Positions 1-64,000 of a stretch of DNA of 64,000 nucleotides are shown piece after piece; position 1 is the first letter of the stretch, and each line of letters opens with the position of its first letter. Location of the stretch: the NCBI GenBank assembly GCA_964541905.1, contig CAZIRU010000001.1, positions 2,870 through 66,869 of the forward strand. Reading direction: 5' to 3'. This stretch comes from an uncultured Verrucomicrobiota bacterium. Its GTDB lineage: Bacteria; Verrucomicrobiota; Verrucomicrobiia; CAZIPW01. A model generated the notes under the pieces. It made no database searches. It saw nothing but the letters and a program-made list of their open reading frames with translations, and was not told where the DNA came from. The translations under genes and the position numbers were made by a program.

Positions 1-61
1 AGAGCCACCCCAAGCAGATGCGCGCGGCGCGGGGAGCGCCGGCGGGAGGACGAGGCGTCTT

Positions 62-850
62 TCATGCGTGGACGGCCTTGCGCGACAAGGTGATGTCGGT
101 AAAATTGTCGGACTGGGAAAGATCCACCTCTCCCAAACGCGCAAGCTCCAAAATAGCCACAAACAACGCCGCCATCCGCGGAAGATTGCTATTGGCGGAC
201 TTCAATAGCGCGGCGAAGCTTTGCGAGGGCGCGGACTCGAAACGCGCAAGGATCTCCTCGATGGCTTGCGAGACTGTGTAGGGATCGAGCGCGATCTCGC
301 CAATCGCCACACGCTCCAGCAGACGCCGCATCAAGGCCCCATAGCAGCCCATCACCTCGAAACGATCGAAGGGTTTTAAGGGGCGCTCCAACTCGACGGA
401 GGCGCGCAGGCAGGGGTAGGAAAGGGATTGAGTTTCGATGGCTTTATCAAGCGCCTCGGCTTGGGTCTTGAGCTTTTGGTAGTCGAGCAGCTGGCGGATA
501 AGCTCCGCACGGGGATCGGGCCCGCGGGATTCTTCGGCAAGCAACTCGGAGCTGGCCCGGACAAGATGGCGGGGAAGCAACATCTGGCTTTTGATGCGCA
601 AAAGCTCGGCCGCCATCACAAAATATTCGCCCGCCAAGGGAAGTTCCATTTTTCCAAGCGCCTTGAGGGTCGAAAGATATTGCTCGGTCAAAGGCCCCAT
701 CGGCAGATCGAGAATATTGATCTCGTTGAGCTTGACCAAATGCAAAAGCAAATCGAGCGGGCCCTCGAAAATCTCAAGGGAAAGGATGGGATCGTCGCTG
801 GGAAGTAGGCCGTCGTCCATAGGGGTAATCATACCCCAAAAACGCGCCAC
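62..850 (-). CDS. scpA: Segregation and condensation protein A (ScpA)
   Basis: Translation carries the ScpA kleisin signature LDLLLHLVKLNEINILDLPMGPLTEQYL; 262 aa. Confidence 0.8.
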   Translation of the reverse strand: MARFWGMITPMDDGLLPSDDPILSLEIFEGPLDLLLHLVKLNEINILDLPMGPLTEQYLSTLKALGKMELPLAGEYFVMAAELLRIKSQMLLPRHLVRASSELLAEESRGPDPRAELIRQLLDYQKLKTQAEALDKAIETQSLSYPCLRASVELERPLKPFDRFEVMGCYGALMRRLLERVAIGEIALDPYTVSQAIEEILARFESAPSQSFAALLKSANSNLPRMAALFVAILELARLGEVDLSQSDNFTDITLSRKAVHA

Positions 851-899
851 AGCAAGGGAAAAACAAGCCCTAGGGAGTCTTAACGAAGTGGCGCTGCGC

Positions 900-2981
900 C
901 TAGAAATTCAGCCAGCGGAAGCGAAGGGTAAAACGCGTGTCGCTGTCGCGCGAGTCGTTGGTGCGGCGCTGGAGGCCGTATTGGAGCAGCCAGCCGCTGC
1001 GCAGACGCTGCTGGAGACCGTAGAAGGCGTCGCTAAGCTCGTGAAGCTCCACATCATAGGTCATGTCCGCAAAAAGCGTCAGACGATCCGTCAGCTTTTG
1101 GCTCAAAAAGAGCGCGTACTGGTGGATGTCGTCCTCCAAATAGCGCGAGGAGAAAGTCGCCGAACGATAGTCGCCATCGCGCAAGGTGGCGTAAAGACGG
1201 TGCTCCTGCCACTTTTGCTCGTCCCAGTTCAGACGCGCGAAAACCCCAAACGAAAGCCACGCGCAGGGAGACGCTTCGGAGAGAATGTAAAAGCTGTCCC
1301 AGCGCGGGTGCGCGTCCGCCGTCGTCGCGGGAGTCTCGAAATTGTAGTCCTGGTAGAGCTCGAGGGTCAGAAGCTCGCGGGTCGGAAAACCGCGGCCCTT
1401 GGGATTGCGCGTGAGGAGACTTTGCTTGAGGCCAAAACGCACGAGATTCAAAGAGTCGAGCTGGTCGGCATTGGCCATGTAAAAGAAATCGGTCGGGCGC
1501 AGATTGGTATCGAAGACGCGCGCGTCAATCGCGGGGATTTCGGCGGAACCAGCCGAGGCGCGGGGCATATAGCGATATTGCACGATCGGTTGGACGAGGT
1601 GCTTGAGGCCGTTGATCTCCCAAAGGGGGGCTTGCACGTCGTAGTTTTTAAAAAGGCTCCATTGGGAGTCGAAACCCAACATCCAAAGCCCCCGATCAAC
1701 CGAAGAGGCGGTGGACGTCGTTTCGTCGTAGTAGGTGTAGCGGCCCGAAACAACTGGCGTAAACTGCCACCAAGGTTTGAGCGCCGTCGGGCGATCGAAG
1801 GTCAGGATGCCATCGTAGCGATTGTAGTCGAGCGCCTCGCGTTCGCGGTGGGAGAAGGAATTGTAGAAGCTCCAGTATACACCCGTGTGGCCAAGCGCCG
1901 TAGGGAGGCGGTCAATGCGCAGCTCGGGGAGCTTTTCGGTGACGGAGTCGAAGTTGTTGGGATCGTAGCCGGCAAAGAGGCTCAAATAAGCGTCTTGGAG
2001 CGGCAGCACCGCCTCGACAAAGCTCTCGGGCGCTTGCGACCGGCCATAGGCACCCGGGCGGAAATCGCGCAAGACCTCGGAGTCGCTCCAGTACTGCGAC
2101 TGCGCGGTCAGCTCAACGCGCGAGAGGGTCTGCTTGTGCTTTAACTCCACAAAACCGCGCTCTTCGCCGATCGCAATATCGCGGACGTCCTCGCCGCGCT
2201 CGCCGCTATCCGAAATATAGCCGGTATCCACGGAGGTGGAGCTTGTCGGGGTCTTGTAGGCAACGCGCGGGCCCACGAGGAAGCCGCGCTTGGAGTAGTA
2301 GTCCAAGTTGGCGCCCACGCGAAGGCGTTCCGTGGCGGAGTAGAGGCTCTCGGTCCGCAGGAAAAGTCCGTTGCGGCCGCTGTGCCCCGCTTCGGTTTCG
2401 AATTCAAAGCTCTCGCGGTTGGGGACGCGGGCATTCAGGAAAGGCAGAGGCAAAAGCGGCACCGCCCCCGCCTTGAGCAAGGCCGCGCCCACGTTCACCC
2501 CCGTCGTGCGATCCCCCGGGCGCAAGGTCATTTTGGTGACGTAAAGATTGGGCTGGATGGAGCCTGTTTGCGACGTGTGCACCGTCGCTTGGCGGATGAC
2601 AAACTTGCCGGAAGTGCCGCTTATGTGCTTGCCGGTAATCATGTAGGGGAAAAAGCCCATGCGAAAGTCGGCGGCGGAAAATTGTTTGGTCGTCAAATCG
2701 TAAGACGCCTGCGCGGCTACCAGGCGCGACCCCTTCAAATTGAGCCGGACGTTGCCGGTGGCGGTGGCTTCGTTCTTTTCTTTGCTGAAGCGGATTTCGT
2801 CGGCGATGAGGGTCAGGTCTTCGTGGACAAAGGTCGCGTTTTGACGCGCCACAAGGGTATTGGTGATGCCATCGAACTCGATGGGCAGATCGGAAGAAAG
2901 ATTGGTTTGGGCCTGAAGGGCTGCAGAAAACGACAAAAACACCGCAAGAAACCGGTATGCTCGGAAATTCATAGGGGACAT
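900..2981 (-). CDS. lptD: LPS-assembly outer membrane protein LptD (OstA family)
   Basis: N-terminal signal peptide (LAVFLSFSAALQAQ), OstA-like N-domain (GNVRLNLKGSRLVAAQASYDL), long C-terminal region rich in aromatic/beta-strand residues; 693 aa. Confidence 0.65.
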   Translation of the reverse strand: MSPMNFRAYRFLAVFLSFSAALQAQTNLSSDLPIEFDGITNTLVARQNATFVHEDLTLIADEIRFSKEKNEATATGNVRLNLKGSRLVAAQASYDLTTKQFSAADFRMGFFPYMITGKHISGTSGKFVIRQATVHTSQTGSIQPNLYVTKMTLRPGDRTTGVNVGAALLKAGAVPLLPLPFLNARVPNRESFEFETEAGHSGRNGLFLRTESLYSATERLRVGANLDYYSKRGFLVGPRVAYKTPTSSTSVDTGYISDSGERGEDVRDIAIGEERGFVELKHKQTLSRVELTAQSQYWSDSEVLRDFRPGAYGRSQAPESFVEAVLPLQDAYLSLFAGYDPNNFDSVTEKLPELRIDRLPTALGHTGVYWSFYNSFSHREREALDYNRYDGILTFDRPTALKPWWQFTPVVSGRYTYYDETTSTASSVDRGLWMLGFDSQWSLFKNYDVQAPLWEINGLKHLVQPIVQYRYMPRASAGSAEIPAIDARVFDTNLRPTDFFYMANADQLDSLNLVRFGLKQSLLTRNPKGRGFPTRELLTLELYQDYNFETPATTADAHPRWDSFYILSEASPCAWLSFGVFARLNWDEQKWQEHRLYATLRDGDYRSATFSSRYLEDDIHQYALFLSQKLTDRLTLFADMTYDVELHELSDAFYGLQQRLRSGWLLQYGLQRRTNDSRDSDTRFTLRFRWLNF

Positions 2982-2997
2982 TTTGTCGGAAAGTGTT

Positions 2998-4074
2998 CTA
3001 CTTCACAAGCTCGAACGTTCCGTTTTTGACATTCCAAATTTGCCACGAAGCCCCCGAAGGCGGAAGCGCTGTCCCAGTTGCGAAGATTTGCAGGCCCTCA
3101 AGCGAACCCCAAAAATGTTCCTGACGCGTGCGGTCGAGCTCAAGGAGCAGATCGTCGGCCAGAAGCAGAGGCGCAAGCGAGAGCTTTTCGCGCAGGATTT
3201 GCAAAGACGCAAGCTTCAGCGCCAAAACAAGCGAGAACTTTTGGCCTTCCGAAGCGTAGGCGGACGCCGGATGGCCGCTCAAGAGAAGCTCGAAGGAGTC
3301 GCGCTGGGGGCCGTAAAGGGTGTGGCCAACGAGGTTCTCCTTGGCGCGGCCCGTGCGCCACTTCTCAGCAAGAGTGTCCAAAGGAGTGCTGGGAGTGTAA
3401 ATAAAAGAGGGAGCTTCGTCGCTGGGGGCGAAACGTGCATAGACGGACGGAAGTGCCGCCGAAAGTAGCTCCGTGGCGCGCGTACGGAAGCGGATAAGCG
3501 TGGAAGCTTCGGAGAGTAATTGCGCCTCGAAGGCATCGAGCTGCGCATGATCGGCGGCAGAAAGAGTCGAGTCGCGGCCCAAAATGCGATTGCGGGAACG
3601 GAGCGCCTCCATATAGCCTGCAAGCGCTTCGGCGTAGGGAGGGTGGAGCTGCGCCAGGAGACTGTCGATTTCGTCGCGGCGCGCCGAGGGGCCATCGTAA
3701 ATAAGCGCGCGGTCGGCCAAGCTCAAGGGCACGACCGGAAAGAGCCCCGCAAGCTCGCGAGGGGAACGCAGGGTCTTTTGATCGTGGCGCAACTCAAGCG
3801 AGTCGGCGGAAAGGCAAAGACCCACCGAAGTGGCGTGGAGCTTTTCGTGATCGAAAGTCGCGCGAAGCACCGTACGCGGGGCTCCCTGGGAGATAAGCGG
3901 CGCGCGTTGGTGAGTGCGAAAACTGCGCGCGGAGACGACGAACGCAATGGCCTCGAGGAGATTCGTTTTGCCCTGCGCGTTGGGCCCCAAGAAAAAATGC
4001 CGAGGGCCCTCGAAGGAAAGCTGCGCCGCCGGAATATTGCGGAAAGATTCAAGCTCGAGGGAAAGAAGGCGCAC
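2998..4074 (-). CDS. recF: DNA replication and repair protein RecF
   Basis: N-terminus MRLLSLELESFRNI with Walker A GPNAQGKTNLLEAI, typical RecF; 358 aa. Confidence 0.85.
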   Translation of the reverse strand: MRLLSLELESFRNIPAAQLSFEGPRHFFLGPNAQGKTNLLEAIAFVVSARSFRTHQRAPLISQGAPRTVLRATFDHEKLHATSVGLCLSADSLELRHDQKTLRSPRELAGLFPVVPLSLADRALIYDGPSARRDEIDSLLAQLHPPYAEALAGYMEALRSRNRILGRDSTLSAADHAQLDAFEAQLLSEASTLIRFRTRATELLSAALPSVYARFAPSDEAPSFIYTPSTPLDTLAEKWRTGRAKENLVGHTLYGPQRDSFELLLSGHPASAYASEGQKFSLVLALKLASLQILREKLSLAPLLLADDLLLELDRTRQEHFWGSLEGLQIFATGTALPPSGASWQIWNVKNGTFELVK

Positions 4075-4083
4075 GAAAATAAG

Positions 4084-4851
4084 TTACGGGATGGTGAGGG
4101 TTTGGCCGAGCTTTAAACGCGCAGGATCGGGAAGCGTATCGCGGTTGGCTTCCGCAATCTCTTTCCAACGCGCGCCCGAACCGTAAACCTTTTTGGCGAT
4201 TACGAAAAGCGAGTCCCCCTGCACCACCGTGTATTGTCGCGCAGACGAAGAGGCCGATGTAGAAACGGCCGAGGCGGAAGCGGGAGCGGGAGCGCTCCCC
4301 TCCGGCGCACTCGCAGAGGTCGAAAGCTCGGTCAAGCTCCGGCGGGCTTGCTCGACATCCTTGTAGTGCTCGACCTCCGCACGCACCTGCATGAGCTCCG
4401 CCTTGAGCGATTCGTTTTCGGTGCGGGTTTTGTCGAGAAGCTCTTTCAAGTCGAGCTTGTCCACCTCGCCCCCAAAAGGAGACGCCGGAAGGCTGCGCGC
4501 AAACTCTTTTTTGGCGGTCACAATTAGCGCGCGCACCCGTTCGGCAGGCTCCGGCGAGGGCTTGGAACGCAGGTATTCGTTGAAGTGATAGATGGCCAAA
4601 ATCGGCTCGCCAAAACGATTCAAATAGAGCAGCCCCGCCTCAAGATGGCTCTCGGGGGCCTCCTGCCGCTTTTTGATGACGCTCAAAAAAGCCTCGAGGG
4701 CTTCTTCTGGACGGCCTTCCTTGAGGCGCTGCTGGCCCCGACGATAGGAAATCTCTTCCTTTTCCGCCAAAAGCGCGCCGCGCGAAGGAAAACATCCCGA
4801 CAGAAACACTGCCAGCAAAAAGAGCGTCAAAATTCTGGGCCGAAAAGGCAT
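4084..4851 (-). CDS. Secreted LysM domain protein with TPR-like region
   Basis: C-terminal LysM motif (YTVVQGDSLFVIAKKVYGSGARWKEIAEANRD); probable start at internal ATG 4851 giving signal peptide MPFRPRILTLFLLAVFLSGC; ORF track extends to 4986. Confidence 0.6.
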   Translation of the reverse strand: MPFRPRILTLFLLAVFLSGCFPSRGALLAEKEEISYRRGQQRLKEGRPEEALEAFLSVIKKRQEAPESHLEAGLLYLNRFGEPILAIYHFNEYLRSKPSPEPAERVRALIVTAKKEFARSLPASPFGGEVDKLDLKELLDKTRTENESLKAELMQVRAEVEHYKDVEQARRSLTELSTSASAPEGSAPAPASASAVSTSASSSARQYTVVQGDSLFVIAKKVYGSGARWKEIAEANRDTLPDPARLKLGQTLTIP

Positions 4852-5222
4852 GAATGACACCTTAGCAGCGATGCAAATCTTTTTCAAGATTCTCTTGAAG
4901 GTAAGCTTGAAACAAAATAGTGCAAACAGGGCGCGGAAAAGCACTTCCCCAACCGTCTTTTTACGTTTGGCGTACCGAGCGCGCAACCAAAGCTTGCGAG
5001 GGTGAAAATCAATAAGAGATGCTTATAATGGCTATTAGTTTTTTTGAAAAGAAAGCAGATTTTTTAAAAAGGGCTTTTCTTTGTGAGGCTTTCGGTCCAT
5101 AACAAAACCCCAGCCGATAGTGGTTGGAGCGAAAAAGACACACTACATATAGTATTGCCCTAAAAATCGCCCCTCAGGCCGCTCCAACACGAAGGCAACC
5201 CTCTTTAGCCTTTTTAAAATTT

Positions 5223-7451
5223 ATGATTTCCACTGACCGCTCTGCCGATTTTCAAGCGTTCCTGGCTTCCAGGACCGATCTTTTCACCCAGGTGAAAAAG
5301 CGCGATGGCCGCTTTGTCGCTTTTGACGCCCGTCGCATCAAAAACGCGATCCTCAAAGCGGGAAATGCAACTGGAGAATTTGGCGAGGATATCGCCCTGA
5401 GGCTGACGACGAAAACGGTCAATATGGCTCTCTCGATTATTTCGGACGCCACACCCTCCGTCGAGCAGCTGCAAGATGTCGTTGAGGAAGTGCTGCTGGA
5501 CTCCCCCTACAAAAAAACCGCTCGCGCGTATATCGTTTATCGCGAGCAACATGCGCGCTTGCGCGAGATTCAGGACGCTACGGATGTCAGCCGGATGGAG
5601 CAATACATCGAAAAACTCGACTGGCAAGTAAAGGAAAATTCCAACATGGCGTTCTCGCTCCAAGGCCTCAACAATTATCTTTCCAACTCCATTAGCCAGA
5701 GCTACTGGCTCAATAAGATTTATACTCCCGAAATCAAGGCCGCGCATGAAGAGGGCGACTTCCATCTCCATGATTTGCAGCAGCTTTCGGTATATTGCGT
5801 GGGTTGGGATTTGTTTGACTTGCTCCAGAAGGGCTTCCGCGGCGTGCCCGGAAAGATTGAGACACGGCCTGCCAAGCATCTTTTGACAGCCCTCGGACAG
5901 GCGGTTAATTTCTTCTATACGCTCCAAGGCGAGGCGGCTGGCGCACAGGCGTTCTCGAGCTTTGACACGCTCTTGGCTCCCTTCATCTATTATGACAAAC
6001 TCGACTTCAAGAGCGCCAAACAGGCCTTGCAGTATTTCATCTATAACATGAACGTCCCCACGCGCGTGGGTTTCCAGACGCCCTTCACAAATATCACCTT
6101 GGACCTGCAGTGCCCCAAGCACTACAAGGACACCCCCGTCGTAATTGGCGGAAAATTCATGGACAAGACCTACGGAGAGTTCCAGAAAGAGATGGATATT
6201 TTTAACAAGGCGCTCTTTGAGGTCATGACCGAGGGAGATGCCGGAGGCCGCGTCTTTACCTTCCCGATTCCAACGATCAATCTCACAAAGGACTTCAATT
6301 GGGACAACCCGAACCTCAAGGGTTTGTGGGAGATGACCGGTAAATACGGCATCCCGTACTTTAGCAATTACATCAACTCTGACATGTCGCCCGACGATGC
6401 ACGTTCGATGTGCTGCCGGTTGCGCATTGACAATCGCCAACTGGAAAAACGCGGCGGCGGTCTCTTTGGCGCGCATCCGCTCACGGGTTCCGTGGGGGTC
6501 GTGACTCTCAACATGCCGAGGCTCGCCAAGCTCTCTAAAGACGAAATCGATTTCCAAGAACGCCTTGGGCGCTTGATGGATTTGGCGCGCGAAAGCTTGG
6601 AAATAAAACGGAAGTTTTTGGAGCGCCTCACGAGCGCGGGATTGTATCCCTATACAAGCTTCTATCTGCAAAGCATGAAGGAGAAGACGGGATTTTATTG
6701 GAAAAACCACTTCTCGACCATCGGGCTCTTGGGCATGAACGAGGCGTGCATAAATATTCTCAAAGAGGATATTTCAACGGAAAAAGGCCACGCCTTTACC
6801 GAACGCACCCTCGAATTTATGCGCGGAAGGCTCATCCAGTATCAGGAGGAAACGGGAAATCACTATAACTTGGAGGCCACTCCGGCCGAAGGGACGTCTT
6901 ATCGCTTGGCCCGCAAGGATCGCGCCACCTTTGGCGACGATACCGCCTTTGCCAATCCGGGCTCGAAGCACGTTTACTACACGAACTCGACCCAATTGCC
7001 GGTCAACCACACCGACGATATTTTTGAGATCCTCGGGCATCAAGATTCCCTCCAAACCAAGTACACAGGCGGCACCGTCGTCCACTTGTTTTTGGGGGAA
7101 AATATTTCGCACACCGAGACGGTTAAAAAACTCGTGCGCAAAATCGCCGAGGGACATCACCTCCCCTATTTCTCGCTAACGCCCACCTTCTCGGTATGCC
7201 CAAATCACGGCTATCTCTCCGGCGAGCACGCCAAGTGTCCTCATTGCGAGGCCTCGTGCGAGGTGTATTCACGCATCGTCGGCTATCTGCGGCCAGTGCA
7301 TCAATGGAACGAAGGCAAGCAGGCCGAGTTCGCGCTGCGACGCCCGACGAAAATCGCGGCAGTTGAGGCCAAACTGGACGTCGAGGCCGAAGAGGTCCTC
7401 ACAAAAACAGCCGACGTGGAAGCCTGCCCATGCGAAGCCCTAACAGCCTAG
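5223..7451 (+). CDS. nrdD: Anaerobic ribonucleoside-triphosphate reductase (class III RNR)
   Basis: N-terminal ATP-cone (VKKRDGRFVAFDARRIKNAI), C-terminal Cys cluster CPNHGYLSGEHAKCPHCE and glycyl-radical motif RIVGYLRP; start chosen at ATG 5223 (ORF track starts 5124). Confidence 0.9.
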   Translation: MISTDRSADFQAFLASRTDLFTQVKKRDGRFVAFDARRIKNAILKAGNATGEFGEDIALRLTTKTVNMALSIISDATPSVEQLQDVVEEVLLDSPYKKTARAYIVYREQHARLREIQDATDVSRMEQYIEKLDWQVKENSNMAFSLQGLNNYLSNSISQSYWLNKIYTPEIKAAHEEGDFHLHDLQQLSVYCVGWDLFDLLQKGFRGVPGKIETRPAKHLLTALGQAVNFFYTLQGEAAGAQAFSSFDTLLAPFIYYDKLDFKSAKQALQYFIYNMNVPTRVGFQTPFTNITLDLQCPKHYKDTPVVIGGKFMDKTYGEFQKEMDIFNKALFEVMTEGDAGGRVFTFPIPTINLTKDFNWDNPNLKGLWEMTGKYGIPYFSNYINSDMSPDDARSMCCRLRIDNRQLEKRGGGLFGAHPLTGSVGVVTLNMPRLAKLSKDEIDFQERLGRLMDLARESLEIKRKFLERLTSAGLYPYTSFYLQSMKEKTGFYWKNHFSTIGLLGMNEACINILKEDISTEKGHAFTERTLEFMRGRLIQYQEETGNHYNLEATPAEGTSYRLARKDRATFGDDTAFANPGSKHVYYTNSTQLPVNHTDDIFEILGHQDSLQTKYTGGTVVHLFLGENISHTETVKKLVRKIAEGHHLPYFSLTPTFSVCPNHGYLSGEHAKCPHCEASCEVYSRIVGYLRPVHQWNEGKQAEFALRRPTKIAAVEAKLDVEAEEVLTKTADVEACPCEALTA

Positions 7452-7504
7452 GCGCGAGGAAGGCAAAGAACTCGAGCGGCAAGCGGGAGGCGTAGAATTA
7501 TTTT

Positions 7505-8185
7505 ATGAAAATTGGCGGGCTTCAAAAGCTCTCTCTTATTGATTTCCCCGGACATCTCGCGGCGGTTGTCTTTACGCAGGGCTGCACGTGGAGGTGTCCC
7601 TTTTGCCATAACGCGGCACTGGTTGTGCCGGAGATGTTTGCGGCACCCATGAAGGAGGAGGAGGTTTTTGCTTTCTTGGAGTCGCGCAAGGGACAGCTGG
7701 ATGGAGTGGTTATTACGGGAGGCGAGCCCACGTTGCAGCCAGATTTGGGAGAGTTTCTCCAAAAGATCAAGGCCTTGGGCTATGCCGTAAAACTCGACAG
7801 TAACGGCGCTCTCCCGCAACGGTTGGAGGCGGTCTTGAAGCCTGAATGGGTGGATTATGTGGCGATGGACCTCAAGGCGGGACTTGCGCATTATGCGGAA
7901 GCCGTCGGAGTAAAAGTTGATACGCGTGAGGTTGAGCGTTCGATGGAAATCATCCGCAAAGCGGGAATCCCGTATGAGTTCCGCACAACGGTCGTGCCTG
8001 GGCTGCCGATTGACCCCGAAGAAGTAGCCCTCCTCTTGCGCCCCGGCGAAAAATTTTTCCTTCAGGCCTTCCGCGCAAGCGAAGGGGTGGCGGATGGACG
8101 TCTTAAGGCGGAACTGGACCCTTTTGCAAAAGGCGCCATGCTCAAAAAGCTTGAGTGTCGCGGACTGGAAGTGGCGTGGAGATAG
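7505..8185 (+). CDS. nrdG: Anaerobic ribonucleotide reductase activating protein (radical SAM)
   Basis: Radical-SAM CxxxCxxC motif CTWRCPFCHN; directly downstream of nrdD. Confidence 0.85.
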   Translation: MKIGGLQKLSLIDFPGHLAAVVFTQGCTWRCPFCHNAALVVPEMFAAPMKEEEVFAFLESRKGQLDGVVITGGEPTLQPDLGEFLQKIKALGYAVKLDSNGALPQRLEAVLKPEWVDYVAMDLKAGLAHYAEAVGVKVDTREVERSMEIIRKAGIPYEFRTTVVPGLPIDPEEVALLLRPGEKFFLQAFRASEGVADGRLKAELDPFAKGAMLKKLECRGLEVAWR

Positions 8186-8189
8186 AAAA

Positions 8190-8217
8190 GGGCCCACCAA
8201 AAATGATGGGCCCTTTT
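8190..8217. terminator. Bidirectional rho-independent terminator between nrdG and the convergent MCP gene
   Basis: GGGCCCA-(10 nt loop)-TGGGCCC followed by TTTT on plus strand; the reverse complement also ends in a T-run. Confidence 0.6.
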
Positions 8218-8251
8218 AAAGCGGGGGTCCCTTGCAGGCCCCCTTTGAGCA

Positions 8252-9880
8252 CTATTTCTTAGCCGTTTGGAAAGTAAGACGATCCTTCGCCTTGGGCTTG
8301 GCCGTAGCAGCGACCCTTGCCGAAGCGACCACTCTTGCGGCGGACGAGGTGGCCGAGGTGGCGTGCTCCTTGGATTTGCCACGGACGAGCTCCTGAAGCT
8401 GCTCGACGGTTTCGCGCAAGACCATCGCCTGAGAGTTGAGCTCTTCGGCGGCGGCCGCGCTTTCTTCCGCGCCGGAAGCGTTGGACTGCGTGACCGTTTC
8501 CATCTGGCTGACGGCTGTGCTGATTTGTCCAATGCCTTGGCTTTGCTCGCGGCTGGCTTCCGCGATCTGGGCCACTTGGGTATCCACTTGATGGACCTTG
8601 CTGACGATTTCTTCGAGCTTGGTCGAAACTTCTTTGGATTTTTCAACCACCGACTCCACGGCAGCTATCACCTTTTCGTTGGAAGCCACGCCATTGTCGG
8701 AACGCTGGACCGCCGTTTCGATCATTGCCGCAGTCTCTTTGGCGGCCTTAGCTGAGCGCTGGGCCAAATTGCGAACTTCGTCGGCCACGACCGCAAAGCC
8801 CGCACCAGCCTCCCCTGCCCGCGCCGCTTCTACGGCGGCGTTGAGGGCGAGAAGATTCGTCTGGAAGGCGATCTCATCAATAGTCTTAATGATGTTGGAA
8901 ATATCCTGACTGGCCTCTTTGATGGCGCCCATCGCCGTCTTCATCTCGGTGCTGGCCCCGCGAATAGCCTCGATCGAGCGCGACATCTCGGCCGTGCTTT
9001 GCGCCCCCGCCTCAGCTGCCTTGCGGGTGGCCTGCGCCACATCCTTGGTCTGCTGGGCCGTCTCGGCATTGCGCTCAGTCGTCGAGCTGATCTCGGTAAG
9101 AGAGGCGGAAGTCTCCTCAATGGAGGCCGCCTGTTCGCTGGCTCCCTCGGCAAGAGATTGCGACGAAGCCGAAACCTGATCGGCCGCAGCAGTCACCTGA
9201 GAAGCCCCTTCATCCAACGCTCCGGCAATGCGGCCCAACACCTTGTTGAGCTCGCGGGTGATAACGACCGCAAAAAAGATGCCCAAAACCAGCGAAATCA
9301 AACTGACAATAATTGTGGCAGTATTCGCGATAGTGGCCAAATGATCGGTATTCCCTGCGGATTTTTTGGCAAGGGTAAGATTTCGCGTGAGCATCTTGTC
9401 CATTTGCGCCATGTACTTTTCGTAGGCGACTTTGAGTGGTACCATAGCCGTCAGGGCCTCGGCGGTATTGCCCTGTTTCTGAGCCTCAATCACAACGGCC
9501 CGCGTGCGCGCGTATTCTGCGCGCAACTCCAGTAGCTCTTCAAAGTTCTTTTTATCCTCTGGATCGATAATGGCCTTTTCGTAGTTCTCATAGTCCTCGG
9601 TCAGGGTTTCGGCGATCTGCGCCATAATCTTTTCCTGTTCCGCGATATTGGTCTTATCACCATTCACCAGAATGCGCATGACTGCAATATGCGCATCGGG
9701 CAACATGCCGGTGATATTCGACATGGCAACGGCGCTGGGCAGATAGGTCTTGTCAAGGTCTGAGGCCTCGCGAGAGATCTTGCCAAGTGAGATGAGAGAA
9801 ACGGCCGCCAAAACGGCGACGAGCACAAGCACCGTGGCAAAGCCGAAGGTGATTCTTTTTCCAATAGTCCAGTTTTTCAT
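8252..9880 (-). CDS. Methyl-accepting chemotaxis protein
   Basis: N-terminal TM segment, HAMP region, highly Ala/Ser/Glu-rich coiled-coil signalling domain ([32 protein letters not shown]); 542 aa. Confidence 0.85.
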
Positions 9881-10148
9881 GATATTCCTTTTTACAACCC
9901 CTTTTACGGGGAGATTTCGATCGACCTTAGCACTAAATTTTGCGCTTTTTCAAACCTTTAAAAAAATCTAATGAAAGACATTAAGCGTAATTATCCGCAT
10001 GTGTTGCAATACAATGACGATAAGCGAGATGCGAGATTTTTAGGGTTCGGGTTGGCACGCGGCAAAAACAAGCCTCATCTACCCAAAAAGACGCACTCGC
10101 GCGCTATAAGAAGCCATATCATAGAGTAATATGCCGCCCGATCTGAGC

Positions 10149-11648
10149 TTATGCGTGGCGACTAAGCTGGGCTTGGAGCAACTCAACCGTCCGTTTGATA
10201 TTCATGTCCTGCTCCATCATGTTCTCAACCGCCTTGCAGGCGTGAATCACCGTTCCGTGATCGCGGCCGCCAAAGTGCTCGCCGATTTCCTGAAGCGCAT
10301 GGGAAGTCAAAAGGCGGCAAAGATACATAGCGACTTGACGCGGGAAGGCAATGCCAGAAGGCCGACGTTTGCTTTGCATGTCGGAAGGGCGCAACTTGTA
10401 GTACTCGATCACTTTTTGCTGAATCTTTTCGATCGTCAGCTGGGCTTGCGCCTCCTCTTGAAGGATGTCCTTGAGCAGGTGCTCCACCTTGGGAAGATCG
10501 AGCACGCCGTTCATGAGATTGGCGTAGCTGGAAACGCGCGTGAGAGCCCCTTCCATCCGGCGCACGTTGCGGGTGATCGCGCGCGCCAAGAAGGAAATAA
10601 TCTCGTCGGAAATTGAGATGCCCAAAAGTCCCGCCTTGCGGCGCATGATCGCCACGCGGGTCTCGAAGTCGGGGACTTGGATGTCGGTAACCATCCCCCA
10701 CTGGAAGCGCGAAACCAAACGCGCCTCAAGCTTGGAAATCTCGCCGGCAGGACGATCGGAGGTCAGACAAATCTGCTTGTTGCCCTCGAAGAGCTCGTTG
10801 AAAGTGTGGAAAAACTCCTCCTGCGTGCGGTCTTTGTCGGCCAAAAACTGGATGTCGTCGATCAGGAGAATGTCCGCTTGGCGGTAATGCTTGCGGAACT
10901 TGGGGAGAGAATGCGTTTCGATGGCGTGGATGAAATCGTTGGCGAACTTTTCGCAGGAAAGATACATCACATTGGCCGACGGGGTGTGGTCGAGAACCGA
11001 ATGCGCAATCGCCTGAAGGAGGTGGGTTTTGCCCAAGCCCGAGTCGCCGTAAAGGAAAAGAGGATTGTAGGCGCGCGCGGGGCTTTGGGCCACCGCAACC
11101 GCCGCCGCATGGGCAAGCTGGTTGGCTCCGCCGACGATGAAGTTCTCGAAAGTATAGCGCGGGTTGATCTGTATCCGAGGCTTTTGTGAAGCAGCCCCCA
11201 GCGGAGGCACCGGCAAACGCGAACGAGCGTCGGCGGCTCCCATGGAGCGCTCGAGGGGCAAAAAAGAGGCCGGAGCAGAAGGGCTCGCCGCAGGAGCAAC
11301 GGCAGTTTTTTCGTCGAGGGTGGTCAGCTTGACCGAAACGCCCTGCCCAAAAAGCTGCGCATATTGCTTTTTTATCAAATCGAGATAATTCTGCTCTATC
11401 CACAAAGCCGCAAAGTCGCTGGGCACCGAAAGAATAACGCCATTGGGGCTCTCCTCCAAACAATGCAAATTGTTGAACCAAGTCTCCATGATGTCGGAGG
11501 GAAAAATGCCTGAAAGGTATCTTAAAACCGTCGCCCAATGGGACGAACCCCCGGCCACGCCACCTGTATAGCCATCCTCCAAGACAGGCGCAAAGCGCTC
11601 CGACTTCTTCTTTTTATTCACATTCGATACAGCTGAGGACGTAAGCAT
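10149..11648 (-). CDS. dnaA: Chromosomal replication initiator protein DnaA
   Basis: AAA+ Walker A LFLYGDSGLGKTHLL, sensor motifs and C-terminal DNA-binding domain (VIHACKAVENMMEQD); start placed at ATG 11648 (ORF track extends to 11729). Confidence 0.95.
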   Translation of the reverse strand: MLTSSAVSNVNKKKKSERFAPVLEDGYTGGVAGGSSHWATVLRYLSGIFPSDIMETWFNNLHCLEESPNGVILSVPSDFAALWIEQNYLDLIKKQYAQLFGQGVSVKLTTLDEKTAVAPAASPSAPASFLPLERSMGAADARSRLPVPPLGAASQKPRIQINPRYTFENFIVGGANQLAHAAAVAVAQSPARAYNPLFLYGDSGLGKTHLLQAIAHSVLDHTPSANVMYLSCEKFANDFIHAIETHSLPKFRKHYRQADILLIDDIQFLADKDRTQEEFFHTFNELFEGNKQICLTSDRPAGEISKLEARLVSRFQWGMVTDIQVPDFETRVAIMRRKAGLLGISISDEIISFLARAITRNVRRMEGALTRVSSYANLMNGVLDLPKVEHLLKDILQEEAQAQLTIEKIQQKVIEYYKLRPSDMQSKRRPSGIAFPRQVAMYLCRLLTSHALQEIGEHFGGRDHGTVIHACKAVENMMEQDMNIKRTVELLQAQLSRHA

Positions 11649-12126
11649 GGCGTGTTCGCGTGAGATTCTCTTGCGAGGAAGAGATAAGGGCAAGCGAAAT
11701 TGTTTGAAAAATAAAGAAATTTTGCACAAGAAAACTACAAAGTGCTTGTGAACATGTACTTGCGAAAATAAAAAGCGTGAACAAGCCGTAAAAAGGCAGC
11801 TTCAGGCTAAGCATTGGAATAAAAAGCACTCAAAGCGGGCTTCTCCGCAGAAAAAGCGAAGCGAGCAAGCGGGATGTAAGTTATTCACAGGTTGTAAACA
11901 CCATCATTTCGTGGCCGTAAACAGCGTGGAGCCCCACGGGGAAACCCGTGGTTCCTTGCGTTACCCACGCAAGGTGCGACATCACGCCGTAGTCAGAAGT
12001 AAACTTGCCACATTCATCAACGCCTAAAGGCGTGGTCTTCTGCGGAGGCGGATAAATACGGCACAAACTCAATCCGCAGGGGGCGAAAGTATCGACAAGC
12101 CTTCGCGCGCTGTTTTAGAGTGCATC

Positions 12127-12696
12127 ATGATCGCGCGGCTAAAAGGAACTTTGTGGGAGAGCCAGCCCTTTCGGTTGGTGGTGGACGTGGGAGGCGTGGG
12201 GTATGCCGTGTGGGTTCCCATTCTCGAAAATATGCCCAGCTTGGGAATGCCGATAGAGCTTTTCACCCATGCCATTTACCGAGAGGACGCCGCCACGCTT
12301 TATGGCTTTTTGGAGCGCGCGCAGCGAGACCTTTTTGTAACGCTGGTCGAGAAAGTTTCGGGAATCGGGCCTAAGACCGCTCTGGGGCTTTTGGCGCACT
12401 TGGGTTGCGAACGGGTTTGGGCGGCAATCGAGGAAGGCAATGTGGCCGCGCTGACCGCCGCCCCCGGAATCGGCAAGAAAACCGCCGAAAGACTGGTTCT
12501 GGAAATGCGAGGGCTCTCCGCCATAAAAGAAAGCGCCCAAACATCCTCAGCCGTAACAGACGCCATTGCGGCTCTGGTCAGTCTCGGCTTTGGAACGACC
12601 GAAGCTCAAAAGAACATCGGCAAATTGGCGGAAAAAATGCCCAAGGCCAGCACAGATGAACTCTTGCGCGCCGCCTTGCGACCGACAAAAAATTAA
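12127..12696 (+). CDS. ruvA: Holliday junction DNA helicase subunit RuvA
   Basis: N-terminus MIARLKGTLWESQPFRLVVDVGGVGYAVWVP and HhH motifs (GIGPKTALGLL, PGIGKKTAERLVLEM). Confidence 0.85.
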   Translation: MIARLKGTLWESQPFRLVVDVGGVGYAVWVPILENMPSLGMPIELFTHAIYREDAATLYGFLERAQRDLFVTLVEKVSGIGPKTALGLLAHLGCERVWAAIEEGNVAALTAAPGIGKKTAERLVLEMRGLSAIKESAQTSSAVTDAIAALVSLGFGTTEAQKNIGKLAEKMPKASTDELLRAALRPTKN

Positions 12697-12714
12697 GATT
12701 GAGCAACGAGGGTC

Positions 12715-13455
12715 TTGCGGCATAGGATGTCCCTTATGACTGAAGAAGCAACTGCCGAAGCCGCTTTGCCGGCGGAGGACCTCGAAAAAGCATTAAAGCG
12801 TTGCCGTCCGGAGGTTTTGCAAGCCGCACAGGCGTATCGCAAAGAAGGTCGGTTGGAGCTTTTGCCAAAGATTGTCGTCGGGGTAATCGAGAGATATGTA
12901 GAGCCCGAACGCCGGTCGCTTTTTGAAAATGGCAACATTCAGCAGCTGCGGTTGCACGAAGATTTGGGCCTGGATTCGCTCGTGATGGTCGAGGTGGTGA
13001 TGACGCTCGAAGAAGTCTTGGGCAAACCGATTCCCGATTCGGAAATCCAAGGGCTCTATACGCTAGGAGACACGCTTGCCTATGCCCACGCGAAAGCAAG
13101 CGGAGCGCCGCTGCCCGTGCCTCCCGAACGGCTGGGAGCCGAAATGCTGCCGGTACTCCTTGGAGGAGAAGAACCCCTCGTTGGAAACGTAATCCTCTGG
13201 ATGAACGCAGCCGAAGGGACTTACATCGGGCAAGCTCCCGCTGAACCCAAAGCACTCATGGATGCGGCCGCGCAACTGGCAAAAGTTTGGGCGCAGCGCA
13301 AAGAACAGCTGCCCAGCCTAACACCGGAGCTCTCCGGCGGGAAAATCGAAATCCAAGCGGAGCTGCCCGTCGCACTGAGGCTTGTCAAAGGCTCGCATAC
13401 CGACATCTTTTATCGGCAAGCGGGAACCCCTCCCAAACTGCTGGGACATCTGTAG
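12715..13455 (+). CDS. Acyl carrier protein domain fused to an uncharacterised C-terminal domain
   Basis: Phosphopantetheine attachment motif EDLGLDSLVMVEVVMTLEE in the N-terminal ~100 aa, followed by ~140 aa without a recognisable motif; stop is 8 nt before the KAS ATG. Confidence 0.5.
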   Translation: MRHRMSLMTEEATAEAALPAEDLEKALKRCRPEVLQAAQAYRKEGRLELLPKIVVGVIERYVEPERRSLFENGNIQQLRLHEDLGLDSLVMVEVVMTLEEVLGKPIPDSEIQGLYTLGDTLAYAHAKASGAPLPVPPERLGAEMLPVLLGGEEPLVGNVILWMNAAEGTYIGQAPAEPKALMDAAAQLAKVWAQRKEQLPSLTPELSGGKIEIQAELPVALRLVKGSHTDIFYRQAGTPPKLLGHL

Positions 13456-13463
13456 GAGCGCCT

Positions 13464-14720
13464 ATGGAGAGAATTTTTATCACCGGAGTGGGTACTGCCT
13501 GCAGCATCGGTTCAAGTTATGCCGAAGTTGGCCGCGCCTTGGGCGAAGGACGCAGTGGTATTGTACCTACGCGCTTCCCGCAAGAGTATAAAGCCGAGCG
13601 CTTTGGTTTGTTTGCGCCCGTGGTGGACTTTAACACGCGTGAAGAGTCGCCCGAGGACTGGACCGGTCCGAACGGCTTTTCGCTGCCGATGGAAGTGATG
13701 CGGAGCATTCCCCCGAGCGGCCTTTATGCTTTTTGGGCAGTCCAAAATGCGCTTAAAGAGGCTGGCTTGGAACCTCAAGATGTTACGGACGGAAAAACCG
13801 GCCTTTATAGCGCCTCGGCGGGTTCTTCAAAGATGATGTATCAGCACCTCAAACGCATGTATGAGCGAGGGGTGATGGCCTCGTCCCCGCTGGGGGTTCT
13901 CTCAAGCGTCGTCGGAACGCTCAATTTTCATTTGGCAGCTTTTTACAAAATTACCGGCCCTACCTGCGGATTCGCCTCGGCGTGCGCGTCCTCCGGCCAT
14001 GCGCTGGGCTTTGCTTTTGACACGCTGCGCGCCGAAGGCGCCGAGCGGATGATTGTCTTGGGGGCTGAAGATGACACGCCGGAAACCATCCTGCCCTTTG
14101 CTCCCATGCGCGCGCTGGCGCAAGGGGCAAGTCTCGATGATTTTCACGGGCCTTTTGATGCCAAACGCAACGGCTTTGTAGGCACCGGCGGGGCCGTGGC
14201 GATGATTTTGGAACGCGAAAGCGTTGCAAAAAAACGAGGCGCCCGGCCCCTCGCAATTATGGAAGGCTGGGGACAGGCGACCGACGGTTATCATCCGGCA
14301 AAACCCCACCCCGAAGGAACGGGGCTCTTGGAAGCCATGAAAAATGCTTTACGGCAAGCCGGACGACAAGCCAGCGAGATTGATTACATCAACGCTCACG
14401 CAACCGGCACGCCCTTGGGAGACGCAGCTGAAGTCAAGGCGCTTGAAGCTCTTTATCCGGAAGGCTCTCCACACATCTCGAGCACAAAAGGACAGACCGG
14501 ACACGGCCTTTCCTTGGCCAGCGTCCTCGAGTCGGCCATTGTCATTTGGGCCTTGCGCAGTCAATGCGTCCCTGGCACAAGTGGCCTAAAAGAGCTTGAC
14601 GGAATTTGTAAAAAGCTCAGTATTCAGGTGGCAGCGCAACCGCTGGAAATGAAGGTCGGCATGACCAACTCGAGCGGCTTTGGCGGGGCCAATGTTTCGA
14701 TAATCTTTTCCAAGGCATGA
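13464..14720 (+). CDS. Beta-ketoacyl-ACP synthase (FabB/FabF/NodE-like KAS)
   Basis: Active-site Cys region GPTCGFASACASSGHA, His motifs NAHATGTPLGD and GHGLSLA; start at ATG 13464 with upstream GGAG. Confidence 0.8.
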   Translation: MERIFITGVGTACSIGSSYAEVGRALGEGRSGIVPTRFPQEYKAERFGLFAPVVDFNTREESPEDWTGPNGFSLPMEVMRSIPPSGLYAFWAVQNALKEAGLEPQDVTDGKTGLYSASAGSSKMMYQHLKRMYERGVMASSPLGVLSSVVGTLNFHLAAFYKITGPTCGFASACASSGHALGFAFDTLRAEGAERMIVLGAEDDTPETILPFAPMRALAQGASLDDFHGPFDAKRNGFVGTGGAVAMILERESVAKKRGARPLAIMEGWGQATDGYHPAKPHPEGTGLLEAMKNALRQAGRQASEIDYINAHATGTPLGDAAEVKALEALYPEGSPHISSTKGQTGHGLSLASVLESAIVIWALRSQCVPGTSGLKELDGICKKLSIQVAAQPLEMKVGMTNSSGFGGANVSIIFSKA

Positions 14721-15931
14721 GCGGGGCGTTTTACAGGCTTTTGATCCTGACCGCATCGACCGGCGGCGGCCATGATGCCCGTGCTGAGGCATTATGCGCG
14801 TGGGCGCGCGCCTTCTATGACGACAAAGTGGATATTCGCGTGCTCAGGCCGCTCGAGGGTGAAGCAACGCCACTGGGGAATCTTGGCGTGGGCCTTTACA
14901 ATCTTATCCAACGACGCGCGCCCTTTTTGCATCACGCGTATTTTTCGCTCATCGAAGTCTTGGGCGATTTGCAAGGACCTTGGTTCTTCGGGCGCAAGGA
15001 ATATGAACGAACCTTGAAGGAATTTAAGCCTCAGCTGGTCGTGAGTTTGCACGATTTTCTTAACAAGGGCTACTTTGAACTGGCGCGAGAGATTTTGGGA
15101 GAAAAAGTGCGCTGCGTGACTTATTGCGGGGAATACGGCACCGGCAAGGGATTTAGCAAGCATTGGGTTTCGACAGCCGCCCACAAATGGATCGGCCGAA
15201 CTGAAGGCGCCCTGCGCGCTGCGTATCGCAGAGGCATCCGTCCCGAGGCAATGGAACGTTTTACTTTTTTCCTGCCTCCAGATGAAGTAGCCGCCCTCAA
15301 AACGCCTCCCTCACGCAAGGCTCTCCGGCTGGATAACTCCATGCTTACGCTTCTTTTTGCCAGTGGACGCAATGGCGCGATCGACAACGTGCGCTATCTG
15401 AAAGCCCTTCTACCCTATCGCGACAAAGTGCAGGCTATCGTTGTCTGCGGCACCAATGAACGGCGGCGGCGCGAGGCCGAAGAATGGCATCACGAGACGC
15501 AATTCCCGATGATTGTGGAAGGCTACTCCTCACGGCTGAGAACACTTACGCAGCTCGCCGACGTGGTCATTTTCAAGGGCGGGGCAAATACGGCTACGCG
15601 CGCGTTTTTTGAGGCGTGTCCAATGTATTTCGACGCGACGGGGGGCGTAATGCCGCAGGAGAGGCTGACGGTGGATTTTTTTGTAAATAACGGCGCAGGC
15701 GCACTTGTGCGCTCGCCCAAAGAGCTTGCCGCAAGAGTGGAAGCGGAGCTGGGCGGGGCGGGACGCCTTTCCGGGATGCGGCTGCGGCTGCAAGCCTTGC
15801 GCGAGGCTTATCGGTATCCGGAGGCGGCAGAGTTTTTTGACGCGCTTTTGAGCTGGGGCTTTTTCCGCGAGGAGACGCGGCGGGCGATTCTGCAAGGAAT
15901 GTCTGAAGAAGAAGTGGGCGCACGCGTATAG
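14717..15931 (+). CDS. Glycosyltransferase, MGDG-synthase-like (GT28-type)
   Basis: N-terminal LILTASTGGGHDARAEAL resembles the MGDG synthase/UgtP N-domain; overlaps KAS stop by 4 nt (operonic). Confidence 0.6.
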   Translation: MSGAFYRLLILTASTGGGHDARAEALCAWARAFYDDKVDIRVLRPLEGEATPLGNLGVGLYNLIQRRAPFLHHAYFSLIEVLGDLQGPWFFGRKEYERTLKEFKPQLVVSLHDFLNKGYFELAREILGEKVRCVTYCGEYGTGKGFSKHWVSTAAHKWIGRTEGALRAAYRRGIRPEAMERFTFFLPPDEVAALKTPPSRKALRLDNSMLTLLFASGRNGAIDNVRYLKALLPYRDKVQAIVVCGTNERRRREAEEWHHETQFPMIVEGYSSRLRTLTQLADVVIFKGGANTATRAFFEACPMYFDATGGVMPQERLTVDFFVNNGAGALVRSPKELAARVEAELGGAGRLSGMRLRLQALREAYRYPEAAEFFDALLSWGFFREETRRAILQGMSEEEVGARV

Positions 15932-15995
15932 GAGGGGGAACAAAAGTGCGCGAGTTTTTTTTGGTAAAATGGATGAGGTTGTGGTAGCGTAAGTC

Positions 15996-17189
15996 ATGCG
16001 GGTGGCGCTTATTTATACTTCGTTCCCCAAAGACTCCGAGACGTTTTTGCAGAGGGAAGCGCGCGAATTTTTGAAGCTGCAAGGGGAGCGCGACGTGGAA
16101 TTTCAGTTCTATTCCCTTTGGGGAGGTAAAAAAAACTTTGAAGGTCACGCCGTGCAGAGGCTGGGGACCGGCGGGATTTTGAAGGCACTCGCGCGCGGGA
16201 TTCTCCTGACCTTCACGAGGCCCTCGATGTGGAAACTTTTCTGGCCAAGGGAAAAATGCTCGTGGGTAGGCTTTTGGGAAAATGCGCTGGGGCTCGCCGG
16301 AGGCGTTGTCTGGGCGCGCGCGCTCGCGCAAGCCGATTGGGTTCATGCCCAGTGGGGAGGAGCCCCCGCCATGTGCGCCTTTGCGGCATCAAAACTCACG
16401 CGCATGAGGTATTCGATGGGGCTACACGCCTACGACTTGTGGGAAAAGGGTGGAAATGCGTTTTTGCGGCAAAAAGTCGAGAAGGCCGAGGCGATTTTCT
16501 CATCGAATGACGCCGCCTTTGAAGAAGTTCGGCGGCGCTTCTCCAGCAAAGAAGCGTGCAGAATTCGTCGGGGGCTTGCGGCGGAACTTTTGGAGAAAGA
16601 GATTCCCCGGCGGCAACGGCAAATGCCACTCGTGCTCGGCATTGGAAGATTGGTCGAGAAAAAAGGGTTTGCGGATTTTATAAAAATCGCGGCGGCGCTT
16701 AAAGATCGCGGGATCGCCTTCGAGGCGGAAATTATCGGAGACGGGCCGCTGCGGGAAAAACTGCAAAGACAGAATGAATGCGCCGGCGCTCCCGTTACGC
16801 TGGCCGGTTGGCGCAACGAGGCCGAAGTCCGAGCGCGGCTCTCAGAGGCGGAACTGATGCTTTTCAATGGGCAAGTAGCCAAAAATGGCGATCGCGACGG
16901 CTTTCCCAATACAATCGGCGAGGCCTTTGCTGCCGGCACGGTCGTCATTGCCAACGATGTCTCCGGCGTCGCCGAAGGAGTCTTTGACAACCAAACCGGA
17001 AAGCTTATGCAAACGCGCGAGATTGGCGCGTGGGCGGAAACCATCCAAGCGCTTTTGGCAGACGCGCCGCTTAAAGAACGACTGCGGCAAAACGCGCAAA
17101 AGTGGGCCCGCGCCAATTTCAATGCGCGCCTGAATGCCGAAGAGTCCCTAAAGCACTTTGACCGCCTCGCGAAAAGCCCGCTCGACTAA
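15996..17189 (+). CDS. Glycosyltransferase family 4 (group 1)
   Basis: C-terminal GT4 signature GDRDGFPNTIGEAFAAGTVVIANDVSGVAEGV. Confidence 0.65.
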   Translation: MRVALIYTSFPKDSETFLQREAREFLKLQGERDVEFQFYSLWGGKKNFEGHAVQRLGTGGILKALARGILLTFTRPSMWKLFWPREKCSWVGFWENALGLAGGVVWARALAQADWVHAQWGGAPAMCAFAASKLTRMRYSMGLHAYDLWEKGGNAFLRQKVEKAEAIFSSNDAAFEEVRRRFSSKEACRIRRGLAAELLEKEIPRRQRQMPLVLGIGRLVEKKGFADFIKIAAALKDRGIAFEAEIIGDGPLREKLQRQNECAGAPVTLAGWRNEAEVRARLSEAELMLFNGQVAKNGDRDGFPNTIGEAFAAGTVVIANDVSGVAEGVFDNQTGKLMQTREIGAWAETIQALLADAPLKERLRQNAQKWARANFNARLNAEESLKHFDRLAKSPLD

Positions 17190-18317
17190 ATCCATATCCT
17201 CGTCGGTATGCGCCGCCGAAATGGCCGTGCGAAGCAAATCTTTGCCGGGAGGAACCGCCGGAGAAAGACTCATCACCGTAAAAACACCGCACTCAAGCAG
17301 CTTCTTCCAGAACGAAAAAACCCTTTGGCGGGAACCCAGCACGATGGGCGTCGCAGGCGTCTGCGAGCCCCAGTAGTCGAGCTTGAGCTCATCCAAAAGC
17401 GCATGGAAGCGCCGCGTATTGGCCCAAAGCCGCGCATGATGCTGCGGCTCGGCTTGAAGCACCTCCAAGGCCGCCAAGGCACACGCCGCCGAAGCCGGAG
17501 GGATGGCCGCGCTAAAAATGAGCGGGCGGCCATGCGTGCGCAAATATTCGATGAGTTCGCTGCTGCCAGCCACAAACCCGCCCACGCTTGCCAAAGACTT
17601 GGAAAGTGAACCGCAAAGCAGGTCGATCCTATCCCCAAGACCAAGCGCTTGCGCGGTGCCGCGGCCTTCGGGCCCCATCACTCCCAAACCATGTGCATCG
17701 TCCAAAACCACAAGCGTGCGCTCCTCGTCCACCGAAGCAAGCAGCTCGGGCAATGCCGCAACATGCCCCTCCATGGAATAAACGCCCTCCACCACGAGCA
17801 TTTTGTCGCGCGGGGCTTCCTCGGCGATGAGGATCGAGCGCAAGTCCTCGGCGCTGTTGTGCGCAAACCGGACAACCTCGGCGCCAGAAAGCGCCACGCC
17901 GCTCATTAGCGACGAATGCAAATTGCGGTCAGCCAAAATAAGATCTCCCTTTTGCGCAAAAGTGCTCACCGCCGACATGCAGGCCAAATAGCCCGCCGAA
18001 AAAACATGGCAGCGCTCCTTCCGCAAAAAACACGCAAGGGCTTCTTCCAGCTGGCGGTGGTAGGCGCGCGAACCATTGGCCATGCGCGAACCCGTGGGGC
18101 TTGACCCCCACTCGCGCAAGGCTTTCTCGCCCGCCTCGATCACTTTCGGATGCCAGCACAATCCCAAATAATCGTTGCTGGAAAGCATGACGTATTCGCG
18201 ACCCTCCAGCCAGACGCGCGAAGCCCTTTGCCGCTCGAAGGTCTTGTAATAAGGAGCGTAGAAAAGCCGCAGCTTTGTCGCATCGTCGGAATGAAATTTT
18301 TTGAGGATGGGACGCAT
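17148..18317 (-). CDS. Alpha-oxoamine synthase family PLP-dependent acyltransferase (serine palmitoyltransferase/BioF/Kbl-like)
   Basis: PLP-lysine motif LCGSLSKSLASVGGFVAG and AOS fold landmarks (VMLSSNDYLGL, LVVLDDAHGLGVMGPEGRG). Confidence 0.75.
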   Translation of the reverse strand: MRPILKKFHSDDATKLRLFYAPYYKTFERQRASRVWLEGREYVMLSSNDYLGLCWHPKVIEAGEKALREWGSSPTGSRMANGSRAYHRQLEEALACFLRKERCHVFSAGYLACMSAVSTFAQKGDLILADRNLHSSLMSGVALSGAEVVRFAHNSAEDLRSILIAEEAPRDKMLVVEGVYSMEGHVAALPELLASVDEERTLVVLDDAHGLGVMGPEGRGTAQALGLGDRIDLLCGSLSKSLASVGGFVAGSSELIEYLRTHGRPLIFSAAIPPASAACALAALEVLQAEPQHHARLWANTRRFHALLDELKLDYWGSQTPATPIVLGSRQRVFSFWKKLLECGVFTVMSLSPAVPPGKDLLRTAISAAHTDEDMDLVERAFREAVKVL

Positions 18318-18364
18318 AAAGACAAAAGCAGGGCAAAAAATGATTTAAAGCCCAACCCGAAGGC

Positions 18365-19387
18365 TTAAGCAAATAGTTTTTGCGCCACGACCGTCCAGCT
18401 TTTGGCCGCCGCAAACTTTTGTGCCGCAAGCGAAAACTCCCTCCAAGCGCGCTCATCCCGCGTCAGCTGCAAAAGCGCATCCAAAAACGCGCGGCGATCT
18501 CCCGGAGGAATCAGAAGTCCCGTGCGGCAATGCTGAAGCGCTTCGCCCACGCCTCCGCAGTCGTAGGCTATCGCCACGCAGCCCATCGCCGCCGCGTCCA
18601 AAAGCGCCAGTCCATAGCCTTCCATCCGGTTTTTGAGCGTCACGGCCGGCAGAACAAAAAATGACGCCCGCGCGTAAAGCAAGCTCAACTCGCCTTCGGC
18701 CACATCTCCCAAAAGACGCACCGGAAGGCCCGCCGAGAGTCTCTGCAGCCTTTGCGCATAGGCCCGATCGCGCGACGGTCCGGCAATATCGTAGGAAAAC
18801 TCCGGCAGCAAACCGCCAGCCATTGCTTCGAGAATCTCATGCTGGCCCTTGCGCGGATGGAGTCGGCCAACGGTTAAAAGGCGTTTTTCTTCGCGCAAGC
18901 CATCAATGAAGGTCAAGCCCGACGAAGGAGCGGCTCCCGTGACCACCAGCTTTTCGGCGACGTGCGGCACGACTGATAGCGCCAACTCGGCCACCGCCCG
19001 CGAAAGTGTGTAAATTTGCTCGGCATGCTCCAACAACTCGCGAAAACGCCGCATGTGGCCAAACGAGAGAATTTCAGAGCCATGCAAAATCAACCGGATG
19101 CGCCGCGAAAGCGTCCACTTCCACGCCCACAACGCTGCACGGATCGCCGCCGCCTCGGCTAAATAGACAACCTCGGCCTCTATCTGGCGCAAAGCGCGGG
19201 AGGCCCGATAGAGATTCGCAAGCGATTGGCTGTGATCGCAGGGCAAGACCACATCCGCCGTCGAAGTCGGCGCCACCAAGAGAGGGCGAATCCCCAGCGC
19301 GCCCGCAGCCTCAAGGCTATAGCGCAAAAAAGATGCCACGCCCCCGACGCGAGGGAAGGCTTCCAATGTTACAAGAGCTACTTGCAC
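18365..19387 (-). CDS. Glycosyltransferase family 4
   Basis: GT4-like C-terminal half (EGYGLALLDAAAMGCVAIAYDCGGVGEAL); co-directional with the AOS gene. Confidence 0.65.
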   Translation of the reverse strand: MQVALVTLEAFPRVGGVASFLRYSLEAAGALGIRPLLVAPTSTADVVLPCDHSQSLANLYRASRALRQIEAEVVYLAEAAAIRAALWAWKWTLSRRIRLILHGSEILSFGHMRRFRELLEHAEQIYTLSRAVAELALSVVPHVAEKLVVTGAAPSSGLTFIDGLREEKRLLTVGRLHPRKGQHEILEAMAGGLLPEFSYDIAGPSRDRAYAQRLQRLSAGLPVRLLGDVAEGELSLLYARASFFVLPAVTLKNRMEGYGLALLDAAAMGCVAIAYDCGGVGEALQHCRTGLLIPPGDRRAFLDALLQLTRDERAWREFSLAAQKFAAAKSWTVVAQKLFA

Positions 19388-19417
19388 CCGACGAGTTTAT
19401 CGAATTATCCTTTGGCT

Positions 19418-20185
19418 ATGCGACCGAAATTTAAAAACGCGCTCGTCACCGGAGGAAGCTCCGGTTTGGGCCGCGCGCTGGCAGAGAATCTGCAAAAAGA
19501 AGGTGTGTCGGTATCGGTCGTTGCAAGGAGGGCCGACGGGTTGCCCAAGGGAACTCGTCATTGGCAGGCCGACTTGGCAGACGCCGCCCAGCTGGCAGCA
19601 CTGGAAGGGCTCATTCGAACGGAGGCTTTTGATTTGATTATCAATGCAGCCGGAAGCGCCGAAATAGTCGAGGCGGAAAGAATCTCGCCGGAAGAAGCCC
19701 AGCGAGCATGGCAGCTGATGGTAGAATCTCCGCGAAGGATCGCCGCAGCAGCATTGCCGGAGCTCCTCAAAAGCAACGGTGCGCTTGTCAACATCAGCTC
19801 GCTCGCCGCTGAATTTCCGATTCCTTATCTCTCGCTTTACAATGCTGCCAAGGCGGCCTTGAGTGCGCAAACGCTCTCTCTTGGCGACGAGCACCCCCAT
19901 TTGCAGGTCTTGGACGTCCGCCCAGGAGATATTTGCACGAGCTTTGGCGCAGCATGGCAAGCGCAAGGCCCCCTAAAAAAACAAATCCTTCACCTGCGCA
20001 AAATGATGGATGCAGCGCCGAGGCCCGAACGAGTAGCGCGGCAAATCTTGCGGGCTCTCTATGCGGGCCGCAAGGGGACTCTTAGAGTGGGTGGCTTTTG
20101 GCAGGCGGCTTTTCTGCCCTTCTGCGCGAGGCTTGTCCCTGAGTCGTGCGTCAATTTTATCAGAAAAAAATATTTAAACGCCTGA
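19418..20185 (+). CDS. Short-chain dehydrogenase/reductase (SDR)
   Basis: Rossmann motif ALVTGGSSGLGRALA and catalytic YxxxK (YNAAKAAL); start at ATG 19418 (ORF track extends upstream into the neighbouring gene). Confidence 0.7.
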   Translation: MRPKFKNALVTGGSSGLGRALAENLQKEGVSVSVVARRADGLPKGTRHWQADLADAAQLAALEGLIRTEAFDLIINAAGSAEIVEAERISPEEAQRAWQLMVESPRRIAAAALPELLKSNGALVNISSLAAEFPIPYLSLYNAAKAALSAQTLSLGDEHPHLQVLDVRPGDICTSFGAAWQAQGPLKKQILHLRKMMDAAPRPERVARQILRALYAGRKGTLRVGGFWQAAFLPFCARLVPESCVNFIRKKYLNA

Positions 20186-20188
20186 GTT

Positions 20189-21283
20189 ATGCGCGTGGTA
20201 ATCTATCAGGATTTTTTGAGGCTGGGCGGAACCGAGCGACATAGCATCGCTCTCGCACAGGCCGCCATGCAAGCCGGGCACGAAACAACTCTTTTGACCA
20301 ACCGCCCCGGGGGGCGCGCAGCTAGGGAAGCTAAAAAGGCAGGACTGACGCCACTTGCTCTACAAGCCTTTGATTCATTCTGCGATGAATGGGCCCCCAA
20401 TCGCGAAAAAGTGCTCGCCCGGCTTCGTCCGGATGTCCTCGTATGCATGGGGAACGTAGCCAATGGCGAACTTGGCAAGCTAAAGGCCCAAACTCAAAAA
20501 ATGTCCACCCGCCTGATAGGAACCGCGCGTACGGGCAAGCGGCTCGGGCAAAAATTACGCAAAGCCTACGCGGCCGCCGACGCAATTATCTGCAACAGCC
20601 ACGCCTTGGAAAACCTGCTCCTCTCCAGCGGGATCCGCGCGCCCATGATTGTCATCGGGAATGCCTTGTTAGCAAACCCGCGCAGCGATCCGGCCGCACG
20701 AATGCTCTTGCGTCGCAAAATGTCCGCCGGCGAAAACACAACGGTCGTCTTGTGTTTGCAACGGATGATCCCCGGCAAACAGCAACAAAAGCTGATGGAA
20801 AACTTTTTCTGCGCCGCACACGATTGCGATGCCCAACTCTGGATCGTTGGCCACGGGCCCTCCTATTGGCCTTTGAAACTTTACGCGCGCATCCTCGGCG
20901 AGGATAAAATCAAGGTGCTCAGGCAGGAGCTTCCAGTTGAAAACTATTACAATGCCGCCGACATGGCTGCCACCACCTCTCACGAGGATTCGCTGCCCAA
21001 TTTTCTCATCGAAGCGCATGCTTTTGGGCTGTGCGGGGTTTGCGAGGACTACGCCGGCTGCGGGGAAGTCGTGGTCGGAGGGCTGACCGGCTACGTTTGC
21101 CCCGTGGATGATACGGCCGAATACGCCTCGGCGATGCGCGAGCTTATTTTAAGCCCCCAAACGCGTCGCTTCATGGGCGAGACCGCCCGCACTATCAGCT
21201 TCCGCTTCAATCGGGAACAGCTCCTGAAAAGGTTTTTGCGGGTTATCGAAACAGTTGGCGCAAAAAACAATTCCAATGCCTAA
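20189..21283 (+). CDS. Glycosyltransferase family 4-like
   Basis: GT4-type fold indicators (EDSLPNFLIEAHAFGLCGVCEDYAGCGEVV); 364 aa. Confidence 0.55.
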   Translation: MRVVIYQDFLRLGGTERHSIALAQAAMQAGHETTLLTNRPGGRAAREAKKAGLTPLALQAFDSFCDEWAPNREKVLARLRPDVLVCMGNVANGELGKLKAQTQKMSTRLIGTARTGKRLGQKLRKAYAAADAIICNSHALENLLLSSGIRAPMIVIGNALLANPRSDPAARMLLRRKMSAGENTTVVLCLQRMIPGKQQQKLMENFFCAAHDCDAQLWIVGHGPSYWPLKLYARILGEDKIKVLRQELPVENYYNAADMAATTSHEDSLPNFLIEAHAFGLCGVCEDYAGCGEVVVGGLTGYVCPVDDTAEYASAMRELILSPQTRRFMGETARTISFRFNREQLLKRFLRVIETVGAKNNSNA

Positions 21284-22208
21284 AAAACCTCTATGGATCG
21301 TTGTGCGGCCGGATCGTCTGGGGGATTGCATTGTGTCCTCGGCGCTTCTTGCAGACGTCCGCTGCGGGCAGGAAAAGGCGAATTTTGTCTGGTGCGTTCC
21401 CGAGGCGTTTCTTCCTCTTTGGGAAAAAGCGCCCTATCCCATACTTGCGCTCGAGGCTCTGCCGGATTTTTGCCGGAAGGAAAAAGCAAACGGCACTCCC
21501 ATAAAAGCCGTTTTTTTGAACCCCAAAAGGGAAATCGAGGCCCAGCTCTGCGGCTGTGAAGTTTTTTCTTGGGGCAAAACCCTCAAGGACCATCGCAAAC
21601 GCTGCGAAAAGCCCGAGGCGGCATATGCCGCCGAACTTCTACGAGCAGCAGGGCTCGAGGCGCAAACCGGTCTGCCGCAGCTTTTCCCCGCAACCATCGC
21701 CTCAAGCTCATTTGCCAAGCCTTACGTCCTCTTTCATGTGGGTGCGCACGGTCGCAAGGCCAGTCTGCCGCCAACGCTTATCGAGGAACTTACGCTTTTG
21801 CTTGGCGAACGAGGCATCAAGGCTATCTGGCTGGGCGTGGATCAAACACAGCCCGATTTCCGTAACCTCGCCGAACGGGCTCAACGCACGCATACGCGGA
21901 CACTCGGAAGCCGCTTGCCCATCAAAGAGCTCCTTGCGTGGATTGCCGGAGCGAAGGCCATACTCGGGCGCGATAGCGGCATCGCGCATCTGGCAGGCGC
22001 ACTGGGCGTGCCAACCGTAGCGCTTGTAGGCCCTGTGGCAAAAACGCTCGCGCTGCGCCGTTGGGCAGTTCGAGGCGCCCATACCAAAAATCTAGAGCTC
22101 CAAATCAACCCTCGTTGGTACGAAACTGATAAGGCTTATCAGGCGCGCTACTTCGGTTGCGCCACAAGCGATCCGTTTTTGCACGCGCTCGACGAACTTT
22201 GGCATTGA
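21276..22208 (+). CDS. Glycosyltransferase family 9 (LPS heptosyltransferase-like)
   Basis: GT9 signature GRDSGIAHLAGALGVPTVALVGP; N-terminus PLWIVVRPDRLGDCIVS typical of heptosyltransferases; start ambiguous (21255 or 21276). Confidence 0.7.
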   Translation: MPKKPLWIVVRPDRLGDCIVSSALLADVRCGQEKANFVWCVPEAFLPLWEKAPYPILALEALPDFCRKEKANGTPIKAVFLNPKREIEAQLCGCEVFSWGKTLKDHRKRCEKPEAAYAAELLRAAGLEAQTGLPQLFPATIASSSFAKPYVLFHVGAHGRKASLPPTLIEELTLLLGERGIKAIWLGVDQTQPDFRNLAERAQRTHTRTLGSRLPIKELLAWIAGAKAILGRDSGIAHLAGALGVPTVALVGPVAKTLALRRWAVRGAHTKNLELQINPRWYETDKAYQARYFGCATSDPFLHALDELWH

Positions 22209-22241
22209 AGAACACCGATAGTTTAAGAGAGAATCACGCGT

Positions 22242-23510
22242 ATGCGTTTGAGTTTATTTCTACTTGTCGTGGCAACGGCGCCTTCTGTTTTTTCACAGAG
22301 TCGTTCGCTTACGACCGAAATTTTCCCGGAAATCGAAAAACTTTATCAGTTGGCCGATGAAGACAGCACCGCCGCGCAACTGCGTTCTCTCAATGAAAGG
22401 GAGGCTTCTTATCTTTCGAAAATCGATCATGCGCCGCTGTGGCCTAAACTTGAGGCCAGCAGCAACTTCAGCTATCGCGTGGAGGACCGCGCCGATTTCG
22501 ATTATCTGGTAGAGCACACTGACTATAATTCGACAGCGACACTTTCGTATCCGCTTTATCACTGGGGAGCCCTGAGGGCGCAAGCCAAACAAGGAAGGGA
22601 GACCCTTCGGCAGGCTTCGATTAAAAATGAAATGGACCTTCTGGATCAGCACGCCAAAATCCGCGCACTTTACTGGCAACTGCTTATTGCCCAAAAACGT
22701 CTCTCCATCACCCGCGAAGAGATGCAAGCTTTGCTCAACCAAACGCCAGGAGAAGAAATCTCGCCCATTGCCGAAGAAAGTCGCACGCTCGACAGGACTG
22801 AACGCCAACTGACGCTCCAAGAACTCGAAGGCAAAGTGGATGCGCTCGCAGGCGAGTTGCAAAAACTTTTAGGTTCGCGGCCGGAATTAAGTTTTTCTTT
22901 TGCGGGCTTCCCCGAGGCGCTCTCCATCCCCGAAACATGGGATGCGGAATCGCTGCGCAGCACACTGGAAACAAAAAAATACGAAAGCCGCGCCGCTGAA
23001 AAAAAGGCCGAAATCACGCGGAGCAAGGCCTTGGGGCTGCCACGGATTGATTTAGTCGGCGCTTTCTATCAGGACTTGGTCGATGGCGTAAATGTTTCGA
23101 GTTCTGTGCAAAGGAATAACTATTTGATTGGCATACGCGGCCGCTGGGAACTCTTCAACGGCTGGAAGACATCGTCAGAAGTGGCTCTTTCGCGGATACG
23201 CCACCGCAGAGAGAGTGAATATGCCAAAGAAACCATCCGGCAGGCGCGAGAGAAGCTTGAGCTCGACCTGCGCGAACTAAAAATTCTCGAAGCGCGCTAC
23301 CAGATTGCGCGGGCGCGCTTGAAGCTGAACGAAGCACAGCTTTCTTCGCAAACAGAGCTCTCCAAACAGGGGCAAGTTTCCAACGAGGCAATCCAAGCCA
23401 TGCAGCGCAATCGCGCGGCGGTGGAGATAGCAGCATTGGAGTCTCTCACGCGCTTCCTCGATCTTTATGAAAAAATTCAAAACATATTTGCGCTTCCTGA
23501 AAACGCCTAA
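22242..23510 (+). CDS. TolC-like outer membrane efflux protein
   Basis: Signal peptide MRLSLFLLVVATAPSVFSQS, coiled-coil-rich repeats typical of outer membrane factor proteins; first gene of an efflux operon. Confidence 0.65.
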   Translation: MRLSLFLLVVATAPSVFSQSRSLTTEIFPEIEKLYQLADEDSTAAQLRSLNEREASYLSKIDHAPLWPKLEASSNFSYRVEDRADFDYLVEHTDYNSTATLSYPLYHWGALRAQAKQGRETLRQASIKNEMDLLDQHAKIRALYWQLLIAQKRLSITREEMQALLNQTPGEEISPIAEESRTLDRTERQLTLQELEGKVDALAGELQKLLGSRPELSFSFAGFPEALSIPETWDAESLRSTLETKKYESRAAEKKAEITRSKALGLPRIDLVGAFYQDLVDGVNVSSSVQRNNYLIGIRGRWELFNGWKTSSEVALSRIRHRRESEYAKETIRQAREKLELDLRELKILEARYQIARARLKLNEAQLSSQTELSKQGQVSNEAIQAMQRNRAAVEIAALESLTRFLDLYEKIQNIFALPENA

Positions 23511-24609
23511 GGGGCTTCTGGCCATAGCGGTCGCGCTTTTGGCGCTGTGGCTTGCTGCAGGGTTTTTTTCGCCGATAGTGGATGTGGCGCCTGTAAAAAA
23601 ACAGAGCGCCCTTTGGGCTGTCACGGGAACGCTCAAAGTCATCGCCGCGCGCGAGGTCGTGGTCAAAACTCAGGTAGACGGGCGCTTAACGCAATTGAGC
23701 GCTCTTGAAGCCTCAGGGAAACGGTCACTCAAAGCGGGCGAGGTATTCGCCGCGCTGGATTCAACCGCGTTGGATCGCGAGATTGCCCTCTATCAAGCGC
23801 GCAAAGATACCACCGAAAAACAGATTGAAATCGGCAGCGACAACGAACTGGAAATTATCAATCTCCGAGGCGACCTAAATACCGCGGAAACGCTTTTTGC
23901 CAATGGCCAGCTCTCCAAAAACGAACTCGACCGGCGGCGCCGTGCGCTCGAAAAGCTGGAGCGCGCTTGGCAAAAAGAGCATCTAGACCTTGAACGCGAG
24001 TTGGCCGACGCGCAGTACGAGCTCCAAAGCCGCTTGGATAAGAAAGCCAAAATGGAGTTGCGCAGCCCCATTGACGGTGAAATGTGCGCACTTTACGTCG
24101 TCGAAGGCCAGGTGTTGCCACCAGAGTGTCCGGTTGCGCTTATTCGATCCAAAGAACTTTCGCTGGAGGTAAGCCTTTCCGAAGAAGATTTTCCGGGAAT
24201 CGAAGTCGGCCAGCGCGCCACTTTGAGCTTTACCGGCATTGGCGGCACGTTCCAAGGGCACGTCACCGCTCTCGCCGCTTACGGCAATCCTGAGACACGC
24301 CGCCGCAGCGCTTTCGTAAGCCTCGAAACCCCAAGCGAGTTGATCGTCCCTGGCTCGACGGGATACGCCACTATCATCAAAGCCGAACGCGCCCAGGCTC
24401 TCACCATCCCACGCCGCGGACTTTTCGGCAATACCGTTTTTGTGCATTCGTGGGGACACCTGCATCGGCGCATCGTGCAGCTCGGCTATCAAAGTTTTTC
24501 GACCATCGAAATCGTTGGCGGGCTTTCCGGCTGGGATAGCGTTGCGCTCGCCGGCGACGTGGAGTTGCACGATGGCATGCGCGTCAAAACCCGCCGCGTC
24601 AAACCCTAA
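23467..24609 (+). CDS. HlyD/MacA-family periplasmic adaptor (membrane fusion protein)
   Basis: N-terminal TM anchor, coiled-coil segment and beta-barrel-like C-terminus; position between TolC-like and ABC permease genes. Confidence 0.7.
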   Translation: MKKFKTYLRFLKTPKGLLAIAVALLALWLAAGFFSPIVDVAPVKKQSALWAVTGTLKVIAAREVVVKTQVDGRLTQLSALEASGKRSLKAGEVFAALDSTALDREIALYQARKDTTEKQIEIGSDNELEIINLRGDLNTAETLFANGQLSKNELDRRRRALEKLERAWQKEHLDLERELADAQYELQSRLDKKAKMELRSPIDGEMCALYVVEGQVLPPECPVALIRSKELSLEVSLSEEDFPGIEVGQRATLSFTGIGGTFQGHVTALAAYGNPETRRRSAFVSLETPSELIVPGSTGYATIIKAERAQALTIPRRGLFGNTVFVHSWGHLHRRIVQLGYQSFSTIEIVGGLSGWDSVALAGDVELHDGMRVKTRRVKP

Positions 24610-24615
24610 CCGCAC

Positions 24616-25859
24616 ATGGCCCCCACCCTTCTTATCGCCTGGCGTTTTCTGCGCGCGCAAAGCCGTGCGGCCGCCATGGGAGTCATGGGTATCGCGCTGG
24701 GGGTCGCCTTCTTTGTCCTTACTCAGGCTCAAACAAAAGGCTTCGAGGAATTTTTCATCAAGACTATTTTGGGAACCAACGGCGCGGTGCGCATCACCGA
24801 ACGCTACCAAAACCGCCACGACTATATCAGTCTTCAAAGCTCTTCCGGTCAGGAGCTCGGCGACTATCAGCTCAGCAACCGCACCTACCAGCGCGGGGTG
24901 GACTATCCGGAGGCCATCCGCGCCGAACTCGAAAAAATACGAGGCATCTCGGGCATTTCAGAAATCGTCGAAGGCGCCGGCGAGTTGGAATTTTCAGGGC
25001 AAAACTTTCGCGTAGCGCTCAACGGCATCCGTCTTTATGATCATCTACGCGTAAGCGCATTGAGCTCACAAATCATCCAGGGTTCTTTGCAAGACTTCGA
25101 CTCGGAGTCGCTTCCCATTGTCATCGGCGCACGCCTCGCCAAGCGGCTCCAAGTTGAAATTGGCCAAAAAGTGATGCTACGCTGTGGCTCGCAGACCGCC
25201 CAAGGACGACTTATTGCGGTCTTTGAAACAGGCGCAGGCGAGATTGATCTGGAGCGCATCTATCTGCCTCTGGGCCCAGCCCGAACGCTCTTGCGGCGGC
25301 CTTTTGGAGGAAGCGTCCTGCAGCTGGCCCTGAGCGATCCTGAAAATGCCGAGACTCTCGCGGCAAATATCCGCACGACTCTTTTCTATCACGCCACCGG
25401 CTGGAAAGAACGCGAAAAGGTTTGGCTCGACGTCTTTTTAGCGCTGCGGGTTTCCTCTGGAATCACCGTTTGCAGCATTCTAGTCATCGCCGCCATGGGA
25501 ATTTTCAATACCCTCAGCATGATGGTGCTCGAAAAGACCCGACAAATCTCAATCCTCATGGCGATGGGCTATTCCGGCGGCGACATCCGCACAATCTTTC
25601 TGCTGCAGGGCGCATTTTTGGGGGCACTGGGGTGTACAGCGGGAGTCGCGCTGGGGGTATTGGCGACGGCCATTGTGGAGCGTCTCCCCATCCGCATTCG
25701 GGGCATTTTTTCGACGGATCACTTTGTCGTGAGTTGGGATCTCTCGCATTATCTGCTGGCTATCGCGCTTGCAGTTGCGGCGGTGGTTTTGGCAACCCTT
25801 TGGCCGGCCTTGCGGGCTGCGAAGCTCCATCCGGCTAACGTCCTCAGAGGAGGTGCCGA

Positions 25860-25863
<4 letters not shown>
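24616..25863 (+). CDS. ABC transporter permease, FtsX/MacB/LolC-E family
   Basis: N-terminal TM helix, large periplasmic domain, C-terminal FtsX-type helices (SILMAMGYSGGDIRTIFLLQGAFLG). Confidence 0.7.
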
Positions 25864-26528
<665 letters not shown>

Positions 26529-26550
26529 AACGTCTGCGGCAAATTTCGGC

Positions 26551-26580
26551 TTGAAAAACGCCGCCTAGCCCTGCTATACT
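26551..26580 (+). promoter_or_regulatory. Putative sigma70-type promoter of tRNA-Lys
   Basis: TTGAAA - 18 nt - TATACT ending 10 nt before the tRNA 5-prime end. Confidence 0.4.
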
Positions 26581-26590
26581 AGACCTTTCC

Positions 26591-26663
<73 letters not shown>

Positions 26664-26757
26664 CCACCTTCGCCGCGGCTACGGCGGACTGTACCAGAAA
26701 AGCTTTTCAAGTTTTTTCGATTGCCATGAGCACGACGTTTTTCAAGGATGAGCACAA

Positions 26758-27648
26758 ATGAATCCCTTGCTCATCGTCGGTTCGGTCGCCATCGACACCA
26801 TCCGCACACCCCAAGGCACAGCCTCCGACCAACTGGGCGGCTCGGCCACTTTCGCAGGACTTGTCGCGCGTCATTGGGTTGAGCCTGTTTTGCTCTCTGC
26901 GATAGGCGGAGATTTTCCCGAAGCGCTTCTGAGGCGCATGGAGGCAGCTAGTCTTAATCTCTCGGACCTTACGCGCGAGGAGAACGCCAAATCCTTCCGC
27001 TGGGAGGGCCTCTACGACGAAGGGCTGGGCCTGCGCGAGACGACCGGCCTTGAGCTAGGTGTGATGGCGACCGCCAAGCTCCGAACTCCCGACCTTTCGA
27101 GCATCCGTTTTTGCATGATGGGCAATTACCATCCCGCCCGCGAGCTGGAGGTCCTCGAAAAGCTTCCCGAGGGCTGTTTTATCGGCACCGACACGATTGA
27201 AGCGTGGATAAAATTCGAGCGCGAAGCCCTGACGGGTCTTTTCCGCCGCTCCAGTCTCATCTGCATCGATACCGACGAACTCGCCAAATTCACCGAGGAA
27301 CCGGACGAACTAGTGGGAGTCGAAAAGCTTTTCGAGTTGGGCGCGCGCTGGGCGGTCATCAAATACGGAGCCCACGGCAGCTCGCTTTATGGCTCCCAAG
27401 GCGAACGCTTCCGCTGTGGTGCCTACAAGACCCAAGCGCGCGATACAACAGGGGCGGGCGACACCTTCTTGGCAACTATCTTGGCACACTTGGCGGCCAC
27501 AGGCCGCGCCGATTTCGAGACCCTTCAAGAGGGCATGAAGCTCGGGGCCGCCGCCGCCAGCATCACCGTCGAAGCCTTTGGCGTGGATAGCCTAATAAAG
27601 GCGAATAAAGAGGATATTGAAAGGCGAGCAACATTGCTCGAAAGTTAA
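26758..27648 (+). CDS. PfkB-family carbohydrate kinase
   Basis: Ribokinase-family anion-hole motif TTGAGDTFLATILAHLAATG near C-terminus. Confidence 0.7.
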   Translation: MNPLLIVGSVAIDTIRTPQGTASDQLGGSATFAGLVARHWVEPVLLSAIGGDFPEALLRRMEAASLNLSDLTREENAKSFRWEGLYDEGLGLRETTGLELGVMATAKLRTPDLSSIRFCMMGNYHPARELEVLEKLPEGCFIGTDTIEAWIKFEREALTGLFRRSSLICIDTDELAKFTEEPDELVGVEKLFELGARWAVIKYGAHGSSLYGSQGERFRCGAYKTQARDTTGAGDTFLATILAHLAATGRADFETLQEGMKLGAAAASITVEAFGVDSLIKANKEDIERRATLLES

Positions 27649-27652
27649 CCGC

Positions 27653-29821
<2,169 letters not shown>

Positions 29822-29825
29822 ATTT

Positions 29826-31634
29826 TTAAGCGTAGAGCGTGATAATCTTTTTGAGCGTTTCGAGGTGATTGCTGCGGATGGAAATAAAATCGTCCATACC
29901 GGCTGCCCGATAGGCGGGCTCGTATTCTGCGGCGGGCTGCCCCGCCAAATAAACCTGCATCTGCGGTGATGCCGTTTTGAGCGCCTTGGCAGCCTCTGGC
30001 ACAAGAGCCGGATAAAGCTCATCGGTCGAGCAAATGACCGCCACCTTGGCGCCGCTTTCTGCAGCGGCCCTCGCCGCCTCGGCGGACGTCTCAAACCCCT
30101 TGGGATAAATCACGTTAATCCCCCCCGCCTCCAAAAACGCCTGCACAAAATCCGCGCGCGCCTTGTGTTCGCGCAAGGGCCCCATCGTGCAAAGAAACAC
30201 TTTCGGCTTAACGGTGGCCGCCGAGGCGCGCAACTCTTCGTAGGGAGCGCTCAGCCGGAACACGGCCGCGCCAGCTTTCGCCAAAGAAACCTCTCCTATC
30301 GGCTTTTCGTCCACAACCGCATAAAGATTCGTCCCCACCAGCACGTCGCGGCGCTGGCCAAAACGCTTGGCGCGCTCGGCGGCAGCCGCGGCAATTTCCT
30401 TTTGCAAGGCACCCGAACGCACTTGCGCCAAAATGCCGCCCTGTTTCTCGCCTTCCTGAAAGAGCTTCCAACTTGCCTCACCGAGTTGCGTCGTCAGCGT
30501 TTCAATAAAATACGCGCCTCCCGCCGGATCCACGATTTTGTCCAGCTCGCACTCCTCGCGCAAAATAACCTGCGCATTGCGCGCCAAGCGCTGCGAGAGG
30601 ACCTCCGGCGTCCGAAACAGGCGATCAAAAGGCTCCACGGAAAGGCTCTCGACGCCCCCAACCACGGCCGCAAAAGCCTCCATCGAGGCTCGCAGAATAT
30701 TAACGTGCGGATCGTAGAGCGTTTTATTCATCCTCCCCGTGCGCGCGTGCAGGCGTGGCGGGATATTTTTGAGGCCATACGCCTCAAGCAAGTTCGCCCA
30801 CAGCACCCGCGCGGCGCGAAACTTGGCCACCTCAATAAAGTAATTCTGCCCGACGGAAAAGCACCACCGCGTGCGCGCAAGCACCGTCTGCGGCGGCACG
30901 CCCTCTGCTTCCAGCTGTCGAAGCATCTCGACGGTTGCTCCGAGCGCATAACTTAACTCCTGTACAGCCGTGCCTCCCGCATCCGCGATGCCCACAGCCG
31001 AGATTCCCATCACAGCCATTTGCGGGAAAGTGTTTGCCTTAAAAATTTCCGCAAGCTCCGCAAAAGAACAGGCCGTCCCTCCGCGCAGTTCTTCGGCCAC
31101 CGCGTCCAGCTCAAAGCCTCCCTTAAGCGTTGCCGCATCCACTCCCACCCGCGCCGCATAGGCCGCCAAACGCCCGATAAAGTCTTGTGCCTCGGCTACC
31201 GGCAAACATTTCCAATAAAGCGGCACCGCGCTCAAGACAATATCGCGGAAGGCCGCATCAAAATTTGCCTCGGCCTTAAAGCCGCCCGCCGCCATCAAAA
31301 GCGCCGTCTGTCCGTGATTCAAAGCCTCCAGCGCCAATTTGTTCCATTCGCTGGGGCTGGTGGCAAAAATCTCCTGCGCAATCTGCCAACCTTCGGCCAG
31401 ATACGGCGCAGCGGTTGCGCCCCGCGCAAAGTTTCCCCACCCGGGCAGTTCCGCTCCGGCGCCGCATTTTTCCGCATCGGCGGCATTGTAAATGGGCTGC
31501 AATAAAATCCCCTCGGGAGTTTGCGTGCAGAGTTTTTTCTCAAAGGGCGCTCCCGCCAATGTTTCCTCGGCGGCAGCCCGCCAAGCCTCATAGCCTGTTT
31601 TCTCAAAGTCCTCAAACAAAGACGTTTCTTTCAT
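29826..31634 (-). CDS. mutA: Methylmalonyl-CoA mutase small subunit
   Basis: MCM-like fold without the canonical B12 His motif, immediately upstream of and co-directional with mutB; 602 aa. Confidence 0.8.
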
Positions 31635-31995
31635 AAACTTCCCGAAAGTAATTCTCTACGGCCCTAAAAGCAATCCCCACAAGAGCGTGTTTAGAATCTA
31701 TTTGGCAGTATTGTTGGGATGATTTTGGCGTTTTGGCAAGGCCAAACCCCGATGAAATCGGGGTTCTTCGAGTGAGCAACACGGGCTAGAAGCCCGAAAT
31801 GCGAACGAGAAACGCCGCCAAAACACAAAAGCGCCCAACCCGAAGGGCGCCGCTCATTATTGTTTATCAGCAAATTATGCGGCGCAATATGGCGAAGAGA
31901 TTCTGAACACGCTCTAAGCCCCTGCCAGCGCATTTCAGCCGCTTGACTGTCGCTTTTTCCTTCTCTTTGCGCGGCGTTTGGGCTAGAATGGTTCT

Positions 31996-32460
31996 ATGGG
32001 TCCGATTTTTTGCGTCTGCACAGGGAACATCTGCCGTTCCCCGATGGCGGAAGCTTTTCTGCAGAAGGCGCTTGCGGACGCCGGAGTCGAGGCAGAGATT
32101 CATTCGGCGGGAATTTGCGCCTACGAGGGTTCCCCGGCTTCGACCTATGCGGTTAAGGCAATGGCCGAAAAAGGCTACGACCTTTTGGCCCATCGCAGTC
32201 AGCCGCTCACCCGCTCGATTATGGAGAGCGCCTCGCTTGTTTTGGTGATGACTACCATGCACAAAATCGCGATCGAAGAAGAATACGGCCAGCTCCCAAC
32301 CCCCGTACGCCTCTGGAGAGAACACCGCGAGCACGGCAAAGAGGTCGCGGATCCTTGGGGCGGCAATTTACAAAGCTATATAGCGGTCCGGGATAATATC
32401 TCCGAGGCCGTTGGCGACTGGGTCGAAATTGTAAAAAAGATGAAAGCGGAGGGAAAATAA
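31996..32460 (+). CDS. Low-molecular-weight protein-tyrosine phosphatase
   Basis: P-loop CVCTGNICRS (CX5R) and DP motif VADPWGG. Confidence 0.85.
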   Translation: MGPIFCVCTGNICRSPMAEAFLQKALADAGVEAEIHSAGICAYEGSPASTYAVKAMAEKGYDLLAHRSQPLTRSIMESASLVLVMTTMHKIAIEEEYGQLPTPVRLWREHREHGKEVADPWGGNLQSYIAVRDNISEAVGDWVEIVKKMKAEGK

Positions 32461-33149
32461 TGCAACTCGGCGAAGGTGTAGAGGTTTTAACAATTTCACA
32501 GGAAGGGCTTTGGGCATTTTCAAAACCCGCGGGAGTCCTTTCACACCCGAATAAGGCCGGAGAAGAAGCTCGCAGCCTCATCATTGCCCCCTACGATTTC
32601 AAAACGGAAGCCTATCAGACAGACGAAGGCCCCTTTTTTTTACTGCATCGGCTCGACGGCCCCACCAGCGGCGTGATCCTCGGCACTCCCAACGCAAGTC
32701 TTGCCGAAAAGGTCAAAGAGCTTTTGCGCTCACAGCGCGTCAAAAAAACCTATGTCGCGATCGTCGCTAATCTGCCGCAGAAAAAACAAGAACTTTGGCG
32801 CGACAAACTCACCAAACACCGTGATATCGAAGGACGCGGAGTTCGCGGAGCCATCGGCGGCGGCGCCCCTGCCGAGACCCAAATGCACGTCTTAAGAACT
32901 TTTCAAACCCCTATCCCTTCGGCACTTCTGGAATTACGCCCCCTGACGGGCCGCACCCACCAACTCCGCATCCAATGCGCCCAACGCAAACTCCCCATCG
33001 TTGGCGACGCCACCTACGGCAATTTTGCACTCAACCGCCAGCTCAAGGCCAAACGTCTGCTTTTACACGCCGCGCGCGTAGAGATACCCTCGATGAATTT
33101 CGAGATTGAGTGCGAAGAAGACGCCATTTTCCGCCGTTGGGGAAAATAA
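32460..33149 (+). CDS. RluA-family pseudouridine synthase
   Basis: Catalytic motif HRLDGPTSGVIL and GRTHQLRIQ; start overlaps the upstream stop (TAATG). Confidence 0.8.
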   Translation: MQLGEGVEVLTISQEGLWAFSKPAGVLSHPNKAGEEARSLIIAPYDFKTEAYQTDEGPFFLLHRLDGPTSGVILGTPNASLAEKVKELLRSQRVKKTYVAIVANLPQKKQELWRDKLTKHRDIEGRGVRGAIGGGAPAETQMHVLRTFQTPIPSALLELRPLTGRTHQLRIQCAQRKLPIVGDATYGNFALNRQLKAKRLLLHAARVEIPSMNFEIECEEDAIFRRWGK

Positions 33150-33224
33150 TGCGAAGCGTTCTTGATTTTCAGTATTTTCTGGTTAATAATTGTCTATTAC
33201 TTGCGCTGTAAAAAGGAATTTCCC

Positions 33225-34172
33225 ATGTCTGTATCCAAACGTAAAAAAATCATCTCCACCGAGCCGACTTTGCGCCGCAGAGGCGGGATTCGATACTTTC
33301 TTGGCGGCTGCGACCCAAAATTCTCGCGCCGCAGCGCCCTTTTTGCCGCCGCTTCACTCCTACTGGGCGGCTGGAAGTACGTCCTAAATCAGGCGCCTTC
33401 CGCCTCCTCCGCAGCGGTTAAGCCGATTAAAACAGCCTCGGCCATCACCCGCCGCGATTTTCTCAAAGCCAGCGCCCCAGAAGCTCCAGAAGCACCTCCT
33501 CCCTCCGCCGAACCGACAAACGAAAATCCTTCAACTTCAGCTGTTTCCGAAAAGCTTGGCAAAGAAATCGAGACTTTGCAGCCCTACGAAGAGGCCCGCA
33601 TTTCTCTCGACGAAAAGGCGGTTATTGCGGGTATTCTTGTCGGAGAAGCCGGCGGCGAAGGTCTTCGTGGCATGCAGGCCGTCATGAATGTCATCCAAAA
33701 CCGCGCGGGCTGGAACCAAGATTGTTTTTACCAAGCCGCCATCCAGTATCGGCAATTTAGCGCCGCCAACGATGTAACCGACGCCTATGGCGCCGGCAAC
33801 ACGGCCCCCGTTGAAGCGTTCACGGCCAAAACGGGGATCCTCGTACAGCATCCGCAATACAAAAACGCCCTTCTACTCACTGAACTGGCCTGTCGAGGCA
33901 CGCTTCCAGACATTACCGATGGCGCGGATCACTATTACTCGCTTCTGGTTTTCAAAAATGGGAAAAAGCCCTACTGGCATAAGGATATTTACGAAAAATC
34001 GTGGCAACAAATTGGCAACCATATGTTTGGAGACTCGGCAAAGGTTTATCGAAGCCACTCGGATGAGATAGAAAAACGCCGCACCCATGCCGAAGAGCAT
34101 TCCGAAGTCTTTTTGCTCGAGTCGGGCCTCGCCTTCCACGACATTGTAAAAACGGTAGGGCTTAAGCACTAA
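33225..34172 (+). CDS. Secreted SleB/CwlJ-like cell wall hydrolase domain protein
   Basis: Hydrolase_2-like pattern AVIAGILVGEAGGEGLRGMQAVMNVIQNRAG...QYRQFSAAND; N-terminal hydrophobic segment; Ala/Pro-rich linker. Confidence 0.55.
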   Translation: MSVSKRKKIISTEPTLRRRGGIRYFLGGCDPKFSRRSALFAAASLLLGGWKYVLNQAPSASSAAVKPIKTASAITRRDFLKASAPEAPEAPPPSAEPTNENPSTSAVSEKLGKEIETLQPYEEARISLDEKAVIAGILVGEAGGEGLRGMQAVMNVIQNRAGWNQDCFYQAAIQYRQFSAANDVTDAYGAGNTAPVEAFTAKTGILVQHPQYKNALLLTELACRGTLPDITDGADHYYSLLVFKNGKKPYWHKDIYEKSWQQIGNHMFGDSAKVYRSHSDEIEKRRTHAEEHSEVFLLESGLAFHDIVKTVGLKH

Positions 34173-34176
34173 TAGG

Positions 34177-36666
34177 CTAAAACAGTCCCATTTGCGCCTC
34201 GTCGCGCTTTTCGGATTTGGCTTTGGGAGCTTTGGCGGTCGCTTCGAGCGTCTCCAGCAGTTGATTAGCCCGCGCGATAATCGACGCAGGCAGCCCCGCC
34301 AACTGCGCCACATGCACGCCGTAGCTGCGATCGGCCGTACCCGGGACAACTTGGCGCACAAATATAATCTTATTGCCCCATTCTTTGACGGCGACCGTAT
34401 AGTTACGCAATCTTGGCAAGCTCTTCTCAAGCCGCGTCAGCTCATGATAATGCGTGGCAAAAAGCGTCCGAGACCCTTCGCGCGGGTGCGCATGCAGATA
34501 CTCCACACACGCCCACGCAATCGAGAGACCGTCATAAGTGCTTGTCCCTCTGCCAATTTCGTCCAAAACGATCAGGCTTTTTGGGGTCGCCGAACGTAAA
34601 ATATACGCCGTCTCGGTCATCTCGACCATGAAGGTCGATTCGCCTCGCGCGAGGGCATCCGACGAGCCAATCCGCGAGAAAATCCGATCCGCCAGCCCTA
34701 TTACGGCAGATTTTGCCGGAATAAATGACCCCACCTGCGCCATGAGCACTATGAGCGCTACCTGGCGAATATAAGTACTTTTCCCGGCCATATTCGGCCC
34801 GGTAATAAGCAAAATTTGCTCATTTTCCGACGCCATCCGCGTATCATTGGGCACGAAACGCTCATTTCCGTCCTCGCTTGCCGCAAGCGCCTGCTCCACA
34901 ACCGGATGGCGCCCCTCAACAATCTCCAAGCGCGCATCTTCGGTCAAGATGGGCCGCACATAGTTCCACTTGCGCGCATTAAAGGCAAAGGCGCAAAGCA
35001 AATCGCACCAGCTCAGGGCCGTTGCGGTTTGGCGGAGCGTATCGGCATGGGCAACGACCTCCGCCACAAGCCCCTCGAAAAGTTCAATTTCGCGCCGGAT
35101 GGCATCTCCCTCGGCCGAAAGGATCTCCTTTTGGCGCTCCTGCAACTCGGGAGTCACAAAACGCTCGCCATTCACCGTGGTTGAGCGCCGGATGTAATCG
35201 GTTGGGACACGCGCGAGGTTGGCCTTGGTAATTTCGATAAAAAACCCAAAATTCTGGTTGTAGCGCACCTTGAGGCTTTTTATCCCCGTGCGCTCCTGCT
35301 CCTGACGTTCCAGCTCGGCAATCCAAATCTTGTGATTGGCCGAGAGCGATTTGAGACGGTCCAGCTCGGCATCGAAGCCCGGACGAATGGCCCCACCCTC
35401 CGCAAGCGCATTATTGGGTTCCTCTTCCAGCGCCGCGCCCAGCCGCGTACAAAGAGCGGCATGCGGGTCTATGGCGCTCGAAATCCAGCCGACCGCCCCC
35501 GCCTCAAAGCGCTCCACCTGGGCCTTCAGCCGCGGAAGCGCCCGCAAAGTATCGCGCACGGCAGCCAGCTCCCGTGGAGTGCGCAGACGATTTTGCAGCC
35601 GTCCCAAAATCCGCTCCAGGTCGCGCAAAAGCGAAAGCAATTCGCGTAACTCGCGCAAGCCTTCGGGCTGAGAGGCAAAAGCCTCGACTGCCGCAAGTCG
35701 CGCCAAAAGAGTCGCCTTGTCACAGGAGGGCGCGCGCAACGTTCGCTCCAAAAGACGCCCGCCCGCAGCGGTCATGGTGGCGTCCATCGCATTTATGAGC
35801 GACCCCTGCCGGCCGCCATCGAGCGCGCGGAAAATTTCGAGCTGGCGCGCCGTATTGGCATCCAAAAGCAGCCGATTTTCGAAGCGGTGGAGCTTGAGCT
35901 CGCAAAGATTGGCCGGAGCCGCGCAAAGAGCCTGTTTGGCGTAAGAATAAAGGGCACCCGCAGGCCCAATCGCAGGATGGTCGTCGGGGAGCCCAAAACC
36001 CTTCAAAGTCGCAACGTGAAGGGCTTCGCACAAAATTCGCTTGGCGCCCAGAGGCTCGAAAAAGCTCTCTGGCAGCTCCGAGACCGAAAGCGAGGGCAGA
36101 TTTTCGATGAGTCGCTCCTTGATACCGGCGGGCAGGCCCGTTTCGGGGATGATGAGCTCGGCAGGCTGAAGCAGCGTCAAATAGGTTAGAAAGTCGTCAA
36201 TCGAGGCATGCGCGGCAGCCGCCCACTCGCCCGTTGAAAGCTCCATCCAGCTGGCCGCAAGGGTAAGTCCCGTGGAGCTTTTAGAGACAGAAAGAGCCAA
36301 AAGATATTGATTGTGAGAGGCTTCGAGATGTTCGGCATTTATCGCAGTGCCAGGGGTAAAAACGCGCGTCAGGGCGCGCTGGACAAGTTTGCCCGGACGC
36401 GCCTCTTCGAGCTGGTCGCAAACCGCAACCTTTTTGCCTGAATCAAGAAGCCTCTTGATGTAGCCCTCGGCGGCGTGGTGGGGAATACCGGCCATGGGGC
36501 GCTCGTGGCGGGCGGTGAGGGTCAGGCCGAGGATATTAGCCGCCATGCGCGCATCATCGTCGAACATCTCAAAAAAGTCCCCAAGCCTGAAAAGCAGGAG
36601 CGTTCCGGGCGCCAATTTGGCCTTAATCTCCTTGTATTGCCGGAACATGGGGGTGTCGTCGGACAT
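34177..36666 (-). CDS. mutS: DNA mismatch repair protein MutS
   Basis: Mismatch-binding N-domain (TPMFRQYKEIKAKLAPGTLLLFRLGDFFEMFDDDA), Walker A GPNMAGKSTYIRQ, Walker B LIVLDEIGRGTSTYDG. Confidence 0.95.
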   Translation of the reverse strand: MSDDTPMFRQYKEIKAKLAPGTLLLFRLGDFFEMFDDDARMAANILGLTLTARHERPMAGIPHHAAEGYIKRLLDSGKKVAVCDQLEEARPGKLVQRALTRVFTPGTAINAEHLEASHNQYLLALSVSKSSTGLTLAASWMELSTGEWAAAAHASIDDFLTYLTLLQPAELIIPETGLPAGIKERLIENLPSLSVSELPESFFEPLGAKRILCEALHVATLKGFGLPDDHPAIGPAGALYSYAKQALCAAPANLCELKLHRFENRLLLDANTARQLEIFRALDGGRQGSLINAMDATMTAAGGRLLERTLRAPSCDKATLLARLAAVEAFASQPEGLRELRELLSLLRDLERILGRLQNRLRTPRELAAVRDTLRALPRLKAQVERFEAGAVGWISSAIDPHAALCTRLGAALEEEPNNALAEGGAIRPGFDAELDRLKSLSANHKIWIAELERQEQERTGIKSLKVRYNQNFGFFIEITKANLARVPTDYIRRSTTVNGERFVTPELQERQKEILSAEGDAIRREIELFEGLVAEVVAHADTLRQTATALSWCDLLCAFAFNARKWNYVRPILTEDARLEIVEGRHPVVEQALAASEDGNERFVPNDTRMASENEQILLITGPNMAGKSTYIRQVALIVLMAQVGSFIPAKSAVIGLADRIFSRIGSSDALARGESTFMVEMTETAYILRSATPKSLIVLDEIGRGTSTYDGLSIAWACVEYLHAHPREGSRTLFATHYHELTRLEKSLPRLRNYTVAVKEWGNKIIFVRQVVPGTADRSYGVHVAQLAGLPASIIARANQLLETLEATAKAPKAKSEKRDEAQMGLF

Positions 36667-36726
36667 AGGAAAGAGCGTAACAAATTAAGGGGCGGGAGTA
36701 AAGGAAAAGAGAGGGAGAATATTACC

Positions 36727-37488
36727 TTAGTTTGAATTTTGGAGGATCTGTTTCTTATAGAAATAGTCTTTTAAAAATGAATCCGAAACGTCTCTTTCTT
36801 CAAACATATAGATGCGCTGAGATGCCTGTTTGGCTAATTCCCTATTCAACTGACAAATAATTGTCGTTTGATTCTTGAAAACAATAGGCTCGTCTGTCTT
36901 AACTGCAATAAAAGCCTCCTTAGGCCCTAGCGGCAGTATAATCCGACATTTTGTGGCAAGTAAATCATTTGGCTTAAAGATAAGAGGATCATCGCCAATA
37001 ATAAGCCGATGCTTGCTTTTTCTGAAATCAAAAAAGCAAAACGCAAATGGCATCAGATCTTCTATGTTCTTCTCGTTAATAAGCTCTTTCAATTGATATT
37101 GCGAAAGTTTCTTTATTTGCTCAGCTGTAAGCATCGGAAGTCCTCTTAAATATTTTTCTCTAAGAATTTTTAATTTAGAGGGGTTTCTTAGCAACATATA
37201 CAAAACAAATCCAGCCCACATCTTTTTCTCTTCACCGAAATTCTTTATCTCAACAAGTCCATCTTTTCTCAACGACCTAATCTTTTCCAAAATCTTAGCC
37301 GCCTTGTCATCTAATTCTTTAAAGAAACCTTCAGTACTCCCATACAGATCTTCTTCAAAACAAATACCCTTGGGCCCCTTAGGTAATGATTTCCCATAGT
37401 CTTTATGGAAAATGCAGATGTTATTTCCTTTCGCTGGGTTTCGCCAGCTTTCTAGTATAAATCTTGGAATATAATGATCTTTGGCCAT
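36727..37488 (-). CDS. DUF4238-like protein on a low-GC islet (candidate single-gene anti-phage defense)
   Basis: Low-GC ORF (about 35% GC by eye) in a ~60% GC background; N-terminus MAKDHYIPRFILESW matches my recollection of the DUF4238 HY-x-P-x-F signature; Lys/Glu/Ile-rich composition typical of foreign genes. Confidence 0.5.
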   Translation of the reverse strand: MAKDHYIPRFILESWRNPAKGNNICIFHKDYGKSLPKGPKGICFEEDLYGSTEGFFKELDDKAAKILEKIRSLRKDGLVEIKNFGEEKKMWAGFVLYMLLRNPSKLKILREKYLRGLPMLTAEQIKKLSQYQLKELINEKNIEDLMPFAFCFFDFRKSKHRLIIGDDPLIFKPNDLLATKCRIILPLGPKEAFIAVKTDEPIVFKNQTTIICQLNRELAKQASQRIYMFEERDVSDSFLKDYFYKKQILQNSN

Positions 37489-37641
37489 CTCTCTATTGTA
37501 TCACACCTTTTAAAGTTTTCAAAAAACAAGAGTTTCGGAGCTGCTGAGATCCTCCGCGCTTACGCAAAAAACAGCACACCCAAGAAGGAGGTCTCTCGCG
37601 GGTAAGCTGATCTGATTTTCTAAAGGCTACCGGAAAGCGAA

Positions 37642-38697
37642 TTATCCTTCGTCCTCGTAACCCTCGGCGGCTCGCGCGTTCGGGTGATCGGCCTTCGGTT
37701 TTTCCATGCTCGGGCGGGCGTAAAGGCGCTCATGGGGGGCTTCGGGGAAAACTTCGTCGGCGCGGGGCAAGAACCAGTCCTTCCCTAATTGTAAAAGCTC
37801 GTCGGGCGTCCGAGCTTCGCGCATGCACTTGAGAAAAATCCCATTCGGATCAACCGAAAGCCCAAGGAAATTCAAGTAGCCCTTCATGGGGCCTATGGAG
37901 GCGCAATTTTTTACAATCCAACAGAAGTAGTCGTAGGCATCGGCAAAGGTTGACGCCTTGAAGGCGCGGCCTTCACGAAGCGCGGCAGCTTTGGCGAAAA
38001 TCCACGGATAGCGAATCGCCGCACGCCCCACCGAAACACCCCAAGCCCCCGTTTCTTTTACAAGTGTAAAACCTTGCGATGCCGTCTGGATGTCGCCATT
38101 GAGGATAACCGGGCACGGAGCCGCCGCAACAATTTGGCGCGCCAACTCGAAACGTACAGGGGCGTGGTAGCCATCCGCAACGGTCCGCAGGTGCACCGTA
38201 CAGAAGTCAACCTGATATTTATCAAGGAGTTGCAAAACACCCTGCCAAGCGTCCGGCTCGCGGAAACCCAGACGCAATTTGACGCTCAAGGTCAAAGGAG
38301 GTGCTACCGCCTCGCGCAAGGCCGCAAGGATGCGCTCAACCGTCTCCAGCTCGCGCAAAAGGCCGCCACCTACATTCTGTTTGTAAATTTTCGGAGCCGG
38401 ACAACCTAGGTTGAGATCAACGCCAGAAACAGGCAGCTTTTGCAGGAATTCAGCGCCTTTCTTAAAATATTCCGGTTCGCGGCCAATCAATTGAGCAATG
38501 ATGCGACATTTTGTCCCATACTCCTCGATGAAGGAAAGCCAGTCCTTATCCCACGCGGTATGCTCGTGGACCCGAACGTATTCGATGTGAAAGAGTTCTG
38601 GAGCGCCAACTTGCGCGATATAGCGCCCGAGGCGCACAAAATCGCACATCGGCGCCAAAGAAAAAGGACTTTGCAGATCGAAGGGCGGCGGGCGCAT
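37642..38697 (-). CDS. tRNA-dihydrouridine synthase (Dus family)
   Basis: TIM-barrel Dus motifs SLAPMCDFVRLG and DLNLGCPAPKI; start at ATG 38697. Confidence 0.8.
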   Translation of the reverse strand: MRPPPFDLQSPFSLAPMCDFVRLGRYIAQVGAPELFHIEYVRVHEHTAWDKDWLSFIEEYGTKCRIIAQLIGREPEYFKKGAEFLQKLPVSGVDLNLGCPAPKIYKQNVGGGLLRELETVERILAALREAVAPPLTLSVKLRLGFREPDAWQGVLQLLDKYQVDFCTVHLRTVADGYHAPVRFELARQIVAAAPCPVILNGDIQTASQGFTLVKETGAWGVSVGRAAIRYPWIFAKAAALREGRAFKASTFADAYDYFCWIVKNCASIGPMKGYLNFLGLSVDPNGIFLKCMREARTPDELLQLGKDWFLPRADEVFPEAPHERLYARPSMEKPKADHPNARAAEGYEDEG

Positions 38698-38736
38698 TAG
38701 ACAAAGCTTAGACGAAAAAAACGATAGCGGCAATTC

Positions 38737-39186
38737 TCAAGGACGCGGGCGCTTGAGAGTCAGCTTGTGCATAAGCGCCGTCGCATCCTCGACCTTCTCG
38801 AGAAGACTAGCGGCAGCCATGATCGGCTTGCCGGCATTTAACGCCAAAACCATCGCATCGGAAGGTCGCGCGTCCACTTCGACAATCTTTGTGCCCAGCT
38901 CGTTATCCATTTTGAGAATAATGCGTGCGTAAAAGGTTGTACCAAGCGCATCGTTTATTACCATGCGCTCGAAAGAAATGCCAAAACCTGCGCAAATATT
39001 GGTCATCAGGTCGTGGGTAAGCGGACGTTCCTTTTTGACGGTACTCAAGGCCAACGAAAGCGATTGGCCCACCGACGAATCAACATAGATGACGAAAATC
39101 TTTTTGGGCGCGCCCAAAAAGACCGCACAGCCTTCGGCGGCGGGTGCCACGGCTTTGATGGAGACTTCGAGCGAGTCGTTTTGCAT
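38737..39186 (-). CDS. Bifunctional nuclease family protein (BFN/DUF151)
   Basis: Motif VDARPSDAMVLAL typical of the BFN domain; 149 aa. Confidence 0.55.
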   Translation of the reverse strand: MQNDSLEVSIKAVAPAAEGCAVFLGAPKKIFVIYVDSSVGQSLSLALSTVKKERPLTHDLMTNICAGFGISFERMVINDALGTTFYARIILKMDNELGTKIVEVDARPSDAMVLALNAGKPIMAAASLLEKVEDATALMHKLTLKRPRP

Positions 39187-39228
39187 GGAAAGACCTTAGC
39201 GGAATTTTAGGCGGAGGGCAAATAAGCA

Positions 39229-39258
39229 TTGAGGCCGCAAAGGTGTTGGGCTTAGAAT
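39229..39258 (+). promoter_or_regulatory. Putative sigma70-type promoter of tRNA-Val
   Basis: TTGAGG - 17 nt - TAGAAT, 10 nt upstream of the tRNA. Confidence 0.4.
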
Positions 39259-39268
39259 GGCTGGCAAC

Positions 39269-39341
39269 GGACGGCTAGCTCAGCGGTTAGAGCATCTGCT
39301 TTACACGCAGGGGGTCAGGGGTTCGAATCCCTTGCCGTCCA
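39269..39341 (+). tRNA. tRNA-Val (anticodon TAC)
   Basis: Acceptor GGACGGC/GCCGTCC, D-arm GCTCAGCGGTTAGAGC, anticodon loop TTTACAC, T-arm AGGGGTTCGAATCCCTT. Confidence 0.85.
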
Positions 39342-39458
39342 AACTTCCAATATGCAAGGGACTCCGATGAGAAGCCCTGAAAGGGGTTTGATGAATTGCA
39401 GCAGCAATTCAGACGCGAGCCTTGGCGAGCGCTCGAAGAGCTCGGCCCGCAGGCCGAG

Positions 39459-39476
39459 TCAATCCCTTGCCGTCCA
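39459..39476 (+). repeat. Direct repeat of the tRNA-Val 3-prime end (att-like scar)
   Basis: AATCCCTTGCCGTCCA at 39461-39476 is identical to tRNA positions 39326-39341; preceded by a perfect hairpin CTCGGCC-CGCA-GGCCGAG (39441-39458). Confidence 0.55.
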
Positions 39477-39485
39477 GTTTTTGCC

Positions 39486-40016
39486 ATGAGTGACCCGCGT
39501 TTTGATTTTTTTGTGGCCAAATGCGCCTTGTGTGGGGTGGAGCCCTCAAAGCGATGGGTTTTTGTAAGCATCCAAGAGGAACGGCTGTACGCCTATGAAG
39601 GCGAAAAAATCGCACGAGAATTTGTTTGCAGCACCTCCGCCAATCCGCCCAGCTGCGCCTATGGCTCGAACGGCACGCCTCTAGGGCTTCATCGCGTGGC
39701 GGAAAAAATCGGAGAGGGAGCGCCAGAAGGGACGATATTCGTAAAAAGGGAGAATACGGGGAAAATCTTTGAAAAACCGGAGCCCGACACTCCCAATCTT
39801 ATTACCAGCCGCATCATGTGGCTGGAGGGCTTGGAAGCAGGGAAAAACAAGGGAGAACATCGGGATTCGTACGCGCGTAAAATTTACATTCACGGCACGA
39901 ACCACGAGGCAAAAGTGGGCACGCCCTTTAGCGGAGGCTGCATCAACCTGAAAAATAATGATGTTATCGAGCTTTTTGGCTGGGTCGGCGAAAATGAGTT
40001 GGTGCTGATAGATTGA
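39486..40016 (+). CDS. L,D-transpeptidase (YkuD domain)
   Basis: Catalytic motif IHGTNHEAKVGTPFSGGCINLKNND; start ambiguous (ORF track 39396; ATG 39486 preferred because the upstream part overlaps the repeat and hairpin). Confidence 0.65.
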   Translation: MSDPRFDFFVAKCALCGVEPSKRWVFVSIQEERLYAYEGEKIAREFVCSTSANPPSCAYGSNGTPLGLHRVAEKIGEGAPEGTIFVKRENTGKIFEKPEPDTPNLITSRIMWLEGLEAGKNKGEHRDSYARKIYIHGTNHEAKVGTPFSGGCINLKNNDVIELFGWVGENELVLID

Positions 40017-40023
40017 AACTGCC

Positions 40024-40533
40024 TTAAAACTGTACGGCAGCGATCGCGTCGCAATGAGGGAAATTCTCGAGGGGCGTAAGCGTAAAACGCGCGGCGTCAA
40101 AAACAACCCAAGCTCCGTCAAGTTCCAACAGAAGCCAGCCTGTGGGCAACTCTGGCTGTAGCGCACGCTTTTGCTCGTCGGCAACAAGAATGGCCACCGC
40201 CGCTTCGGAAGAACGACGATAGCGGCGCAAAAGCCAAAGCGAAAGCTGGGTCTTGCACAGCTCGGCGTATTGCCGCTCGGAAAAACCGGGGGAGATCCCC
40301 CTTAAACCGCGCCCCTTGAGATAAGACGAAAACTCGGGAAGAAAATCCTCCGTGAACGCCCGAGCCGAAAGACCTTCGTAATTTCTATCGAAAAAACGCC
40401 ACTGCGCCCGCGGGAAAAAGCGACGCAACTGCTGATAAACGTCGCCCTGCGCGCGTTTCTCGGAACAAAAAGCCGGCGCAGCCATAAAAAGCTGCGCCAG
40501 CATCAAAAACAGTAGCCCAAAAGAAAGTCGCAC
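40024..40533 (-). CDS. Hypothetical secreted protein
   Basis: Signal peptide MRLSFGLLFLMLAQLFMAAPAFC; no motif recognised. Confidence 0.35.
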   Translation of the reverse strand: MRLSFGLLFLMLAQLFMAAPAFCSEKRAQGDVYQQLRRFFPRAQWRFFDRNYEGLSARAFTEDFLPEFSSYLKGRGLRGISPGFSERQYAELCKTQLSLWLLRRYRRSSEAAVAILVADEQKRALQPELPTGWLLLELDGAWVVFDAARFTLTPLENFPHCDAIAAVQF

Positions 40534-40538
40534 GCTTA

Positions 40539-42554
40539 CTAATTCGACTTGGGCGCGCCTTTCTTAATTGCGGGAGCCGGCGTAAATGCCGAACGAGCCG
40601 CGCGGGAAGGAATATTCGGCCGCAAGAGCGCCGGCTTGGCAGGTCCCTTGGGGGCCTCAGGGAACATCCGCGGCTGGCCGGCTTCCGGAGCCGCTGCGGC
40701 TTCAAAGGAGCTCGTGAGCCCCCTTGTCCCGTAGACCTCCTCCTTAAGCTGCTCGACATAGCGACGGAGCTGGTCGGCCTGAGTGGAAAGCTGGGCGGCT
40801 GCACCCGCAGACTCCTCGGAAGTGGCGGCGTTTTGCTGGATGACTTGATCGAGCTGGCTAACCGCCGTATTGATCTGGTCGATGCCTGCGGCCTGCTGGG
40901 TGGAAGCCTGTTTGACCTCTTCGGAGTGACGGCTGACGTCCTCAACCTGGGTGGCAATGGTATTGAAAACCTTGGTCACCTCTTCGAAGAGTAGCGTTGC
41001 TTCGCCCAGGCTCTTGATGACCTCGTCGGAAGCAACAACGCCCGCTTTGGAGCTTTCTGCCGCCTGGCCAATAAGCTGGGTGGTCTGTGTAGCGTTGCTG
41101 GCGGAGCGCTGGGCCAACTGACCCACCTCTCCCGCAACAACCGCAAATCCCGCGCCCGCTTCGCCCGCGCGGGCAGCTTCAACCGCCGCATTCAGCGAAA
41201 GCAGGTTGGTCTGGAAAGCAATCTCGTCAATTGTCGAGGCCACAACCGCAACCTCTTTGGAGGATTGACTAATGCGACTCATCGCTTCGCGCAGCGCACT
41301 GCCAGCCTCGCGGATGAGCGTCAATTTGCCTTCAAGCTCGTGCATCTTGGAAAGACCTTCGCGGGAAGCCTTATTGGCCTCGACCGCACGCTCGCTGACC
41401 TGTTCGACAGCGGTCGTATTCGTTTTGACCATCGAGGAAATCTCTTCCATCGAAGCCGATGTTTCCTCGACCGTGGCCGCTTGCTCGGAAGAGGCTTCAG
41501 CCAAAGCCTGCGAAGAAGAGGCAATCTCGCCAGAGGCAGAGCCTACTGACTGGCTGGAGGTCGCAAGACCTTCGATGACAGTCTGGATATTACGGACAAT
41601 GGAATTCGCCAAAAGCGCAGCAAAGATGGTCGCTATAATAACCGCAATGACTAGCACCGAAATAATGGAGCGCATCAATACATTGTTGCGCTCAACGGTT
41701 GATTTGTTGAGGGCCGCCTCGTCTTCTAAGGCGCTCATGCGCAACTGCACGCCAAGTTCCAGAATTTTGGCACCAACGGGAATAGTTGTACCATTGATGA
41801 TTTCCCACTTTTCAAATGCGTGCTTCACCATATCGCCGAAATAGCCTTTGTAGGAGGCGTATTCGGTTTTGAAAGATTGAAGGGCTGACTCATGCCCGTG
41901 CTTTCCCGCATACTGCTCTCCCTTCTGCACCATCTCATCGACCTTTTTTAGCTCCGCAAGGGCCGCATCGCGTGTTTCAACCGAATTTGAACTCATGAAC
42001 CGTAAAACGCCTATGCGAGCTTCTGCCATCAGCATCCGTAAATTGGCACAAGCCTCAATGTATTCGGGATCTTGAGAGCCCCTAACCTTCTCGACAAACA
42101 GACTTACAGCCGTCCAGACGGGAGCTCCCTGCTTAAACAATAATGCCTCGGACTTCACATACTCTGCCGTTACAAAGCGCAAGCGCGCCGAAGCATTCGT
42201 GTAAGTCTGCAAGGCCGCATGGATCTGGTCCAACTTGCCCTGATGCGCCTTGGCTTCAGCCATCTTTTCGACTGTTGCCAACGATTCGGCAACCACTTTA
42301 TTGAATGATTCAACTTTTGCGGCTGTCGCGTCGTCGTTGGTCCTGTAGAAGGCCATATTCTGAAGTCGCGCGTTCAGAATATTGGATTCTATGGCGCTTG
42401 CCTGTTCAACGAGGCTAACATAGCGACCGTAGGTGCCAAATGCCTGCACGTTGTTCCAGAGGGCATAAATGCCGACGGCTCCAACTATCAAGAGAGCCGA
42501 CAGCAGTATGGAGGTGTTGGTCCACAAACGAACCTTTAATGATTGTTTTGACAT
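40539..42554 (-). CDS. Methyl-accepting chemotaxis protein
   Basis: N-terminal TM, periplasmic sensor, HAMP and MCP signalling domain ([32 protein letters not shown]); start at ATG 42554. Confidence 0.85.
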   Translation of the reverse strand: MSKQSLKVRLWTNTSILLSALLIVGAVGIYALWNNVQAFGTYGRYVSLVEQASAIESNILNARLQNMAFYRTNDDATAAKVESFNKVVAESLATVEKMAEAKAHQGKLDQIHAALQTYTNASARLRFVTAEYVKSEALLFKQGAPVWTAVSLFVEKVRGSQDPEYIEACANLRMLMAEARIGVLRFMSSNSVETRDAALAELKKVDEMVQKGEQYAGKHGHESALQSFKTEYASYKGYFGDMVKHAFEKWEIINGTTIPVGAKILELGVQLRMSALEDEAALNKSTVERNNVLMRSIISVLVIAVIIATIFAALLANSIVRNIQTVIEGLATSSQSVGSASGEIASSSQALAEASSEQAATVEETSASMEEISSMVKTNTTAVEQVSERAVEANKASREGLSKMHELEGKLTLIREAGSALREAMSRISQSSKEVAVVASTIDEIAFQTNLLSLNAAVEAARAGEAGAGFAVVAGEVGQLAQRSASNATQTTQLIGQAAESSKAGVVASDEVIKSLGEATLLFEEVTKVFNTIATQVEDVSRHSEEVKQASTQQAAGIDQINTAVSQLDQVIQQNAATSEESAGAAAQLSTQADQLRRYVEQLKEEVYGTRGLTSSFEAAAAPEAGQPRMFPEAPKGPAKPALLRPNIPSRAARSAFTPAPAIKKGAPKSN

Positions 42555-42722
42555 ATAAACTTTGGTTTGAAACCTACCCGATCCTTCACCAAGCATTACG
42601 GGAAAATACATTCGTTGTTAAGAAAAATTTAATCAAGTTATTAGAGAAATCTATTGAATCCTAATTTCATCCAATTAATAATTTCTGGATCATGCGCGCA
42701 ATACAGCTTAGTCTATTCTTCC

Positions 42723-43760
42723 GTGCGCAAATACTTTCTTAAACGCCTTTGCTTTATCCCCCTGACGCTCTTTGGGGTGACCCTGCTGGTCTTTGCGCTT
42801 ACGCGGATGGTCCCGGGAGGGCCTCTCGAACAAGCGCTTATGCAGGCGCAACTGGGGAATACCGAAGGTCGCGCAACGACCCGCACGGGAGTCGGTCAGG
42901 CGGCTCTTTCGGAAGAACAAATTGAGCAATTGCGGTCGTATTACGGACTGGACAAGCCGTGGTATGCCGCCTATGCAAGCTGGCTGGGGAAAATCACGCG
43001 GGGAGATCTGGGAGAGAGCACGCGCTACAATGAGCCAGTCGCCGGCCTCATTGCGGCCCGGCTGCCCATCTCGGCCTTTTACGGAATTTTGACGCTGCTT
43101 ATTACCTATGGGGTATGCGTGCCGCTGGGAGTCCTCAAAGCGATTAGGCACCGAAGCGCGCTAGACAAGGGGACCTCGGCAATTTTGCTTTTGGGGTATT
43201 CGTTGCCAAGTTACGTCATCGGGAGCCTGCTTGTGGTACTGTTGGCCACGCGCGGAGGGATGTTTCCTTCGGGAGGATTCGTCGGCCCTAACTTTGACGA
43301 GCTGAGCGCCTGGGGAAAGGTGGTTGATCTGGCGTGGCACGCCGTTTTGCCGATGAGTTGCTATCTGATGGGGGGGCTCGCGATGCTTACGATGGTCGTC
43401 AAAAACTCAACGATTGAGGTTTTGGCTGCCGACTTTATGCGCACCGCTGCGGCCAAAGGGATGCCCTCGCGCAAGGCGCTCTTCCGGCATGCGCTCCGAA
43501 ACGCGCTGATACCTCTGGCAACCAACTTCGGCCAAAACATCACGCTTTTTGTTTCGGGATCGTTTTTTATAGAGACGCTCTTCGACATTGATGGCTTTGG
43601 GCTTCTGGGCTACACGGCAACGCTTGAGCGCGACTATCCTGTCGTCATGGCGATCTTGCTTATTGGGGCACTGCTAATGCTTGTAGGAAATGTCATTTCT
43701 GACTTGCTGGTAGCGGCGGTCGATCCGCGCGTGAGCTTTGAAAGGAATGCGAATGGCTAG
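42723..43760 (+). CDS. Peptide/nickel-type ABC transporter permease (OppB/DppB/YejB-like)
   Basis: N-terminus YFLKRLCFIPLTLFGVTLLVFAL typical of OppB-family permeases; probable GTG start at 42723 (ORF track ATG 42654 lies in the AT-rich promoter region). Confidence 0.75.
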   Translation: MRKYFLKRLCFIPLTLFGVTLLVFALTRMVPGGPLEQALMQAQLGNTEGRATTRTGVGQAALSEEQIEQLRSYYGLDKPWYAAYASWLGKITRGDLGESTRYNEPVAGLIAARLPISAFYGILTLLITYGVCVPLGVLKAIRHRSALDKGTSAILLLGYSLPSYVIGSLLVVLLATRGGMFPSGGFVGPNFDELSAWGKVVDLAWHAVLPMSCYLMGGLAMLTMVVKNSTIEVLAADFMRTAAAKGMPSRKALFRHALRNALIPLATNFGQNITLFVSGSFFIETLFDIDGFGLLGYTATLERDYPVVMAILLIGALLMLVGNVISDLLVAAVDPRVSFERNANG

Positions 43761-44781
43761 CCGCTTTCGAGAGGTCTTTTGGAGGCAAGGGGGCGTGGCG
43801 TTTGTCCTCTGGGCCGCCATTACTGTTTTGTCGCTTTTTGCGGAACTGTGGATAGGCAATCGCGCACTTTTGGTGGGCTATCGCGGCAAGCTTTTCTTCC
43901 CGCTTTTGCAAGGGCAGCTTGCCGGGCGAAATTTTGGAGAGAATTACGATTATGAGGCGGACTATCGAAAGCTCGCGCAAAAGTTCTCCGAAGAAAAAAC
44001 AGGATTCGTCGTTTTGCCGCTCATCCCTTACAACCCCACCGAAAATGCGTTGCAAAGCTATCGACCCGATGGCTGGGCCCCCACGCCTCCCGACTTTGCG
44101 CATCGGACGCTTTTGGGAACAGATCCGCTGGGACGCGATATTTTTGCGCGGCTTGTTTACGGATACCGCAACGCGCTTGTTTTTGCGGCACTCTTTTTGG
44201 CGGGGCTTTTTGTCTTTGGGACGCTTTTGGGGATCACCTTCGGATATTATGGCGGCGCTTTTGATTTCCTGGGGCAGCGCCTCATTGAAATCTGGAGCAA
44301 TATCCCCTTTATATATGTGGTAATGATCGTGGCGTCGATCATCACGCCAAATCTTTTGTGGTTGGTCTTTATTTCGCTCCTGTTTGGTTGGACGGGCATC
44401 GCGGCTTTTGTGCGCACCCTCGCCTTTCGCGACAAAACCCGCGACTTTGTTCTGGCAGCGCGCGCGGCTGGTGCTTCGGATTGGCGGATTATCACGCGCC
44501 ACCTGTTGCCGCAGCTAATGACGATCCTCTTGACCTTTTTGCCGTTTCAGGCAGTCGGAGCCATCACCACCCTCACGTCGCTGGATTTTTTGGGCTTCGG
44601 TCTACGCCCGCCAGAGGCAAGCTGGGGGGAGCTTTTACGGACGGGTTCGGCCGCCCTGCACGCGCCGTGGATTGTCGTCTCGGTGACGGTTGCGATGGCT
44701 CTTATTCTTATTTTACTCACCCTTATCGGCAACGCCCTGCGCGAAGCTTTTGACCCCAAAGCCATCTTGAGATACAAGTAG
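43738..44781 (+). CDS. Peptide/nickel-type ABC transporter permease (OppC/DppC/YejE-like)
   Basis: Multi-TM permease; overlaps the upstream permease gene by 23 nt. Confidence 0.75.
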   Translation: MKGMRMASRFREVFWRQGGVAFVLWAAITVLSLFAELWIGNRALLVGYRGKLFFPLLQGQLAGRNFGENYDYEADYRKLAQKFSEEKTGFVVLPLIPYNPTENALQSYRPDGWAPTPPDFAHRTLLGTDPLGRDIFARLVYGYRNALVFAALFLAGLFVFGTLLGITFGYYGGAFDFLGQRLIEIWSNIPFIYVVMIVASIITPNLLWLVFISLLFGWTGIAAFVRTLAFRDKTRDFVLAARAAGASDWRIITRHLLPQLMTILLTFLPFQAVGAITTLTSLDFLGFGLRPPEASWGELLRTGSAALHAPWIVVSVTVAMALILILLTLIGNALREAFDPKAILRYK

Positions 44782-44784
44782 CCT

Positions 44785-46668
44785 ATGTGTTTTTTGTGCC
44801 CAGTCATTCTTGCCAGCGCCGCGCTTTTGGCGGGCTGTGCGCCGCAGATGGTTCAAGAACCCAATGACGCATTGGCAGAAGCGGAGGCGTATTATCAGGC
44901 GCATCCGGAGTTTTTTATTTTTGCCGCGCCCAAAGATCTGCCCAAAGATTTGCGTTGGCAGCGGGCCGAAGGCGTTGCTCCTTGGGCAGACTCGCGAGCG
45001 GTAGTCGGAGGAACGCTGCGCGATTTTATCGCCGACTTTCCCCGTACGCTGCGCGTGGTCGGCCCCGACTCCAACGGCAGTTTCCGCAGCGTCATTTTGG
45101 ATTCCAATGCGCTTTCGCTGCTTTCGCTCCACCCCAATGACCCGGAGGTGGCGCTACCTTCGCTCGCAAAAGAATGGGCGGTAAGTGACGATAAAACGAC
45201 GGTCTATTTTCGTTTGGACCCTGACGCGCGGTTTAGCGATGGGGAAGAAATCACCTCCGCCGATTATTTCTTTGCGTTTTTCTTTTTCCGGAGCCCGCAC
45301 ATCCATGACCCGTGGTATAACAACTTTTACGCGACGGAGTACAAGGCCATCACCCGCTACGATGATTTTACCATAGCCATCACGCTTCCGCGCGCACGCC
45401 CAGACTTCTTGGAAAAGGCCGGAGGGTTGCGGCCGATGCCGCGGCAATTTTACGCGGAGCTTGGCGACGACTATCCCAGCCGCTATCAATGGAAGTTTGA
45501 GCCCACCACCGGTCCCTACGAGGTTCGGCCTGCGGATTTGCGCAAAGGGCGCTCGGTCACGCTCCGGCGCGTCAAAAACTGGTGGGCAAATGAAAAGCCC
45601 TTCTTGGCTCATCGGTTCAATCCAGAAAACCTCATTTTTACCGTCGTCAGAGACCCCAACAAGGCATTTGAGCTTTTCTTGGCCGGGGAGATCGACATGT
45701 TCTTTTTGAACTTGCCCGAGTATTGGTATGATCGTGCGCCAAAGGCTCCCGCCGTCAAAGGCGGCTATATCCAGCGCGCAACGTTCTATAACGATCTGCC
45801 GCGCCCAACGTGGGGACTTTATCTTAACGTGGGGGACGCGCTTTTAAAAGACGTACACGTCAGGCGCGGTTTGGCTGCGGCGCTCAACTGGGAACGCGTC
45901 CTGTCGTTTTTCTTTCGTGGGGATTATGAACGGCTACCCGGCTACGCGCAGGGCTATGGCAAATTCACCAATTCCCACATCCAACCGCAAAATTTCAACT
46001 TGGAGCTGGCAGCAAAAGAATTTGCGCTCGCGGGCTTTGCGCAACGCGGAAACGACGGGATTTTGCGAAGCGCGGACGGCTCGCGGCTTTCAATCACGCT
46101 CACCGCGAGCGAAGGACCCTTAAGCGGCGCGCTCATGATTTTGAAAGAGGAGGCGCTCAAGGCGGGCGTGGAACTCAATCTTGAAATCCTCGACCCCACG
46201 ACCGCGTTCAAGAAAACCAGCGAGAAAAAACATCAGGCGGCCTTCATGGGATTTGCCGTCTCGGCCGAGCGCTTCCCGCGTTATTGGGAGATGTTTCACG
46301 GCGTGAACGCCAAGCCTCAAACAAACAATTTATGCAATCTCGACGATGCGGAAATTAACGCCCTCATCGAACGCTACGACACCTCCACGGACGAAGAGGA
46401 AATCCGGAAAATCTCATGGGAGCTGCAAGAACGCCTTGACGCGCAGAGCTGTTTTATCCCCGCCTTTATGCGGACGAATTATCGTATGGGCTTTTGGCGC
46501 TGGGTGCGCTTTCCGGAAGGCTTTGACGTCAAGACGGGTCTGGGAGCTTCGGATCTGCTGTGGCTGGACGAAGCCGCTCAAGAAGAGACGTTCCGCGCAC
46601 GCAACGAGGGCCGGACTTTTGAAAACACTCCCCTTATTTTTGACCAATGGAAAAACTCCTCGAAATAG
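44785..46668 (+). CDS. ABC transporter substrate-binding lipoprotein, family 5 (YejA/OppA-like)
   Basis: Lipoprotein signal MCFLCPVILASAALLAGC; large (627 aa) solute-binding protein within the permease/ATPase operon. Confidence 0.7.
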   Translation: MCFLCPVILASAALLAGCAPQMVQEPNDALAEAEAYYQAHPEFFIFAAPKDLPKDLRWQRAEGVAPWADSRAVVGGTLRDFIADFPRTLRVVGPDSNGSFRSVILDSNALSLLSLHPNDPEVALPSLAKEWAVSDDKTTVYFRLDPDARFSDGEEITSADYFFAFFFFRSPHIHDPWYNNFYATEYKAITRYDDFTIAITLPRARPDFLEKAGGLRPMPRQFYAELGDDYPSRYQWKFEPTTGPYEVRPADLRKGRSVTLRRVKNWWANEKPFLAHRFNPENLIFTVVRDPNKAFELFLAGEIDMFFLNLPEYWYDRAPKAPAVKGGYIQRATFYNDLPRPTWGLYLNVGDALLKDVHVRRGLAAALNWERVLSFFFRGDYERLPGYAQGYGKFTNSHIQPQNFNLELAAKEFALAGFAQRGNDGILRSADGSRLSITLTASEGPLSGALMILKEEALKAGVELNLEILDPTTAFKKTSEKKHQAAFMGFAVSAERFPRYWEMFHGVNAKPQTNNLCNLDDAEINALIERYDTSTDEEEIRKISWELQERLDAQSCFIPAFMRTNYRMGFWRWVRFPEGFDVKTGLGASDLLWLDEAAQEETFRARNEGRTFENTPLIFDQWKNSSK

Positions 46669-47636
46669 AAAACCTCTCGGTCGGCTTTGAGACGCCGCGC
46701 GGGATGATGCGCGCCGTCGAGGGCGTTTCGCTGCAAATAGGACAGGGCGAAACGGTCGGGCTTGTGGGCGAGAGCGGTTGCGGCAAAAGCGCGACGGCGT
46801 TTTCGGTCTTGCGGTTGCTACCGCAGCCGATCGGAAATATTTTAAGCGGGGAAATCCGGCTGTGGGATAAAACGCAACCGCGCGACCTTTTAAAGATGGC
46901 AGAAAAACAACTCTGCGGCGTCAGAGGCAAGGAGATCTCAATGATCTTTCAGGAGCCTATGAGCGCACTCAATCCCGTCATGCGCATTGGCGAACAAGTC
47001 GCCGAGCCACTACTGCTGCACGAAAAGATTTCAAAAAAAGCCGCGCTTGAAAAAGCAGAGCGAATGCTCGAACGGGTGGGAATCGCCAACGCAAATAAAC
47101 GGTTGCGCGACTATCCGCATGAGCTCTCCGGAGGTCAACGCCAGCGCGTACTCATCGCCATGGCACTCATTTGCCATCCGCGGCTTGTCATTGCCGACGA
47201 ACCTACGACCGCGCTTGACGCGACCCTACAAACGCAAATCTTGGAGCTGCTCGCGCAACTTCAGCGCGAGGAGGGTTGCGCAATTTTATTCATCACGCAC
47301 GATTTGGGATTGGTTAGAAAATTTTGCGAGCGCACCTATGTGATGTATGCAGGGCAGATCGTCGAAGAAGGCACAACACATGCGCTTTTCGGATCGCCGC
47401 AACATCCTTACACGCGAGCGCTTTTAGCCGCGCGTCCCAGCGAACGCAATGCCCCAAAAACGCTTCTGCCAACGCTTCCCGGACGACTGCCAACCTTTTG
47501 GGAACTCACCTCAGGCTGTCGTTTTGCACCCAGATGTGTATTTGCAAAGGTAGCGTGTCAGGCCCCGCAAATGTTGCAAAACTGCGTTCGATGCTGCCGC
47601 AGCGACGATCTTGAGGAGAACGGAGGGCTTAAGTGA
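46647..47636 (+). CDS. ABC transporter ATP-binding protein (OppD/DppD-like)
   Basis: Walker A GESGCGKS, signature [15 protein letters not shown], Walker [12 protein letters not shown]. Confidence 0.85.
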
Positions 47637-48409
47637 AAACACTTTTGAAAGTCGAAAATCTTTCGGTGGATTATGCCGGCAAGGGTGGTTTTCTTTCTGC
47701 GGCGGCGCAGCCTTTCCGCGCGCTCAAGAACGTCAGTTTGGAAATCGGAGAAGGCGAGACGCTGGGGCTTGTCGGTGAGAGCGGCTGCGGCAAATCCACG
47801 CTGGCCAAGGCCATTTTACGGCTTTTGGAGCCAACGGAGGGTCGAATCGTTTTTGACGGGACAGATATCACGGCATTGCGCGGAGCAAAACTGCGGCCCT
47901 ATCGGCGCGAGGTGCAGATGATTTTTCAGGATCCCGCCGACTCGCTCGACCCCAAACATACCCTCGCCCAAATTCTTGCCGAACCGCTCGAAATTCACCG
48001 CCTTGGCAATCGCGCCGCGCGCATAGGCGAACTTATGGAACGTGTGGGACTGCCACAGGAATTCCTCGCGCGCTACCCGCACGAGCTCTCCGGCGGGCAA
48101 CGCCAGCGCGTGGGAATAGCACGCGCGTTGGCGCTTGCGCCGCGGCTTATCATTTGTGATGAACCCGTTTCGGCGCTCGACCTTTCCATCCAAGGGCAAA
48201 TCATCAATCTGCTCCTTTCTCTTCAAAAAGAGTTGCGCTTGAGCTTTCTTTTTATTTCGCACGATTTGAGGCTTGTGCGACATTTTAGTGATCGCATGGC
48301 CGTTCTTTATAACGGCGAACGAGTCGAATATGGCGAGGCCGAAGCAATCTATAGCCATCCGCAACACCCCTATACCCAGCGGCTTCTGGAAAATTTGATG
48401 CTCTCTTAG
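47633..48409 (+). CDS. ABC transporter ATP-binding protein (OppF/DppF-like)
   Basis: Walker [15 protein letters not shown], signature [15 protein letters not shown], Walker [12 protein letters not shown]. Confidence 0.85.
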
Positions 48410-48460
48410 GACCGAGCCAAATCTCTTGCAAAAAGCTCGGCCGCATCTTAACCTCAGCGC

Positions 48461-49456
48461 ATGTCGCGACGCATTTTGGTAGTTGGAGGAGCTGGATACA
48501 TCGGCTCGCACATGGTACGCAGACTTGTTGCCGCCGGCGAAGAAACAGTCGTGCTCGACAACCTAAGCAATGGGCATCGAGCCGCGGTCGCAAAGGAAGC
48601 GCGCTTTTATGAAGGCGACTTGGGAAATCGCGAATGGGTCGCCAAACTTTTGAAGGCCGAAGGCATTACGGACGTCATGCACTTTGCCTCCTACATCAGC
48701 GTAGGCGAATCGGTCGGCGAGCCGCTCAAGTATTACGACAATAACGTCGGCAACACCATCCGGCTACTGCTGGCGATGCGCGACGCGGGGGTGACGCGTT
48801 TCGTTTTTTCCTCGACGGCGGCCACCTACGGCAATCCTCAAAAGACGCCCATCGCCGAAGATCACCCACAAGCCCCCATCAATCCTTACGGCGAAACAAA
48901 GCTCGTTATCGAAAATCTCCTGCGCGACATGGCGGCACAAAAACAAATCTCCTACGCGGCGCTCCGCTACTTCAACGCCTCGGGAGCCTCCTCGGATGCA
49001 ACGATTGGCGAAGATCATCGTCCCGAAAGCCACTTGATCCCCCTTCTTTTGCAGGTGGCGCTCGGACAACGCGAAAACAATCCCATCTTCGGCGACGACT
49101 ATCCCACGCCCGATGGCACCTGTTTGCGTGACTATATCCATGTGGAGGACCTTGCGGAGGCGCATTTGCGCGCGCTCAATCTTTTGAGAGAACCTGGGAC
49201 GCGCCTTGAGCTTAACTTGAGCACAGGGAAGCCCTCTTCCGTCAAAGAAATCGTGGAGGTTTGTCGGAAGATAACCGGCCACTCGATTCCGATCGTCGTG
49301 CACCCGCGACGCGCCGGCGATCCGGCGATTTTGACCGCAGACGTCTCCAAGGCTAAAACAATCCTAGGGTGGGAGCCCCAGCATGAGAAGCTTGAGGAGA
49401 TTGTTTCGAGCGCGTGGGCCTGGCATAAAAGCCACCCGAAGGGGTATAAAAAATGA
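48461..49456 (+). CDS. galE: UDP-glucose 4-epimerase
   Basis: N-terminal Rossmann VVGGAGYIGSHMV, catalytic YxxxK (YGETKLVIE), overall GalE layout. Confidence 0.9.
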   Translation: MSRRILVVGGAGYIGSHMVRRLVAAGEETVVLDNLSNGHRAAVAKEARFYEGDLGNREWVAKLLKAEGITDVMHFASYISVGESVGEPLKYYDNNVGNTIRLLLAMRDAGVTRFVFSSTAATYGNPQKTPIAEDHPQAPINPYGETKLVIENLLRDMAAQKQISYAALRYFNASGASSDATIGEDHRPESHLIPLLLQVALGQRENNPIFGDDYPTPDGTCLRDYIHVEDLAEAHLRALNLLREPGTRLELNLSTGKPSSVKEIVEVCRKITGHSIPIVVHPRRAGDPAILTADVSKAKTILGWEPQHEKLEEIVSSAWAWHKSHPKGYKK

Positions 49457-49899
49457 AAATTCAAGCCACAATTAACCGTGTTTATGCCGACTGGTTCGCC
49501 GTTGAAATTCCGAACCAGGCTGTTTCCGCTTCGCTGGAAGTTTTTCGCAAAAACGTTCCTAATGCGGAGAAGCTCATCTCACAGAAGATCAAGCGCGACA
49601 AGAGCAAAATTCATCATCTGACGGTCATAGCTCCTCCGGAACTGAAACATTTAAAAGCGCGCCGGCAACTTCCTTCTCCAAACACTTATCAAAATAGGCT
49701 TTTCGAAATAGAAATGCTTGGAATCGGTTACGCCCGTTCCTTTTTCGCAAAAACCTATTTTATTGTCTGTGCCTCCGAAATGCTCCAAGCTTTCCGCAAG
49801 AAACTGGGCCTTTCTGAGGCGACCTTTCACATTACATTAGGTTTTTATCCACACGACATCTACAACGTTGCCAAATCAAAAGTTCTTTGGCCCTCGTAG
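49453..49899 (+). CDS. Hypothetical protein with two H-x-T-x motifs (2H phosphoesterase-like)
   Basis: Motifs HLTV (about aa 54) and HITL (about aa 127), spaced as in the LigT/CPDase 2H superfamily; lower GC than neighbours; start overlaps galE stop (ATGA). Confidence 0.35.
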   Translation: MKIQATINRVYADWFAVEIPNQAVSASLEVFRKNVPNAEKLISQKIKRDKSKIHHLTVIAPPELKHLKARRQLPSPNTYQNRLFEIEMLGIGYARSFFAKTYFIVCASEMLQAFRKKLGLSEATFHITLGFYPHDIYNVAKSKVLWPS

Positions 49900-50637
49900 C
49901 TACGCCACTCTTTCGCCAATCGGATCAACGACCTCGACAGGCATCCCCAAGGCTGCATAGCGCGCCTGAAGCGCTTCGGCATCATTGCATTGACGGCTGA
50001 GGTGCGCCAGATGAATTTGCCGCCAATTCGGATTGCGTTCCGTCGTCAAAAACTCAAATGCCTCGTCATTGGAAAGATGGCCGTGCCGGCCCTTGATGCG
50101 CTGCTTGAGAAAAAACGGGCGCTTGGTATCGGCCTCGAGCATCTCGGGGGAATAGTTGGACTCCAAAACCAAAATGGTCGCGCTACGCAAAACGGCCTTG
50201 ATGGGTGCGCTCAAGTGGCCCAAGTCGAGCGCCCAGACAAGCCGCTCGGCCCCGTCATCGAGCGAAAAGCCGACCGGATCGGTGGCATCGTGCGGGATTG
50301 GGAAGCTCTCTGCCGAAAGCCCCTCGACCTTAAAACTCATGGGAGCCTCGATGAGCTTCCAATTGAGCCCTTTCGACTTCGCCGCGGCCAGCGCTGTTCC
50401 GCGCGTAGCGTAGATGGGCGTATTCAGAGCGGCAAAACCGCTAAGTCCCGAAACATGGTCGGCGTGCTCGTGGGTAACAAAAATCGCCGCGATATCACGA
50501 GGGGAAAGGCCCTCCGCCTCAAGAGAAAGCGAGATTTTTCGGAAAGAAAGCCCGGCATCGAACAAAAAGCGCGCAGAACCCGCTTCGACCAATGCGCAAT
50601 TTCCCGTCGAAGAGCTGGCCAAAAATTTTACGCGCAT
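49900..50637 (-). CDS. MBL-fold metallo-hydrolase
   Basis: Metal-binding motif VTHEHADHVSGL and downstream His/Asp residues. Confidence 0.75.
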   Translation of the reverse strand: MRVKFLASSSTGNCALVEAGSARFLFDAGLSFRKISLSLEAEGLSPRDIAAIFVTHEHADHVSGLSGFAALNTPIYATRGTALAAAKSKGLNWKLIEAPMSFKVEGLSAESFPIPHDATDPVGFSLDDGAERLVWALDLGHLSAPIKAVLRSATILVLESNYSPEMLEADTKRPFFLKQRIKGRHGHLSNDEAFEFLTTERNPNWRQIHLAHLSRQCNDAEALQARYAALGMPVEVVDPIGERVA

Positions 50638-50685
50638 GCAGGAGAGCCTAAAGAACGCATCCAGACTTGTCGATTTTTAAATTTT

Positions 50686-51963
50686 TTACGCGCGCGGCAA
50701 ATGCTCCCAGCCCTTCCAGCTTTTTACAAATTCCTCCAGCACCACCACTGAACGCGCAGGCCCGTCCTCGCCGCGGACGCGTGGCATAAGGCCCTCGGCG
50801 GCGAGTTTATATTTTGGCGACTCTTCCAGCTCGCGAACGGCATCCGGAAGCCTTTCGGGCCAACGCGTTTTAGGAATTTTGACTCCCACCCCCAAACGAC
50901 GCACCTCGGAAGCAAAGAAAGGCTGATCGGCAAAGTGCGGAACGACAATGTGCGGCTTGCCGGCAAACATGACGCTAGCCGTCGTTCCTGCTCCGCCGTG
51001 GTGAATGACGCATGAAGCAAACTTGAAAAGCTGGTCGTGCGAAACCTTGCCCACAATTTTGATCTCCGGACGCACTTCGGGAAGCGTAAGTCCCGCCCAG
51101 CCGCTTTGAAGAATGAACTTTTTACCGACCGGCCAATGTTTAACAAAACGCCGCATCACCTGCTCAACCTTCCCAAAGCTCACCGAGCCAAAGGTCAAAA
51201 CAGGCACCTGTTCGCCGCCGCAAAAAACCGTCAGTTCTTTTTCCATCTCTGCGCTCTCAGCCGCCTGCCAGCGCAGGTATCCCGTAAAATGATAGCGCGG
51301 GTCTTCGATGCCGCGACGATCCCTAAGCACCTTTGAAACCGCAACGATGCCCAGAGGGGCCGGATCGGTAATCCAGCCTTTGAATGGAGGCAAGTGGCGC
51401 TGCTCGAGAAAAGGCGCTAGGGCGTTATTGACAATGCTATCGATCAAGTCGTTGGTGGCGGCCCAAGTGCGACGATTGTAGGCCTGTTTGAGGTGGGCCG
51501 GAATGCCGCGTGGCGCCGGAGGAAAGCCCTCCATCGGGAAAAGCTTGGTGGGAATAAAGTTATGGCAAAAGTAAAAGACCGCGAACGGTTTGTTTTGCTC
51601 TCTAGCGATAGCGCCAAAAGAGGGAAACATGTAGGACGTCACCATGGCATCACAGCCCTTGAGCGCTTCGCTAAGCCGATCGAACATCTCACCCAAGAAG
51701 GGCACCGCGGCCTTGTAAAGATTCCTTAACTGCAAGACCGGCAAGGGTGTGCGCCCCTGCTTGGCCATAAAATCCGAAAATTCTTCCTGGCTCCAGTAGG
51801 GCGGCACCGAATAAAACGCCAAGCCCGCTTTCTTAACCTCCGCCTCATAAAGCGGAGGCGTTGCGAAAATCACCTGATGACCGTGTTCCATAAGAGCACG
51901 CCCATAGGCAATGATGGGATACACATCCCCCGTGGAACCAAAAGCCGTCAGAAGAACTTTCAT
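50686..51963 (-). CDS. Glycosyltransferase family 1 (MGT/UDP-glycosyltransferase-like)
   Basis: Donor-binding region HHGGAGTTASVMFAGKPHIVVPHFADQPF; N-terminus MKVLLTAFGSTGDVYP. Confidence 0.7.
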   Translation of the reverse strand: MKVLLTAFGSTGDVYPIIAYGRALMEHGHQVIFATPPLYEAEVKKAGLAFYSVPPYWSQEEFSDFMAKQGRTPLPVLQLRNLYKAAVPFLGEMFDRLSEALKGCDAMVTSYMFPSFGAIAREQNKPFAVFYFCHNFIPTKLFPMEGFPPAPRGIPAHLKQAYNRRTWAATNDLIDSIVNNALAPFLEQRHLPPFKGWITDPAPLGIVAVSKVLRDRRGIEDPRYHFTGYLRWQAAESAEMEKELTVFCGGEQVPVLTFGSVSFGKVEQVMRRFVKHWPVGKKFILQSGWAGLTLPEVRPEIKIVGKVSHDQLFKFASCVIHHGGAGTTASVMFAGKPHIVVPHFADQPFFASEVRRLGVGVKIPKTRWPERLPDAVRELEESPKYKLAAEGLMPRVRGEDGPARSVVVLEEFVKSWKGWEHLPRA

Positions 51964-51967
51964 AAGT

Positions 51968-52471
51968 CTAGTTTAACACCTTTTTTGCATCGTCAAACCT
52001 TATTTTTTGACCGACGAGGATCCCCTTTCCCCTAAAGTCGCCGGACGGGAGCTCCAAGGCATAAATCACGGTTCGATAGCGCGAGACAATTGGCGTTTCG
52101 TCAAAAGGCTTCATCCGATGGATTTCGCGCAAAACGCCCGCCTGATCGAAAAAGCCCACCTCAAGCTCAAGAGGAGTGTTTTTCATCCAAAAGCTCGCCC
52201 TTTGCGGCTTGGGTAATACAAAAAGCATCCCATCAAAAGGAGCGACCGTTTGGCGCTGCATAAGCCCCCGCTCCAGTTGGGGCATCGTCCGCGCAACCTC
52301 TACAAAAAGTTCTTTATCGCCAACATGAATGCGAGCCTGCTCGAAGGAAATAGCTCCGGCATGCGGCTCGGAGGAGGGCTGCAGGTAATCGGACATGGGC
52401 GGCTTGGGTGTCTCTGCGCGCAAAAAAGCCGCGCAAGCCCCCAAGAGAAAAACCGTTGTAACAAAGCGCAT
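51968..52471 (-). CDS. Secreted DUF192-like protein
   Basis: Signal peptide plus motifs FDGMLFVLP and FWMKNTPLELEVGFFD typical of DUF192. Confidence 0.5.
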   Translation of the reverse strand: MRFVTTVFLLGACAAFLRAETPKPPMSDYLQPSSEPHAGAISFEQARIHVGDKELFVEVARTMPQLERGLMQRQTVAPFDGMLFVLPKPQRASFWMKNTPLELEVGFFDQAGVLREIHRMKPFDETPIVSRYRTVIYALELPSGDFRGKGILVGQKIRFDDAKKVLN

Positions 52472-52492
52472 ACGGAGAGTATAAATAACTGT

Positions 52493-53617
52493 ATGAGTTT
52501 TGCACGCCTAACTTATGCCCCCACCGAAAAGAACGCCGATGCGTTTTATATCGCTGGGATAAACGTCGCCGATGCCTTTATAGGGCTGGAATTCGGCGGC
52601 AAATTTTACGCAGTGACACGCTCGCTGGAGCTGGGGAATTTCAAAAAACACAGCCGCGTTTCGAGGGTTTTCTCTTACGAGGCCCTCAAAAAGGAGCTTG
52701 GGATCTCGGCGAGCTTGGGCGGAATACTCGCCAGAGTTCTTGAGAAAATCGGCGCTTCGGGCATCGAGGTGGGGCAGGATTTTTCGGTCGGGCTTTTTCA
52801 AGAGCTTCGCCGCAACGTCAGGGCACGCATCGCCAAGGGAGCGCTCTTCCCCGAACGCATCATCAAATCCGTCGCCGAACAGACCGAAATTCGCAAGGCC
52901 AATAGCATCCTCGCGGAAGGCTTCGCGCTGGTAGCCGAGACGCTTCGCAGCGCTCAAATTCGCAAGGGAAAGCTCTTTTGGAAGAGCCAAGCGCTTACCA
53001 GCGAACTTTTGCGCAAACGCTTACAGCTCTTCTTTTTTGAAAAAGGGCTCTTGCCGCCGTCTGATCTCATTGTCGCCGGAGGCGCTCAGGCATGCGATCC
53101 TCATTGCAGCGGCTTTGGCCCGCTCAAGCCCCGCGAACTTATCGTCGTGGATCTCTTTGCTCCGCTGCAAAAAACACACCTTTGGGGGGACATGACGCGC
53201 ACCTTCATCAAAGGCACGCCCTCCCCCGCCCAAGCGGCCCTTGTCGAGGCAGTCGCCGCAGCTCAAAAGTGGGCGATCCGCTCGCTAAAGCCCGGCGCAC
53301 GCGGTCAAAAAATCCATGCGGGAGTCGAAAGCCTCTTTGAGGCGGAGGGATACCACACCCGTCGAAGAGCAAAAGGCTACGAGGGGTTTTTTCACGGGAC
53401 CGGCCATGCCCTTGGGCTTGAATGCCACGACAATAGCGGCTTTGACAATGGCCTTTCCACCCGCCCAAAGCCCCCCTTGCGCGTGGGTGAAGTCTTAACC
53501 GTCGAGCCCGGGCTGTACTATCGCGAAATCGGCGGCTGCCGCATCGAGGACAATGGCGTGGTAACGCAAGAGGGTTTTCGCCTCCTTTCCAAGGCCCCCT
53601 ATGAATGGGTATTATAA
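52493..53617 (+). CDS. M24-family metallopeptidase (Xaa-Pro aminopeptidase/prolidase-like)
   Basis: Pita-bread metal ligand motifs HGTGHALGLECHD, VLTVEPGLYY, GGCRIEDNGVVT; start at ATG 52493 (ORF track starts 52250, overlapping the convergent DUF192 gene). Confidence 0.8.
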   Translation: MSFARLTYAPTEKNADAFYIAGINVADAFIGLEFGGKFYAVTRSLELGNFKKHSRVSRVFSYEALKKELGISASLGGILARVLEKIGASGIEVGQDFSVGLFQELRRNVRARIAKGALFPERIIKSVAEQTEIRKANSILAEGFALVAETLRSAQIRKGKLFWKSQALTSELLRKRLQLFFFEKGLLPPSDLIVAGGAQACDPHCSGFGPLKPRELIVVDLFAPLQKTHLWGDMTRTFIKGTPSPAQAALVEAVAAAQKWAIRSLKPGARGQKIHAGVESLFEAEGYHTRRRAKGYEGFFHGTGHALGLECHDNSGFDNGLSTRPKPPLRVGEVLTVEPGLYYREIGGCRIEDNGVVTQEGFRLLSKAPYEWVL

Positions 53618-53665
53618 AAACCCTTTAGCCTCGCATTCTCCAAATCCTTTGCCTAGTATAGGCTA

Positions 53666-54469
53666 ATGGAGCCGGACCCTCGAAATCTCATAAGTCGCTG
53701 CAAAACAAATCCATCTGACGCAGATTGCCGCAAAAAGCTTTCCCTCTGGCTCACACAGAGCATACACAACAGGAACGCGCACAAGACCTCGCAAACCGAC
53801 CGGATTGGCACACTCCTTCAGCTCCATACGGCCGGAGTCTTGGTCTTTCACAAACACTCCGAGGCATCCTCACGGCTAGGAAGCCTCTTTTTAAGAGATA
53901 CGACAAAGGTTCCTTTTGAATATCGGCGGCTCTTTTTGGGGCTTGGACATTTTCTGCAAGGCGCCACACTCTCAAATTACACCCGTAGCGTACAAGAATA
54001 TACGAAAGCGGCACGCCTGCCTGTTATCGAAGAATATCTCTCTTCCACGCATCATATAGCTCCCAACGCAGAGCTTCGTCGCGCGATGCGTCTGGGGCTT
54101 ATTTTTGGCGCCGATGTTTTTTCCATCCAAGCGCTGGGCGCCGCACATTGGGCGGAAAGCGAATGGCTCGCCCAAAAGGGCGCTATTGCGCGCGCAAAAT
54201 TATATTGGCATGAGCATAGCATTTTTTTAAAACGGTGCGGCCTGGCTGCGGAAACATACTTGCAATCCCCCGAAACGCTCCAGAGCCAGAAGGGCCGCTT
54301 GGAGGCAGAACGCGACACGCAATTCCGCCGCCTGCTTGGTGAAAATTTTCACATAGGCATGCACAAAGGCACTTTTGTCTATAAGCCCAAGCTTTGGGCA
54401 CGGGACGTCTCGCGCACCGATGGCGAGCGAGTTGGCCCGCTCAGCAAAAACTCGGAACCCAATCTTTAG
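53666..54469 (+). CDS. Hypothetical protein
   Basis: 267-aa ORF with no recognisable motif; convergent with ligA (4-nt overlap). Confidence 0.35.
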   Translation: MEPDPRNLISRCKTNPSDADCRKKLSLWLTQSIHNRNAHKTSQTDRIGTLLQLHTAGVLVFHKHSEASSRLGSLFLRDTTKVPFEYRRLFLGLGHFLQGATLSNYTRSVQEYTKAARLPVIEEYLSSTHHIAPNAELRRAMRLGLIFGADVFSIQALGAAHWAESEWLAQKGAIARAKLYWHEHSIFLKRCGLAAETYLQSPETLQSQKGRLEAERDTQFRRLLGENFHIGMHKGTFVYKPKLWARDVSRTDGERVGPLSKNSEPNL

Positions 54470-56484
54470 CTGTTTTCTTGCAGCAACCTTTTGAACGCTT
54501 CTTCGTCGAGAATCGCCACGCCTAGCGTCCGAGCTTTTTCGAGTTTGCTACCTGCGCGCTCACCTGCAATTACCGCGTCGGTGTTTTTGCTGACAGAGTC
54601 CACGACCTTGCCCCCCATAAGCTCCAGCCGCTCCTTGGCTTGTTCGCGCGTAAATTCGTGCAACTCGCCCGTCAACACGAACTTCTTTCCCGCCAAGGGG
54701 CCCTCGCCATTGCGCCGCACCTCGCGCGCAATTGTATTGACGCCATATTTCTTCAGTTGCACCAATAGCTCTTTGTTTTTTTCATCGGCAAAATACCCTG
54801 CAATGCTTTTGGCCATGCATTCTCCAATGCCATCCATCTCCAAAAGGCTCTCCGCCGCCGCACTGGCGAGAGAATCGAGGCTACCAAAATGTGCCGCGAG
54901 CTCTTGGGCGACTGTTTCGCCGACTTGCGGAATCCCCAGCGCGTGCAAGAGCCGCCAGAGGTCGTTTTGCTTGCTTTTTTCGATCGCAGAAAGGAGATTG
55001 AGCGCCGACTTCTCAGCAAACCCCTCAAGCGAAAGCAGTTCGCGAATGCCGAGGGCATAAAGATCCCCCGGCGTTTTGACAAGCTCGCGGCCGACAAGCT
55101 GCGCCACGACCGCTTCGCCCAGCCCATCAATCGCCATGGCGTTGCGGCTGGCAAAGTGTTCAAGCGAACGCTTGCGCTGCTCGGGGCAGTCGGGATTGGG
55201 GCATCTCCACGCCACTTCATCTTCAACGCGCATCACAAGGGCCCCGCAGCTTGGACAACTTTTCGGGAACTCGTAGGGAACGCTCTCCATCGGACGTTTT
55301 TGCAATACGACCGCCACAACCGCCGGAATCACCTCGCCCGCTTTTTCGATAACGACGGTGTCGCCCACGCGGATATCTTTGCGCGCGATTTCGTCGGCAT
55401 TGTGCAGCGTCGCGCGCGCAACCGTGCTGCCGGAGAGCTCTACGGGGTCAAGTTCCGCCACAGGAGTCAGCACCCCTGTGCGACCCACCTGGATTGTGAT
55501 GGCACGCAGCTTGGTTTCGGCGCGCTCGGGAGCATATTTATAAGCGAAAGCCCAACGCGGCGAACGCGCGGTAAAGCCTGCGTCAAGCTGTTGCGCAAAA
55601 GAGTTGAGCTTAATGACAGCGCCGTCCGTTGGATACAAAAACCCCTTCCGGAGCGCATCCAGCTCTTCAATTTTTGCCCACGCCTCTTGGATGCCAGCGG
55701 CTTTCCACCAATGCGCCTGCGCCGGAAATTCATGTGCGGCAAGAAACTCCAAAAGCTCGCTTTGCGAGGCAAACTGCTCGCGTCCCGCGCCTAAAGCGTA
55801 AAAGACCACACGCAACCCCCGTTGCGCCACTTCCGAGACATCGTCCTTGAGCTTGAGCGTTCCCGCAGCGAGATTTCGCGGATTGGCGTAGAGTTCCAAT
55901 CCAGCCTCCTCGCGCTCGGCATTTATCTTCTCAAACTGCTCATGCGTCAAATAAACCTCTCCGCGCAATTCGACAAGTGATGACATTTTTTCGATTGGCC
56001 ATTCGCGCGGCACACTCGCTATCGTCAAAAAATTTTGCGTAACCACTTCGCCCTCTTCCCCGTCCCCGCGAGTAACGGCGCGTACAAGTTTGCCATTCTC
56101 GTAAACCACCGAAATGCTCAGCCCGTCCACCTTTGGCTCCACCACATATTCAAGCGACACACCCTCGTGGGCCAGCGCGCGGCGCAATCGGCTATCAAAC
56201 CCCTCCAACTCCTCTCGCGAGTAGCTATTTTCTAGGCTTAACATTGGCGTTTTGTGCCGAACGGTGGGCATCTCTCCTGTCAGGTCGCTGCCAACCCCTG
56301 CCGTTGGAGACGCTGCCGACTTGAGCTGCGGATGCGCCGTCTCCAGAGCTTCTAACTGTTTCTTGAGGAAATCGTATTCCATATCGGCCATCGCCGGACG
56401 ATTTTCCTTATAATACAGCCGATCCATCTCCGCTATTTGCTCGCGGAGCTTTTTTATTTGGCGTTCGGGAGTCAGCTTGGCCAT
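54466..56484 (-). CDS. ligA: NAD-dependent DNA ligase LigA
   Basis: Adenylation domain with active-site lysine in VVEPKVDGLSISVVYENG, Zn-finger Cys cluster (CPSCGALV...CPNPDC), HhH and C-terminal BRCT; start at ATG 56484. Confidence 0.95.
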   Translation of the reverse strand: MAKLTPERQIKKLREQIAEMDRLYYKENRPAMADMEYDFLKKQLEALETAHPQLKSAASPTAGVGSDLTGEMPTVRHKTPMLSLENSYSREELEGFDSRLRRALAHEGVSLEYVVEPKVDGLSISVVYENGKLVRAVTRGDGEEGEVVTQNFLTIASVPREWPIEKMSSLVELRGEVYLTHEQFEKINAEREEAGLELYANPRNLAAGTLKLKDDVSEVAQRGLRVVFYALGAGREQFASQSELLEFLAAHEFPAQAHWWKAAGIQEAWAKIEELDALRKGFLYPTDGAVIKLNSFAQQLDAGFTARSPRWAFAYKYAPERAETKLRAITIQVGRTGVLTPVAELDPVELSGSTVARATLHNADEIARKDIRVGDTVVIEKAGEVIPAVVAVVLQKRPMESVPYEFPKSCPSCGALVMRVEDEVAWRCPNPDCPEQRKRSLEHFASRNAMAIDGLGEAVVAQLVGRELVKTPGDLYALGIRELLSLEGFAEKSALNLLSAIEKSKQNDLWRLLHALGIPQVGETVAQELAAHFGSLDSLASAAAESLLEMDGIGECMAKSIAGYFADEKNKELLVQLKKYGVNTIAREVRRNGEGPLAGKKFVLTGELHEFTREQAKERLELMGGKVVDSVSKNTDAVIAGERAGSKLEKARTLGVAILDEEAFKRLLQENS

Positions 56485-56867
56485 TAGAAAATCTTTGTTT
56501 GAAGCAATTTTCGATACCCCTTGATCTGGTAGAGTCCCCACGCAAGCGCCGCCCCTCCGATACCCCACAAAGCGTCATCCACGTTGGACGACCGCCCGGG
56601 AATCCAATACTGGACTACCTCAATAAGAACCGCGACGAGCGCGCAACCGGCCAAAACCGGCCACCCACGCCATTTTTGAGATAAAAGCGTCGCGAGCGCG
56701 CCAAGATAAATGGCATGCGCCGCCTTGTCCATGTAGGGCCACTGCATAGGCTTGAATTGCGAAATATCCCCCGTCGTCCCCGCAAAGATGGCCACCAACA
56801 GAACTCCCACCCATATCCAAAAACTGGCATCTTTGAAGTTCAGCATAGGGAAGGAGTTTAGCCCCAT
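56484..56867 (-). CDS. VanZ-like membrane protein
   Basis: Small multi-TM protein (WIWVGVLLVAIFAG...ALVAVLIEVVQYWIPGRSSNVDDALWGIGGAALAW); start uncertain (56867, 56846 or 56948); its stop overlaps the ligA start (TAATG). Confidence 0.5.
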   Translation of the reverse strand: MGLNSFPMLNFKDASFWIWVGVLLVAIFAGTTGDISQFKPMQWPYMDKAAHAIYLGALATLLSQKWRGWPVLAGCALVAVLIEVVQYWIPGRSSNVDDALWGIGGAALAWGLYQIKGYRKLLQTKIF

Positions 56868-56963
56868 CGCGCCTCCAAAGCAATCTCCAAGCCCCTCCTC
56901 TTGCCGCCTCCGTGCGCGCAACCTTGACTTTCTATCTCGCCTATGCAATAATAGCTCTTCTTG

Positions 56964-57037
56964 CGGGCTGTAGCGTAGCCTGGTAGCGCGCTTGCATGGG
57001 GTGCAAGAGGTCGCGAGTTCGAATCTCGCCAGCCCGA
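56964..57037 (+). tRNA. tRNA-Pro (anticodon GGG)
   Basis: Acceptor CGGGCTG/CAGCCCG, D-loop AGCCTGGTA, anticodon stem CTTGC/GCAAG with loop ATGGGGT, T-arm GCGAGTTCGAATCTCGC; TTGACT-17-ATAATA promoter-like element upstream. Confidence 0.8.
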
Positions 57038-57052
57038 AAATCTTTCATCTCT

Positions 57053-57439
57053 ATGCCCAAAGAAATAAAGCTCGTCATTGAAATTAAAAGGTCAGCCTCA
57101 GACGTATTTCAGTTTACAACCAATCCGCAAAATACGCCTCTTTGGATAGATTCTATCGTAGTTGAAAAAGCTTCAGAGTTCCCGCCCAAAACAGGAACTG
57201 TTTACAAAAACAAAGGCAGCGAGGATGTTTGGAGTACCTATGTTGTTGTAGATTGCCAGCCCGATAAGCTCTTTGAGCTGGCCATGACAAATTCAGACTA
57301 TCACGTCCGCTACACTTATACGCCATTGGACGCAGAAACCACTTTATTGGAATATTTCGAGTGGGTGGATCAAGGAGAGCTTCAAGCCCCCTTCACTAAC
57401 GAAACACTACAAAAGTTAAAGAAAGTAATTGAAGCATAG
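57053..57439 (+). CDS. SRPBCC-family small protein
   Basis: 128-aa ORF starting immediately after tRNA-Pro; mixed beta/alpha pattern consistent with SRPBCC/polyketide-cyclase-like fold; lower GC than core genes; assignment by fold-level resemblance only. Confidence 0.4.
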   Translation: MPKEIKLVIEIKRSASDVFQFTTNPQNTPLWIDSIVVEKASEFPPKTGTVYKNKGSEDVWSTYVVVDCQPDKLFELAMTNSDYHVRYTYTPLDAETTLLEYFEWVDQGELQAPFTNETLQKLKKVIEA

Positions 57440-57669
57440 CAAGCTTTCGAATCTGGGGCCTTGAGCTTTTTCACGGATGGAAAATAGGCATTGACGAGCC
57501 GCCTTCTGCGCGACAGAATATCAGCCATGGGAAAACTTAGCGATTTACTCTCTCCAAATAAAAGCTGGGGTGTCCAGACTGTGCAAGATTTTGTGCGCCT
57601 GCCCGGGCTCATCACTCCGCTTATGTTTGCTGCTCCGAGCTTGCGCCGCTCACTATAAACGATTTTGTA

Positions 57670-57942
57670 ATGCTCGATTTGCTCCATGCGGAAGCACATC
57701 GCATCATTCTTTGGTGTGGAACCTCCGGCCAAGAAAGCGCCGCAATTGCCAACATTGATAGGGCTATCGGCAAATATTCCTTCGGCGGCTCAAGACCAAG
57801 CGATGAAATATTAAAAGTTTCTCGCTGGCTGGCTTGCAAAGATCCTAATGAGGCCAAGGCGTTCTGGGCCGACTTGTTCGCCAAAAACAGAGTAAACTTG
57901 AACACCCTTGAGGAGGACGTTGCCGCGAGAATCGCATCTTAG
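57670..57942 (+). CDS. Hypothetical protein, possibly 3-prime part of a frameshifted gene
   Basis: 90-aa ORF; an upstream 44-codon ORF (57527-57658) in another frame may be its disrupted N-terminus; overlapping minus-strand ORFs make the call uncertain. Confidence 0.25.
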   Translation: MLDLLHAEAHRIILWCGTSGQESAAIANIDRAIGKYSFGGSRPSDEILKVSRWLACKDPNEAKAFWADLFAKNRVNLNTLEEDVAARIAS

Positions 57943-57988
57943 TCCTCAAGCTCGACTTCGCTGGGGACTTCCCCTACCCTAGGATGAA

Positions 57989-58603
57989 ATGCCTCTCGTC
58001 CAGCAGCTCAGCCCCTCCAAAAAGCTTTCCATGCGCTTGGGAGTGCTTCTTTTCCGACTTCTGCTTTTGACTTTGCGCGTAAGGCTCTCCGAGAACGCCC
58101 TCGCCTTTAAAAATTCGAATCCCCGCCGATCTCTTATCCTCTTGTGGCACAATCGCTTAGCTTTGGCCCTCGCGGCTTTTTCGAGCCACGGCCCAGCGCT
58201 TCCCTTAACAGGACTCGTGAGCGCCTCGGCGGATGGTGCCATCCTCGATTTTGTCATGCGCGCCTTTGGCATCGAGACGGCCCGCGGCTCCTCTTCGCGT
58301 CGCGCCGTCGAGGCCACGCGGGAGCTTTTCGAGGCACTCGAACAAGGCCGCAACATTGTTATTACCCCCGACGGCCCTCGAGGCCCCTGCTATCAAGTCA
58401 AGCCGGGCGCCGCACAAATCGCCTCGGAACATGTCGAGCAAACCTACATTTTGGGCCTCAAAGTTTCGCGCGCGTGGAAGCTGCGCTCGTGGGATGGCTT
58501 TCTTGTGCCCAAACCCTTTGCGACGGTGACCGTCGATATTGCCGCCGCAGGCGAACGCACGCCCGAAGCGCTCAAAAACGCCCTCGACCAGCTCAATAAC
58601 TGA
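57989..58603 (+). CDS. DUF374/lysophospholipid acyltransferase-like protein
   Basis: Motifs LILLWHNRLALA and NIVITPDGPRGP resemble the DUF374 family often linked to Kdo-lipid A genes. Confidence 0.5.
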   Translation: MPLVQQLSPSKKLSMRLGVLLFRLLLLTLRVRLSENALAFKNSNPRRSLILLWHNRLALALAAFSSHGPALPLTGLVSASADGAILDFVMRAFGIETARGSSSRRAVEATRELFEALEQGRNIVITPDGPRGPCYQVKPGAAQIASEHVEQTYILGLKVSRAWKLRSWDGFLVPKPFATVTVDIAAAGERTPEALKNALDQLNN

Positions 58604-58654
58604 CAAAAAAGCCGCCAGCAAGCGCCGACGGCTTTGAAAGTTGGCTGCGCGGCC

Positions 58655-59077
58655 CTAGAATACCGGACGGAAAACAACCTTTGACCCCGCTTTGGCCTGG
58701 ACATTGCTGCCCTGCTGCCAAACTTGGTCGTTGAGGAGGACCTTGAATTCGAGATTCTCTTTACTGTCGCTCGTCCATACCCACGTGCGGTTTTGATATT
58801 CCATCGGCTGGCTTTTCTCCCAGCTTAAGCCGGCCCCCTGCCCGCGGATGCTGAGGCTATTGCCATAGCCCACGTCGATCTGGGCAACCACTTGGGTGGC
58901 GCCGGAAGTTGACTTGGAGGCTTTCGGCGCAAACGGGTTCATTTTGGAAAAGTTGGACTTCTGCGATTGCGGTTTTTCGGGCAGTTCGGCAACAGCAATA
59001 GAGCTTTGGCAGGAGGATCCTGCTTGGGAGGCGCAGCAAGAAGATTTCTTGCTATTGGATTTTTTAGGAGCTGGCAT
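58655..59077 (-). CDS. Hypothetical protein with Lys/Ser-rich N-terminus
   Basis: N-terminal low-complexity basic region (PKKSNSKKSS...) and Trp-containing beta-rich C-terminal half; no family recognised. Confidence 0.3.
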   Translation of the reverse strand: MPAPKKSNSKKSSCCASQAGSSCQSSIAVAELPEKPQSQKSNFSKMNPFAPKASKSTSGATQVVAQIDVGYGNSLSIRGQGAGLSWEKSQPMEYQNRTWVWTSDSKENLEFKVLLNDQVWQQGSNVQAKAGSKVVFRPVF

Positions 59078-59178
59078 AAGATTCTATTGGGTTTATCGTC
59101 TTTTAAACACCCCTACGGCCAATTTGGCAAGCGATTTCGAGAGATTTTCTTTGGGAAGTTCCGACCGGAGGGGGCTAT

Positions 59179-59412
59179 TTAGAGCTTCTTGTATAAGTTT
59201 GACACAGTCGTATTTAAAACTTTTGCAAAAACAACAACCTCTCTATCAAGCACGTTTCTGAATTGAGATTCTATTTGGGCCATCGTATCGCGAGTTATAT
59301 CCAGCCCATTTAGCTGGCATTTTACAGCCAACTCGCGCTGCGTAAGCCCAATAGCAATTCTATGCTTGCGGATTATCGGGCCGACAATATTTCGGTCTTT
59401 TTTCTTTTTCAT
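59179..59412 (-). CDS. XRE-family helix-turn-helix transcriptional regulator
   Basis: HTH_XRE pattern IRKHRIAIGLTQRELAVKCQLNGLDITRDTMAQIE; 77 aa; AT-rich context. Confidence 0.6.
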   Translation of the reverse strand: MKKKKDRNIVGPIIRKHRIAIGLTQRELAVKCQLNGLDITRDTMAQIESQFRNVLDREVVVFAKVLNTTVSNLYKKL

Positions 59413-59492
59413 AGCGATTCGCCAATGTTATCAGAGAATCACTATTGACTTGTGAACGTGGAATCACACAATGGAATTACTTCCAGCGAAGT

Positions 59493-59621
59493 ATGAGTTT
59501 CATAACGGCCATAAAATGTATCGCCTCTATATTGTTTTGGAGCTTTATTGTGCTCCTAATTATAGCGGTACTTTTGTTTCCTTTCTATCTGATAGGATAT
59601 TTTCACAAGGACGATGATTGA
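59493..59621 (+). CDS. Putative small hydrophobic peptide (42 aa) divergent from the XRE regulator
   Basis: MSFITAIKCIASILFWSFIVLLIIAVLLFPFYLIGYFHKDDD: one TM helix with acidic tail; not in ORF track (below 60 aa); could be a chance ORF in AT-rich DNA. Confidence 0.25.
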   Translation: MSFITAIKCIASILFWSFIVLLIIAVLLFPFYLIGYFHKDDD

Positions 59622-59652
59622 CTTGTTTTTGGGGCCGACCCACGCTTTGCTT

Positions 59653-59741
59653 ACCAGCCGCATTGACAAGATCTCCCCTTTGCCTTTAGGCTATTTATCT
59701 CTTTAGCGGGGTCTTAGCTTTCGTTGGTAGAGCGACTGGTT
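59653..59741 (+). repeat. Degenerate partial duplicate of tRNA-Ala upstream region plus 5-prime half
   Basis: About 89 nt matching 59827-59914 with roughly 6 differences; includes TTGACA and the tRNA 5-prime half through the anticodon stem (GGGGTCTTAGCT...GAGCGACTGGTT). Confidence 0.7.
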
Positions 59742-59881
59742 GATTCGGCCCGCCGGCCTCACCCCTTCGGGGCGCTCCGCTCACGCTGCGCGTCTGATGG
59801 CGTACTCGCCATCATCGCCAAGGCTCACCAGCCGCATTGACAAGACCGCCCCTTTGCCTTTAGGCTATTCATCTCTTTAGA

Positions 59882-59954
59882 GGGGTCTTAGCTCAGTTGG
59901 TAGAGCGACTGGTTCGCAATCAGTAGGTCAGGGGTTCGAATCCCCTAGGCTCCA
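59882..59954 (+). tRNA. tRNA-Ala (anticodon CGC)
   Basis: Acceptor GGGGTCT/AGGCTCC with the G3:U70 pair characteristic of tRNA-Ala, D-arm GCTCAGTTGGTAGAGC, anticodon loop TTCGCAA, T-arm AGGGGTTCGAATCCCCT. Confidence 0.85.
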
Positions 59955-59964
59955 CAGAGCTTCT

Positions 59965-60363
59965 CTACACTTCCAGCAGGATTTTCTCGACCTTCTTCGC
60001 TTTGTTGCAGGTTCGTTCTACGCCCCTCGTCGCCTCATTGAAGCTTCTCTGATCTATTCCGAGGGCCTTCACCCAATCCGAAACACGCTTGAAGGGAATT
60101 TTACGGTCTAATGCTGCCGGAAGATGAATGCAGCTCGAACGCCCACCCGCTTGTACGGAAGGCAATTTACCAGCCAGCTTGTCCGGCAGCTGCAACCTTA
60201 CACCCTTCCCTGCTGGAATAATCGCAACACCGAGGCTTCCCAAAATTTGTTGCACTCTTTCTCGCTTTATTTGAATGGGTAAGATATGCACTATTGTAAA
60301 GACAATTCTAGAGCTTTTTAGAAAAATTCTCTCAAATTCTACCCTACCCTCTCCGCAAGCCAC
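59965..60363 (-). CDS. Hypothetical protein adjacent to tRNA-Ala
   Basis: 132-aa ORF, no motif recognised; 25-nt overlap with the glyQS start makes its true start uncertain. Confidence 0.25.
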   Translation of the reverse strand: MACGEGRVEFERIFLKSSRIVFTIVHILPIQIKRERVQQILGSLGVAIIPAGKGVRLQLPDKLAGKLPSVQAGGRSSCIHLPAALDRKIPFKRVSDWVKALGIDQRSFNEATRGVERTCNKAKKVEKILLEV

Positions 60364-61853
60364 CCCGCCAGCTCCTCAACGTTAATTCTCTCCTGTTGGG
60401 TTGTGTCACGGTCGCGAAGGGTGACAGTGCCGTCCTCCAAAGTCTGGAAGTCCACCGTCACACACCAAGGCGTCCCGATTTCGTCCTGACGGCGGTAGCG
60501 TTTGCCCACGTTGCCCGAGTCGTCGTAATCGGTGCGGAAACGCCCGCGCAATCGGGCAAAAATCTCCTCAGCCTTCTTCGTGAGCTCCGGCTTATTTTTA
60601 AGGAGCGGAAAAACCGCCACTTTATAGGGCGCAATTGAGGGCTTGAGGCGCAAAACCACGCGTTTTTCGCCATCCACCTCGTCCTCGGCATAGGCCGAGA
60701 GCAGCACCACCAAGACCGCCCGATCAACCCCCCACGAAGGCTCAATCACATGGGGCGTATAGCGGCGCTTTTGCGCCTCGTCAAAATACTCGATCGGCTT
60801 GCCAATTGCTTTGCCGTGAGCGTCCAAATCAAAACTCCCGCGCGCGGCAATCCCCATAAGCTCTTGTTTTCCAAACGGATACGCAAAGAATAAATCCGTG
60901 CAAGCTCGGGCGTAGTGCGCAAGCTCTTGCTTTTCGTAGGCATGTTCGCTCAAGCGCGTGGGGTCCACGCCTATCGAAATATACCAAGCCTTCGCCGCCG
61001 CAACCCATTCCGCGTAAGCCTTTTGCCAAGCCGCCTCCGAATCGTCCACAAAATACTCGATTTCCATCTGCTCAAACTCGCGGCTACGATAGATGAAATT
61101 GCGCGGAGTAATTTCATTGCGAAACGCCTTGCCTATCTGGGCAATTCCGAACGGAATTTTTACGCGCGCCGTCTCAAGAACATTCTTGAAATTTGTAAAA
61201 ATCCCGCCAGCCGTCTCCGGCCGCAAATACGCCTCGGCCGTCGCATCCTCCATCGCCCCGACAAAGGTTTTGAACATCATATTGAACTTGCGGGCGGGGG
61301 TCAGGCTCCCGGGCTTGCCGGTGGCCGGCGAGGGAATAAGAGAAATTTGCTCGGGAGTAGCCTCAGTAAAGGGACGCAAGACAATCGGCTCAAGCGCCCC
61401 CTGTTTTTGGGCCTTGCGCTTGATTTTATCCGCCATCTCTTCGGCCTTGCCCTGCGCGTTTTCCTCGTCAAGCAGGCTCACATACCCAAGTGTCTCGCCA
61501 GCAACCACGACCGGAGCAAAGAAGAGCTGGTCCGCCCGAAAACGCGCCTTGGTTTCCTTGTCATCCACCATCGGATCGTTAAAATTCGCCAAGTGCCCCG
61601 AAGCCTCCCAAAGGCGCGGGTTCTGAATAATCGCCGAATCCAACCCCACCATATCGTCTCGGCTGTGGACAAACGTCCGCCACCAATGGGCCTTGATGTT
61701 GTTTTTGAGCTCAACACCCAAGGGGCCATAATCAAAAAAACCGTTCAGACCGCCATAAATTTCGGAAGCCTGAAAGATGAACCCCTTGCGTTTACAAAAG
61801 GAGGTGAGCGTTTCCATGCTCACGGGGCTTGTTTGGACGGCAGTTTCGGTCAT
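60339..61853 (-). CDS. glyQS: Glycine--tRNA ligase (dimeric class II type)
   Basis: Class II GlyRS motifs FQASEIYGGLNGFFDYGPLG and anticodon-binding C-terminus; alternative start at 61817. Confidence 0.9.
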   Translation of the reverse strand: MTETAVQTSPVSMETLTSFCKRKGFIFQASEIYGGLNGFFDYGPLGVELKNNIKAHWWRTFVHSRDDMVGLDSAIIQNPRLWEASGHLANFNDPMVDDKETKARFRADQLFFAPVVVAGETLGYVSLLDEENAQGKAEEMADKIKRKAQKQGALEPIVLRPFTEATPEQISLIPSPATGKPGSLTPARKFNMMFKTFVGAMEDATAEAYLRPETAGGIFTNFKNVLETARVKIPFGIAQIGKAFRNEITPRNFIYRSREFEQMEIEYFVDDSEAAWQKAYAEWVAAAKAWYISIGVDPTRLSEHAYEKQELAHYARACTDLFFAYPFGKQELMGIAARGSFDLDAHGKAIGKPIEYFDEAQKRRYTPHVIEPSWGVDRAVLVVLLSAYAEDEVDGEKRVVLRLKPSIAPYKVAVFPLLKNKPELTKKAEEIFARLRGRFRTDYDDSGNVGKRYRRQDEIGTPWCVTVDFQTLEDGTVTLRDRDTTQQERINVEELAGWLAERVG

Positions 61854-62022
61854 AGGTGCGCATTATAGCGCACCCGTGGCCCCAACGTCAATCGGCTTGC
61901 GAAGGCACGGCGCGGTTCACGAGATTATACAGTTTCTTTCGTACAATGGGTTGCGCGCCATACAGAATATTAATTCTTTTTAGCTCATTTTTGACGCTTT
62001 TTTACAATTGTGAAACCCTGTC

Positions 62023-62053
62023 TTGACAGTTCGCCAGGTTGGGTGTATATAAT
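62023..62053 (+). promoter_or_regulatory. Putative sigma70-type promoter and ribosome-binding site of kdsB
   Basis: TTGACA (62023-62028) - 17 nt - TATATA/TATAAT, then AAGGAA 3 nt before the ATG at 62062. Confidence 0.45.
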
Positions 62054-62061
62054 AAGGAAAT

Positions 62062-62823
62062 ATGTTGGCTATTATAGTCCCTGTGCGTCGGGCTTCGACG
62101 CGCCTGCCCGATAAGCCGCTTTACCCGATCGCGGGCAAGCCCCTTGTCCTTCATGTAGCTGAACGCCTCAAAGCCATTGCCGGCGAAATCCCGACTTACT
62201 TCGCCGTTGATAACGAGGAGGTTATGTCAGTTCTGGAACAGGCTGGGTTCAAGGCCATCATGACCGATCCAGAGCTGCCCAACGGCACCTGCCGCATCGC
62301 AGCGGCCAACAAACAAATCGGCGCTACGCAAATAATTAACTGTCAAGGAGATGAGCCGCAAATTCAGCGTGTGCATATTGACCTGCTTGCCGACAGCCTC
62401 AAGCGCGGGGCTCCCATGGCCACTTTGGCGCTCAATTCTTTTACAGACGAGGAGCTCTTAAACCCCAACCGGCCGAAAGTCGTCGTGGGGGCTTCGGGAC
62501 AGGCGCTTTACTTTAGCCGCTCGATTTTGCCCTACGATCGCTCGGCAAAGGATGGCGTCCTTTCAGCCGACAGCCGGAACCTTGCCATGGGGCGCATTGG
62601 TTTGCATCAGGGCTTTTACGCCTACACCTCCGCGTTTTTGGAGCAATATGTAAATTTGCCGGCAACTCCCTTGGAGCAGATCGAAAAGCTTGAGCAGCTC
62701 CGCGTGATTGAGCACGGCTATCCGATCATGGTGCGCTTTAATAATTTCCCGACGCAGGGCATTGATACGATAGAAGATGTGAGGGCCTACGAAAAAAAAT
62801 TTGAACGGGTGGTAGTGGGGTAA
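62062..62823 (+). CDS. kdsB: 3-deoxy-manno-octulosonate cytidylyltransferase (CMP-Kdo synthetase)
   Basis: N-terminus IIVPVRRASTRLPDKPL and downstream motifs consistent with KdsB. Confidence 0.85.
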   Translation: MLAIIVPVRRASTRLPDKPLYPIAGKPLVLHVAERLKAIAGEIPTYFAVDNEEVMSVLEQAGFKAIMTDPELPNGTCRIAAANKQIGATQIINCQGDEPQIQRVHIDLLADSLKRGAPMATLALNSFTDEELLNPNRPKVVVGASGQALYFSRSILPYDRSAKDGVLSADSRNLAMGRIGLHQGFYAYTSAFLEQYVNLPATPLEQIEKLEQLRVIEHGYPIMVRFNNFPTQGIDTIEDVRAYEKKFERVVVG

Positions 62824-62888
62824 GCGCTGCCGCCCGGGGGGAAAGTTTAGCACTAGCAAAAAATATCCCTTAGGGATAAGATGCCGCC

Positions 62889-64000
62889 ATGACAGAAGTT
62901 GAAACCGAAGCGCCCCTTACAGATTCCCTTATTCCTCGATACAGCACACCCGCCGAAGTAAAGCCTGAGGATGCTTTTGTTGGCGATCTTTTCAACCGAA
63001 AACCTTTAGCAGAACGGCTTATCCATCTTATCGGAAGAATGAAAGATGGGTTTGTACTCTCGGTTGATTCAGGCTGGGGTTCAGGGAAAACGTATTTTGC
63101 CAGACACACGGTTGCTTTGATGAAAAAACAACCAGAGGATAAAAAAGACACCAAGACTAAAGTTGTCTATCTCGATGCTTTCAAAAATGATTTTTTAGAA
63201 GAACCGTTTTTGCTTATAGCGGCGGAGATTTTAAAAGCCATCGGTAAAAATGATGAAGCCGAAAAGGCTATTGGACGCATTATTCGTTCAGGGATGTTAG
63301 TTACTGGAAAAGAAATAGGATTACAGCTCGTCAAACATTGGACTGGCGCCGATCTTCAAGATGCTATTGATAAAGTTACAGATCAGATAGAAAGAGACAA
63401 AGATATAGCCACACAACTCAAAGAAAGATACGAAGCCGCAACATCAACCATCACGGATTTCAAAACCGAACTCAACAAGGCGCTGCAAGGCAAACAGCTT
63501 GTTATTTTCATTGATGAACTTGACCGCTGCAAACCCCCATTCTCCGTAAAACTTCTTGAGTATCTCAAGCATCTCTTCGACGTTAAGGGTCTTGTCTTCG
63601 TTTTAATGATTAATCGAGAAGCCCTCGTCAGTTCTATCGCAGGCGTTTACCACCTCGACAAACCAGCCGCCAGCGAGTATCTAAACAAGTTTATAAATCT
63701 AGATTTCAAGATCCCTGTAATTACTACAAGCAACTATAAAAACAAAGGTTCTGATGATTATATTGCTTTCTGTAGAGCTTTTTTTCAAAGAAATTTCAAA
63801 CAGGACACCCAGGCAAAACAGCTAGATCATTTTATACAATCCTTTTCATATTTTTGTGAGTATTATAAACTTCCTCTTAGAAAAATAGAGACGGGAGCAA
63901 TAAACTGGATCACAATCACTCCGCGTTTCGAAGAGACCAATAAGGGCGTTTGTGAAGACATTTGCTTTCGCCGAATAAGTCTATGTTCTTGGTTTGTCGC
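62889..64000 (+). CDS. KAP-family P-loop NTPase, 3-prime truncated by window end
   Basis: Open frame from ATG 62889 to the window end (370 codons, no stop; not in ORF track). Walker A VDSGWGSGKT, Walker B LVIFIDELDRC; low GC (about 40%). Confidence 0.6.
   Translation, partial: MTEVETEAPLTDSLIPRYSTPAEVKPEDAFVGDLFNRKPLAERLIHLIGRMKDGFVLSVDSGWGSGKTYFARHTVALMKKQPEDKKDTKTKVVYLDAFKNDFLEEPFLLIAAEILKAIGKNDEAEKAIGRIIRSGMLVTGKEIGLQLVKHWTGADLQDAIDKVTDQIERDKDIATQLKERYEAATSTITDFKTELNKALQGKQLVIFIDELDRCKPPFSVKLLEYLKHLFDVKGLVFVLMINREALVSSIAGVYHLDKPAASEYLNKFINLDFKIPVITTSNYKNKGSDDYIAFCRAFFQRNFKQDTQAKQLDHFIQSFSYFCEYYKLPLRKIETGAINWITITPRFEETNKGVCEDICFRRISLCSWFV

Follow-up and report, generated by a model that had tools for sequence, protein, structure and literature searches.

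Gene content and organization of the locus

The window, that is the whole 64-kb stretch of DNA analyzed here, originates from an Opitutae-type verrucomicrobium. Domain-profile searches recovered all nine genes of a lipid and glycan biosynthesis cluster at 12715-22208, and every domain assignment made in a preliminary description of this DNA holds (Table 1). That description listed nine consecutive genes; all are present, but the alpha-oxoamine synthase (AOS) and one of the three GT4 glycosyltransferases (GT4b) lie on the minus strand, and the SDR gene starts at 19418. The public gene call for this SDR is only 239 aa long and cuts off the glycine motif. The nine genes form three transcription blocks: the KAS stop and the GT28-like start overlap by 4 nt, GT4a and AOS overlap by 42 bp at their 3' ends, and GT4b and SDR are divergent across a 30-bp gap. 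These blocks, the genes ruvA and dnaA directly upstream of the cluster and the decay of a FabZ-like dehydratase domain on the carrier protein are additions to the preliminary description.

Table 1. Genes of the biosynthetic cluster and of the adjoining exporter, in window coordinates.
Gene	Position	Strand	Domains and features
ACP fusion	12736-13455	+	PP-binding; Ser81 within invariant DSL motif
KAS	13464-14720	+	ketoacyl-synt N and C domains; Cys174/His312/His347
GT28-like	14717-15931	+	MGDG-synthase/UgtP-like
GT4a	15996-17189	+	Glycos_transf_1
AOS	17148-18317	minus	Aminotran_1_2, 165 bits
GT4b	18365-19387	minus	Glyco_trans_1_4 and Glycos_transf_1
SDR	19418-20185	+	adh_short, 95 bits; 255 aa
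GT4c	20189-21283	+	Glyco_transf_4 and Glycos_transf_1
GT9	21303-22208	+	Glyco_transf_9, 50 bits (cut-off 22)
TolC-like outer-membrane factor	22242-23510	+	two OEP repeats
Periplasmic membrane-fusion (adaptor) protein	23467-24609	+	HlyD_D23 and HlyD_3
MacB/LolC-type (type VII) ABC permease	24616-25863	+	FtsX and MacB_PCD; periplasmic core domain
Exporter ABC ATPase	25860-26528	+	ABC_tran

An FtsX-type ABC exporter with an adaptor and a TolC-like protein had been placed directly after the cluster, at 22242-26528, and both its composition and its position are confirmed. The genes from SDR to the ATPase constitute a single co-directional block, so tightly packed that neighbors either overlap (by 4 nt between permease and ATPase) or are no more than 33 nt apart, and the exporter is probably co-transcribed with SDR, GT4c and GT9. 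Against curated models, the membrane-fusion protein scores above the RND_mfp cut-off (103 versus 94.9 bits); the outer-membrane factor (49 bits on the TolC family model), the permease (183 bits on lolCE, cut-off 362) and the ATPase (LolD 232, MacB 189 and DevA 159 bits) all score below theirs. The same four exporter genes adjoin AOS and glycosyltransferase genes in two metagenomic loci (L003, L085).

Carrier protein, condensing enzyme and reductase

The acyl carrier protein (ACP) of the locus is a dedicated one. A conserved N-terminal extension bearing the motif LKRCRPEV precedes the carrier domain, which PP-binding and ACP models match at residues ~77-127, with Ser81 as the phosphopantetheine site, and the C-terminus is a degenerate FabZ-like hot-dog domain. 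Foldseek searches with the AF2 model (pLDDT 84.6) matched the N-terminal part to ACPs and the C-terminal part to FabZ, at TMt values of 0.51-0.59 and with weak E-values. In relatives from O. terrae and from about 35 metagenomic loci the FabZ domain is intact (GHFKxNPVxPAS...EALGQL). In the window lineage, the GHF histidine motif is deleted and the Glu altered, and judging from these residues the domain is decayed and predicted to be catalytically dead.

The KAS is a FabF/FabB-type elongating beta-ketoacyl-ACP synthase. Its triad motifs were located, its best PDB match is FabF (184 bits), and the fabF model gives it 260 bits (cut-off 494). The SDR displays the motifs TGGSSGLG and YNAAK and matches generic SDR models only (67 bits on the KdsR model, cut-off 400); its PDB matches are likewise generic. 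It is presumed to be a ketoreductase acting on either a beta-ketoacyl-ACP or a 3-keto long-chain base.

Glycosyltransferases

The preliminary call of an MGDG-synthase-like GT28 enzyme is borne out: among solved proteins, sequence matches are confined to Arabidopsis MGD1 (E 1e-15) and a processive diacylglycerol beta-glucosyltransferase. Homologues carry PF06925/PF04101, and the score on the NCBIfam UgtP model is 62 bits (cut-off 500). In the N-terminal motif STGGGHDARA, T15 and H19 are invariant, and conservation reaches 90% or more at most of the other positions. With 113 clusters the family is a narrow one; Opitutaceae/Puniceicoccales are among its few named matches, and its member here is presumed to be the lipid-acceptor, or first-sugar, transferase.

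GT4a is the orthologue, at 37% identity, of a 403-aa GT4 located after the GT28 gene in O. terrae. GT4b has the 384-aa GT4 of O. terrae as its reciprocal best match within loci, and is orthologous to the GT4 that in other Opitutae is divergently paired with the ACP-dehydratase fusion (ACP-DH); in the window it is apparently co-transcribed with AOS, upstream of it. GT4c is 52% identical to the corresponding gene of L003, where the gene order is the same. GT9 is a divergent member of the GT9, or heptosyltransferase, family that falls far below every heptosyltransferase cut-off (52 versus 185 bits on the heptosyltransferase I model).

An Opitutae-specific branch of alpha-oxoamine synthases

The AOS carries the catalytic residues His134, Asp206, His209 and Lys240. 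It had been assigned to the family of PLP-dependent alpha-oxoamine synthases comprising serine palmitoyltransferase (SPT), BioF and cysteate acyltransferase. The family is right and SPT is the nearest member in pairwise comparison, but no SPT cut-off is reached (346/640, 344/500 and 274/670, score/cut-off), nor is any other curated cut-off (BioF, Kbl). Because the SPT model gives E. coli Kbl an equal score, the ~340-bit scores represent superfamily background. The separation of the Spt, BioF, Kbl and cysteate acyltransferase groups, proposed earlier as a check, places AOS closer pairwise to SPT than to the other three: against PDB sequences it gives 282 (S. multivorum SPT), 252 (S. wittichii SPT) and 245 bits (S. 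paucimobilis SPT), with 246 for a Thermus AOS, 213 for Kbl, 196 and 184 for cysteate acyltransferases and 188 for E. coli BioF.

At residue resolution, AOS carries the SPT-type N52, G80, S81, R82, N85, S243 and A274 (numbering of S. multivorum, PMC10196870), positions at which BioF, Kbl or ThAOS differ, and has Leu in place of the first Arg of the C-terminal AR[IL]R motif common to BioF, Kbl and ThAOS. Only 4 of 10 SPT-specific columns are matched. O. terrae, P. vermicola and C. parvus have homologues with 60-76% identity, and the Opitutae proteins form a monophyletic clade with 100% bootstrap. In neighbor joining the position of this clade relative to SPT and outgroups is poorly supported (28/39/29%); BioF, Kbl and ThAOS are parted from the remaining sequences with 89% bootstrap. 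The sequence evidence taken together assigns AOS to an uncharacterized, Opitutae-specific branch that appears to lean toward SPT.

Conservation and linkage of the genes

The GT28-like protein was used to recover 80 metagenomic loci, whose gene neighborhoods were compared, each count using only loci with enough flank. KAS is adjacent to the GT28-like gene in 47/47 loci, and the ACP fusion is so in 37/38; an SDR orthologue lies between KAS and GT28 in 47/60. This grouping is far beyond chance, and the invariant core consists of ACP-DH, KAS and GT28, usually with SDR. A GT4a orthologue follows the GT28-like gene in 25/55 loci, a GT4b orthologue is found in 26 of 33 core loci, and in 24/31 the module comes with a YbgC-type thioesterase that could release the chain with no AOS involved.

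Only 9/40 loci have AOS next to the ACP/KAS/GT28 module; among those with 8 kb of flank or more the count is 7/21. The combination of AOS, SDR and dedicated ACP, earlier taken as the core, is thus no conserved triad; ACP-DH/KAS/GT28 is a module of its own, mostly without an adjacent AOS. Most of the 14 Opitutae loci carrying AOS have glycosyltransferases close by (GT4, GT9, GT8, GT2), and others LptF/G or BamA-Skp-LpxD, settings that are commoner for AOS than the module is; none has bioA/B/D or tdh neighbors. Within the sub-clade of the window, to whose sequence L001 is identical, L003 and L174 show linkage of AOS with GT4b and SDR, and L173 a partial one with GT4b. In O. terrae-type loci the GT4b and SDR orthologues are core members of the ACP-DH/KAS/GT28 module, and in the O. 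terrae lineage ACP-DH, KAS, SDR, GT28, GT4a, GT4b and AOS lie within one 10-kb block. An independent adjacency of an MGDG synthase and an Spt-like gene was observed in Chloroflexi.

Proposed pathway and alternative interpretations

Gene content, conservation, linkage and residue patterns are observed; from them we infer the following route, in all its chemical steps and its product. A special acyl chain would be assembled on the dedicated ACP by the FabF-like KAS, with housekeeping FAS enzymes and perhaps the SDR; the fused FabZ domain would take part in most Opitutae and not in the window lineage. The SPT-leaning orphan AOS would then off-load the chain as a 3-keto long-chain base, through a decarboxylative condensation in which the partner is a small amino acid and most likely serine. 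We assign this step to AOS because it is the only enzyme of the window locus able to consume an acyl thioester: no thioesterase or acyltransferase is found in any window-lineage locus, leaving AOS as the only off-loading candidate. In Proteobacteria, the supply of Spt by a specialized ACP is established (PMC11324152). The SDR would reduce a keto group, on one or the other of its two presumed substrates. By family membership, the GT28-like enzyme would add the first hexose to the lipid alcohol, and the three GT4s and GT9 would lengthen the glycan. Finally, by analogy with DevBCA-HgdD and MacAB-TolC, the ABC transporter, adaptor and TolC-like channel may extract the glycolipid and deliver it to or across the outer membrane.

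If one product is to be named, a glycosylated sphingoid-type aminolipid fits best, and we put it forward tentatively. The sphingolipid logic proposed earlier stands as regards the nearest relative of AOS and its lack of biotin context. The bacterial ceramide pathway as known is further defined by the N-acyltransferase bCerS, CerR and acyl-ACP synthetase, and on this point the logic is not supported: profile searches found none of the three in the 64-kb window. We found no lipid data for Opitutae in the literature, and the earlier caution that the product cannot be assigned from sequence was correct.

It is rather unlikely, though less so than the other alternatives, that the locus brings together two envelope pathways with no relation to each other, interleaved in the window by lineage-specific rearrangement. 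ACP-DH, KAS, SDR, GT28 and GT4 would make a glycolipid on a non-sphingoid anchor (diacylglycerol or a thioesterase-released (hydroxy) fatty acid), and AOS with GT9 and GT4c would serve a different product. The infrequent adjacency of AOS to the module, the frequent YbgC-type thioesterase and the use of diacylglycerol by the only solved relatives of the GT28-like enzyme fit this view. So do five loci (L084-L087, L005) where AOS, away from any ACP/KAS/GT28, sits beside GT9 (directly after AOS in L085 and L086), GT8, LptF/G or BamA-Skp-LpxD, and two near relatives of the window in which the halves are apart: L091 has ruvA-ACP-KAS-GT28-GT4a without AOS, and L003 the AOS half without the ACP half. 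Against it, AOS in the window sub-clade is tied, by apparent co-transcription and divergent pairing, to GT4b and SDR, both core module genes elsewhere; all seven genes are together in the O. terrae lineage, although its AOS is only 60% identical to that of the window; and neither a thioesterase nor an acyltransferase that would use the acyl-ACP is present in the window lineage.

Assembly of LPS, with GT9 and the GT4s as core-oligosaccharide transferases, ACP/KAS/DH/SDR supplying a very long or hydroxylated lipid A acyl chain and AOS an aminolipid modification, is improbable. The rhizobial acpXL cluster (acpXL-fabZXL-fabF-adh) makes an unusual acyl chain for lipid A, and its composition is mirrored by the ACP, FabZ, FabF and reductase of the Opitutae module. 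A GT9-family gene lies within the locus, KdsB and DUF374 in the window indicate that the organism makes Kdo, and LptF/G, BamA-Skp-LpxD or BamA-Skp stand beside AOS or module genes in L086, L084 and L172. However, no locus examined contains an LpxXL/LpxL-type acyltransferase, GT9 is remote from heptosyltransferase I, the GT4s have no WaaG match among solved structures, and the GT28-like enzyme is related to diacylglycerol glycosyltransferases rather than lipid A enzymes. To our knowledge, no alpha-oxoamine synthase has a role in LPS.

The two remaining readings of AOS are very unlikely. A housekeeping BioF (biotin) or Kbl (threonine catabolism) merely situated among glycosyltransferase genes would agree with the JGI annotation of homologues as 8-amino-7-oxononanoate synthase and with 339 bits on the TIGR00858 bioF model, near the SPT-model scores; yet this falls short of the cut-off (426), the model also gives genuine SPTs and Kbl 319-390 bits, E. 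coli BioF is the weakest pairwise relative (34% identity), columns of BioF/Kbl/ThAOS rare in the SPT group are mostly unmatched (1/6 in the Opitutae consensus, 2/6 in the window), and both the bootstrap separation and the neighboring genes argue against it. For a cysteate-fatty-acyl transferase making a capnine-type sulfonolipid, an option raised earlier, we found nothing specific in favor: AOS shares the superfamily and the locus has an SDR, as does the capnine pathway (PMC9304779), but solved cysteate acyltransferases are more distant than SPTs and Kbl, the 64-kb window holds no cysteate-synthase-like PLP enzyme in profile searches, the pathway has no place for five glycosyltransferases, and sulfonolipids are described for Bacteroidetes (PMC9304779).

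The cluster is real and conserved in Opitutae-type Verrucomicrobia, and very likely serves the synthesis and export of a glycosylated envelope lipid.

A probable locus for glycolipid synthesis and export

The gene cluster that the preliminary description had assigned to lipid or glycolipid biosynthesis is very probably a glycolipid synthesis-and-export locus. All nine genes it had named were recovered by ORF listing and profile scans, and the exporter claimed to follow them is borne out by contiguous genes for a TolC-like protein, a membrane-fusion protein, an FtsX/MacB_PCD permease and an ABC ATPase. The cluster falls into three blocks: (ruvA)-ACP-KAS-GT28-GT4a; GT4b and the PLP-dependent alpha-oxoamine synthase (AOS) on the opposite strand, the AOS overlapping GT4a by 42 bp, 3' end to 3' end; and SDR-GT4c-GT9-exporter, which begins 30 bp from GT4b and has intergenic gaps of at most 33 nt or overlaps. 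dnaA lies just upstream of the locus, and exact-match look-ups found two Logan contigs with the same gene arrangement. The public 239-aa call of the SDR (Logan contigs) begins downstream of the TGxxxGxG cofactor motif, which the start codon at 19418 recovers as TGGSSGLG.

Features of the locus and other features of the window
Feature	Position	Strand	Remarks
693-aa ORF	900-2981	-	Flanked by scpA and a recF/SMC_N-like gene; without a Pfam match (E ≤ 1e-6)
Stretch with dnaA and ruvA before the locus	10149-12696		39-nt gap between ruvA and the locus; promoter-like site at 12092, upstream of ruvA
ACP fusion	12736-13455	+	PP-binding/ACP domain and FabZ-like hot-dog domain
FabF-like KAS	13464-14720	+	Cys174/His312/His347
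GT28-like protein	14717-15931	+	404 aa
GT4a	15996-17189	+	
AOS	17148-18317	-	
GT4b	18365-19387	-	
Classical SDR	19418-20185	+	Complete 255-aa protein from the ATG at 19418; stretch considered, 19226-20185
GT4c	20189-21283	+	
GT9	21303-22208	+	
Exporter (four genes)	22242-26528		
PfkB-family kinase	26758-27648		
GDP-mannose-dehydratase-like protein	48461-49456		Epimerase family; far from the locus
GT1-type glycosyltransferase	50686-51963	-	EryCIII-like_C and GT28 N-terminal domain
DUF374 protein	57989-58603	+	
KdsB-like CMP-Kdo synthetase	62062-62823	+	

The adjacency of ruvA and the ACP gene is kept in three related lineages (L173, L174 and L091), where, as in the window, a PfkB-family kinase is always near the locus. 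Scanning 11.7-27.7 kb for promoters and terminators gave counts at the level of shuffled sequence. The remaining genes of the window are housekeeping genes (scpA, recF-like, nrdDG, MCPs, mutS, methylmalonyl-CoA mutase, an oligopeptide ABC importer, ligA and proS-like). Since KdsB and the DUF374 protein are encoded elsewhere in the window, the organism makes Kdo/LPS.

A more specific reading of the locus, which we hold tentatively, can be drawn from the gene content. The ACP and KAS would build a special acyl-ACP; the AOS, which leans towards serine palmitoyltransferase (SPT), would join this chain to a small amino acid, yielding a keto long-chain base, and the SDR would reduce a keto group. 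The GT28-like enzyme, followed by the GT4 enzymes and GT9, would then assemble an oligosaccharide, and the MacB/LolC-type pump may, by analogy, carry the product out.

A conserved ACP/KAS/GT28 module

With a profile of the GT28-like family, 80 metagenomic loci were recovered, and neighbours were counted only in loci with enough flank. KAS was found beside the GT28-like gene in 47/47 loci and the ACP fusion in 37/38, with SDR in 47/60, the divergent GT4 that corresponds to GT4b of the window in 26/33, a YbgC-type thioesterase in 24/31 and GT4a in 25/55; the AOS was present in 9/40 loci (7/21 where the flank was 8 kb or more). In Opitutus terrae, ACP-FabZ, KAS, SDR, GT28, GT4a, GT4b and AOS all lie inside 10 kb. 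Two loci have incomplete modules: L171, from a 5.9-Mb genome, has ACP-FabZ, KAS and GT28 and is missing SDR, and L172, where the module adjoins bamA-skp-prs-degP, has ACP-FabZ, SDR and GT28 and is missing KAS. We found no published description of the ACP-FabZ/KAS/GT28 module in the literature searched.

In most lineages the FabZ-type dehydratase fused to the ACP keeps the canonical His and Glu motifs. Only in the sub-lineage of the window (with L091, L092, L173 and L174) is the FabZ-like domain about 60 aa shorter, with the catalytic histidine motif GHF deleted and Glu replaced; this lineage comprises eight protein clusters (P0234-P0241) and retains the ACP fusion and the hot-dog-like fold. 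In the AF2 model of the window protein (pLDDT 84.6), the ACP leads into a hot-dog-like fold, which Foldseek matches weakly to FabZ. The lineage with the decayed dehydratase also lacks the YbgC-type thioesterase present beside the module elsewhere. An aryl-polyene-like reading, prompted by weak ApeI-like matches of the FabZ domain, was rejected: the locus has a single KAS and neither an adenylating nor a CLF partner, and its dehydratase is dead in this lineage.

The GT28-like protein of the window falls below the Pfam reporting level, and its homologues carry PF06925/PF04101. It has 113 detectable relatives, many with MGDG_synth and GT28_C domains, and the few named ones belong to Opitutaceae/Puniceicoccales; its TGGGHD motif is invariant or almost so among 24 homologues. 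Its sole PDB sequence relatives are Arabidopsis MGD1 (61 bits) and processive diacylglycerol glucosyltransferase, and on the UgtP model it scores 62 bits against a cut-off of 500. Like MGD1 and UgtP, it has the N-terminal GGGH nucleotide-sugar loop and a GT-B C-terminal domain; unlike them, with which identity is very low, it comes from a family that, going by its named members, is confined to Opitutae and always adjoins ACP/KAS genes, and it would act on a putative lipid acceptor. PDB sequence searches with the SDR and the three GT4 enzymes returned generic matches only (PglA, PimB', BshA and assorted SDRs) and assigned no function.

Neighbourhood of the synthase: one pathway or two

AOS homologues with 59-76% identity occur in O. 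terrae, Puniceicoccus vermicola, Congregicoccus parvus and many Opitutaceae/Puniceicoccales MAGs, so the window stems from an Opitutae-type verrucomicrobium. The neighbours of the AOS homologues include GT4 and GT2 genes, lptF/G preceding the AOS (L086), bamA-skp-lpxD following it (P. vermicola) and, in L003 and L085, the same MacB-type exporter, a pattern that points to an outer-membrane glycoconjugate and not to cofactor or amino-acid metabolism. In Puniceicoccales-type genomes a glycosyltransferase gene lies directly downstream of the AOS: GT9 in L085 (10001-12227; overlapping) and L086 (10001-12342), and an overlapping GT8 in L005 (9953-11874). O. terrae-type loci (L083, the O. terrae locus itself, L087, L142, L151 and L154) encode two proteins without a family match that are missing from the window, namely a conserved multi-pass membrane protein of 430 aa encoded just upstream of the AOS (L083:8572-9870) and a 731-aa protein further upstream (L083:3267-5462).

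The AOS and the module could belong to two envelope pathways that merely lie side by side; this is the main alternative, which we consider somewhat unlikely. The two are adjacent in only about a quarter of loci, and the halves are separate in L003, where LeuRS, Ddl and FabH genes come after the AOS, and in L091, where sugar-nucleotide genes come after GT4a; moreover, most modules have their own thioesterase. Against this, the window sub-clade ties the AOS to GT4b and SDR (in the window, L003 and L174, and partially in L173), and the orthologues of these two genes are core module genes in other loci. The O. terrae lineage likewise holds AOS and module genes together. Because loci of the window lineage carry no thioesterase or acyltransferase, the AOS is the only enzyme there that could use acyl-ACP, and the supply of Spt by a specialised ACP is established in Proteobacteria (PMC11324152). 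Finally, an MGDG synthase stands beside an Spt-like gene in Chloroflexi/Anaerolineae MAGs, where co-directional genes encode MGDG synthase (GT28), a UbiA-family prenyltransferase, an Spt-like AOS and an LPG_synthase_TM-like protein (L013:7584-11170, L022:7703-12247). The Spt-like AOS of these loci is 52% identical to S. multivorum SPT, and here a second phylum has independently brought a GT28 lipid glycosyltransferase and an Spt-like gene together.

An LPS-related role of the locus seems improbable. GT9 passed the Glyco_transf_9 threshold (50 vs 22), and its scores on the WaaC, WaaF and WaaQ heptosyltransferase equivalogs are far below the cut-offs (52/185, 31/170 and 26/135).

The synthase belongs to an orphan clade

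The remaining alternatives concern the reaction of the AOS. On NCBIfam models it falls below every curated SPT cut-off (NF047600, SPT-CFB, 346/640; NF047599, SPT-beta, 344/500; NF047603, 274/670) as well as those for bioF (TIGR00858, 339 vs 426), Kbl (299 vs 460) and ALAS (221 vs 339). We calibrated these scores with known enzymes: genuine SPTs reach 715-752 bits on their own model, E. coli Kbl reaches 348 on NF047600, and SPTs and Kbl reach 319-390 on TIGR00858. Because Kbl on the SPT model, and SPTs and Kbl on the bioF model, attain comparable scores, a value near 340 bits on these models represents superfamily background. We therefore no longer used NCBIfam scores to classify the AOS, which lies outside all curated families.

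Pairwise comparison gives the solved SPTs as best matches (37-39% identity), namely S. multivorum (3A2B/8GUH; 282 bits), S. wittichii (2X8U; 252) and S. paucimobilis (2JG2; 245); the corresponding values are 246 bits for the Thermus AOS (ThAOS), 213 for Kbl, 196/184 for cysteate-C-fatty acyltransferases (CFATs) and 188 for E. coli BioF. The AOS and the solved SPTs share the catalytic His/Asp/His/Lys and the GSR-x-x-N, SKS and FSAA motifs; His134, Asp206, His209 and Lys240 align with S. multivorum H138, D210, H213 and K244, a set common to the whole AOS superfamily and thus non-discriminating. Substrate-site positions have been defined from S. multivorum SPT structures (PMC10196870). In that numbering the window AOS carries N52, G80, S81, R82, N85, H138, S185, D210, H213, S243, K244 and A274, including all seven SPT-specific substrate-site residues (N52, G80-S81-R82, N85, S243, A274), but T241 is Ser, and S81 is replaced by Ala in most of the Opitutae clade. 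At positions 82, 85, 243 and 274, at least one of BioF, Kbl and ThAOS deviates from the AOS. By an unbiased column count the Opitutae clade matches 4/10 SPT-specific columns; for columns common to the three outgroups, the clade matches 1/6 and the window AOS 2/6.

For phylogeny we built a neighbour-joining (NJ) tree of 103 sequences, with bootstrap on a 28-sequence subset. A GTDB genome scan with AOS peptide patterns gave only four Opitutae loci; the other 76 matches belong to a large Spt-like clade of other phyla and served as tree references, not as synteny data, together with the Opitutae homologues, the three solved SPTs, ThAOS, and E. coli BioF and Kbl. These 76 homologues group with Bacteroidetes SPT (86% support). 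The Opitutae clade is monophyletic (100%), and BioF, Kbl and ThAOS are separated from the rest at 89%. With few non-SPT references in the tree, the deep order is divided between grouping with sphingomonad SPTs (28%), with the outgroup (39%) and with neither (29%), and a sister position to the SPTs is unsupported. We conclude that the AOS forms an orphan clade whose sequence leans towards SPT.

An AOS acting as BioF or Kbl is very improbable, given its bioF score and the absence of biotin genes: bioA/B/D and tdh were absent near the AOS in 14/14 Opitutae loci. The sulfonolipid (capnine-type) option of the preliminary description can scarcely be upheld, since the CFATs score below the SPTs and Kbl and the window yielded no cysteate-synthase-like gene. 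An ALAS reading was ruled out because L086, a locus with an AOS homologue, encodes, 4 kb from that gene, the glutamyl-tRNA reductase of the C5 pathway, and because the AOS falls short of the ALAS cut-off.

Comparison with known lipid and export systems

The sphingolipid locus of Caulobacter crescentus and Rhodobacteria comprises Spt, the specialised AcpR, the acyl-ACP synthetase AasR, CerR and bCerS, and glycosylated sphingolipid derivatives are known in Caulobacter and Sphingomonas (PMC11324152; PMC11087976). As there, the AOS is encoded near a dedicated ACP and a reductase, and the proposed product would be destined for the outer membrane. Unlike that locus, the window locus includes five glycosyltransferases and a MacB-type exporter, and its AOS is not in the curated SPT families. 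It has no AMP-binding/acyl-ACP synthetase gene with the dedicated ACP, whose invariant partner is KAS (with a FabZ domain in relatives), and neither a bCerS N-acyltransferase nor a CerR-type reductase: domain scans covering the main ORFs in the O. terrae locus and in the 64-kb window showed no acyltransferase/GNAT domain and no candidate CerR-type reductase, and those of the window showed no AMP-binding enzyme or thioesterase. The locus resembles the Caulobacter and Sphingomonas systems in its proposed working. It is not a member of the Spt, bCerS and CerR pathway (PMC11087976), because it lacks bCerS, CerR and acyl-ACP synthetase and its AOS is below SPT thresholds.

Relatives of the locus share a dedicated ACP, a FabZ domain, KAS and SDR with the rhizobial acpXL cluster. 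In acpXL-fabZXL-fabF2XL-fabF1XL-adhA2XL-lpxXL and in NodF/NodE, a dedicated ACP and KAS (with dehydratase and reductase) channel fatty-acid synthesis into a special acyl chain, destined for a glycolipid of the envelope or a secreted one. Unlike in these systems, ACP and dehydratase are fused, KAS is single, and glycosyltransferases and AOS take the place of the acyltransferase; no LpxL/LpxXL- or NodA-type acyltransferase was found in any locus examined, which places them outside the acpXL type.

MacAB-TolC and DevBCA-HgdD, the latter the exporter of heterocyst glycolipids, are four-part systems of an FtsX/MacB permease with a periplasmic domain, an ABC ATPase, a membrane-fusion protein and a TolC-like channel. 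The exporter of the locus has the same architecture, as expected of a MacB-type (type VII ABC) tripartite system, and its adaptor passes the RND_mfp cut-off (103 vs 94.9). Unlike those of MacAB-TolC and DevBCA-HgdD, its components score best on the LolC/E and LolD models and below the specific LolCDE, MacB and DevABC cut-offs.

Implications for lipid synthesis in Opitutae

Lipids of the sphingolipid type are now considered widespread among bacteria, a view that rests largely on counts of 'Spt-like' genes, and such genes were described in 22 Verrucomicrobiota MAGs (Ding et al., 2024; PMC11334938). The literature searched held nothing specific on sphingolipids, ceramides, glycolipids or SPT in Opitutae/Verrucomicrobia and no description of a verrucomicrobial sphingolipid producer or pathway. 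The accessory enzymes of the locus differ from those of the Caulobacter and Bacteroides pathways. As a speculative and rather unlikely proposal, Opitutae might make a lipooligosaccharide-like glycosphingolipid by a new route, in which ACP and KAS (with FabZ in most lineages) would feed the orphan SPT-like synthase directly, without acyl-ACP synthetase, bCerS or CerR, GT28 would act on a sphingoid or ceramide acceptor, and the MacB-type pump would be the exporter of bacterial sphingolipids that has long been sought. In one version of this route, KAS, KR and DH without an enoyl reductase would pass trans-2-enoyl-ACP to the synthase, so that a 4-unsaturated base would arise with no desaturase involved.

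Because Opitutus terrae PB90-1 is cultured and carries the complete locus (CP001032, ~5.194-5.215 Mb), it offers a concrete candidate that can be tested directly. If the AOS makes no long-chain base, the ACP-FabZ/KAS/GT28 module remains an undescribed, phylum-restricted glycolipid pathway. The route of bacterial sphingolipids to the outer membrane has been stated as unknown (PMC11087976), and the built-in MacB-type exporter could bear on how such lipids reach it.

Follow-up and report, generated by a model that had tools for sequence, protein, structure and literature searches.

A compact, AT-rich DUF4238 gene between dus and mutS as a candidate single-gene anti-phage cassette

Described DUF4238 systems and their relation to the window protein

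A single DUF4238 gene from a P2 prophage hotspot of Escherichia coli TA007 (plasmid pFR101) confers strong resistance to T7 (Rousset et al. 2022, PMC9122126). It works as a single gene, its molecular function is given as unknown, and toxicity is not reported (PMC9122126). The validated system is named Rst_DUF4238 in DefenseFinder and "DUF4238-Pers" in PADLOC (PDLC03000), and AbiC, AbiG, AbiH, and AbiN are listed alongside it (bioRxiv 10.1101/2024.10.26.620412).

The DNA analyzed here, called the window, is a stretch of 64,000 nucleotides. A first-pass annotation had pointed to a low-GC islet between dus and mutS with one DUF4238-like gene and had described the family as a single-gene anti-phage system from phage-satellite hotspots. 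The mention of an anti-phage DUF4238 gene is correct, as the T7 resistance shows (PMC9122126), but its source is the P2 prophage hotspot and not a satellite.

By sequence comparison, the window protein and the validated TA007 protein are very distant homologs that share a polar core. The BLASTP match between them is non-significant (E = 12), and their identity in a multiple alignment is ~15%. In an HHalign comparison, the family profile matches the TA007 protein with a probability of 97.6% (E = 3e-12) and 12% identity over 242 columns. In a 23-sequence alignment that includes the validated protein, H5, R101, P103, D166, P168, P186, and N215 are invariant, and D60 is a glutamate in the E. coli protein. 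The window protein had been put forward as a defense candidate to be checked against defense-system profiles. The PADLOC DUF4238-Pers profile, which gives the 309-aa TA007 protein 718 bits, does not match it (none at E <= 10), nor does it match P0002, the closest relative of the window protein, or P0152, a typical family member. The defense function is not transferable by similarity alone, because the window and validated proteins are too distant.

Family membership, conserved core, and predicted fold

The 253-aa protein starts with MAKDHYIPRFILESW, and it was this N terminus that had first suggested DUF4238. The Pfam search bears the assignment out. PF14022 is matched at E = 1.3e-25 with 90.8 bits against a curated gathering cut-off of 27, and the match runs the full length of the domain (residues 3–227 on profile positions 1–276 of 281). 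NCBIfam and PHROGs contain no match for the protein, and neither a signal peptide nor a transmembrane segment is evident in it. Among 5.8 billion proteins, a word-index search returns only the window protein itself. An exhaustive phmmer search, run over 1.84 billion representatives, brings up 257 relatives at E <= 1e-3; only 17 of them reach E <= 1e-10, and the best is 37% identical. Those of the relatives that were rescanned are all DUF4238, and a Pfam scan of 33 family members at E <= 1 reveals no recurrent family besides DUF4238.

The family core is composed of an N-terminal HHYxPxFYLKxW motif, D60, W91, F94, R101xP103, (S)D166xP168, LPLxP186-189, F193, and N215. All family-invariant residues (H5, D60, R101, P103, D166, P168, P186, P189, and N215) are kept in the window protein. 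The first histidine of the HH motif is an aspartate, as it is in several subfamily members. Two runs had been singled out earlier as a possible catalytic core. One of them, the GDDP stretch, indeed holds the invariant D166 and P168, but the other, FCFFDF, is a hydrophobic β-strand and not an acidic catalytic run; a conserved family tryptophan is replaced there by phenylalanine.

The AlphaFold2 (AF2) model of the window protein, built from a 19-sequence alignment, has a pLDDT of 72.3 and a pTM of 0.75. The model of a typical member (P0151) reaches a pLDDT of 84.3 and a pTM of 0.82, with the core above 90. Both models take on a mixed α/β architecture with an N-terminal hairpin, long helices, and then a small sheet. 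The constellation of His, Asp/Glu, Arg, Asp, and Asn could form an enzyme pocket, a genuine but tentative possibility, and no activity is assignable to it.

Composition and layout of the islet

The sliding GC content falls to 0.34–0.41 over ~36600–37650 and lies at 0.53–0.64 on either side. The block of 36667–37641, which had been delimited at first, has a GC content of 0.377, compared with 0.358 for the ORF, 0.583 for mutS, 0.551 for dus, and 0.549 for the whole window. The contrast of 35% versus 60% that had been estimated for the islet therefore holds approximately when the ORF is compared with what lies directly on either side. Low GC does characterize the block, but not over its full extent: at 80-nt resolution the windows range from 0.29 to 0.45 within ~36700–37520 and are at least 0.49 beyond. 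The window contains 43 non-overlapping ORFs that are 200 aa or longer, and the DUF4238 ORF is the sole compositional outlier, both in GC (0.358 versus 0.563, z = -9.6) and in GC3 (0.366, z = -6.5), in line with the first-pass annotation. The dip is far beyond chance. The coordinates of the features are collected in Table 1.

Table 1. Features of the dus–mutS locus in the window and of the corresponding slot in relatives
Feature	Coordinates	Strand	Description
mutS, conserved flank	34177..36666	-	MutS domains I–V (five Pfam domains); synteny in L082, L086, L088
Spacer, DUF4238 stop to mutS start	36667..36726	-	60 nt, pyrimidine-rich, GC 0.433
Direct repeat copy A, GGGCGGGAGTAAAGG	36690..36704		mutS-side edge of low-GC block
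Low-GC imported block (~0.82 kb)	36700..37520		Cassette of promoter, ORF, and ~25 nt 3′ tail; delimited by 80-nt GC, outlier ORF, and homology break with relatives
DUF4238 gene	36727..37488	-	253 aa, intact; PF14022 full length; compact form without central helical insert
Sigma-70-like promoter, TTGAAA-16 nt-(TG)TACAAT	37495..37522	-	Inside low-GC block; 10/12 consensus matches plus extended -10 TG
Spacer 3′ of dus	37523..37641	-	GC 0.49–0.54; no alignment with relatives
dus (tRNA-dihydrouridine synthase), conserved flank	37642..38733	-	PF01207, E = 3.7e-38
Direct repeat copy B, GGGCGGGCGTAAAGG	37712..37726		Within conserved dus coding sequence (LYARP codons)
Small HTH-like ORF of slot	L082 8239–8448; L083 1279–1491; L086 8087–8401		69–104 aa, conserved

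The lone minus-strand ORF of 253 aa is exactly as first annotated. An ORF scan finds no second ORF in the 0.82-kb block, and thus no adjacent small antitoxin gene as in a type II toxin–antitoxin system. The layout is that of a single, partner-free gene, with one ORF in the imported block as in the Rst_DUF4238 system. The spacer between the block and dus is probably native host sequence.

The placement between dus and mutS was likewise annotated correctly, as the domain scan identifies MutS with five domains and PF01207, both on the minus strand. Beyond dus lie a BFN-domain gene and then tRNA-Val. The neighbors are housekeeping genes (methylmalonyl-CoA mutase, RluA-type pseudouridine synthase, cell-wall hydrolase, BFN nuclease, YkuD, MCP, and ABC permease) that are syntenic with relatives, and a Pfam scan of this syntenic neighborhood finds no integrase, recombinase, or other mobile-element gene. 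With dus, mutS, and other housekeeping genes as flanks, the location is neither a prophage or satellite hotspot nor a defense island.

The islet had been described as free of integrases and of flanking repeats. The first part holds, but a 15-nt imperfect direct repeat, GGGCGGG(A/C)GTAAAGG, brackets the islet with a 14/15 match that is reached by 1 of 300 shuffles. An att site or target-site duplication was considered for this repeat and rejected, as copy B sits in conserved dus codons of native GC. A target-site duplication is also opposed by the sequence past the mutS-side copy, which is unlike a displaced dus 3′ end. Because of the position of its dus-side copy in native coding sequence, the repeat is no marker of a compositional boundary. 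The locus consequently lacks the integrase and boundary att repeats of an integrative element: the sole notable repeat misses the compositional boundary on the dus side.

Some further observations concern the window as a whole. The C-terminal tail of Dus past the conserved ...ARPSMEKPK (37642–37711) is of a different length and sequence in each relative, and it carries a 16-residue acidic extension, ADHPNARAAEGYEDEG, in the window. Moderately low-GC patches (0.37–0.49) with only short ORFs are located at 56900–58000 beside tRNA-Pro (56964–57037) and at 58950–60000 beside tRNA-Ala (59882–59955). A KAP-family P-loop NTPase (PF07693, E = 6.5e-37) is encoded at 62889–64000 on the plus strand, where it runs off the window end, in a local GC of 0.28–0.45. 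Its best PADLOC match is the candidate defense system PDC-S20 (E = 5e-69, 232 bits), with PifA and QatA as weaker ones. It is a second AT-rich defense candidate in the same genome, ~25 kb from the DUF4238 islet.

The dus–mutS slot in relatives

The host seems to belong to Verrucomicrobiota, in a lineage close to Opitutales. Its Dus homologs of ~40% identity are labeled Opitutaceae, Opitutales, or Verrucomicrobiota; MutS is matched best by MAGs of the PVC group and others, with a top identity of 46%. A MutS-based scan of contigs for relatives was discarded, as it saturated on universally conserved motifs without giving synteny information. Synteny was instead established via Dus homologs and their contigs, which yielded five related loci (L082, L083, L086, L087, and L088).

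In metagenomic relatives with Dus proteins of 54–68% identity, the order BFN-dus-(slot)-mutS is kept and the content of the slot differs. The slot measures 45 bp in L088, holds a 69–70 aa ORF in a gap of 448–466 bp in L082 and L083, and contains a homologous 104-aa ORF in a gap of 466 bp in L086. This small ORF has a native GC of 0.51–0.54 in the three loci, and its matches to winged-helix/helix-turn-helix families remain below threshold. It is absent from the L088 slot and from the window, where a search for a remnant of it was negative. In L087, whose Dus is the most similar one (68%), mutS is not next to dus and other genes are present instead. The dus gene of L087 is followed by a 179-aa ORF (2771–3310) with a GC of 0.456 versus 0.578 for dus, and then by secreted-looking proteins of native GC. 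This ORF has no Pfam or PADLOC match and may represent a further foreign insertion on this same side of dus, 3′ of the gene.

DUF4238 is found in the slot of none of the five relatives. In the comparison of this intergenic region with related genomes that the first-pass annotation had proposed, the slot of the relatives is empty or filled by the HTH-like ORF, and DUF4238 is lacking there. In DNA alignments with the relatives, homology stops at the dus stop codon and picks up again at the mutS ATG. From this break, and from the consistent absence of DUF4238 from the slot, it follows that the gene has almost certainly come in by horizontal transfer, at a site whose content varies within this lineage. 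The only other contig with this gene is the Logan contig L001; being 100% identical to the window, it represents the same genome and not an independent occurrence. A strain without the islet was not found, and the exact gene is known from one genome only. The dus–mutS slot is suggested as a hotspot in this lineage and no more than that, since five related loci were compared.

Mobility of the short subfamily and surroundings of the wider family

Closest to the window protein is a short subfamily of 238–271 aa, in which the 40–60-residue helical insert of the typical ~295-aa members is missing. The metagenomic members of this subfamily (P0002, P0004–P0008; loci L104–L109) are 25–37% identical to the window protein over the full length and share with it the motifs KDHYxPxFYLKxW, LRxPE, ITSDNPLIF, ILPLxP, and INxE. 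The window protein is the most divergent of them, with a best match of 37%, G164 in place of the usual serine, and phenylalanine in place of the β-strand tryptophan.

A metagenome scan for the subfamily retrieved six loci at 31–33% identity. In these six closest loci, the gene has a GC of 0.34–0.40 regardless of the GC of the host (0.39–0.55). Two integrase genes are adjacent in L104, an integrase fragment is present in L109, and a DUF3800 gene in L106, while the neighborhood of L107 contains nothing telling. Several relatives thus adjoin integrases, which the window copy does not. L107 (7951–8741) and L109 (7951–8741) are 86.6% identical over exactly 791 bp and have unrelated flanks. The shared segment consists of the gene with 38 bp upstream and 6 bp downstream, and there is no recombinase inside. 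Likewise, L104 (314–1058) and L106 (772–1513) are unrelated loci that have only a gene-sized segment of 745 bp in common, at 78% identity. Gene-sized shared segments amid unrelated flanks indicate that the short subfamily moves as gene-sized cassettes, and these cassettes match the low-GC block of the window in size. The copy in L108 (31–783) has an in-frame stop (…WAQYL*AQLVR…), which reflects either a pseudogene or a sequencing error.

Typical members of the wider family occupy accessory or mobile, defense-type surroundings. A tyrosine integrase, a CAP12-type TIR protein, and MucR are located near the DUF4238 gene of L089, and resolvase, Ymh, DUF2971, Bro-N, and HSDR_N genes near those of L092 and L093. 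In L091, ParD/ParE lies directly upstream and ends inside the DUF4238 start, in a region that is otherwise housekeeping; in L094, BrnT/BrnA is encoded ~1 kb upstream. A tblastn search with the window protein detects 29 alphaproteobacterial plasmids at 22–27% identity and no phage-encoded homolog. On one plasmid, pTiL51_94, the order is AbiEi/AbiEii, DUF4238, SIR2, and CBASS, which is a textbook defense island. Distant DUF4238 relatives are also carried by six IMG/VR viral contigs.

In two unrelated loci a regulator of the ROS/MucR family is placed directly upstream of DUF4238 in divergent orientation (L089, 2082–2537; L096, NZ_AP018666.1, 5153–5632). In alphaproteobacteria, MucR proteins act as silencers of foreign, AT-rich genes, and their position beside DUF4238 may reflect control of the AT-rich cassette.

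Expression signals

The -10 element of the promoter-like site ends 6 nt 5′ of the ATG (...TGTGATACAATAGAGAGATG), and no Shine-Dalgarno sequence precedes the ATG of the window gene. With a -10 element that abuts the start codon and no Shine-Dalgarno sequence, the gene is predicted to be transcribed into a leaderless mRNA, which is the probable arrangement here. As a trait of the subfamily, a leaderless start was rejected, because L107 and L109 carry Shine-Dalgarno sequences of the GGAGG type; the starts of the short subfamily are Shine-Dalgarno-led, in contrast to the promoter-abutting start of the window copy. In L082 and L083, the sequence GATACAAT also occurs after a terminator-like hairpin that lies downstream of dus. 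No terminator-like site is found on the minus strand in the 60 nt between the DUF4238 stop and mutS, so that the DUF4238 transcript could possibly read through into mutS.

Proposed function and alternative explanations

Taken as a whole, the locus can be read as an acquired, self-expressing single-gene DUF4238 cassette that encodes a stand-alone anti-phage protein with a proposed enzyme pocket, a composite reading whose chances are evenly balanced. An AT-rich one-gene cassette of ~0.82 kb would have entered the dus–mutS spacer horizontally together with its own promoter, and it would give rise to a compact, cytosolic DUF4238 protein of 253 aa. This protein would act without a partner against phages or other mobile elements by sensing infection and acting itself, probably through abortive infection. 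The invariant H5, D/E60, R101, D166, and N215 would form a catalytic or ligand-binding pocket within a previously unsolved fold, and the protein would most plausibly be a metal-dependent hydrolase or transferase that acts on nucleic acid or a nucleotide. The anti-phage role is plausible from family membership and from the contexts of the relatives. Among the explanations considered, a defense role is the most likely one, given that one family member is validated, that the polar core is conserved, and that relatives occur in defense or mobile contexts; by this analogy it is judged somewhat probable for the window gene itself.

It is rather unlikely that the gene is a passenger, neutral or decaying, without a current role, left as the last gene of a degraded integrative element or brought in as a cassette that recombined via the dus and mutS flanks. 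Such an origin would fit the absence of an integrase, a partner gene, or any other mobile-element gene nearby, the integrases or integrase fragments beside subfamily copies elsewhere, and the restriction of the exact gene to one genome. The in-frame stop of L108, if genuine, further shows that such genes decay. The window gene, however, keeps 253 intact codons in an AT-rich sequence in which random stops are frequent, retains every family-invariant residue, and has a strong promoter-like element preserved directly upstream. A solitary toxin or addiction module, which would arrest growth under the control of an antitoxin or a host factor and stabilize its DNA, is distinctly improbable. The toxin–antitoxin pairs that adjoin relatives (ParD/ParE in L091, BrnT/BrnA in L094, and AbiEi/AbiEii on pTiL51_94) could be taken as a hint in this direction, but they are complete toxin–antitoxin systems themselves. 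Moreover, the cassettes of the window and of L107/L109 comprise one gene each, and an unopposed toxin would not persist; the validated member, too, is a single gene with no toxicity reported.

Highly improbable is a host-adapted factor tied to the neighboring genes, which would either replace the HTH-like ORF of the slot or modulate mutS expression and DNA repair. The idea draws on the conserved HTH-like ORF in the same slot of L082, L083, and L086 and on the missing terminator before mutS, owing to which the DUF4238 promoter may drive mutS. It is at odds with the foreign composition of the gene and with the lack of any relation to the HTH ORF in sequence or predicted fold. In addition, DUF4238 homologs occur in many unrelated neighborhoods and never again beside mutS or dus. 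Returning to the anti-phage cassette, a more far-reaching version joins several features of the locus and its relatives. The short DUF4238 proteins would be minimal enzymes of ~250 aa with an unseen fold, encoded on self-expressing cassettes of ~0.8 kb that have no recombinase of their own and insert in spacers between conserved genes; dus–mutS would be a lineage-specific exchange slot, and the cassette promoter would read into mutS. In this combination the proposal is improbable, and if true, it would link the acquisition of defense genes to the expression of mismatch repair.

Comparison with known systems

DUF4238 is among the few validated single-gene anti-phage systems without a recognizable domain, a solved homolog, or a mechanism, which the Verrucomicrobial copy leaves unchanged. 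The compact subfamily of ~250 aa keeps just the invariant H/D/R/D/N core, which makes it well suited as a minimal target for mutagenesis and for solving the structure. For annotation, it is relevant that PADLOC DUF4238-Pers does not reach beyond proteins closely related to that of E. coli, and most of the family is consequently invisible to defense annotation. To the specialist, it is no surprise that a variable slot should contain an AT-rich DUF4238 gene. Such genes travel in AT-rich cassettes the size of one gene, which can settle between housekeeping genes and away from defense islands. Should the window gene prove non-protective, this would be a warning against the label "defense" for the whole Pfam family.

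In its position, the locus recalls the enteric mutS–rpoS region, which is polymorphic and gathers strain-specific foreign DNA beside mutS between conserved genes. The two differ in phylum, in the partner gene (rpoS versus dus), and in cargo. AbiC, AbiG, AbiH, and AbiN resemble DUF4238 as stand-alone, AT-rich, mobile genes without a recognizable domain or known mechanism. They differ from it in that no sequence relationship is detected, and the Pfam scan of the 33 family members yields DUF4238 only. The closest counterpart is Rst_DUF4238, with which the window gene shares PF14022, the single-gene architecture, and an acidic side chain at position 60. Each is an accessory gene that is AT-rich and occupies a variable slot. 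The differences lie in length, with 253 aa and no central helical insert in the window protein compared to 309 aa in Rst_DUF4238, and in the site, which is a spacer between housekeeping genes of a Verrucomicrobia-like chromosome in the one case and a prophage hotspot in the other. The window gene is thus a divergent addition to a known single-gene defense family and no new kind of system.

Follow-up and report, generated by a model that had tools for sequence, protein, structure and literature searches.

The question raised by this locus is what kind of protein is encoded by a small open reading frame overlapping the end of a galE gene, and whether its position behind galE has any functional meaning. 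The stretch of DNA analysed, called here the window, is 64 kb in length. A sequence-only reading had described a 148-residue frame with an ATGA overlap to galE, and this is what is found: the frame is read at 49453..49899 on the plus strand with its ATG lying over the galE TGA. The features discussed below are the following:

48461..49456, plus strand: galE (UDP-glucose 4-epimerase), the upstream gene, matching TIGR01179 with 426.6 bits against a cutoff of 262.3
49438..49444, plus strand: Shine-Dalgarno-like GAAGGGG inside the 3' end of galE, 8 nt before the ATG, a putative ribosome-binding site
49453..49456, plus strand: ATGA, in which the start codon overlaps the galE stop codon (ATG 49453-49455, galE TGA 49454-49456), as seen in the sequence itself
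49453..49899, plus strand: the 2H-SAK ORF, 148 aa, a standalone 2H phosphoesterase
49594..49599, plus strand: R48-D49, family-invariant pair just ahead of the first HxT strand (alignment A1)
49615..49626, plus strand: predicted first catalytic motif H55-L-T57-V; N-terminal lobe, strand 54-59
49828..49839, plus strand: predicted second catalytic motif H126-I-T128-L and, just after it, G130-F131; C-terminal lobe, strand 125-132

The protein scores 73.3 bits (E=2.7e-20) with the Pfam family 2H-SAK (Swiss Army Knife 2H phosphoesterase, PF22547), for which the gathering score is 27, residues 32-137 being aligned to profile positions 18-124 of 124. No other Pfam match was found at E<=1, so there is none to LigT_PEase (PF02834), 2_5_RNA_ligase2 (PF13563) or CPDase (PF07823). 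NCBIfam and PADLOC gave no match, PHROGs gave none of significance, and no PDB chain was found by sequence profile. The relation to the LigT-type families is transitive. Alignment A1 was matched by hhalign to a sister group, A2, with 99.4% probability (E=5.5e-22) and with both HxT motifs in register; all 25 members of A2 match PF13563 (best E=1.8e-9) and 7 of the 25 match PF02834. The membership in the 2H superfamily proposed in the sequence-only reading is thus borne out by the profile score, the conserved motifs and the link through A2. Of the profiles which that reading had in mind, LigT_PEase and 2_5_RNA_ligase2 are reached through the sister group and not directly, and it is PF22547 that is matched. 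It is practically certain that this is a real protein of the 2H-SAK family with a 2H fold.

An exhaustive HMMER search of 1.84 billion proteins, each representing a 50% cluster from a total of about 15 billion, gave 452 relatives at E<=1e-3, and none of the representatives was more than 40% identical to the protein. A word-indexed homolog search returned the query protein as its only match, the protein forming a singleton cluster, and a phage collection gave only two matches, both unannotated huge-phage proteins. The description of the protein as an unannotated member does not hold, since the family is already catalogued and a precomputed PF22547 tag exists for this exact protein in the database. 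The protein is a new and very divergent addition to a known family defined by computation, and is ordinary apart from its divergence. The family was reportedly defined computationally by Burroughs and Aravind (NAR 2016), and no biochemical characterisation of any 2H-SAK member was found in the literature searched. Taken alone the protein matters little: it adds a divergent, minimal (148 aa), standalone bacterial member to a family defined solely by comparative genomics. Small and confidently folded, it would suit a first biochemical and structural study of 2H-SAK.

Both motifs pointed out from the sequence, HLTV at residue 55 and HITL at residue 126, are present; their spacing is 71 residues rather than the 73 first given, and fits the approximately 70-90 expected of the 2H superfamily. 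Two H-x-T motifs 50-110 residues apart occurred in 0.5% of 200,000 shuffles of the protein, and two H-h-T-h motifs in 0.02% of the same number. The motif pair by itself is suggestive; its significance comes from the PF22547 profile match. T57, H126 and T128 do not vary among the 30 sequences of alignment A1, in which H55 shows conservation of 90% or more, and two H-x-T/S motifs 50-110 residues apart are kept in 143 of the 150 best family members. Homologs conserving both motifs, named in the sequence-only reading as a check, therefore exist. Invariant in A1 are also R48, D49, G90, G92, R115, G130, F131, D135 and K141, and R75 is invariant as well in the sister group A2. The window protein contains the whole family signature, namely R-D before motif 1, P-x-E after it, the G-x-G hairpin, YFIV..S, R115, HITLGF, D135 and K141. 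Residues R48-D49 could possibly bind phosphate or ribose.

The structure of the protein was modelled with pLDDT 93.3 and pTM 0.87. Lobe 1 of the model consists of strands 2-11 and 14-19, helices 21-34 and 38-49, and strand 54-59 with the first HxT; lobe 2 consists of strands 83-95 and 100-107, helix 109-117, and strand 125-132 with the second. In this confident model the 2H fold has two lobes, with an H-x-T on the final strand of either lobe, and the bilobed arrangement looked for from the sequence is accordingly seen. This agrees with the alpha+beta fold of internal pseudo-symmetry that characterises the 2H superfamily. The top match in BFVD, with TM 0.74 and E=4e-8, is a phage protein annotated as 2H-SAK, and the nearest viral structures there are annotated 2H-SAK proteins of a Caudovirales phage and of giant viruses. 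A Foldseek search against the PDB gave nothing significant, the best match being LigT with E=0.28. The predicted model could be superposed on CNPase over 122 residues at 2.9 Å, which hints indirectly at histidines facing each other in the active site.

The proposed function is drawn by analogy from relatives no more than 40% identical, because this copy has no repair partner of its own in the window. One of them, P0006, is a kinase+2H fusion 39% identical to the query; P0083 and P0113 are kinase+HAD_PNKP+2H fusions, P0102 is a fusion of 2H, PTP-SAK, kinase and RNA_ligase, and P0097 joins 2H to Tpt1/KptA. Thg1 and PNKP are found directly upstream of 2H-SAK relatives, and in three different phage-like contigs a PolyA_pol of the CCA-adding type is encoded one or two genes upstream. 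A published proposal for phage RNA repair has 2H enzymes removing 2',3'-cyclic ends, with CCA-adding enzymes and Thg1 acting beside them (PMC7824862). The relatives being fused to or placed beside RNA-repair enzymes, the most likely activity is that of an RNA 2',3'-cyclic phosphodiesterase, and by this analogy it is fairly likely that the protein has cyclic-phosphodiesterase activity on RNA. The substrates of the 2H class as a whole further include 2',5'-oligoadenylate, cyclic oligonucleotides, Appr>p and the 3' ends of U6.

By analogy with the rest of the superfamily, H55 and H126 are probably placed on opposing sides of the cleft, where they would serve as general base and general acid, with the phosphate probably held by T57 and T128; a metal would not be needed for the reaction. 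The substrate would be the 2',3'-cyclic phosphate at the 3' end of a cleaved RNA, most plausibly a tRNA cut by metal-independent ribonucleases, and the product would probably be a 2'-phosphate/3'-OH end. The 2'-phosphate product is suggested by the Tpt1 fusion of one member, together with others that are fused to or lie beside end phosphatases, 5' kinases and RNA ligases. The fusions of 2H-SAK with Tpt1, and of 2H with PTP, kinase and RNA ligase, make this product a testable prediction.

The immediate neighbours of the gene are galE, an MBL-fold hydrolase gene in convergent orientation, a glycosyltransferase, DUF192 and a peptide ABC transporter, that is, a chromosomal housekeeping region. Relatives of kinase, ligase, phosphatase and Tpt1 were found neither within ±10 kb nor in the whole 64-kb window, and the operonic or fused RNA-repair architecture of the family is not seen in this copy. 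An Rfam scan of the window gave four tRNAs and nothing else. Lacking a nearby repair partner, the protein may serve generally as a phosphodiesterase for RNA>p or 2',3'-cNMPs, in the manner of E. coli ThpR/LigT. The closest lone homologs also stand in unrelated chromosomal contexts, with P0002, P0003, P0007 and P0011 each in a different housekeeping context. The family splits into RNA-repair cassettes, carried by phages and giant viruses, and copies that stand alone in chromosomes. It might be supposed that the lone chromosomal genes form a host-domesticated branch with a job apart from ligase-coupled repair, which we consider unlikely. If it were true, such enzymes could clear 2',3'-cyclic-phosphate RNA fragments or 2',3'-cNMPs acting as stress or defence signals; alternatively, the 2'-phosphate ends they made could be the substrate for orphan bacterial Tpt1/KptA, as the P0097 fusion hints.

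The overlap with galE raises the possibility of a role in sugar-nucleotide or envelope metabolism, for example hydrolysis of a sugar cyclic phosphate or of a phosphodiester-linked glycan intermediate. The ATGA overlap and the Shine-Dalgarno-like site would imply co-expression with galE, which is judged from the sequence to be probably a co-transcription partner, and a GT28-like glycosyltransferase is encoded about 0.8 kb away on the opposite strand. However, at 80 galE and 80 MBL loci from other lineages neither the 2H-SAK gene (0/80 and 0/80) nor the same synteny (0/160) was found, and galE or glycosyltransferases occur in none of the nine other family contexts examined. In addition, the GC anomaly described below suggests that the gene arrived separately from galE. 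Such a sugar-related role is therefore very improbable. The coupling to galE put forward in the sequence-only reading is conserved in no other lineage at these galE- or MBL-anchored loci. A functional link to galE was rejected since the linkage was seen at none of the other loci compared; galE is taken as context for this ORF and not as a functional partner. The collections contain no close relatives of the host: the best GalE relative is 59% identical and the best MBL relative 46% identical, the top five MBL matches being from Verrucomicrobiota. Each of four products encoded in this region forms a singleton 90% cluster, namely those of galE, of the MBL gene, of the glycosyltransferase gene and of the gene for the ABC substrate-binding protein (44785..46668, 627 aa).

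Another explanation would make the protein an Acb1-like phosphodiesterase acting on cyclic-oligonucleotide or cyclic-nucleotide signals, either in turnover of host CBASS, Pycsar or type III CRISPR messengers or as a relic of phage counter-defence. Acb1 entries do appear in BFVD at E of about 0.02-0.2, the family member P0054 has a sub-threshold match to the cyclic-dinucleotide receptor Cap15 N-terminal to its 2H-SAK domain (23.1 against 31.2 bits), the convergent MBL-fold hydrolase has a weak Apyc1-like match, and the low GC suggests a mobile origin. However, the protein differs from the anti-CBASS enzyme Acb1 (PDB 7t27, 9q2y) in several respects: it has no match to Pfam Acb1 (PF23474) at E<=1 and none in PADLOC, the viral structures of Acb1 rank well below those of 2H-SAK proteins (E about 0.02 against 4e-8 in BFVD), and its gene has a chromosomal and not a phage setting. 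In the sister group A2 an Acb1 match occurs in only 1 of 25 members, and is marginal (E=0.006). No CBASS or Pycsar genes were found in the annotated context of ±10 kb, and the fusions and neighbourhoods of the family are overwhelmingly of RNA end-healing modules. The Apyc1 match of the MBL protein reaches 18 bits, where the cutoff is 50, and is confined to the generic N-terminal MBL motif. A pair of Acb1-like 2H and Apyc1-like MBL enzymes degrading nucleotide signals was rejected, Apyc1 being far below threshold and the MBL protein being conserved widely among bacteria with no 2H gene beside it. An Acb1-like activity is thus decidedly unlikely, and nothing in the analysis supports the counter-defence role that had been raised for this chromosomal copy.

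The composition of the gene is distinct from that of its surroundings, as had been observed at first sight. With a GC content of 0.445 the ORF lies below the window mean of 0.549 (sd 0.046 for 447-nt windows), and 3.8% of such windows are equally low. The GC is depressed at all three codon positions, with a GC3 of 0.477, whereas galE and the genes for the MBL protein and the glycosyltransferase have values of 0.62-0.66. Other low-GC genes of the window are DUF4238 and KAP NTPase. Low GC shared with such accessory genes suggests horizontal acquisition by a host genome that is probably verrucomicrobial, and this copy would accordingly be a lone gene gained by horizontal transfer. The acquired gene would now be packed tightly behind galE and probably be co-transcribed and co-translated with it.

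A gene gained in this way could be an inert passenger, no longer expressed or functional in its host. It is a lone copy without partners, of atypical composition, in a singleton cluster with no close relatives, and the surrounding 2.6 kb showed no promoter-like site. However, the frame is intact and not truncated in comparison with homologs, its product is modelled confidently as a compact fold, and all family-invariant residues are kept at 30-40% identity, which indicates purifying selection on catalysis. The tight ATGA coupling and the Shine-Dalgarno-like site would favour expression from the galE transcript. Furthermore, the identical protein and gene order are found in two independent assemblies, SRR8925805 and SRR8925774. 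We give the inert passenger only a slim chance. As a whole, it appears quite probable that the protein is a compact single-domain 2H-SAK enzyme, an RNA>p phosphodiesterase encoded by a lone, horizontally gained copy.

Beside Acb1, three groups of known proteins are relevant for comparison. The cyclic phosphodiesterase (CPD) of fungal and plant Trl1 is a 2H enzyme yielding 3'-OH,2'-PO4 ends (PMC11571804). The 2H-SAK member P0102 has the module set of Trl1 (ligase, kinase and CPD) in another order, and the member fused to Tpt1 carries the remover of the 2'-PO4 left by the Trl1 pathway (PMC11571804). However, the sequence identity to Trl1 CPD and vertebrate CNPase (PDB 2xmi) is only 9%, and this copy has no attached kinase or ligase. 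We know of no tRNA splicing of the Trl1 type in the bacterial host.

E. coli ThpR/LigT and the bacterial and archaeal 2',3'-cyclic phosphodiesterases (PDB 4qak, 5ldi, 5h7f, 1vgj, 2d4g) are, like the present protein, single-domain 2H proteins with two HxT motifs encoded by lone chromosomal genes. The expected chemistry would by analogy be the same, RNA>p being converted by ThpR to the 2'-phosphate (PMC4201822). The 2H-SAK protein differs in having no direct match to PF02834, PF13563 or PDB sequences, in its length of 148 aa against about 170-185, and in bearing the family-specific signature of R-D, G-x-G, D135 and K141.

Compared with the 2H-SAK family as catalogued, the protein is distinctive in consisting of a single 148-aa domain encoded in a bacterial chromosome, neither its polypeptide nor its operon including a kinase, phosphatase or ligase module, and in having at most 40% identity to any other member. 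However, it resembles PF22547 in that the family threshold is passed, all family-invariant residues are held in common, and its nearest predicted structures are annotated as 2H-SAK.

The small ORF, described from the sequence as a 148-aa gene translationally coupled to galE, is listed here with the other features of the window discussed below.

49453..49899, plus strand: 2H ORF, ATG start, 148 aa, stop codon TAG at 49897-49899
49453-49455 and 49454-49456, plus strand: ATGA overlap of the ORF start (ATG) with the galE stop (TGA), seen in the sequence
8 nt 5' of the ORF start, plus strand: SD-like GAAGGGG
49900-50637, minus strand: MBL-fold hydrolase, 245 aa (Lactamase_B_2, E=9e-21)
36727-37488, minus strand: DUF4238 gene, 253 aa (E=1.3e-25, GC 0.358)
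62889-64000, plus strand, running past the window end: KAP-family P-loop NTPase gene (E=6.5e-37, GC 0.405)

The ATGA coupling is confirmed, and the upstream gene is galE (TIGR01179, 426.6 bits vs cutoff 262.3). The same gene order and an identical protein occur in two independent Logan assemblies and also in an NCBI contig of 205,565 nt. The lower GC content noted earlier is likewise real: 0.445 for the ORF against 0.549 for the window (sd 0.046), with 3.8% of equal-size windows as low. It is depressed at each of the three codon positions, GC3 being 0.477 compared with 0.62-0.66 in three neighbours. The remaining clearly low-GC genes of the window, for DUF4238 (0.36) and the KAP NTPase (0.41), are typical accessory genes. 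The former, located directly 3' of an 829-aa ORF that appears MutS-like from its N-terminal sequence, was probably acquired horizontally; the latter is a probable accessory or defence-island-type gene. Base composition supports a foreign origin of the 2H ORF. All four neighbouring proteins tested form singleton clusters, and the host probably belongs to a poorly sampled part of Verrucomicrobiota.

At the 3' end, the ORF stop abuts the stop of the convergent MBL gene (CTA on the plus strand, 49900-49902) in a TAGCTA palindrome at 49897-49902. The two genes have no intergenic space, therefore a terminator cannot fit and the convergent transcripts must overlap or stop within the opposing gene. 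The MBL protein weakly resembles RNase Z and PhnP, and its match to Anti-Pycsar Apyc1 stays below the threshold (18 bits vs cutoff 50). It is conserved broadly over bacterial phyla at 35-46% identity, its five best relatives being from Verrucomicrobiota (39-46%), and elsewhere it never adjoins a 2H-SAK gene.

The protein contains both motifs of the sequence-only reading, H55-L-T57-V and H126-I-T128-L, but they are spaced by 71 residues and not by about 73. Among shuffled versions of the protein, 0.5% had two H-x-T motifs at 2H-like spacing and 0.02% had two H-h-T-h motifs, so the pair is suggestive and not decisive. The only strong Pfam match is PF22547, "2H-SAK, Swiss Army Knife 2H phosphoesterase domain" (E=2.7e-20, 73.3 bits vs gathering score 27, residues 32-137), a family first described in fungal 'Swiss Army Knife' proteins; the database entry of the protein already bore a precomputed PF22547 tag. 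Searches of NCBIfam and PADLOC gave zero matches, PHROGs gave no significant match, PDB sequences gave nothing, and the only entry that a word-indexed search retrieved from 5.8 billion clusters was the protein itself. When 1.84 billion representatives were searched exhaustively with HMMER, 452 relatives came up at E<=1e-3, of which 42 reach E<=1e-10. The top relative, P0002, is only 40% identical, but also has 148 residues and aligns end to end.

Homologs conserving both motifs, as the 2H assignment had predicted, were found: two H-x-T/S motifs with a spacing of 50-110 residues are retained in 143 of the top 150 hits. In the 30-member alignment R48, D49, T57, G90, G92, R115, H126, T128, G130, F131, D135 and K141 are invariant, while conservation is 90% or higher at H55, E63, V105, S108 and L129. 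The gene could be an inert passenger, as its isolation and atypical composition would allow, but all catalytic and invariant residues are intact, which makes this quite improbable.

The proposed profile check came out in favour, by way of PF22547. The protein has no direct match to the classical 2H Pfam families, but its alignment matches that of a sister group of 25 proteins (hhalign probability 99.4%, E=5.5e-22) with both HxT motifs in register. This group includes proteins of Ca. Uabimicrobium amorphum, Peredibacter starrii and a Bdellovibrio; all 25 match PF13563 2_5_RNA_ligase2 and seven match PF02834 LigT_PEase. On these profiles, the link to the classical families is transitive.

The structure was modelled with AlphaFold2 from the 30-sequence alignment (mean pLDDT 93.3, pTM 0.87). 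The model consists of two lobes, each beta-beta-alpha(-alpha)-beta. The motifs were expected on equivalent strands of a bilobed fold, and in the model they occupy equivalent places in the two lobes, on strands 54-59 and 125-132. Foldseek gave no significant match in the PDB, E. coli LigT ranking first at E=0.28. The PDB fold list comprises, with figures as given, D. radiodurans CPDase (7.2), PH0099 and LigT (6.6), YjcG (6.5), Acb1 (6.2-6.3) and MHV ns2 (6.2), followed by penguinpox cGAMP PDE, AKAP18, Usb1, ASCC1, rotavirus VP3 and plant CPDase. Among predicted viral structures the best match is an annotated 2H-SAK protein of a Caudovirales phage (E=4.4e-8, TM 0.74); multidomain proteins of Bodo saltans virus and Terrestrivirus are other top matches, while Acb1 and LigT-like phage proteins reach E ~0.02 or worse. 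Sequence, motifs and fold all agree with a 2H phosphoesterase, and membership in the family and fold is essentially certain.

An Acb1-like breakdown of cyclic-oligonucleotide signals is unlikely: the fold is common to both and the relative P0054 has a sub-threshold Cap15-like fusion, but an Acb1 profile match and a defence context are absent. In P0054 (364 aa), the region N-terminal to 2H-SAK matches the Cap15 cyclic-dinucleotide receptor domain with 23.1 bits vs 31.2. If this match is real, some family members may act on, or be controlled by, CBASS-type signals.

Longer 2H-SAK members carry RNA end-processing enzymes in the same polypeptide:

P0006 (39% identical to the window protein): AAA_33 polynucleotide-kinase-type P-loop and 2H
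P0083 and P0113: kinase, HAD_PNKP phosphatase and 2H
P0106 and P0122: 2H and PTP-SAK phosphatase, with a kinase too in P0122
P0102 (939 aa): 2H-SAK, PTP-SAK phosphatase, P-loop kinase and RNA_ligase; by domain make-up, a putative complete heal-and-seal enzyme
P0097 (346 aa): 2H-SAK and Tpt1/KptA RNA 2'-phosphotransferase

In the loci L083-L086, Thg1 precedes a PNKP-like kinase/HAD gene at whose stop the 2H-SAK gene begins. The cassette of L083 (an 828-kb JGI contig) and L086 runs YqaJ/RNase_T exonuclease, two unknown genes, Thg1, PNKP-like kinase/HAD, 2H-SAK and a second RNase_T; this conserved arrangement resembles a module for tRNA repair. Three different phage-like contigs have a CCA-adding-type PolyA_pol nucleotidyltransferase 1-2 genes 5' of 2H-SAK, and homologs also occur in two huge uncultured phages of 642 and 635 kb. 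In phages, 2H enzymes are proposed to remove 2',3'-cyclic ends so that ligation can follow, with CCA-adding enzymes and Thg1 putting back nucleotides that were lost (PMC7824862). In the Trl1 pathway the 2H CPD produces 3'-OH,2'-PO4 ends and Tpt1 later removes the 2'-phosphate (PMC11571804). The fusions and neighbourhoods match both, and because of the Tpt1 fusion in P0097 and the Trl1/Tpt1 pathway the predicted 2H-SAK product is 2'-phosphate ends. According to the Shuman laboratory, no CPD (2H) counterpart has been found for the split tRNA ligase of Mucorales fungi (PMC11571804); 2H-SAK, with its fungal members, could be considered as a candidate.

A recurrent N-terminal module of ~55-75 aa precedes the 2H-SAK domain in 24 of the 150 best family hits, including P0004, P0005, P0008, P0009, P0012, P0018 and P0083, where it precedes the kinase. 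Its pattern, K-Y-H-[ILV]-x3-6-G-x2-6-C-x-A ... C-P-x-G ... H-Y ... A-x2-A-Y-E, matches no Pfam entry at E<=0.01; the module may be a small metal- or nucleic-acid-binding domain.

The window protein is a bare 2H domain. Its neighbours within ±10 kb include a peptide ABC transporter, galE, the MBL-fold hydrolase, a GT28-like glycosyltransferase, DUF192, M24 peptidase and LigA. With the fused relatives as queries, tblastn over the 64-kb window matched only the 2H ORF itself, and an Rfam scan of the window found four tRNAs only. The closest standalone homologs are likewise lone genes in unrelated chromosomal surroundings:

P0002: DUF5069 on one side, an AlkD-like gene on the other
P0003: near Tag, glyoxalase and EVE genes and a WYL regulator
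P0007: flanked by chemotaxis regulators and RuvB
P0011: in a toxin-antitoxin-rich stretch

The AlkD-like DNA_alkylation gene (L088 1211-1678) overlaps the 3' end of P0002, and the Tag 3-methyladenine glycosylase gene (L094 1220-1837) is 1.5 kb from P0003; this closeness to DNA alkylation-repair genes may be coincidence. P0003 (39% identical, L094 3331-3867) has an N-terminal extension resembling a lipoprotein signal peptide (MKIILMMLLPVFAAAC), and one would not expect an RNA-repair enzyme to be secreted or periplasmic. A 156-aa ORF without a Pfam match (L177 4573-5043) overlaps the 5' end of P0011, near which are MazE/PIN, PemK/MazE and PIN toxin-antitoxin genes (L177 6223-10471). PemK/MazF-type toxins leave 2',3'-cyclic phosphate RNA ends.

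A 2H-SAK gene was found in none of 80 GalE-anchored metagenome loci and none of 80 MBL-anchored genome loci; the galE linkage is idiosyncratic. A sugar-phosphate role linked to galE is very improbable, since the coupling, although real, is conserved nowhere else. We propose that the protein is a metal-independent 2',3'-cyclic phosphodiesterase in which H55 and H126 would serve as acid and base, with T57 and T128 holding the phosphate. Its substrates would be RNA>p ends or 2',3'-cNMPs, a reasonably likely assignment, and the product is probably a 2'-phosphate. The gene was probably acquired horizontally and would now be expressed from the galE transcript, with a general end-healing or clean-up role as for the lone ThpR/LigT of E. 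coli.

A literature search found no biochemical study of any 2H-SAK member. This, together with a possible separate role of lone chromosomal copies, which may function apart from phage RNA-repair cassettes, is where novelty remains. In sequence, motifs and fold the protein agrees with Pfam 2H-SAK and the 2H superfamily. It departs from the former in the "Swiss Army Knife" association, because repair partners are absent nearby, and its only other departure is from the classical LigT-type profiles, which it does not match directly. In function, the closest systems would be the ThpR/LigT-type lone cyclic phosphodiesterases and the CPD module of Trl1. The protein is a divergent new addition to an already known family, and its kind is not itself new.

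Follow-up and report, generated by a model that had tools for sequence, protein, structure and literature searches.

The tRNA-Ala(CGC) gene of an uncultured Verrucomicrobiota bacterium is preceded by a second, decaying copy of its own promoter and 5' half. In the stretch of DNA analyzed here (64,000 nt, referred to below as the window), the two copies form a direct repeat of 93 nt with 91% identity and exact boundaries. Related loci lack this repeat, and the DNA around it has an unusual base composition. We read the repeat pair as a non-functional, lineage-specific recombination scar. As to its origin, we tentatively favor a decayed integrative element in the 5'-fragment configuration, with a crossover in the anticodon loop.

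The promoter and the 5' half of tRNA-Ala(CGC) are duplicated

A repeat of the promoter and the tRNA 5' half had been predicted from the sequence by eye, and its existence was confirmed by alignment and by blastn. In a self-comparison of the window, the repeat was the top self-match (93 columns, 91.4% identity, E = 5e-30), with similarity extending far beyond 20 nt. Copy 1, the upstream copy, was also matched by nhmmer (E = 5e-19). No third copy was found in the window, and no older fragment was detected to the left of the helix-turn-helix gene, where it would have been a sign of a tandem array of elements. The second-strongest self-match is a 135-nt direct repeat with 73% identity (8751-8885 and 41101-41235). 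Copy 1 lies on the plus strand, 174 nt upstream of copy 2 and in the same orientation (see Table 1). The predicted position held for the repeat itself, but the left end is located 4 nt further to the left, and the interval between the copies, which had been put at about 85 bp, measures exactly 81 nt.

The repeat is composed of 71 nt with 93% identity, followed by an indel patch in the D arm (3 versus 2 nt) and by 19 identical nt. The substitutions, given as copy 1 versus copy 2, are 59652 T versus 59826 C, 59672 T versus 59846 C, 59674 T versus 59848 G, 59696 T versus 59870 C, and 59707 C versus 59881 A; the D-arm patch reads TTC at 59720-59722 in copy 1 and CA at 59894-59895 in copy 2. The left end of the repeat is located 14 nt upstream of the -35 box, and thus a complete promoter is contained in the repeat. 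At the right end, identity extends through T33 (tRNA position 33), which is the second anticodon-loop base, and stops there.

The source of the window is a metagenome-assembled genome, and contigs from other sequencing runs end within the tRNA. Assembly could therefore have stitched two strain variants of the promoter-tRNA region in tandem. However, these contigs break in the tRNA body at 59899-59927 and not at the repeat. In addition, the stretch from copy 1 through the spacer to copy 2 is covered by contigs from SRR8925805 and SRR8925774 that are 100% identical to the window. Both unique junctions and the unique 81-nt spacer are present in these independent de Bruijn assemblies. An assembly artefact is thus hardly credible.

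Table 1. Features at the tRNA-Ala(CGC) locus (positions in the window)
Feature	Position	Strand	Remarks
Low-GC segment	59080-59648		41% GC; outside the repeat pair; absent in related locus L104
Small XRE-type helix-turn-helix gene	59179-59412	-	Pfam and PHROG helix-turn-helix matches
58-aa ORF	59445-59621		Unsupported
Copy 1	59649-59741	+	Displaced, decaying promoter region (59 nt) and pseudo 5' half; nhmmer, blastn
-35 box of P1 (TTGACA)	59663-59668	+	Promoter of copy 1; read from sequence
-10 box of P1 (TAGGCT)	59687-59692	+	18-nt spacer to the -35 box; read from sequence
Pseudo 5' half in copy 1	59708-59741	+	Corresponds to tRNA positions 1-33 with a 1-nt D-loop insertion
Spacer	59742-59822	+	81 nt, 70% GC; three short perfect hairpins, no T-run terminator
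Spacer hairpin GGCC-CGCC-GGCC	59747-59758		
Spacer hairpin CCCC-TTC-GGGG	59762-59772		
Spacer hairpin GATGGCG-TACT-CGCCATC	59796-59813		
Copy 2	59823-59914	+	Working promoter region and tRNA positions 1-33
-35 box of copy 2 (TTGACA)	59837-59842	+	Read from sequence
-10 box of copy 2 (TAGGCT)	59861-59866	+	Read from sequence
tRNA-Ala	59882-59955	+	Anticodon CGC, G3:U70 present; ARAGORN; Rfam RF00005, 69.8 bits
Orphan 132-aa ORF	59965-60363	-	Between tRNA and glyS; 47% GC; doubtful reality

Copy 1 has the properties of a pseudogene fragment

The minimum free energy (MFE) fold of the tRNA-Ala(CGC) gene is a cloverleaf (z = -2.8). Its sequence is identical in the related locus L104, and in L089 and L121 it differs only at the compensating 7:66 pair. 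This acceptor pair (59888/59947) is T-A in the window and in L104 and G-C in L089, L121, and most metagenome loci. It is a clean compensatory double change, with the remaining tRNA positions identical.

Neither ARAGORN nor, even at E ≤ 10, the Rfam tRNA model detected copy 1, and at this locus they found only the gene at 59882. This agrees with the earlier claim that the upstream copy cannot fold into a tRNA. A match to the Rfam family RtT lies on the opposite strand with E = 3.1 and was dismissed as chance. The D-arm change is restricted to copy 1 (GCTC-AGTTGGTA to GCTT-TCGTTGGTA), in which A14 is lost and one base is gained. Because copy 2 matches the tRNA of the relatives exactly, we conclude that the damaging D-arm changes arose in copy 1. 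The copies diverge by ~8.5% in the promoter part and in the tRNA part alike, an even pattern that would be expected under neutral decay. Judged from its sequence, copy 1 is a pseudogene fragment and not a functional tRNA gene.

Conceivably, the arrangement is kept for use, either as a small tRNA-like RNA with G3:U70 or as a second tandem promoter for tRNA-Ala(CGC). For the segment 59705-59782, MFE folding gives a four-way junction whose acceptor-like stem retains G3:U70, and the arrangement is identical in three assemblies. However, this cloverleaf-like fold is no more stable than those of shuffled sequence (z = -0.73), and no Rfam match was obtained; on these grounds, copy 1 with the spacer was ruled out as a tRNA-like structured RNA.

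As for a second promoter, each of the four tRNA genes in the window is preceded by a TTGAnn -35 box and a -10 box of the TAnnnT type, which ends 9-15 nt before the tRNA. The hexamers are 18 nt apart in the tRNA-Lys, tRNA-Val, and tRNA-Ala promoters, and the spacing of the tRNA-Pro promoter is ambiguous. In the relatives L089 and L104, the tRNA-Ala promoter is laid out as in the window. P1, the promoter of copy 1, keeps both hexamers and the 18-nt spacing of copy 2. It thus has the hexamers and the spacing typical of tRNA promoters in this genome and qualifies as a candidate promoter of the sigma-70 type. In a generic consensus promoter scan P1 was not listed, because its -10 box is weak. Its intact hexamers are statistically uninformative, because at 8.5% divergence zero changes in their 12 nt are expected ~35% of the time by calculation. 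At another tRNA gene of the window, a perfect 24-nt palindrome (39099-39122) is located ~150 nt upstream of tRNA-Val (39269-39341).

No intrinsic terminator was found between the copies, which, together with the intact P1, fits a role as a second promoter. Against any kept function speak the even spread of the differences between the copies and the absence of the arrangement from 25 of 25 related loci (see below). A further objection concerns the long transcript that P1 would give rise to: in its predicted fold, the pseudo 5' half acts as a competitor for pairing and the true acceptor stem is missing, an arrangement that would impede maturation. We therefore regard a kept function as improbable.

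Most probably, the repeat has no activity at present. The sole plausible activity, on sequence grounds, would be that P1 fires, reads through the terminator-less spacer, and adds a tRNA transcript with a long leader. This transcript, initiated near 59700, would cross the spacer into the tRNA and yield a precursor of ~250 nt beside the normal transcript with its short leader. Given the predicted fold, such long P1 transcripts might mature poorly.

The repeat lies in DNA of mosaic composition

The DNA upstream of tRNA-Ala is a compositional mosaic, with 41% GC in the segment 59080-59648 and 70% in the spacer, compared to a mean of 55% for the window. The low-GC segment falls within the lowest 1.7% of windows of equal size, and the spacer in the top 1% of 81-nt windows. 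Two hairpins had been described in the spacer before; both are present, and GGCC-CGCC-GGCC adds a third. The spacer sequence is unique within the 64-kb window. No significant similarity was detected between the spacer and the tRNA 3' half, the downstream DNA, or the reverse complement of the repeated unit (p = 0.33-0.76, shuffles). The 81-bp interval contains no ORF of note.

Several explanations of the spacer were rejected. TRF detected no tandem array at the locus, and a simple head-to-tail tandem duplication was excluded, since the spacer is unrelated to the sequence after copy 2 and TRF finds nothing. The possibility that the spacer represents a tRNA 3' half that has diverged and has its T stem flipped (TCA-CCCC-TTCG-GGGG-CGCTCC versus TCA-GGGG-TTCGAAT-CCCC-TAGGCTCC) was dismissed as well, the resemblance being no better than in shuffles. 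In the palindrome TGATGGCG-TACT-CGCCATCA (59796-59813), each arm resembles CGCAATCA, the tRNA's anticodon loop and 3' stem, and both arms deviate from it by one and the same change. This recalls an inverted anticodon-arm fragment in L121, which is described below. A derivation of the palindrome from the anticodon loop (10/12 and 8/9 matches) was not significant when compared with shuffles (p ~0.45-0.73).

The low-GC segment harbors a small XRE-type gene. Its only homologue shares 82% identity at the protein level and 77.6% at the DNA level and is found in an unrelated gene context. At the DNA level, the similarity to the segment of the other organism extends over 59174-59522 and includes the gene and ~70 nt of its upstream region. 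The homologue in L111-L114 has a FabH-like gene and a 314-aa gene as neighbors, which are unrelated to the window. In both genomes, the GC content of the XRE-type gene is clearly below that of its surroundings. From these sequence comparisons, the gene appears to move horizontally as a unit of ~300 bp. Because it is located outside the repeat pair, it was not cargo of the event that formed the repeat.

The original prediction had placed the tRNA in a decayed island marked by low-GC hypothetical genes on both sides. This part did not survive: the genes lie outside the repeats, and between the repeats there are 81 bp and no island. On the upstream side, 58655-59077 is a conserved, syntenic 140-aa gene with 54% GC, which is a neighbor in the relatives too. 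On the downstream side, the evidence came from an orphan ORF that is doubtful as a gene and has 47% GC. This 132-aa ORF has no match in Pfam, PHROG, or NCBIfam and, among 5.8 billion proteins, matched itself alone. Public assemblies annotate it as a gene; it shares 25 nt with the 3' end of glyS and ends 10 nt from the tRNA. According to these features it is probably not a real gene, and as an orphan of no family it was discarded as a candidate island gene.

The earlier observation that the locus lacks an integrase was borne out: within ~8 kb on either side, no integrase and no other mobile-element family is on record, several genes there being without any family. At the end of the window, the low-GC region 62889-64000 (38-45% GC) contains a KAP-family NTPase gene that runs off the window end; this region is possibly acquired DNA.

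Related loci lack the duplication

The organism is placed in the order Opitutales of the Verrucomicrobiota, and the relatives available for comparison are distant. For the glycyl-tRNA synthetase (GlyRS), identity to the best genome representatives reaches at most 63%, and the DUF374 protein is at most 65% identical to any protein outside its own species, with the nearest homologues at 55-65%. The contigs of the relatives P0002, P0003, and P0004 end before tRNA-Ala. Synteny through glyS offered no comparison, because none of 18 Opitutales/Verrucomicrobiota loci in a genome collection has a tRNA near this gene.

The comparison with related tRNA-Ala loci, suggested with the original prediction, gave a uniform result: the tandem arrangement was present in 0 of the 25 related tRNA-Ala(CGC) loci compared. 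A metagenome scan for two tRNA 5' halves located 141-171 nt apart yielded no matches.

Five more distant lineages share a neighborhood of ligA, tRNA-Pro, DUF374, in part the 140-aa gene, and tRNA-Ala. In L104, 117 nt separate the 140-aa gene from tRNA-Ala. In L118 and L119, tRNA-Ala follows 62 nt after DUF374, and in L121 it is preceded by a hairpin-rich intergenic region of 440 nt. In L089 and L107, tRNA-Ala is inverted and lies among other genes. The window has ~740 extra bases between the 140-aa gene and the tRNA-Ala promoter, made up of the 41%-GC segment, copy 1, and the spacer. All five lineages show a break in synteny at the tRNA-Ala locus, and because the flanking genes differ in every lineage, we regard this locus as a recurrent rearrangement point. 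The flanking ORFs of 22 related loci were inspected by eye, and no obvious integrase was found beside the same tRNA.

A second variable stretch lies between tRNA-Pro(GGG) and DUF374 (56964-57940), adjacent to a tRNA as well and 2 kb from the tRNA-Ala region. In the window it contains a low-GC (44%) SRPBCC-family gene and small ORFs. Elsewhere this stretch is occupied by six unrelated small genes (L089:2231-6000) or by a DHFR gene (L118-L120).

In L121 (JGI 3300021182, contig Ga0215010_10058053), one of the 25 related loci, internal pieces of the tRNA were detected at 2388-2430, a short distance before the tRNA-Ala promoter. An inverted 20-nt piece matches AGAGCGACTGGTTCGCAATC at 19/20 positions (E = 1e-4), and a direct piece (13/14, GGTAGAaCGACTGG) forms a fold-back with it. 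The 9-mer ACCAGCCGC within this fold-back recurs in the window, where it directly precedes the -35 box of each copy. The gene-free region L121:2100-2480 contains many GC hairpins, and its fold is more stable than those of all 100 shuffled versions (z = -3.0). Rfam gave no match for this region, and it shares no similarity with the window's spacer.

Origin of the repeat

A single event whose right-hand breakpoint lies where the anticodon loop begins would account for two copies of the promoter with tRNA positions 1-33. The upstream copy would have lost the 3' half and would now be decaying as a pseudogene fragment, and the downstream copy, joined to the 3' half, would constitute the working tRNA-Ala(CGC) gene. 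In the case of a decayed element, a circular element would have integrated whose attachment site carried its own promoter and tRNA 5' half. The body of this element would later have been lost, leaving 81 bp between the attachment sites and no integrase. The involvement of an integrase and the later deletion are steps that we infer. The junction of the circular element is predicted to read ...CATCGCCAAG/GCTCACC...GACTGGTT/GATTCGGCC..., with the promoter and the 5' half between CATCGCCAAG and GATTCGGCC.

We favor a decayed element because copy 1, located upstream and oriented like the intact gene, is a terminal 5' fragment whose end falls in the anticodon loop, and because the repeat contains a promoter, which an element on the 5' side must supply. 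In the same direction point the sequence past T33 in copy 1, which is unrelated to the 3' half, and the tRNA-damaging changes, which are found in copy 1 alone. The repeat is fixed in three assemblies and absent from 25 related loci. Finally, the flanking genes differ in five lineages, and the spacer and the adjacent segment lie at opposite extremes of GC content.

Several points argue against a decayed element. No integrase or mobile-element family is on record in the surroundings, and 81 bp is far below the size of any known island, so that a near-total deletion sparing both ends must be assumed. Searches of viral, phage, and plasmid collections turned up no matching element: scans of viral contigs with a junction 21-mer, two spacer pieces, and the tRNA body gave no matches, and blastn of 59600-59830 returned nothing from phages and one 29-nt chance match from plasmids. 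The nearest relatives, with ~55-65% protein identity, are too distant to polarize or date the event.

The geometry corresponds to that of known tRNA islands. In the Islander survey, 159 of 3919 islands displaced a 5' fragment, and anticodon-centered sites were the commonest (PMC4383910). The Islander rules ask for an end fragment, with a 5' fragment lying upstream on the same strand, an interval of at least 2 kb, and an integrase (PMC4383910). We applied them with a known crossover sublocation (anticodon loop, T loop, or T/acceptor junction), a tyrosine integrase gene that lies in the interval or overlaps it, and an interval of 2-200 kb with foreign genes. At our locus, the fragment is an end fragment (tRNA positions 1-33 and 59 nt upstream), copy 1 lies upstream on the plus strand, and identity ends after T33 in the anticodon loop. 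As in the 5' fragment class of Islander, an intact tRNA is accompanied by a cognate upstream 5' fragment, and the repeated block contains all that is required to rebuild a transcribed gene. Unlike in this class, where at least 2 kb and an integrase are present, the interval is 81 bp (compared to 2-200 kb) and contains neither integrase nor cargo. The original reading as an integrative scar thus remains legitimate in its geometry, but an island and an integrase are missing, and an integrase-free origin is possible. The general statement that partial tRNA duplications are typical scars of integrative elements refers to 3' fragments, and the fragment found here is of the rare 5' type.

Elements that lack an integrase and retain attL and attR form a recognized category, the CIMEs (PMC5704250). 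As in a CIME, a pair of direct repeats at a tRNA gene flanks DNA without a recombinase. A difference is that nothing recognizable is left at this locus and no cognate element is known to mobilize the remnant. Known CIMEs occupy gene 3' ends and exceed this 81-bp remnant in size.

A somewhat less likely alternative is a local duplication that did not depend on an integrase. A replication or repair error would have copied the 93-nt unit of promoter and 5' half and linked the copy to a filler of 81 nt, followed by the decay of copy 1. Such an error could be template switching or the repair of a break at the anticodon stem-loop, which forms a hairpin and is heavily transcribed. The lack of an integrase and of cargo, with 81 bp alone between the copies, fits this explanation. 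The fold-back tRNA fragments of L121 are unlike the scar of an attachment site and suggest error-prone events around the anticodon arm in the clade. A precedent is provided by partial trnF pseudogenes with duplicated promoter motifs in plastids, which arise without integrases (PMC3786074). However, the duplication is not a simple tandem, given that TRF finds no array and that the spacer is unrelated to the 3' half and to downstream DNA. Inspection of the sequence revealed no microhomology at either junction, and the 70%-GC filler has no source in the window. A local duplication would also leave both ends to coincidence, the left one just outside the promoter and the right one in the anticodon loop, and the same holds for the foreign-looking spacer.

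The plastid case was compared in detail. Arrays upstream of trnF(GAA) are found in Brassicaceae, Solanaceae, and Asteraceae and are integrase-free (PMC3786074). They resemble the present locus in that partial, dead tRNA copies lie upstream of a working gene and duplicated -35/-10 motifs of the sigma-70 type are present (PMC3786074). They differ in being multi-copy arrays of 32-73-bp units that are centered on the anticodon domain, mostly lack the acceptor stem, and have an ATTG border (PMC3786074). The window has instead a single 93-nt copy with the acceptor and D arms, which stops before the anticodon and is followed by an unrelated 81-nt spacer. As a single copy without the anticodon, it is not an array of the trnF type. 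In Escherichia coli, the tyrT-rtT locus has 178-bp tandem repeats with a fragment of tRNA-Tyr, located beside the working tRNA gene and co-transcribed with it. These repeats lie downstream and carry the tRNA 3' end, whereas the copy in the window lies upstream and carries the 5' half.

A more specific version of the decayed-element explanation would be an undescribed verrucomicrobial element whose target, from the 5' side, is the tRNA-Ala(CGC) anticodon loop and whose attachment site includes a whole promoter and the 5' half. Its retained promoter would act as a second tandem promoter and rewire tRNA expression. We consider this combination unlikely.

Meaning for annotation and for the Verrucomicrobiota

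The kind of feature described here is already known and ordinary, and the locus is a new example of it. It is a clean case of a tRNA fragment of the rare 5'-side type in which the repeat includes the promoter, and it matters mainly for careful annotation. A repeat that ends in the anticodon loop does not by itself prove an island, and tools that find tRNA fragments need a size and an integrase filter before an island is called. To our knowledge, few mobile elements have been described in Verrucomicrobiota. If the integrative origin is true, the locus would point to a family of elements in this phylum that target tRNA genes from the 5' side. If P1 fires, the repeat would be a natural promoter duplication for a tRNA-Ala(CGC) gene.
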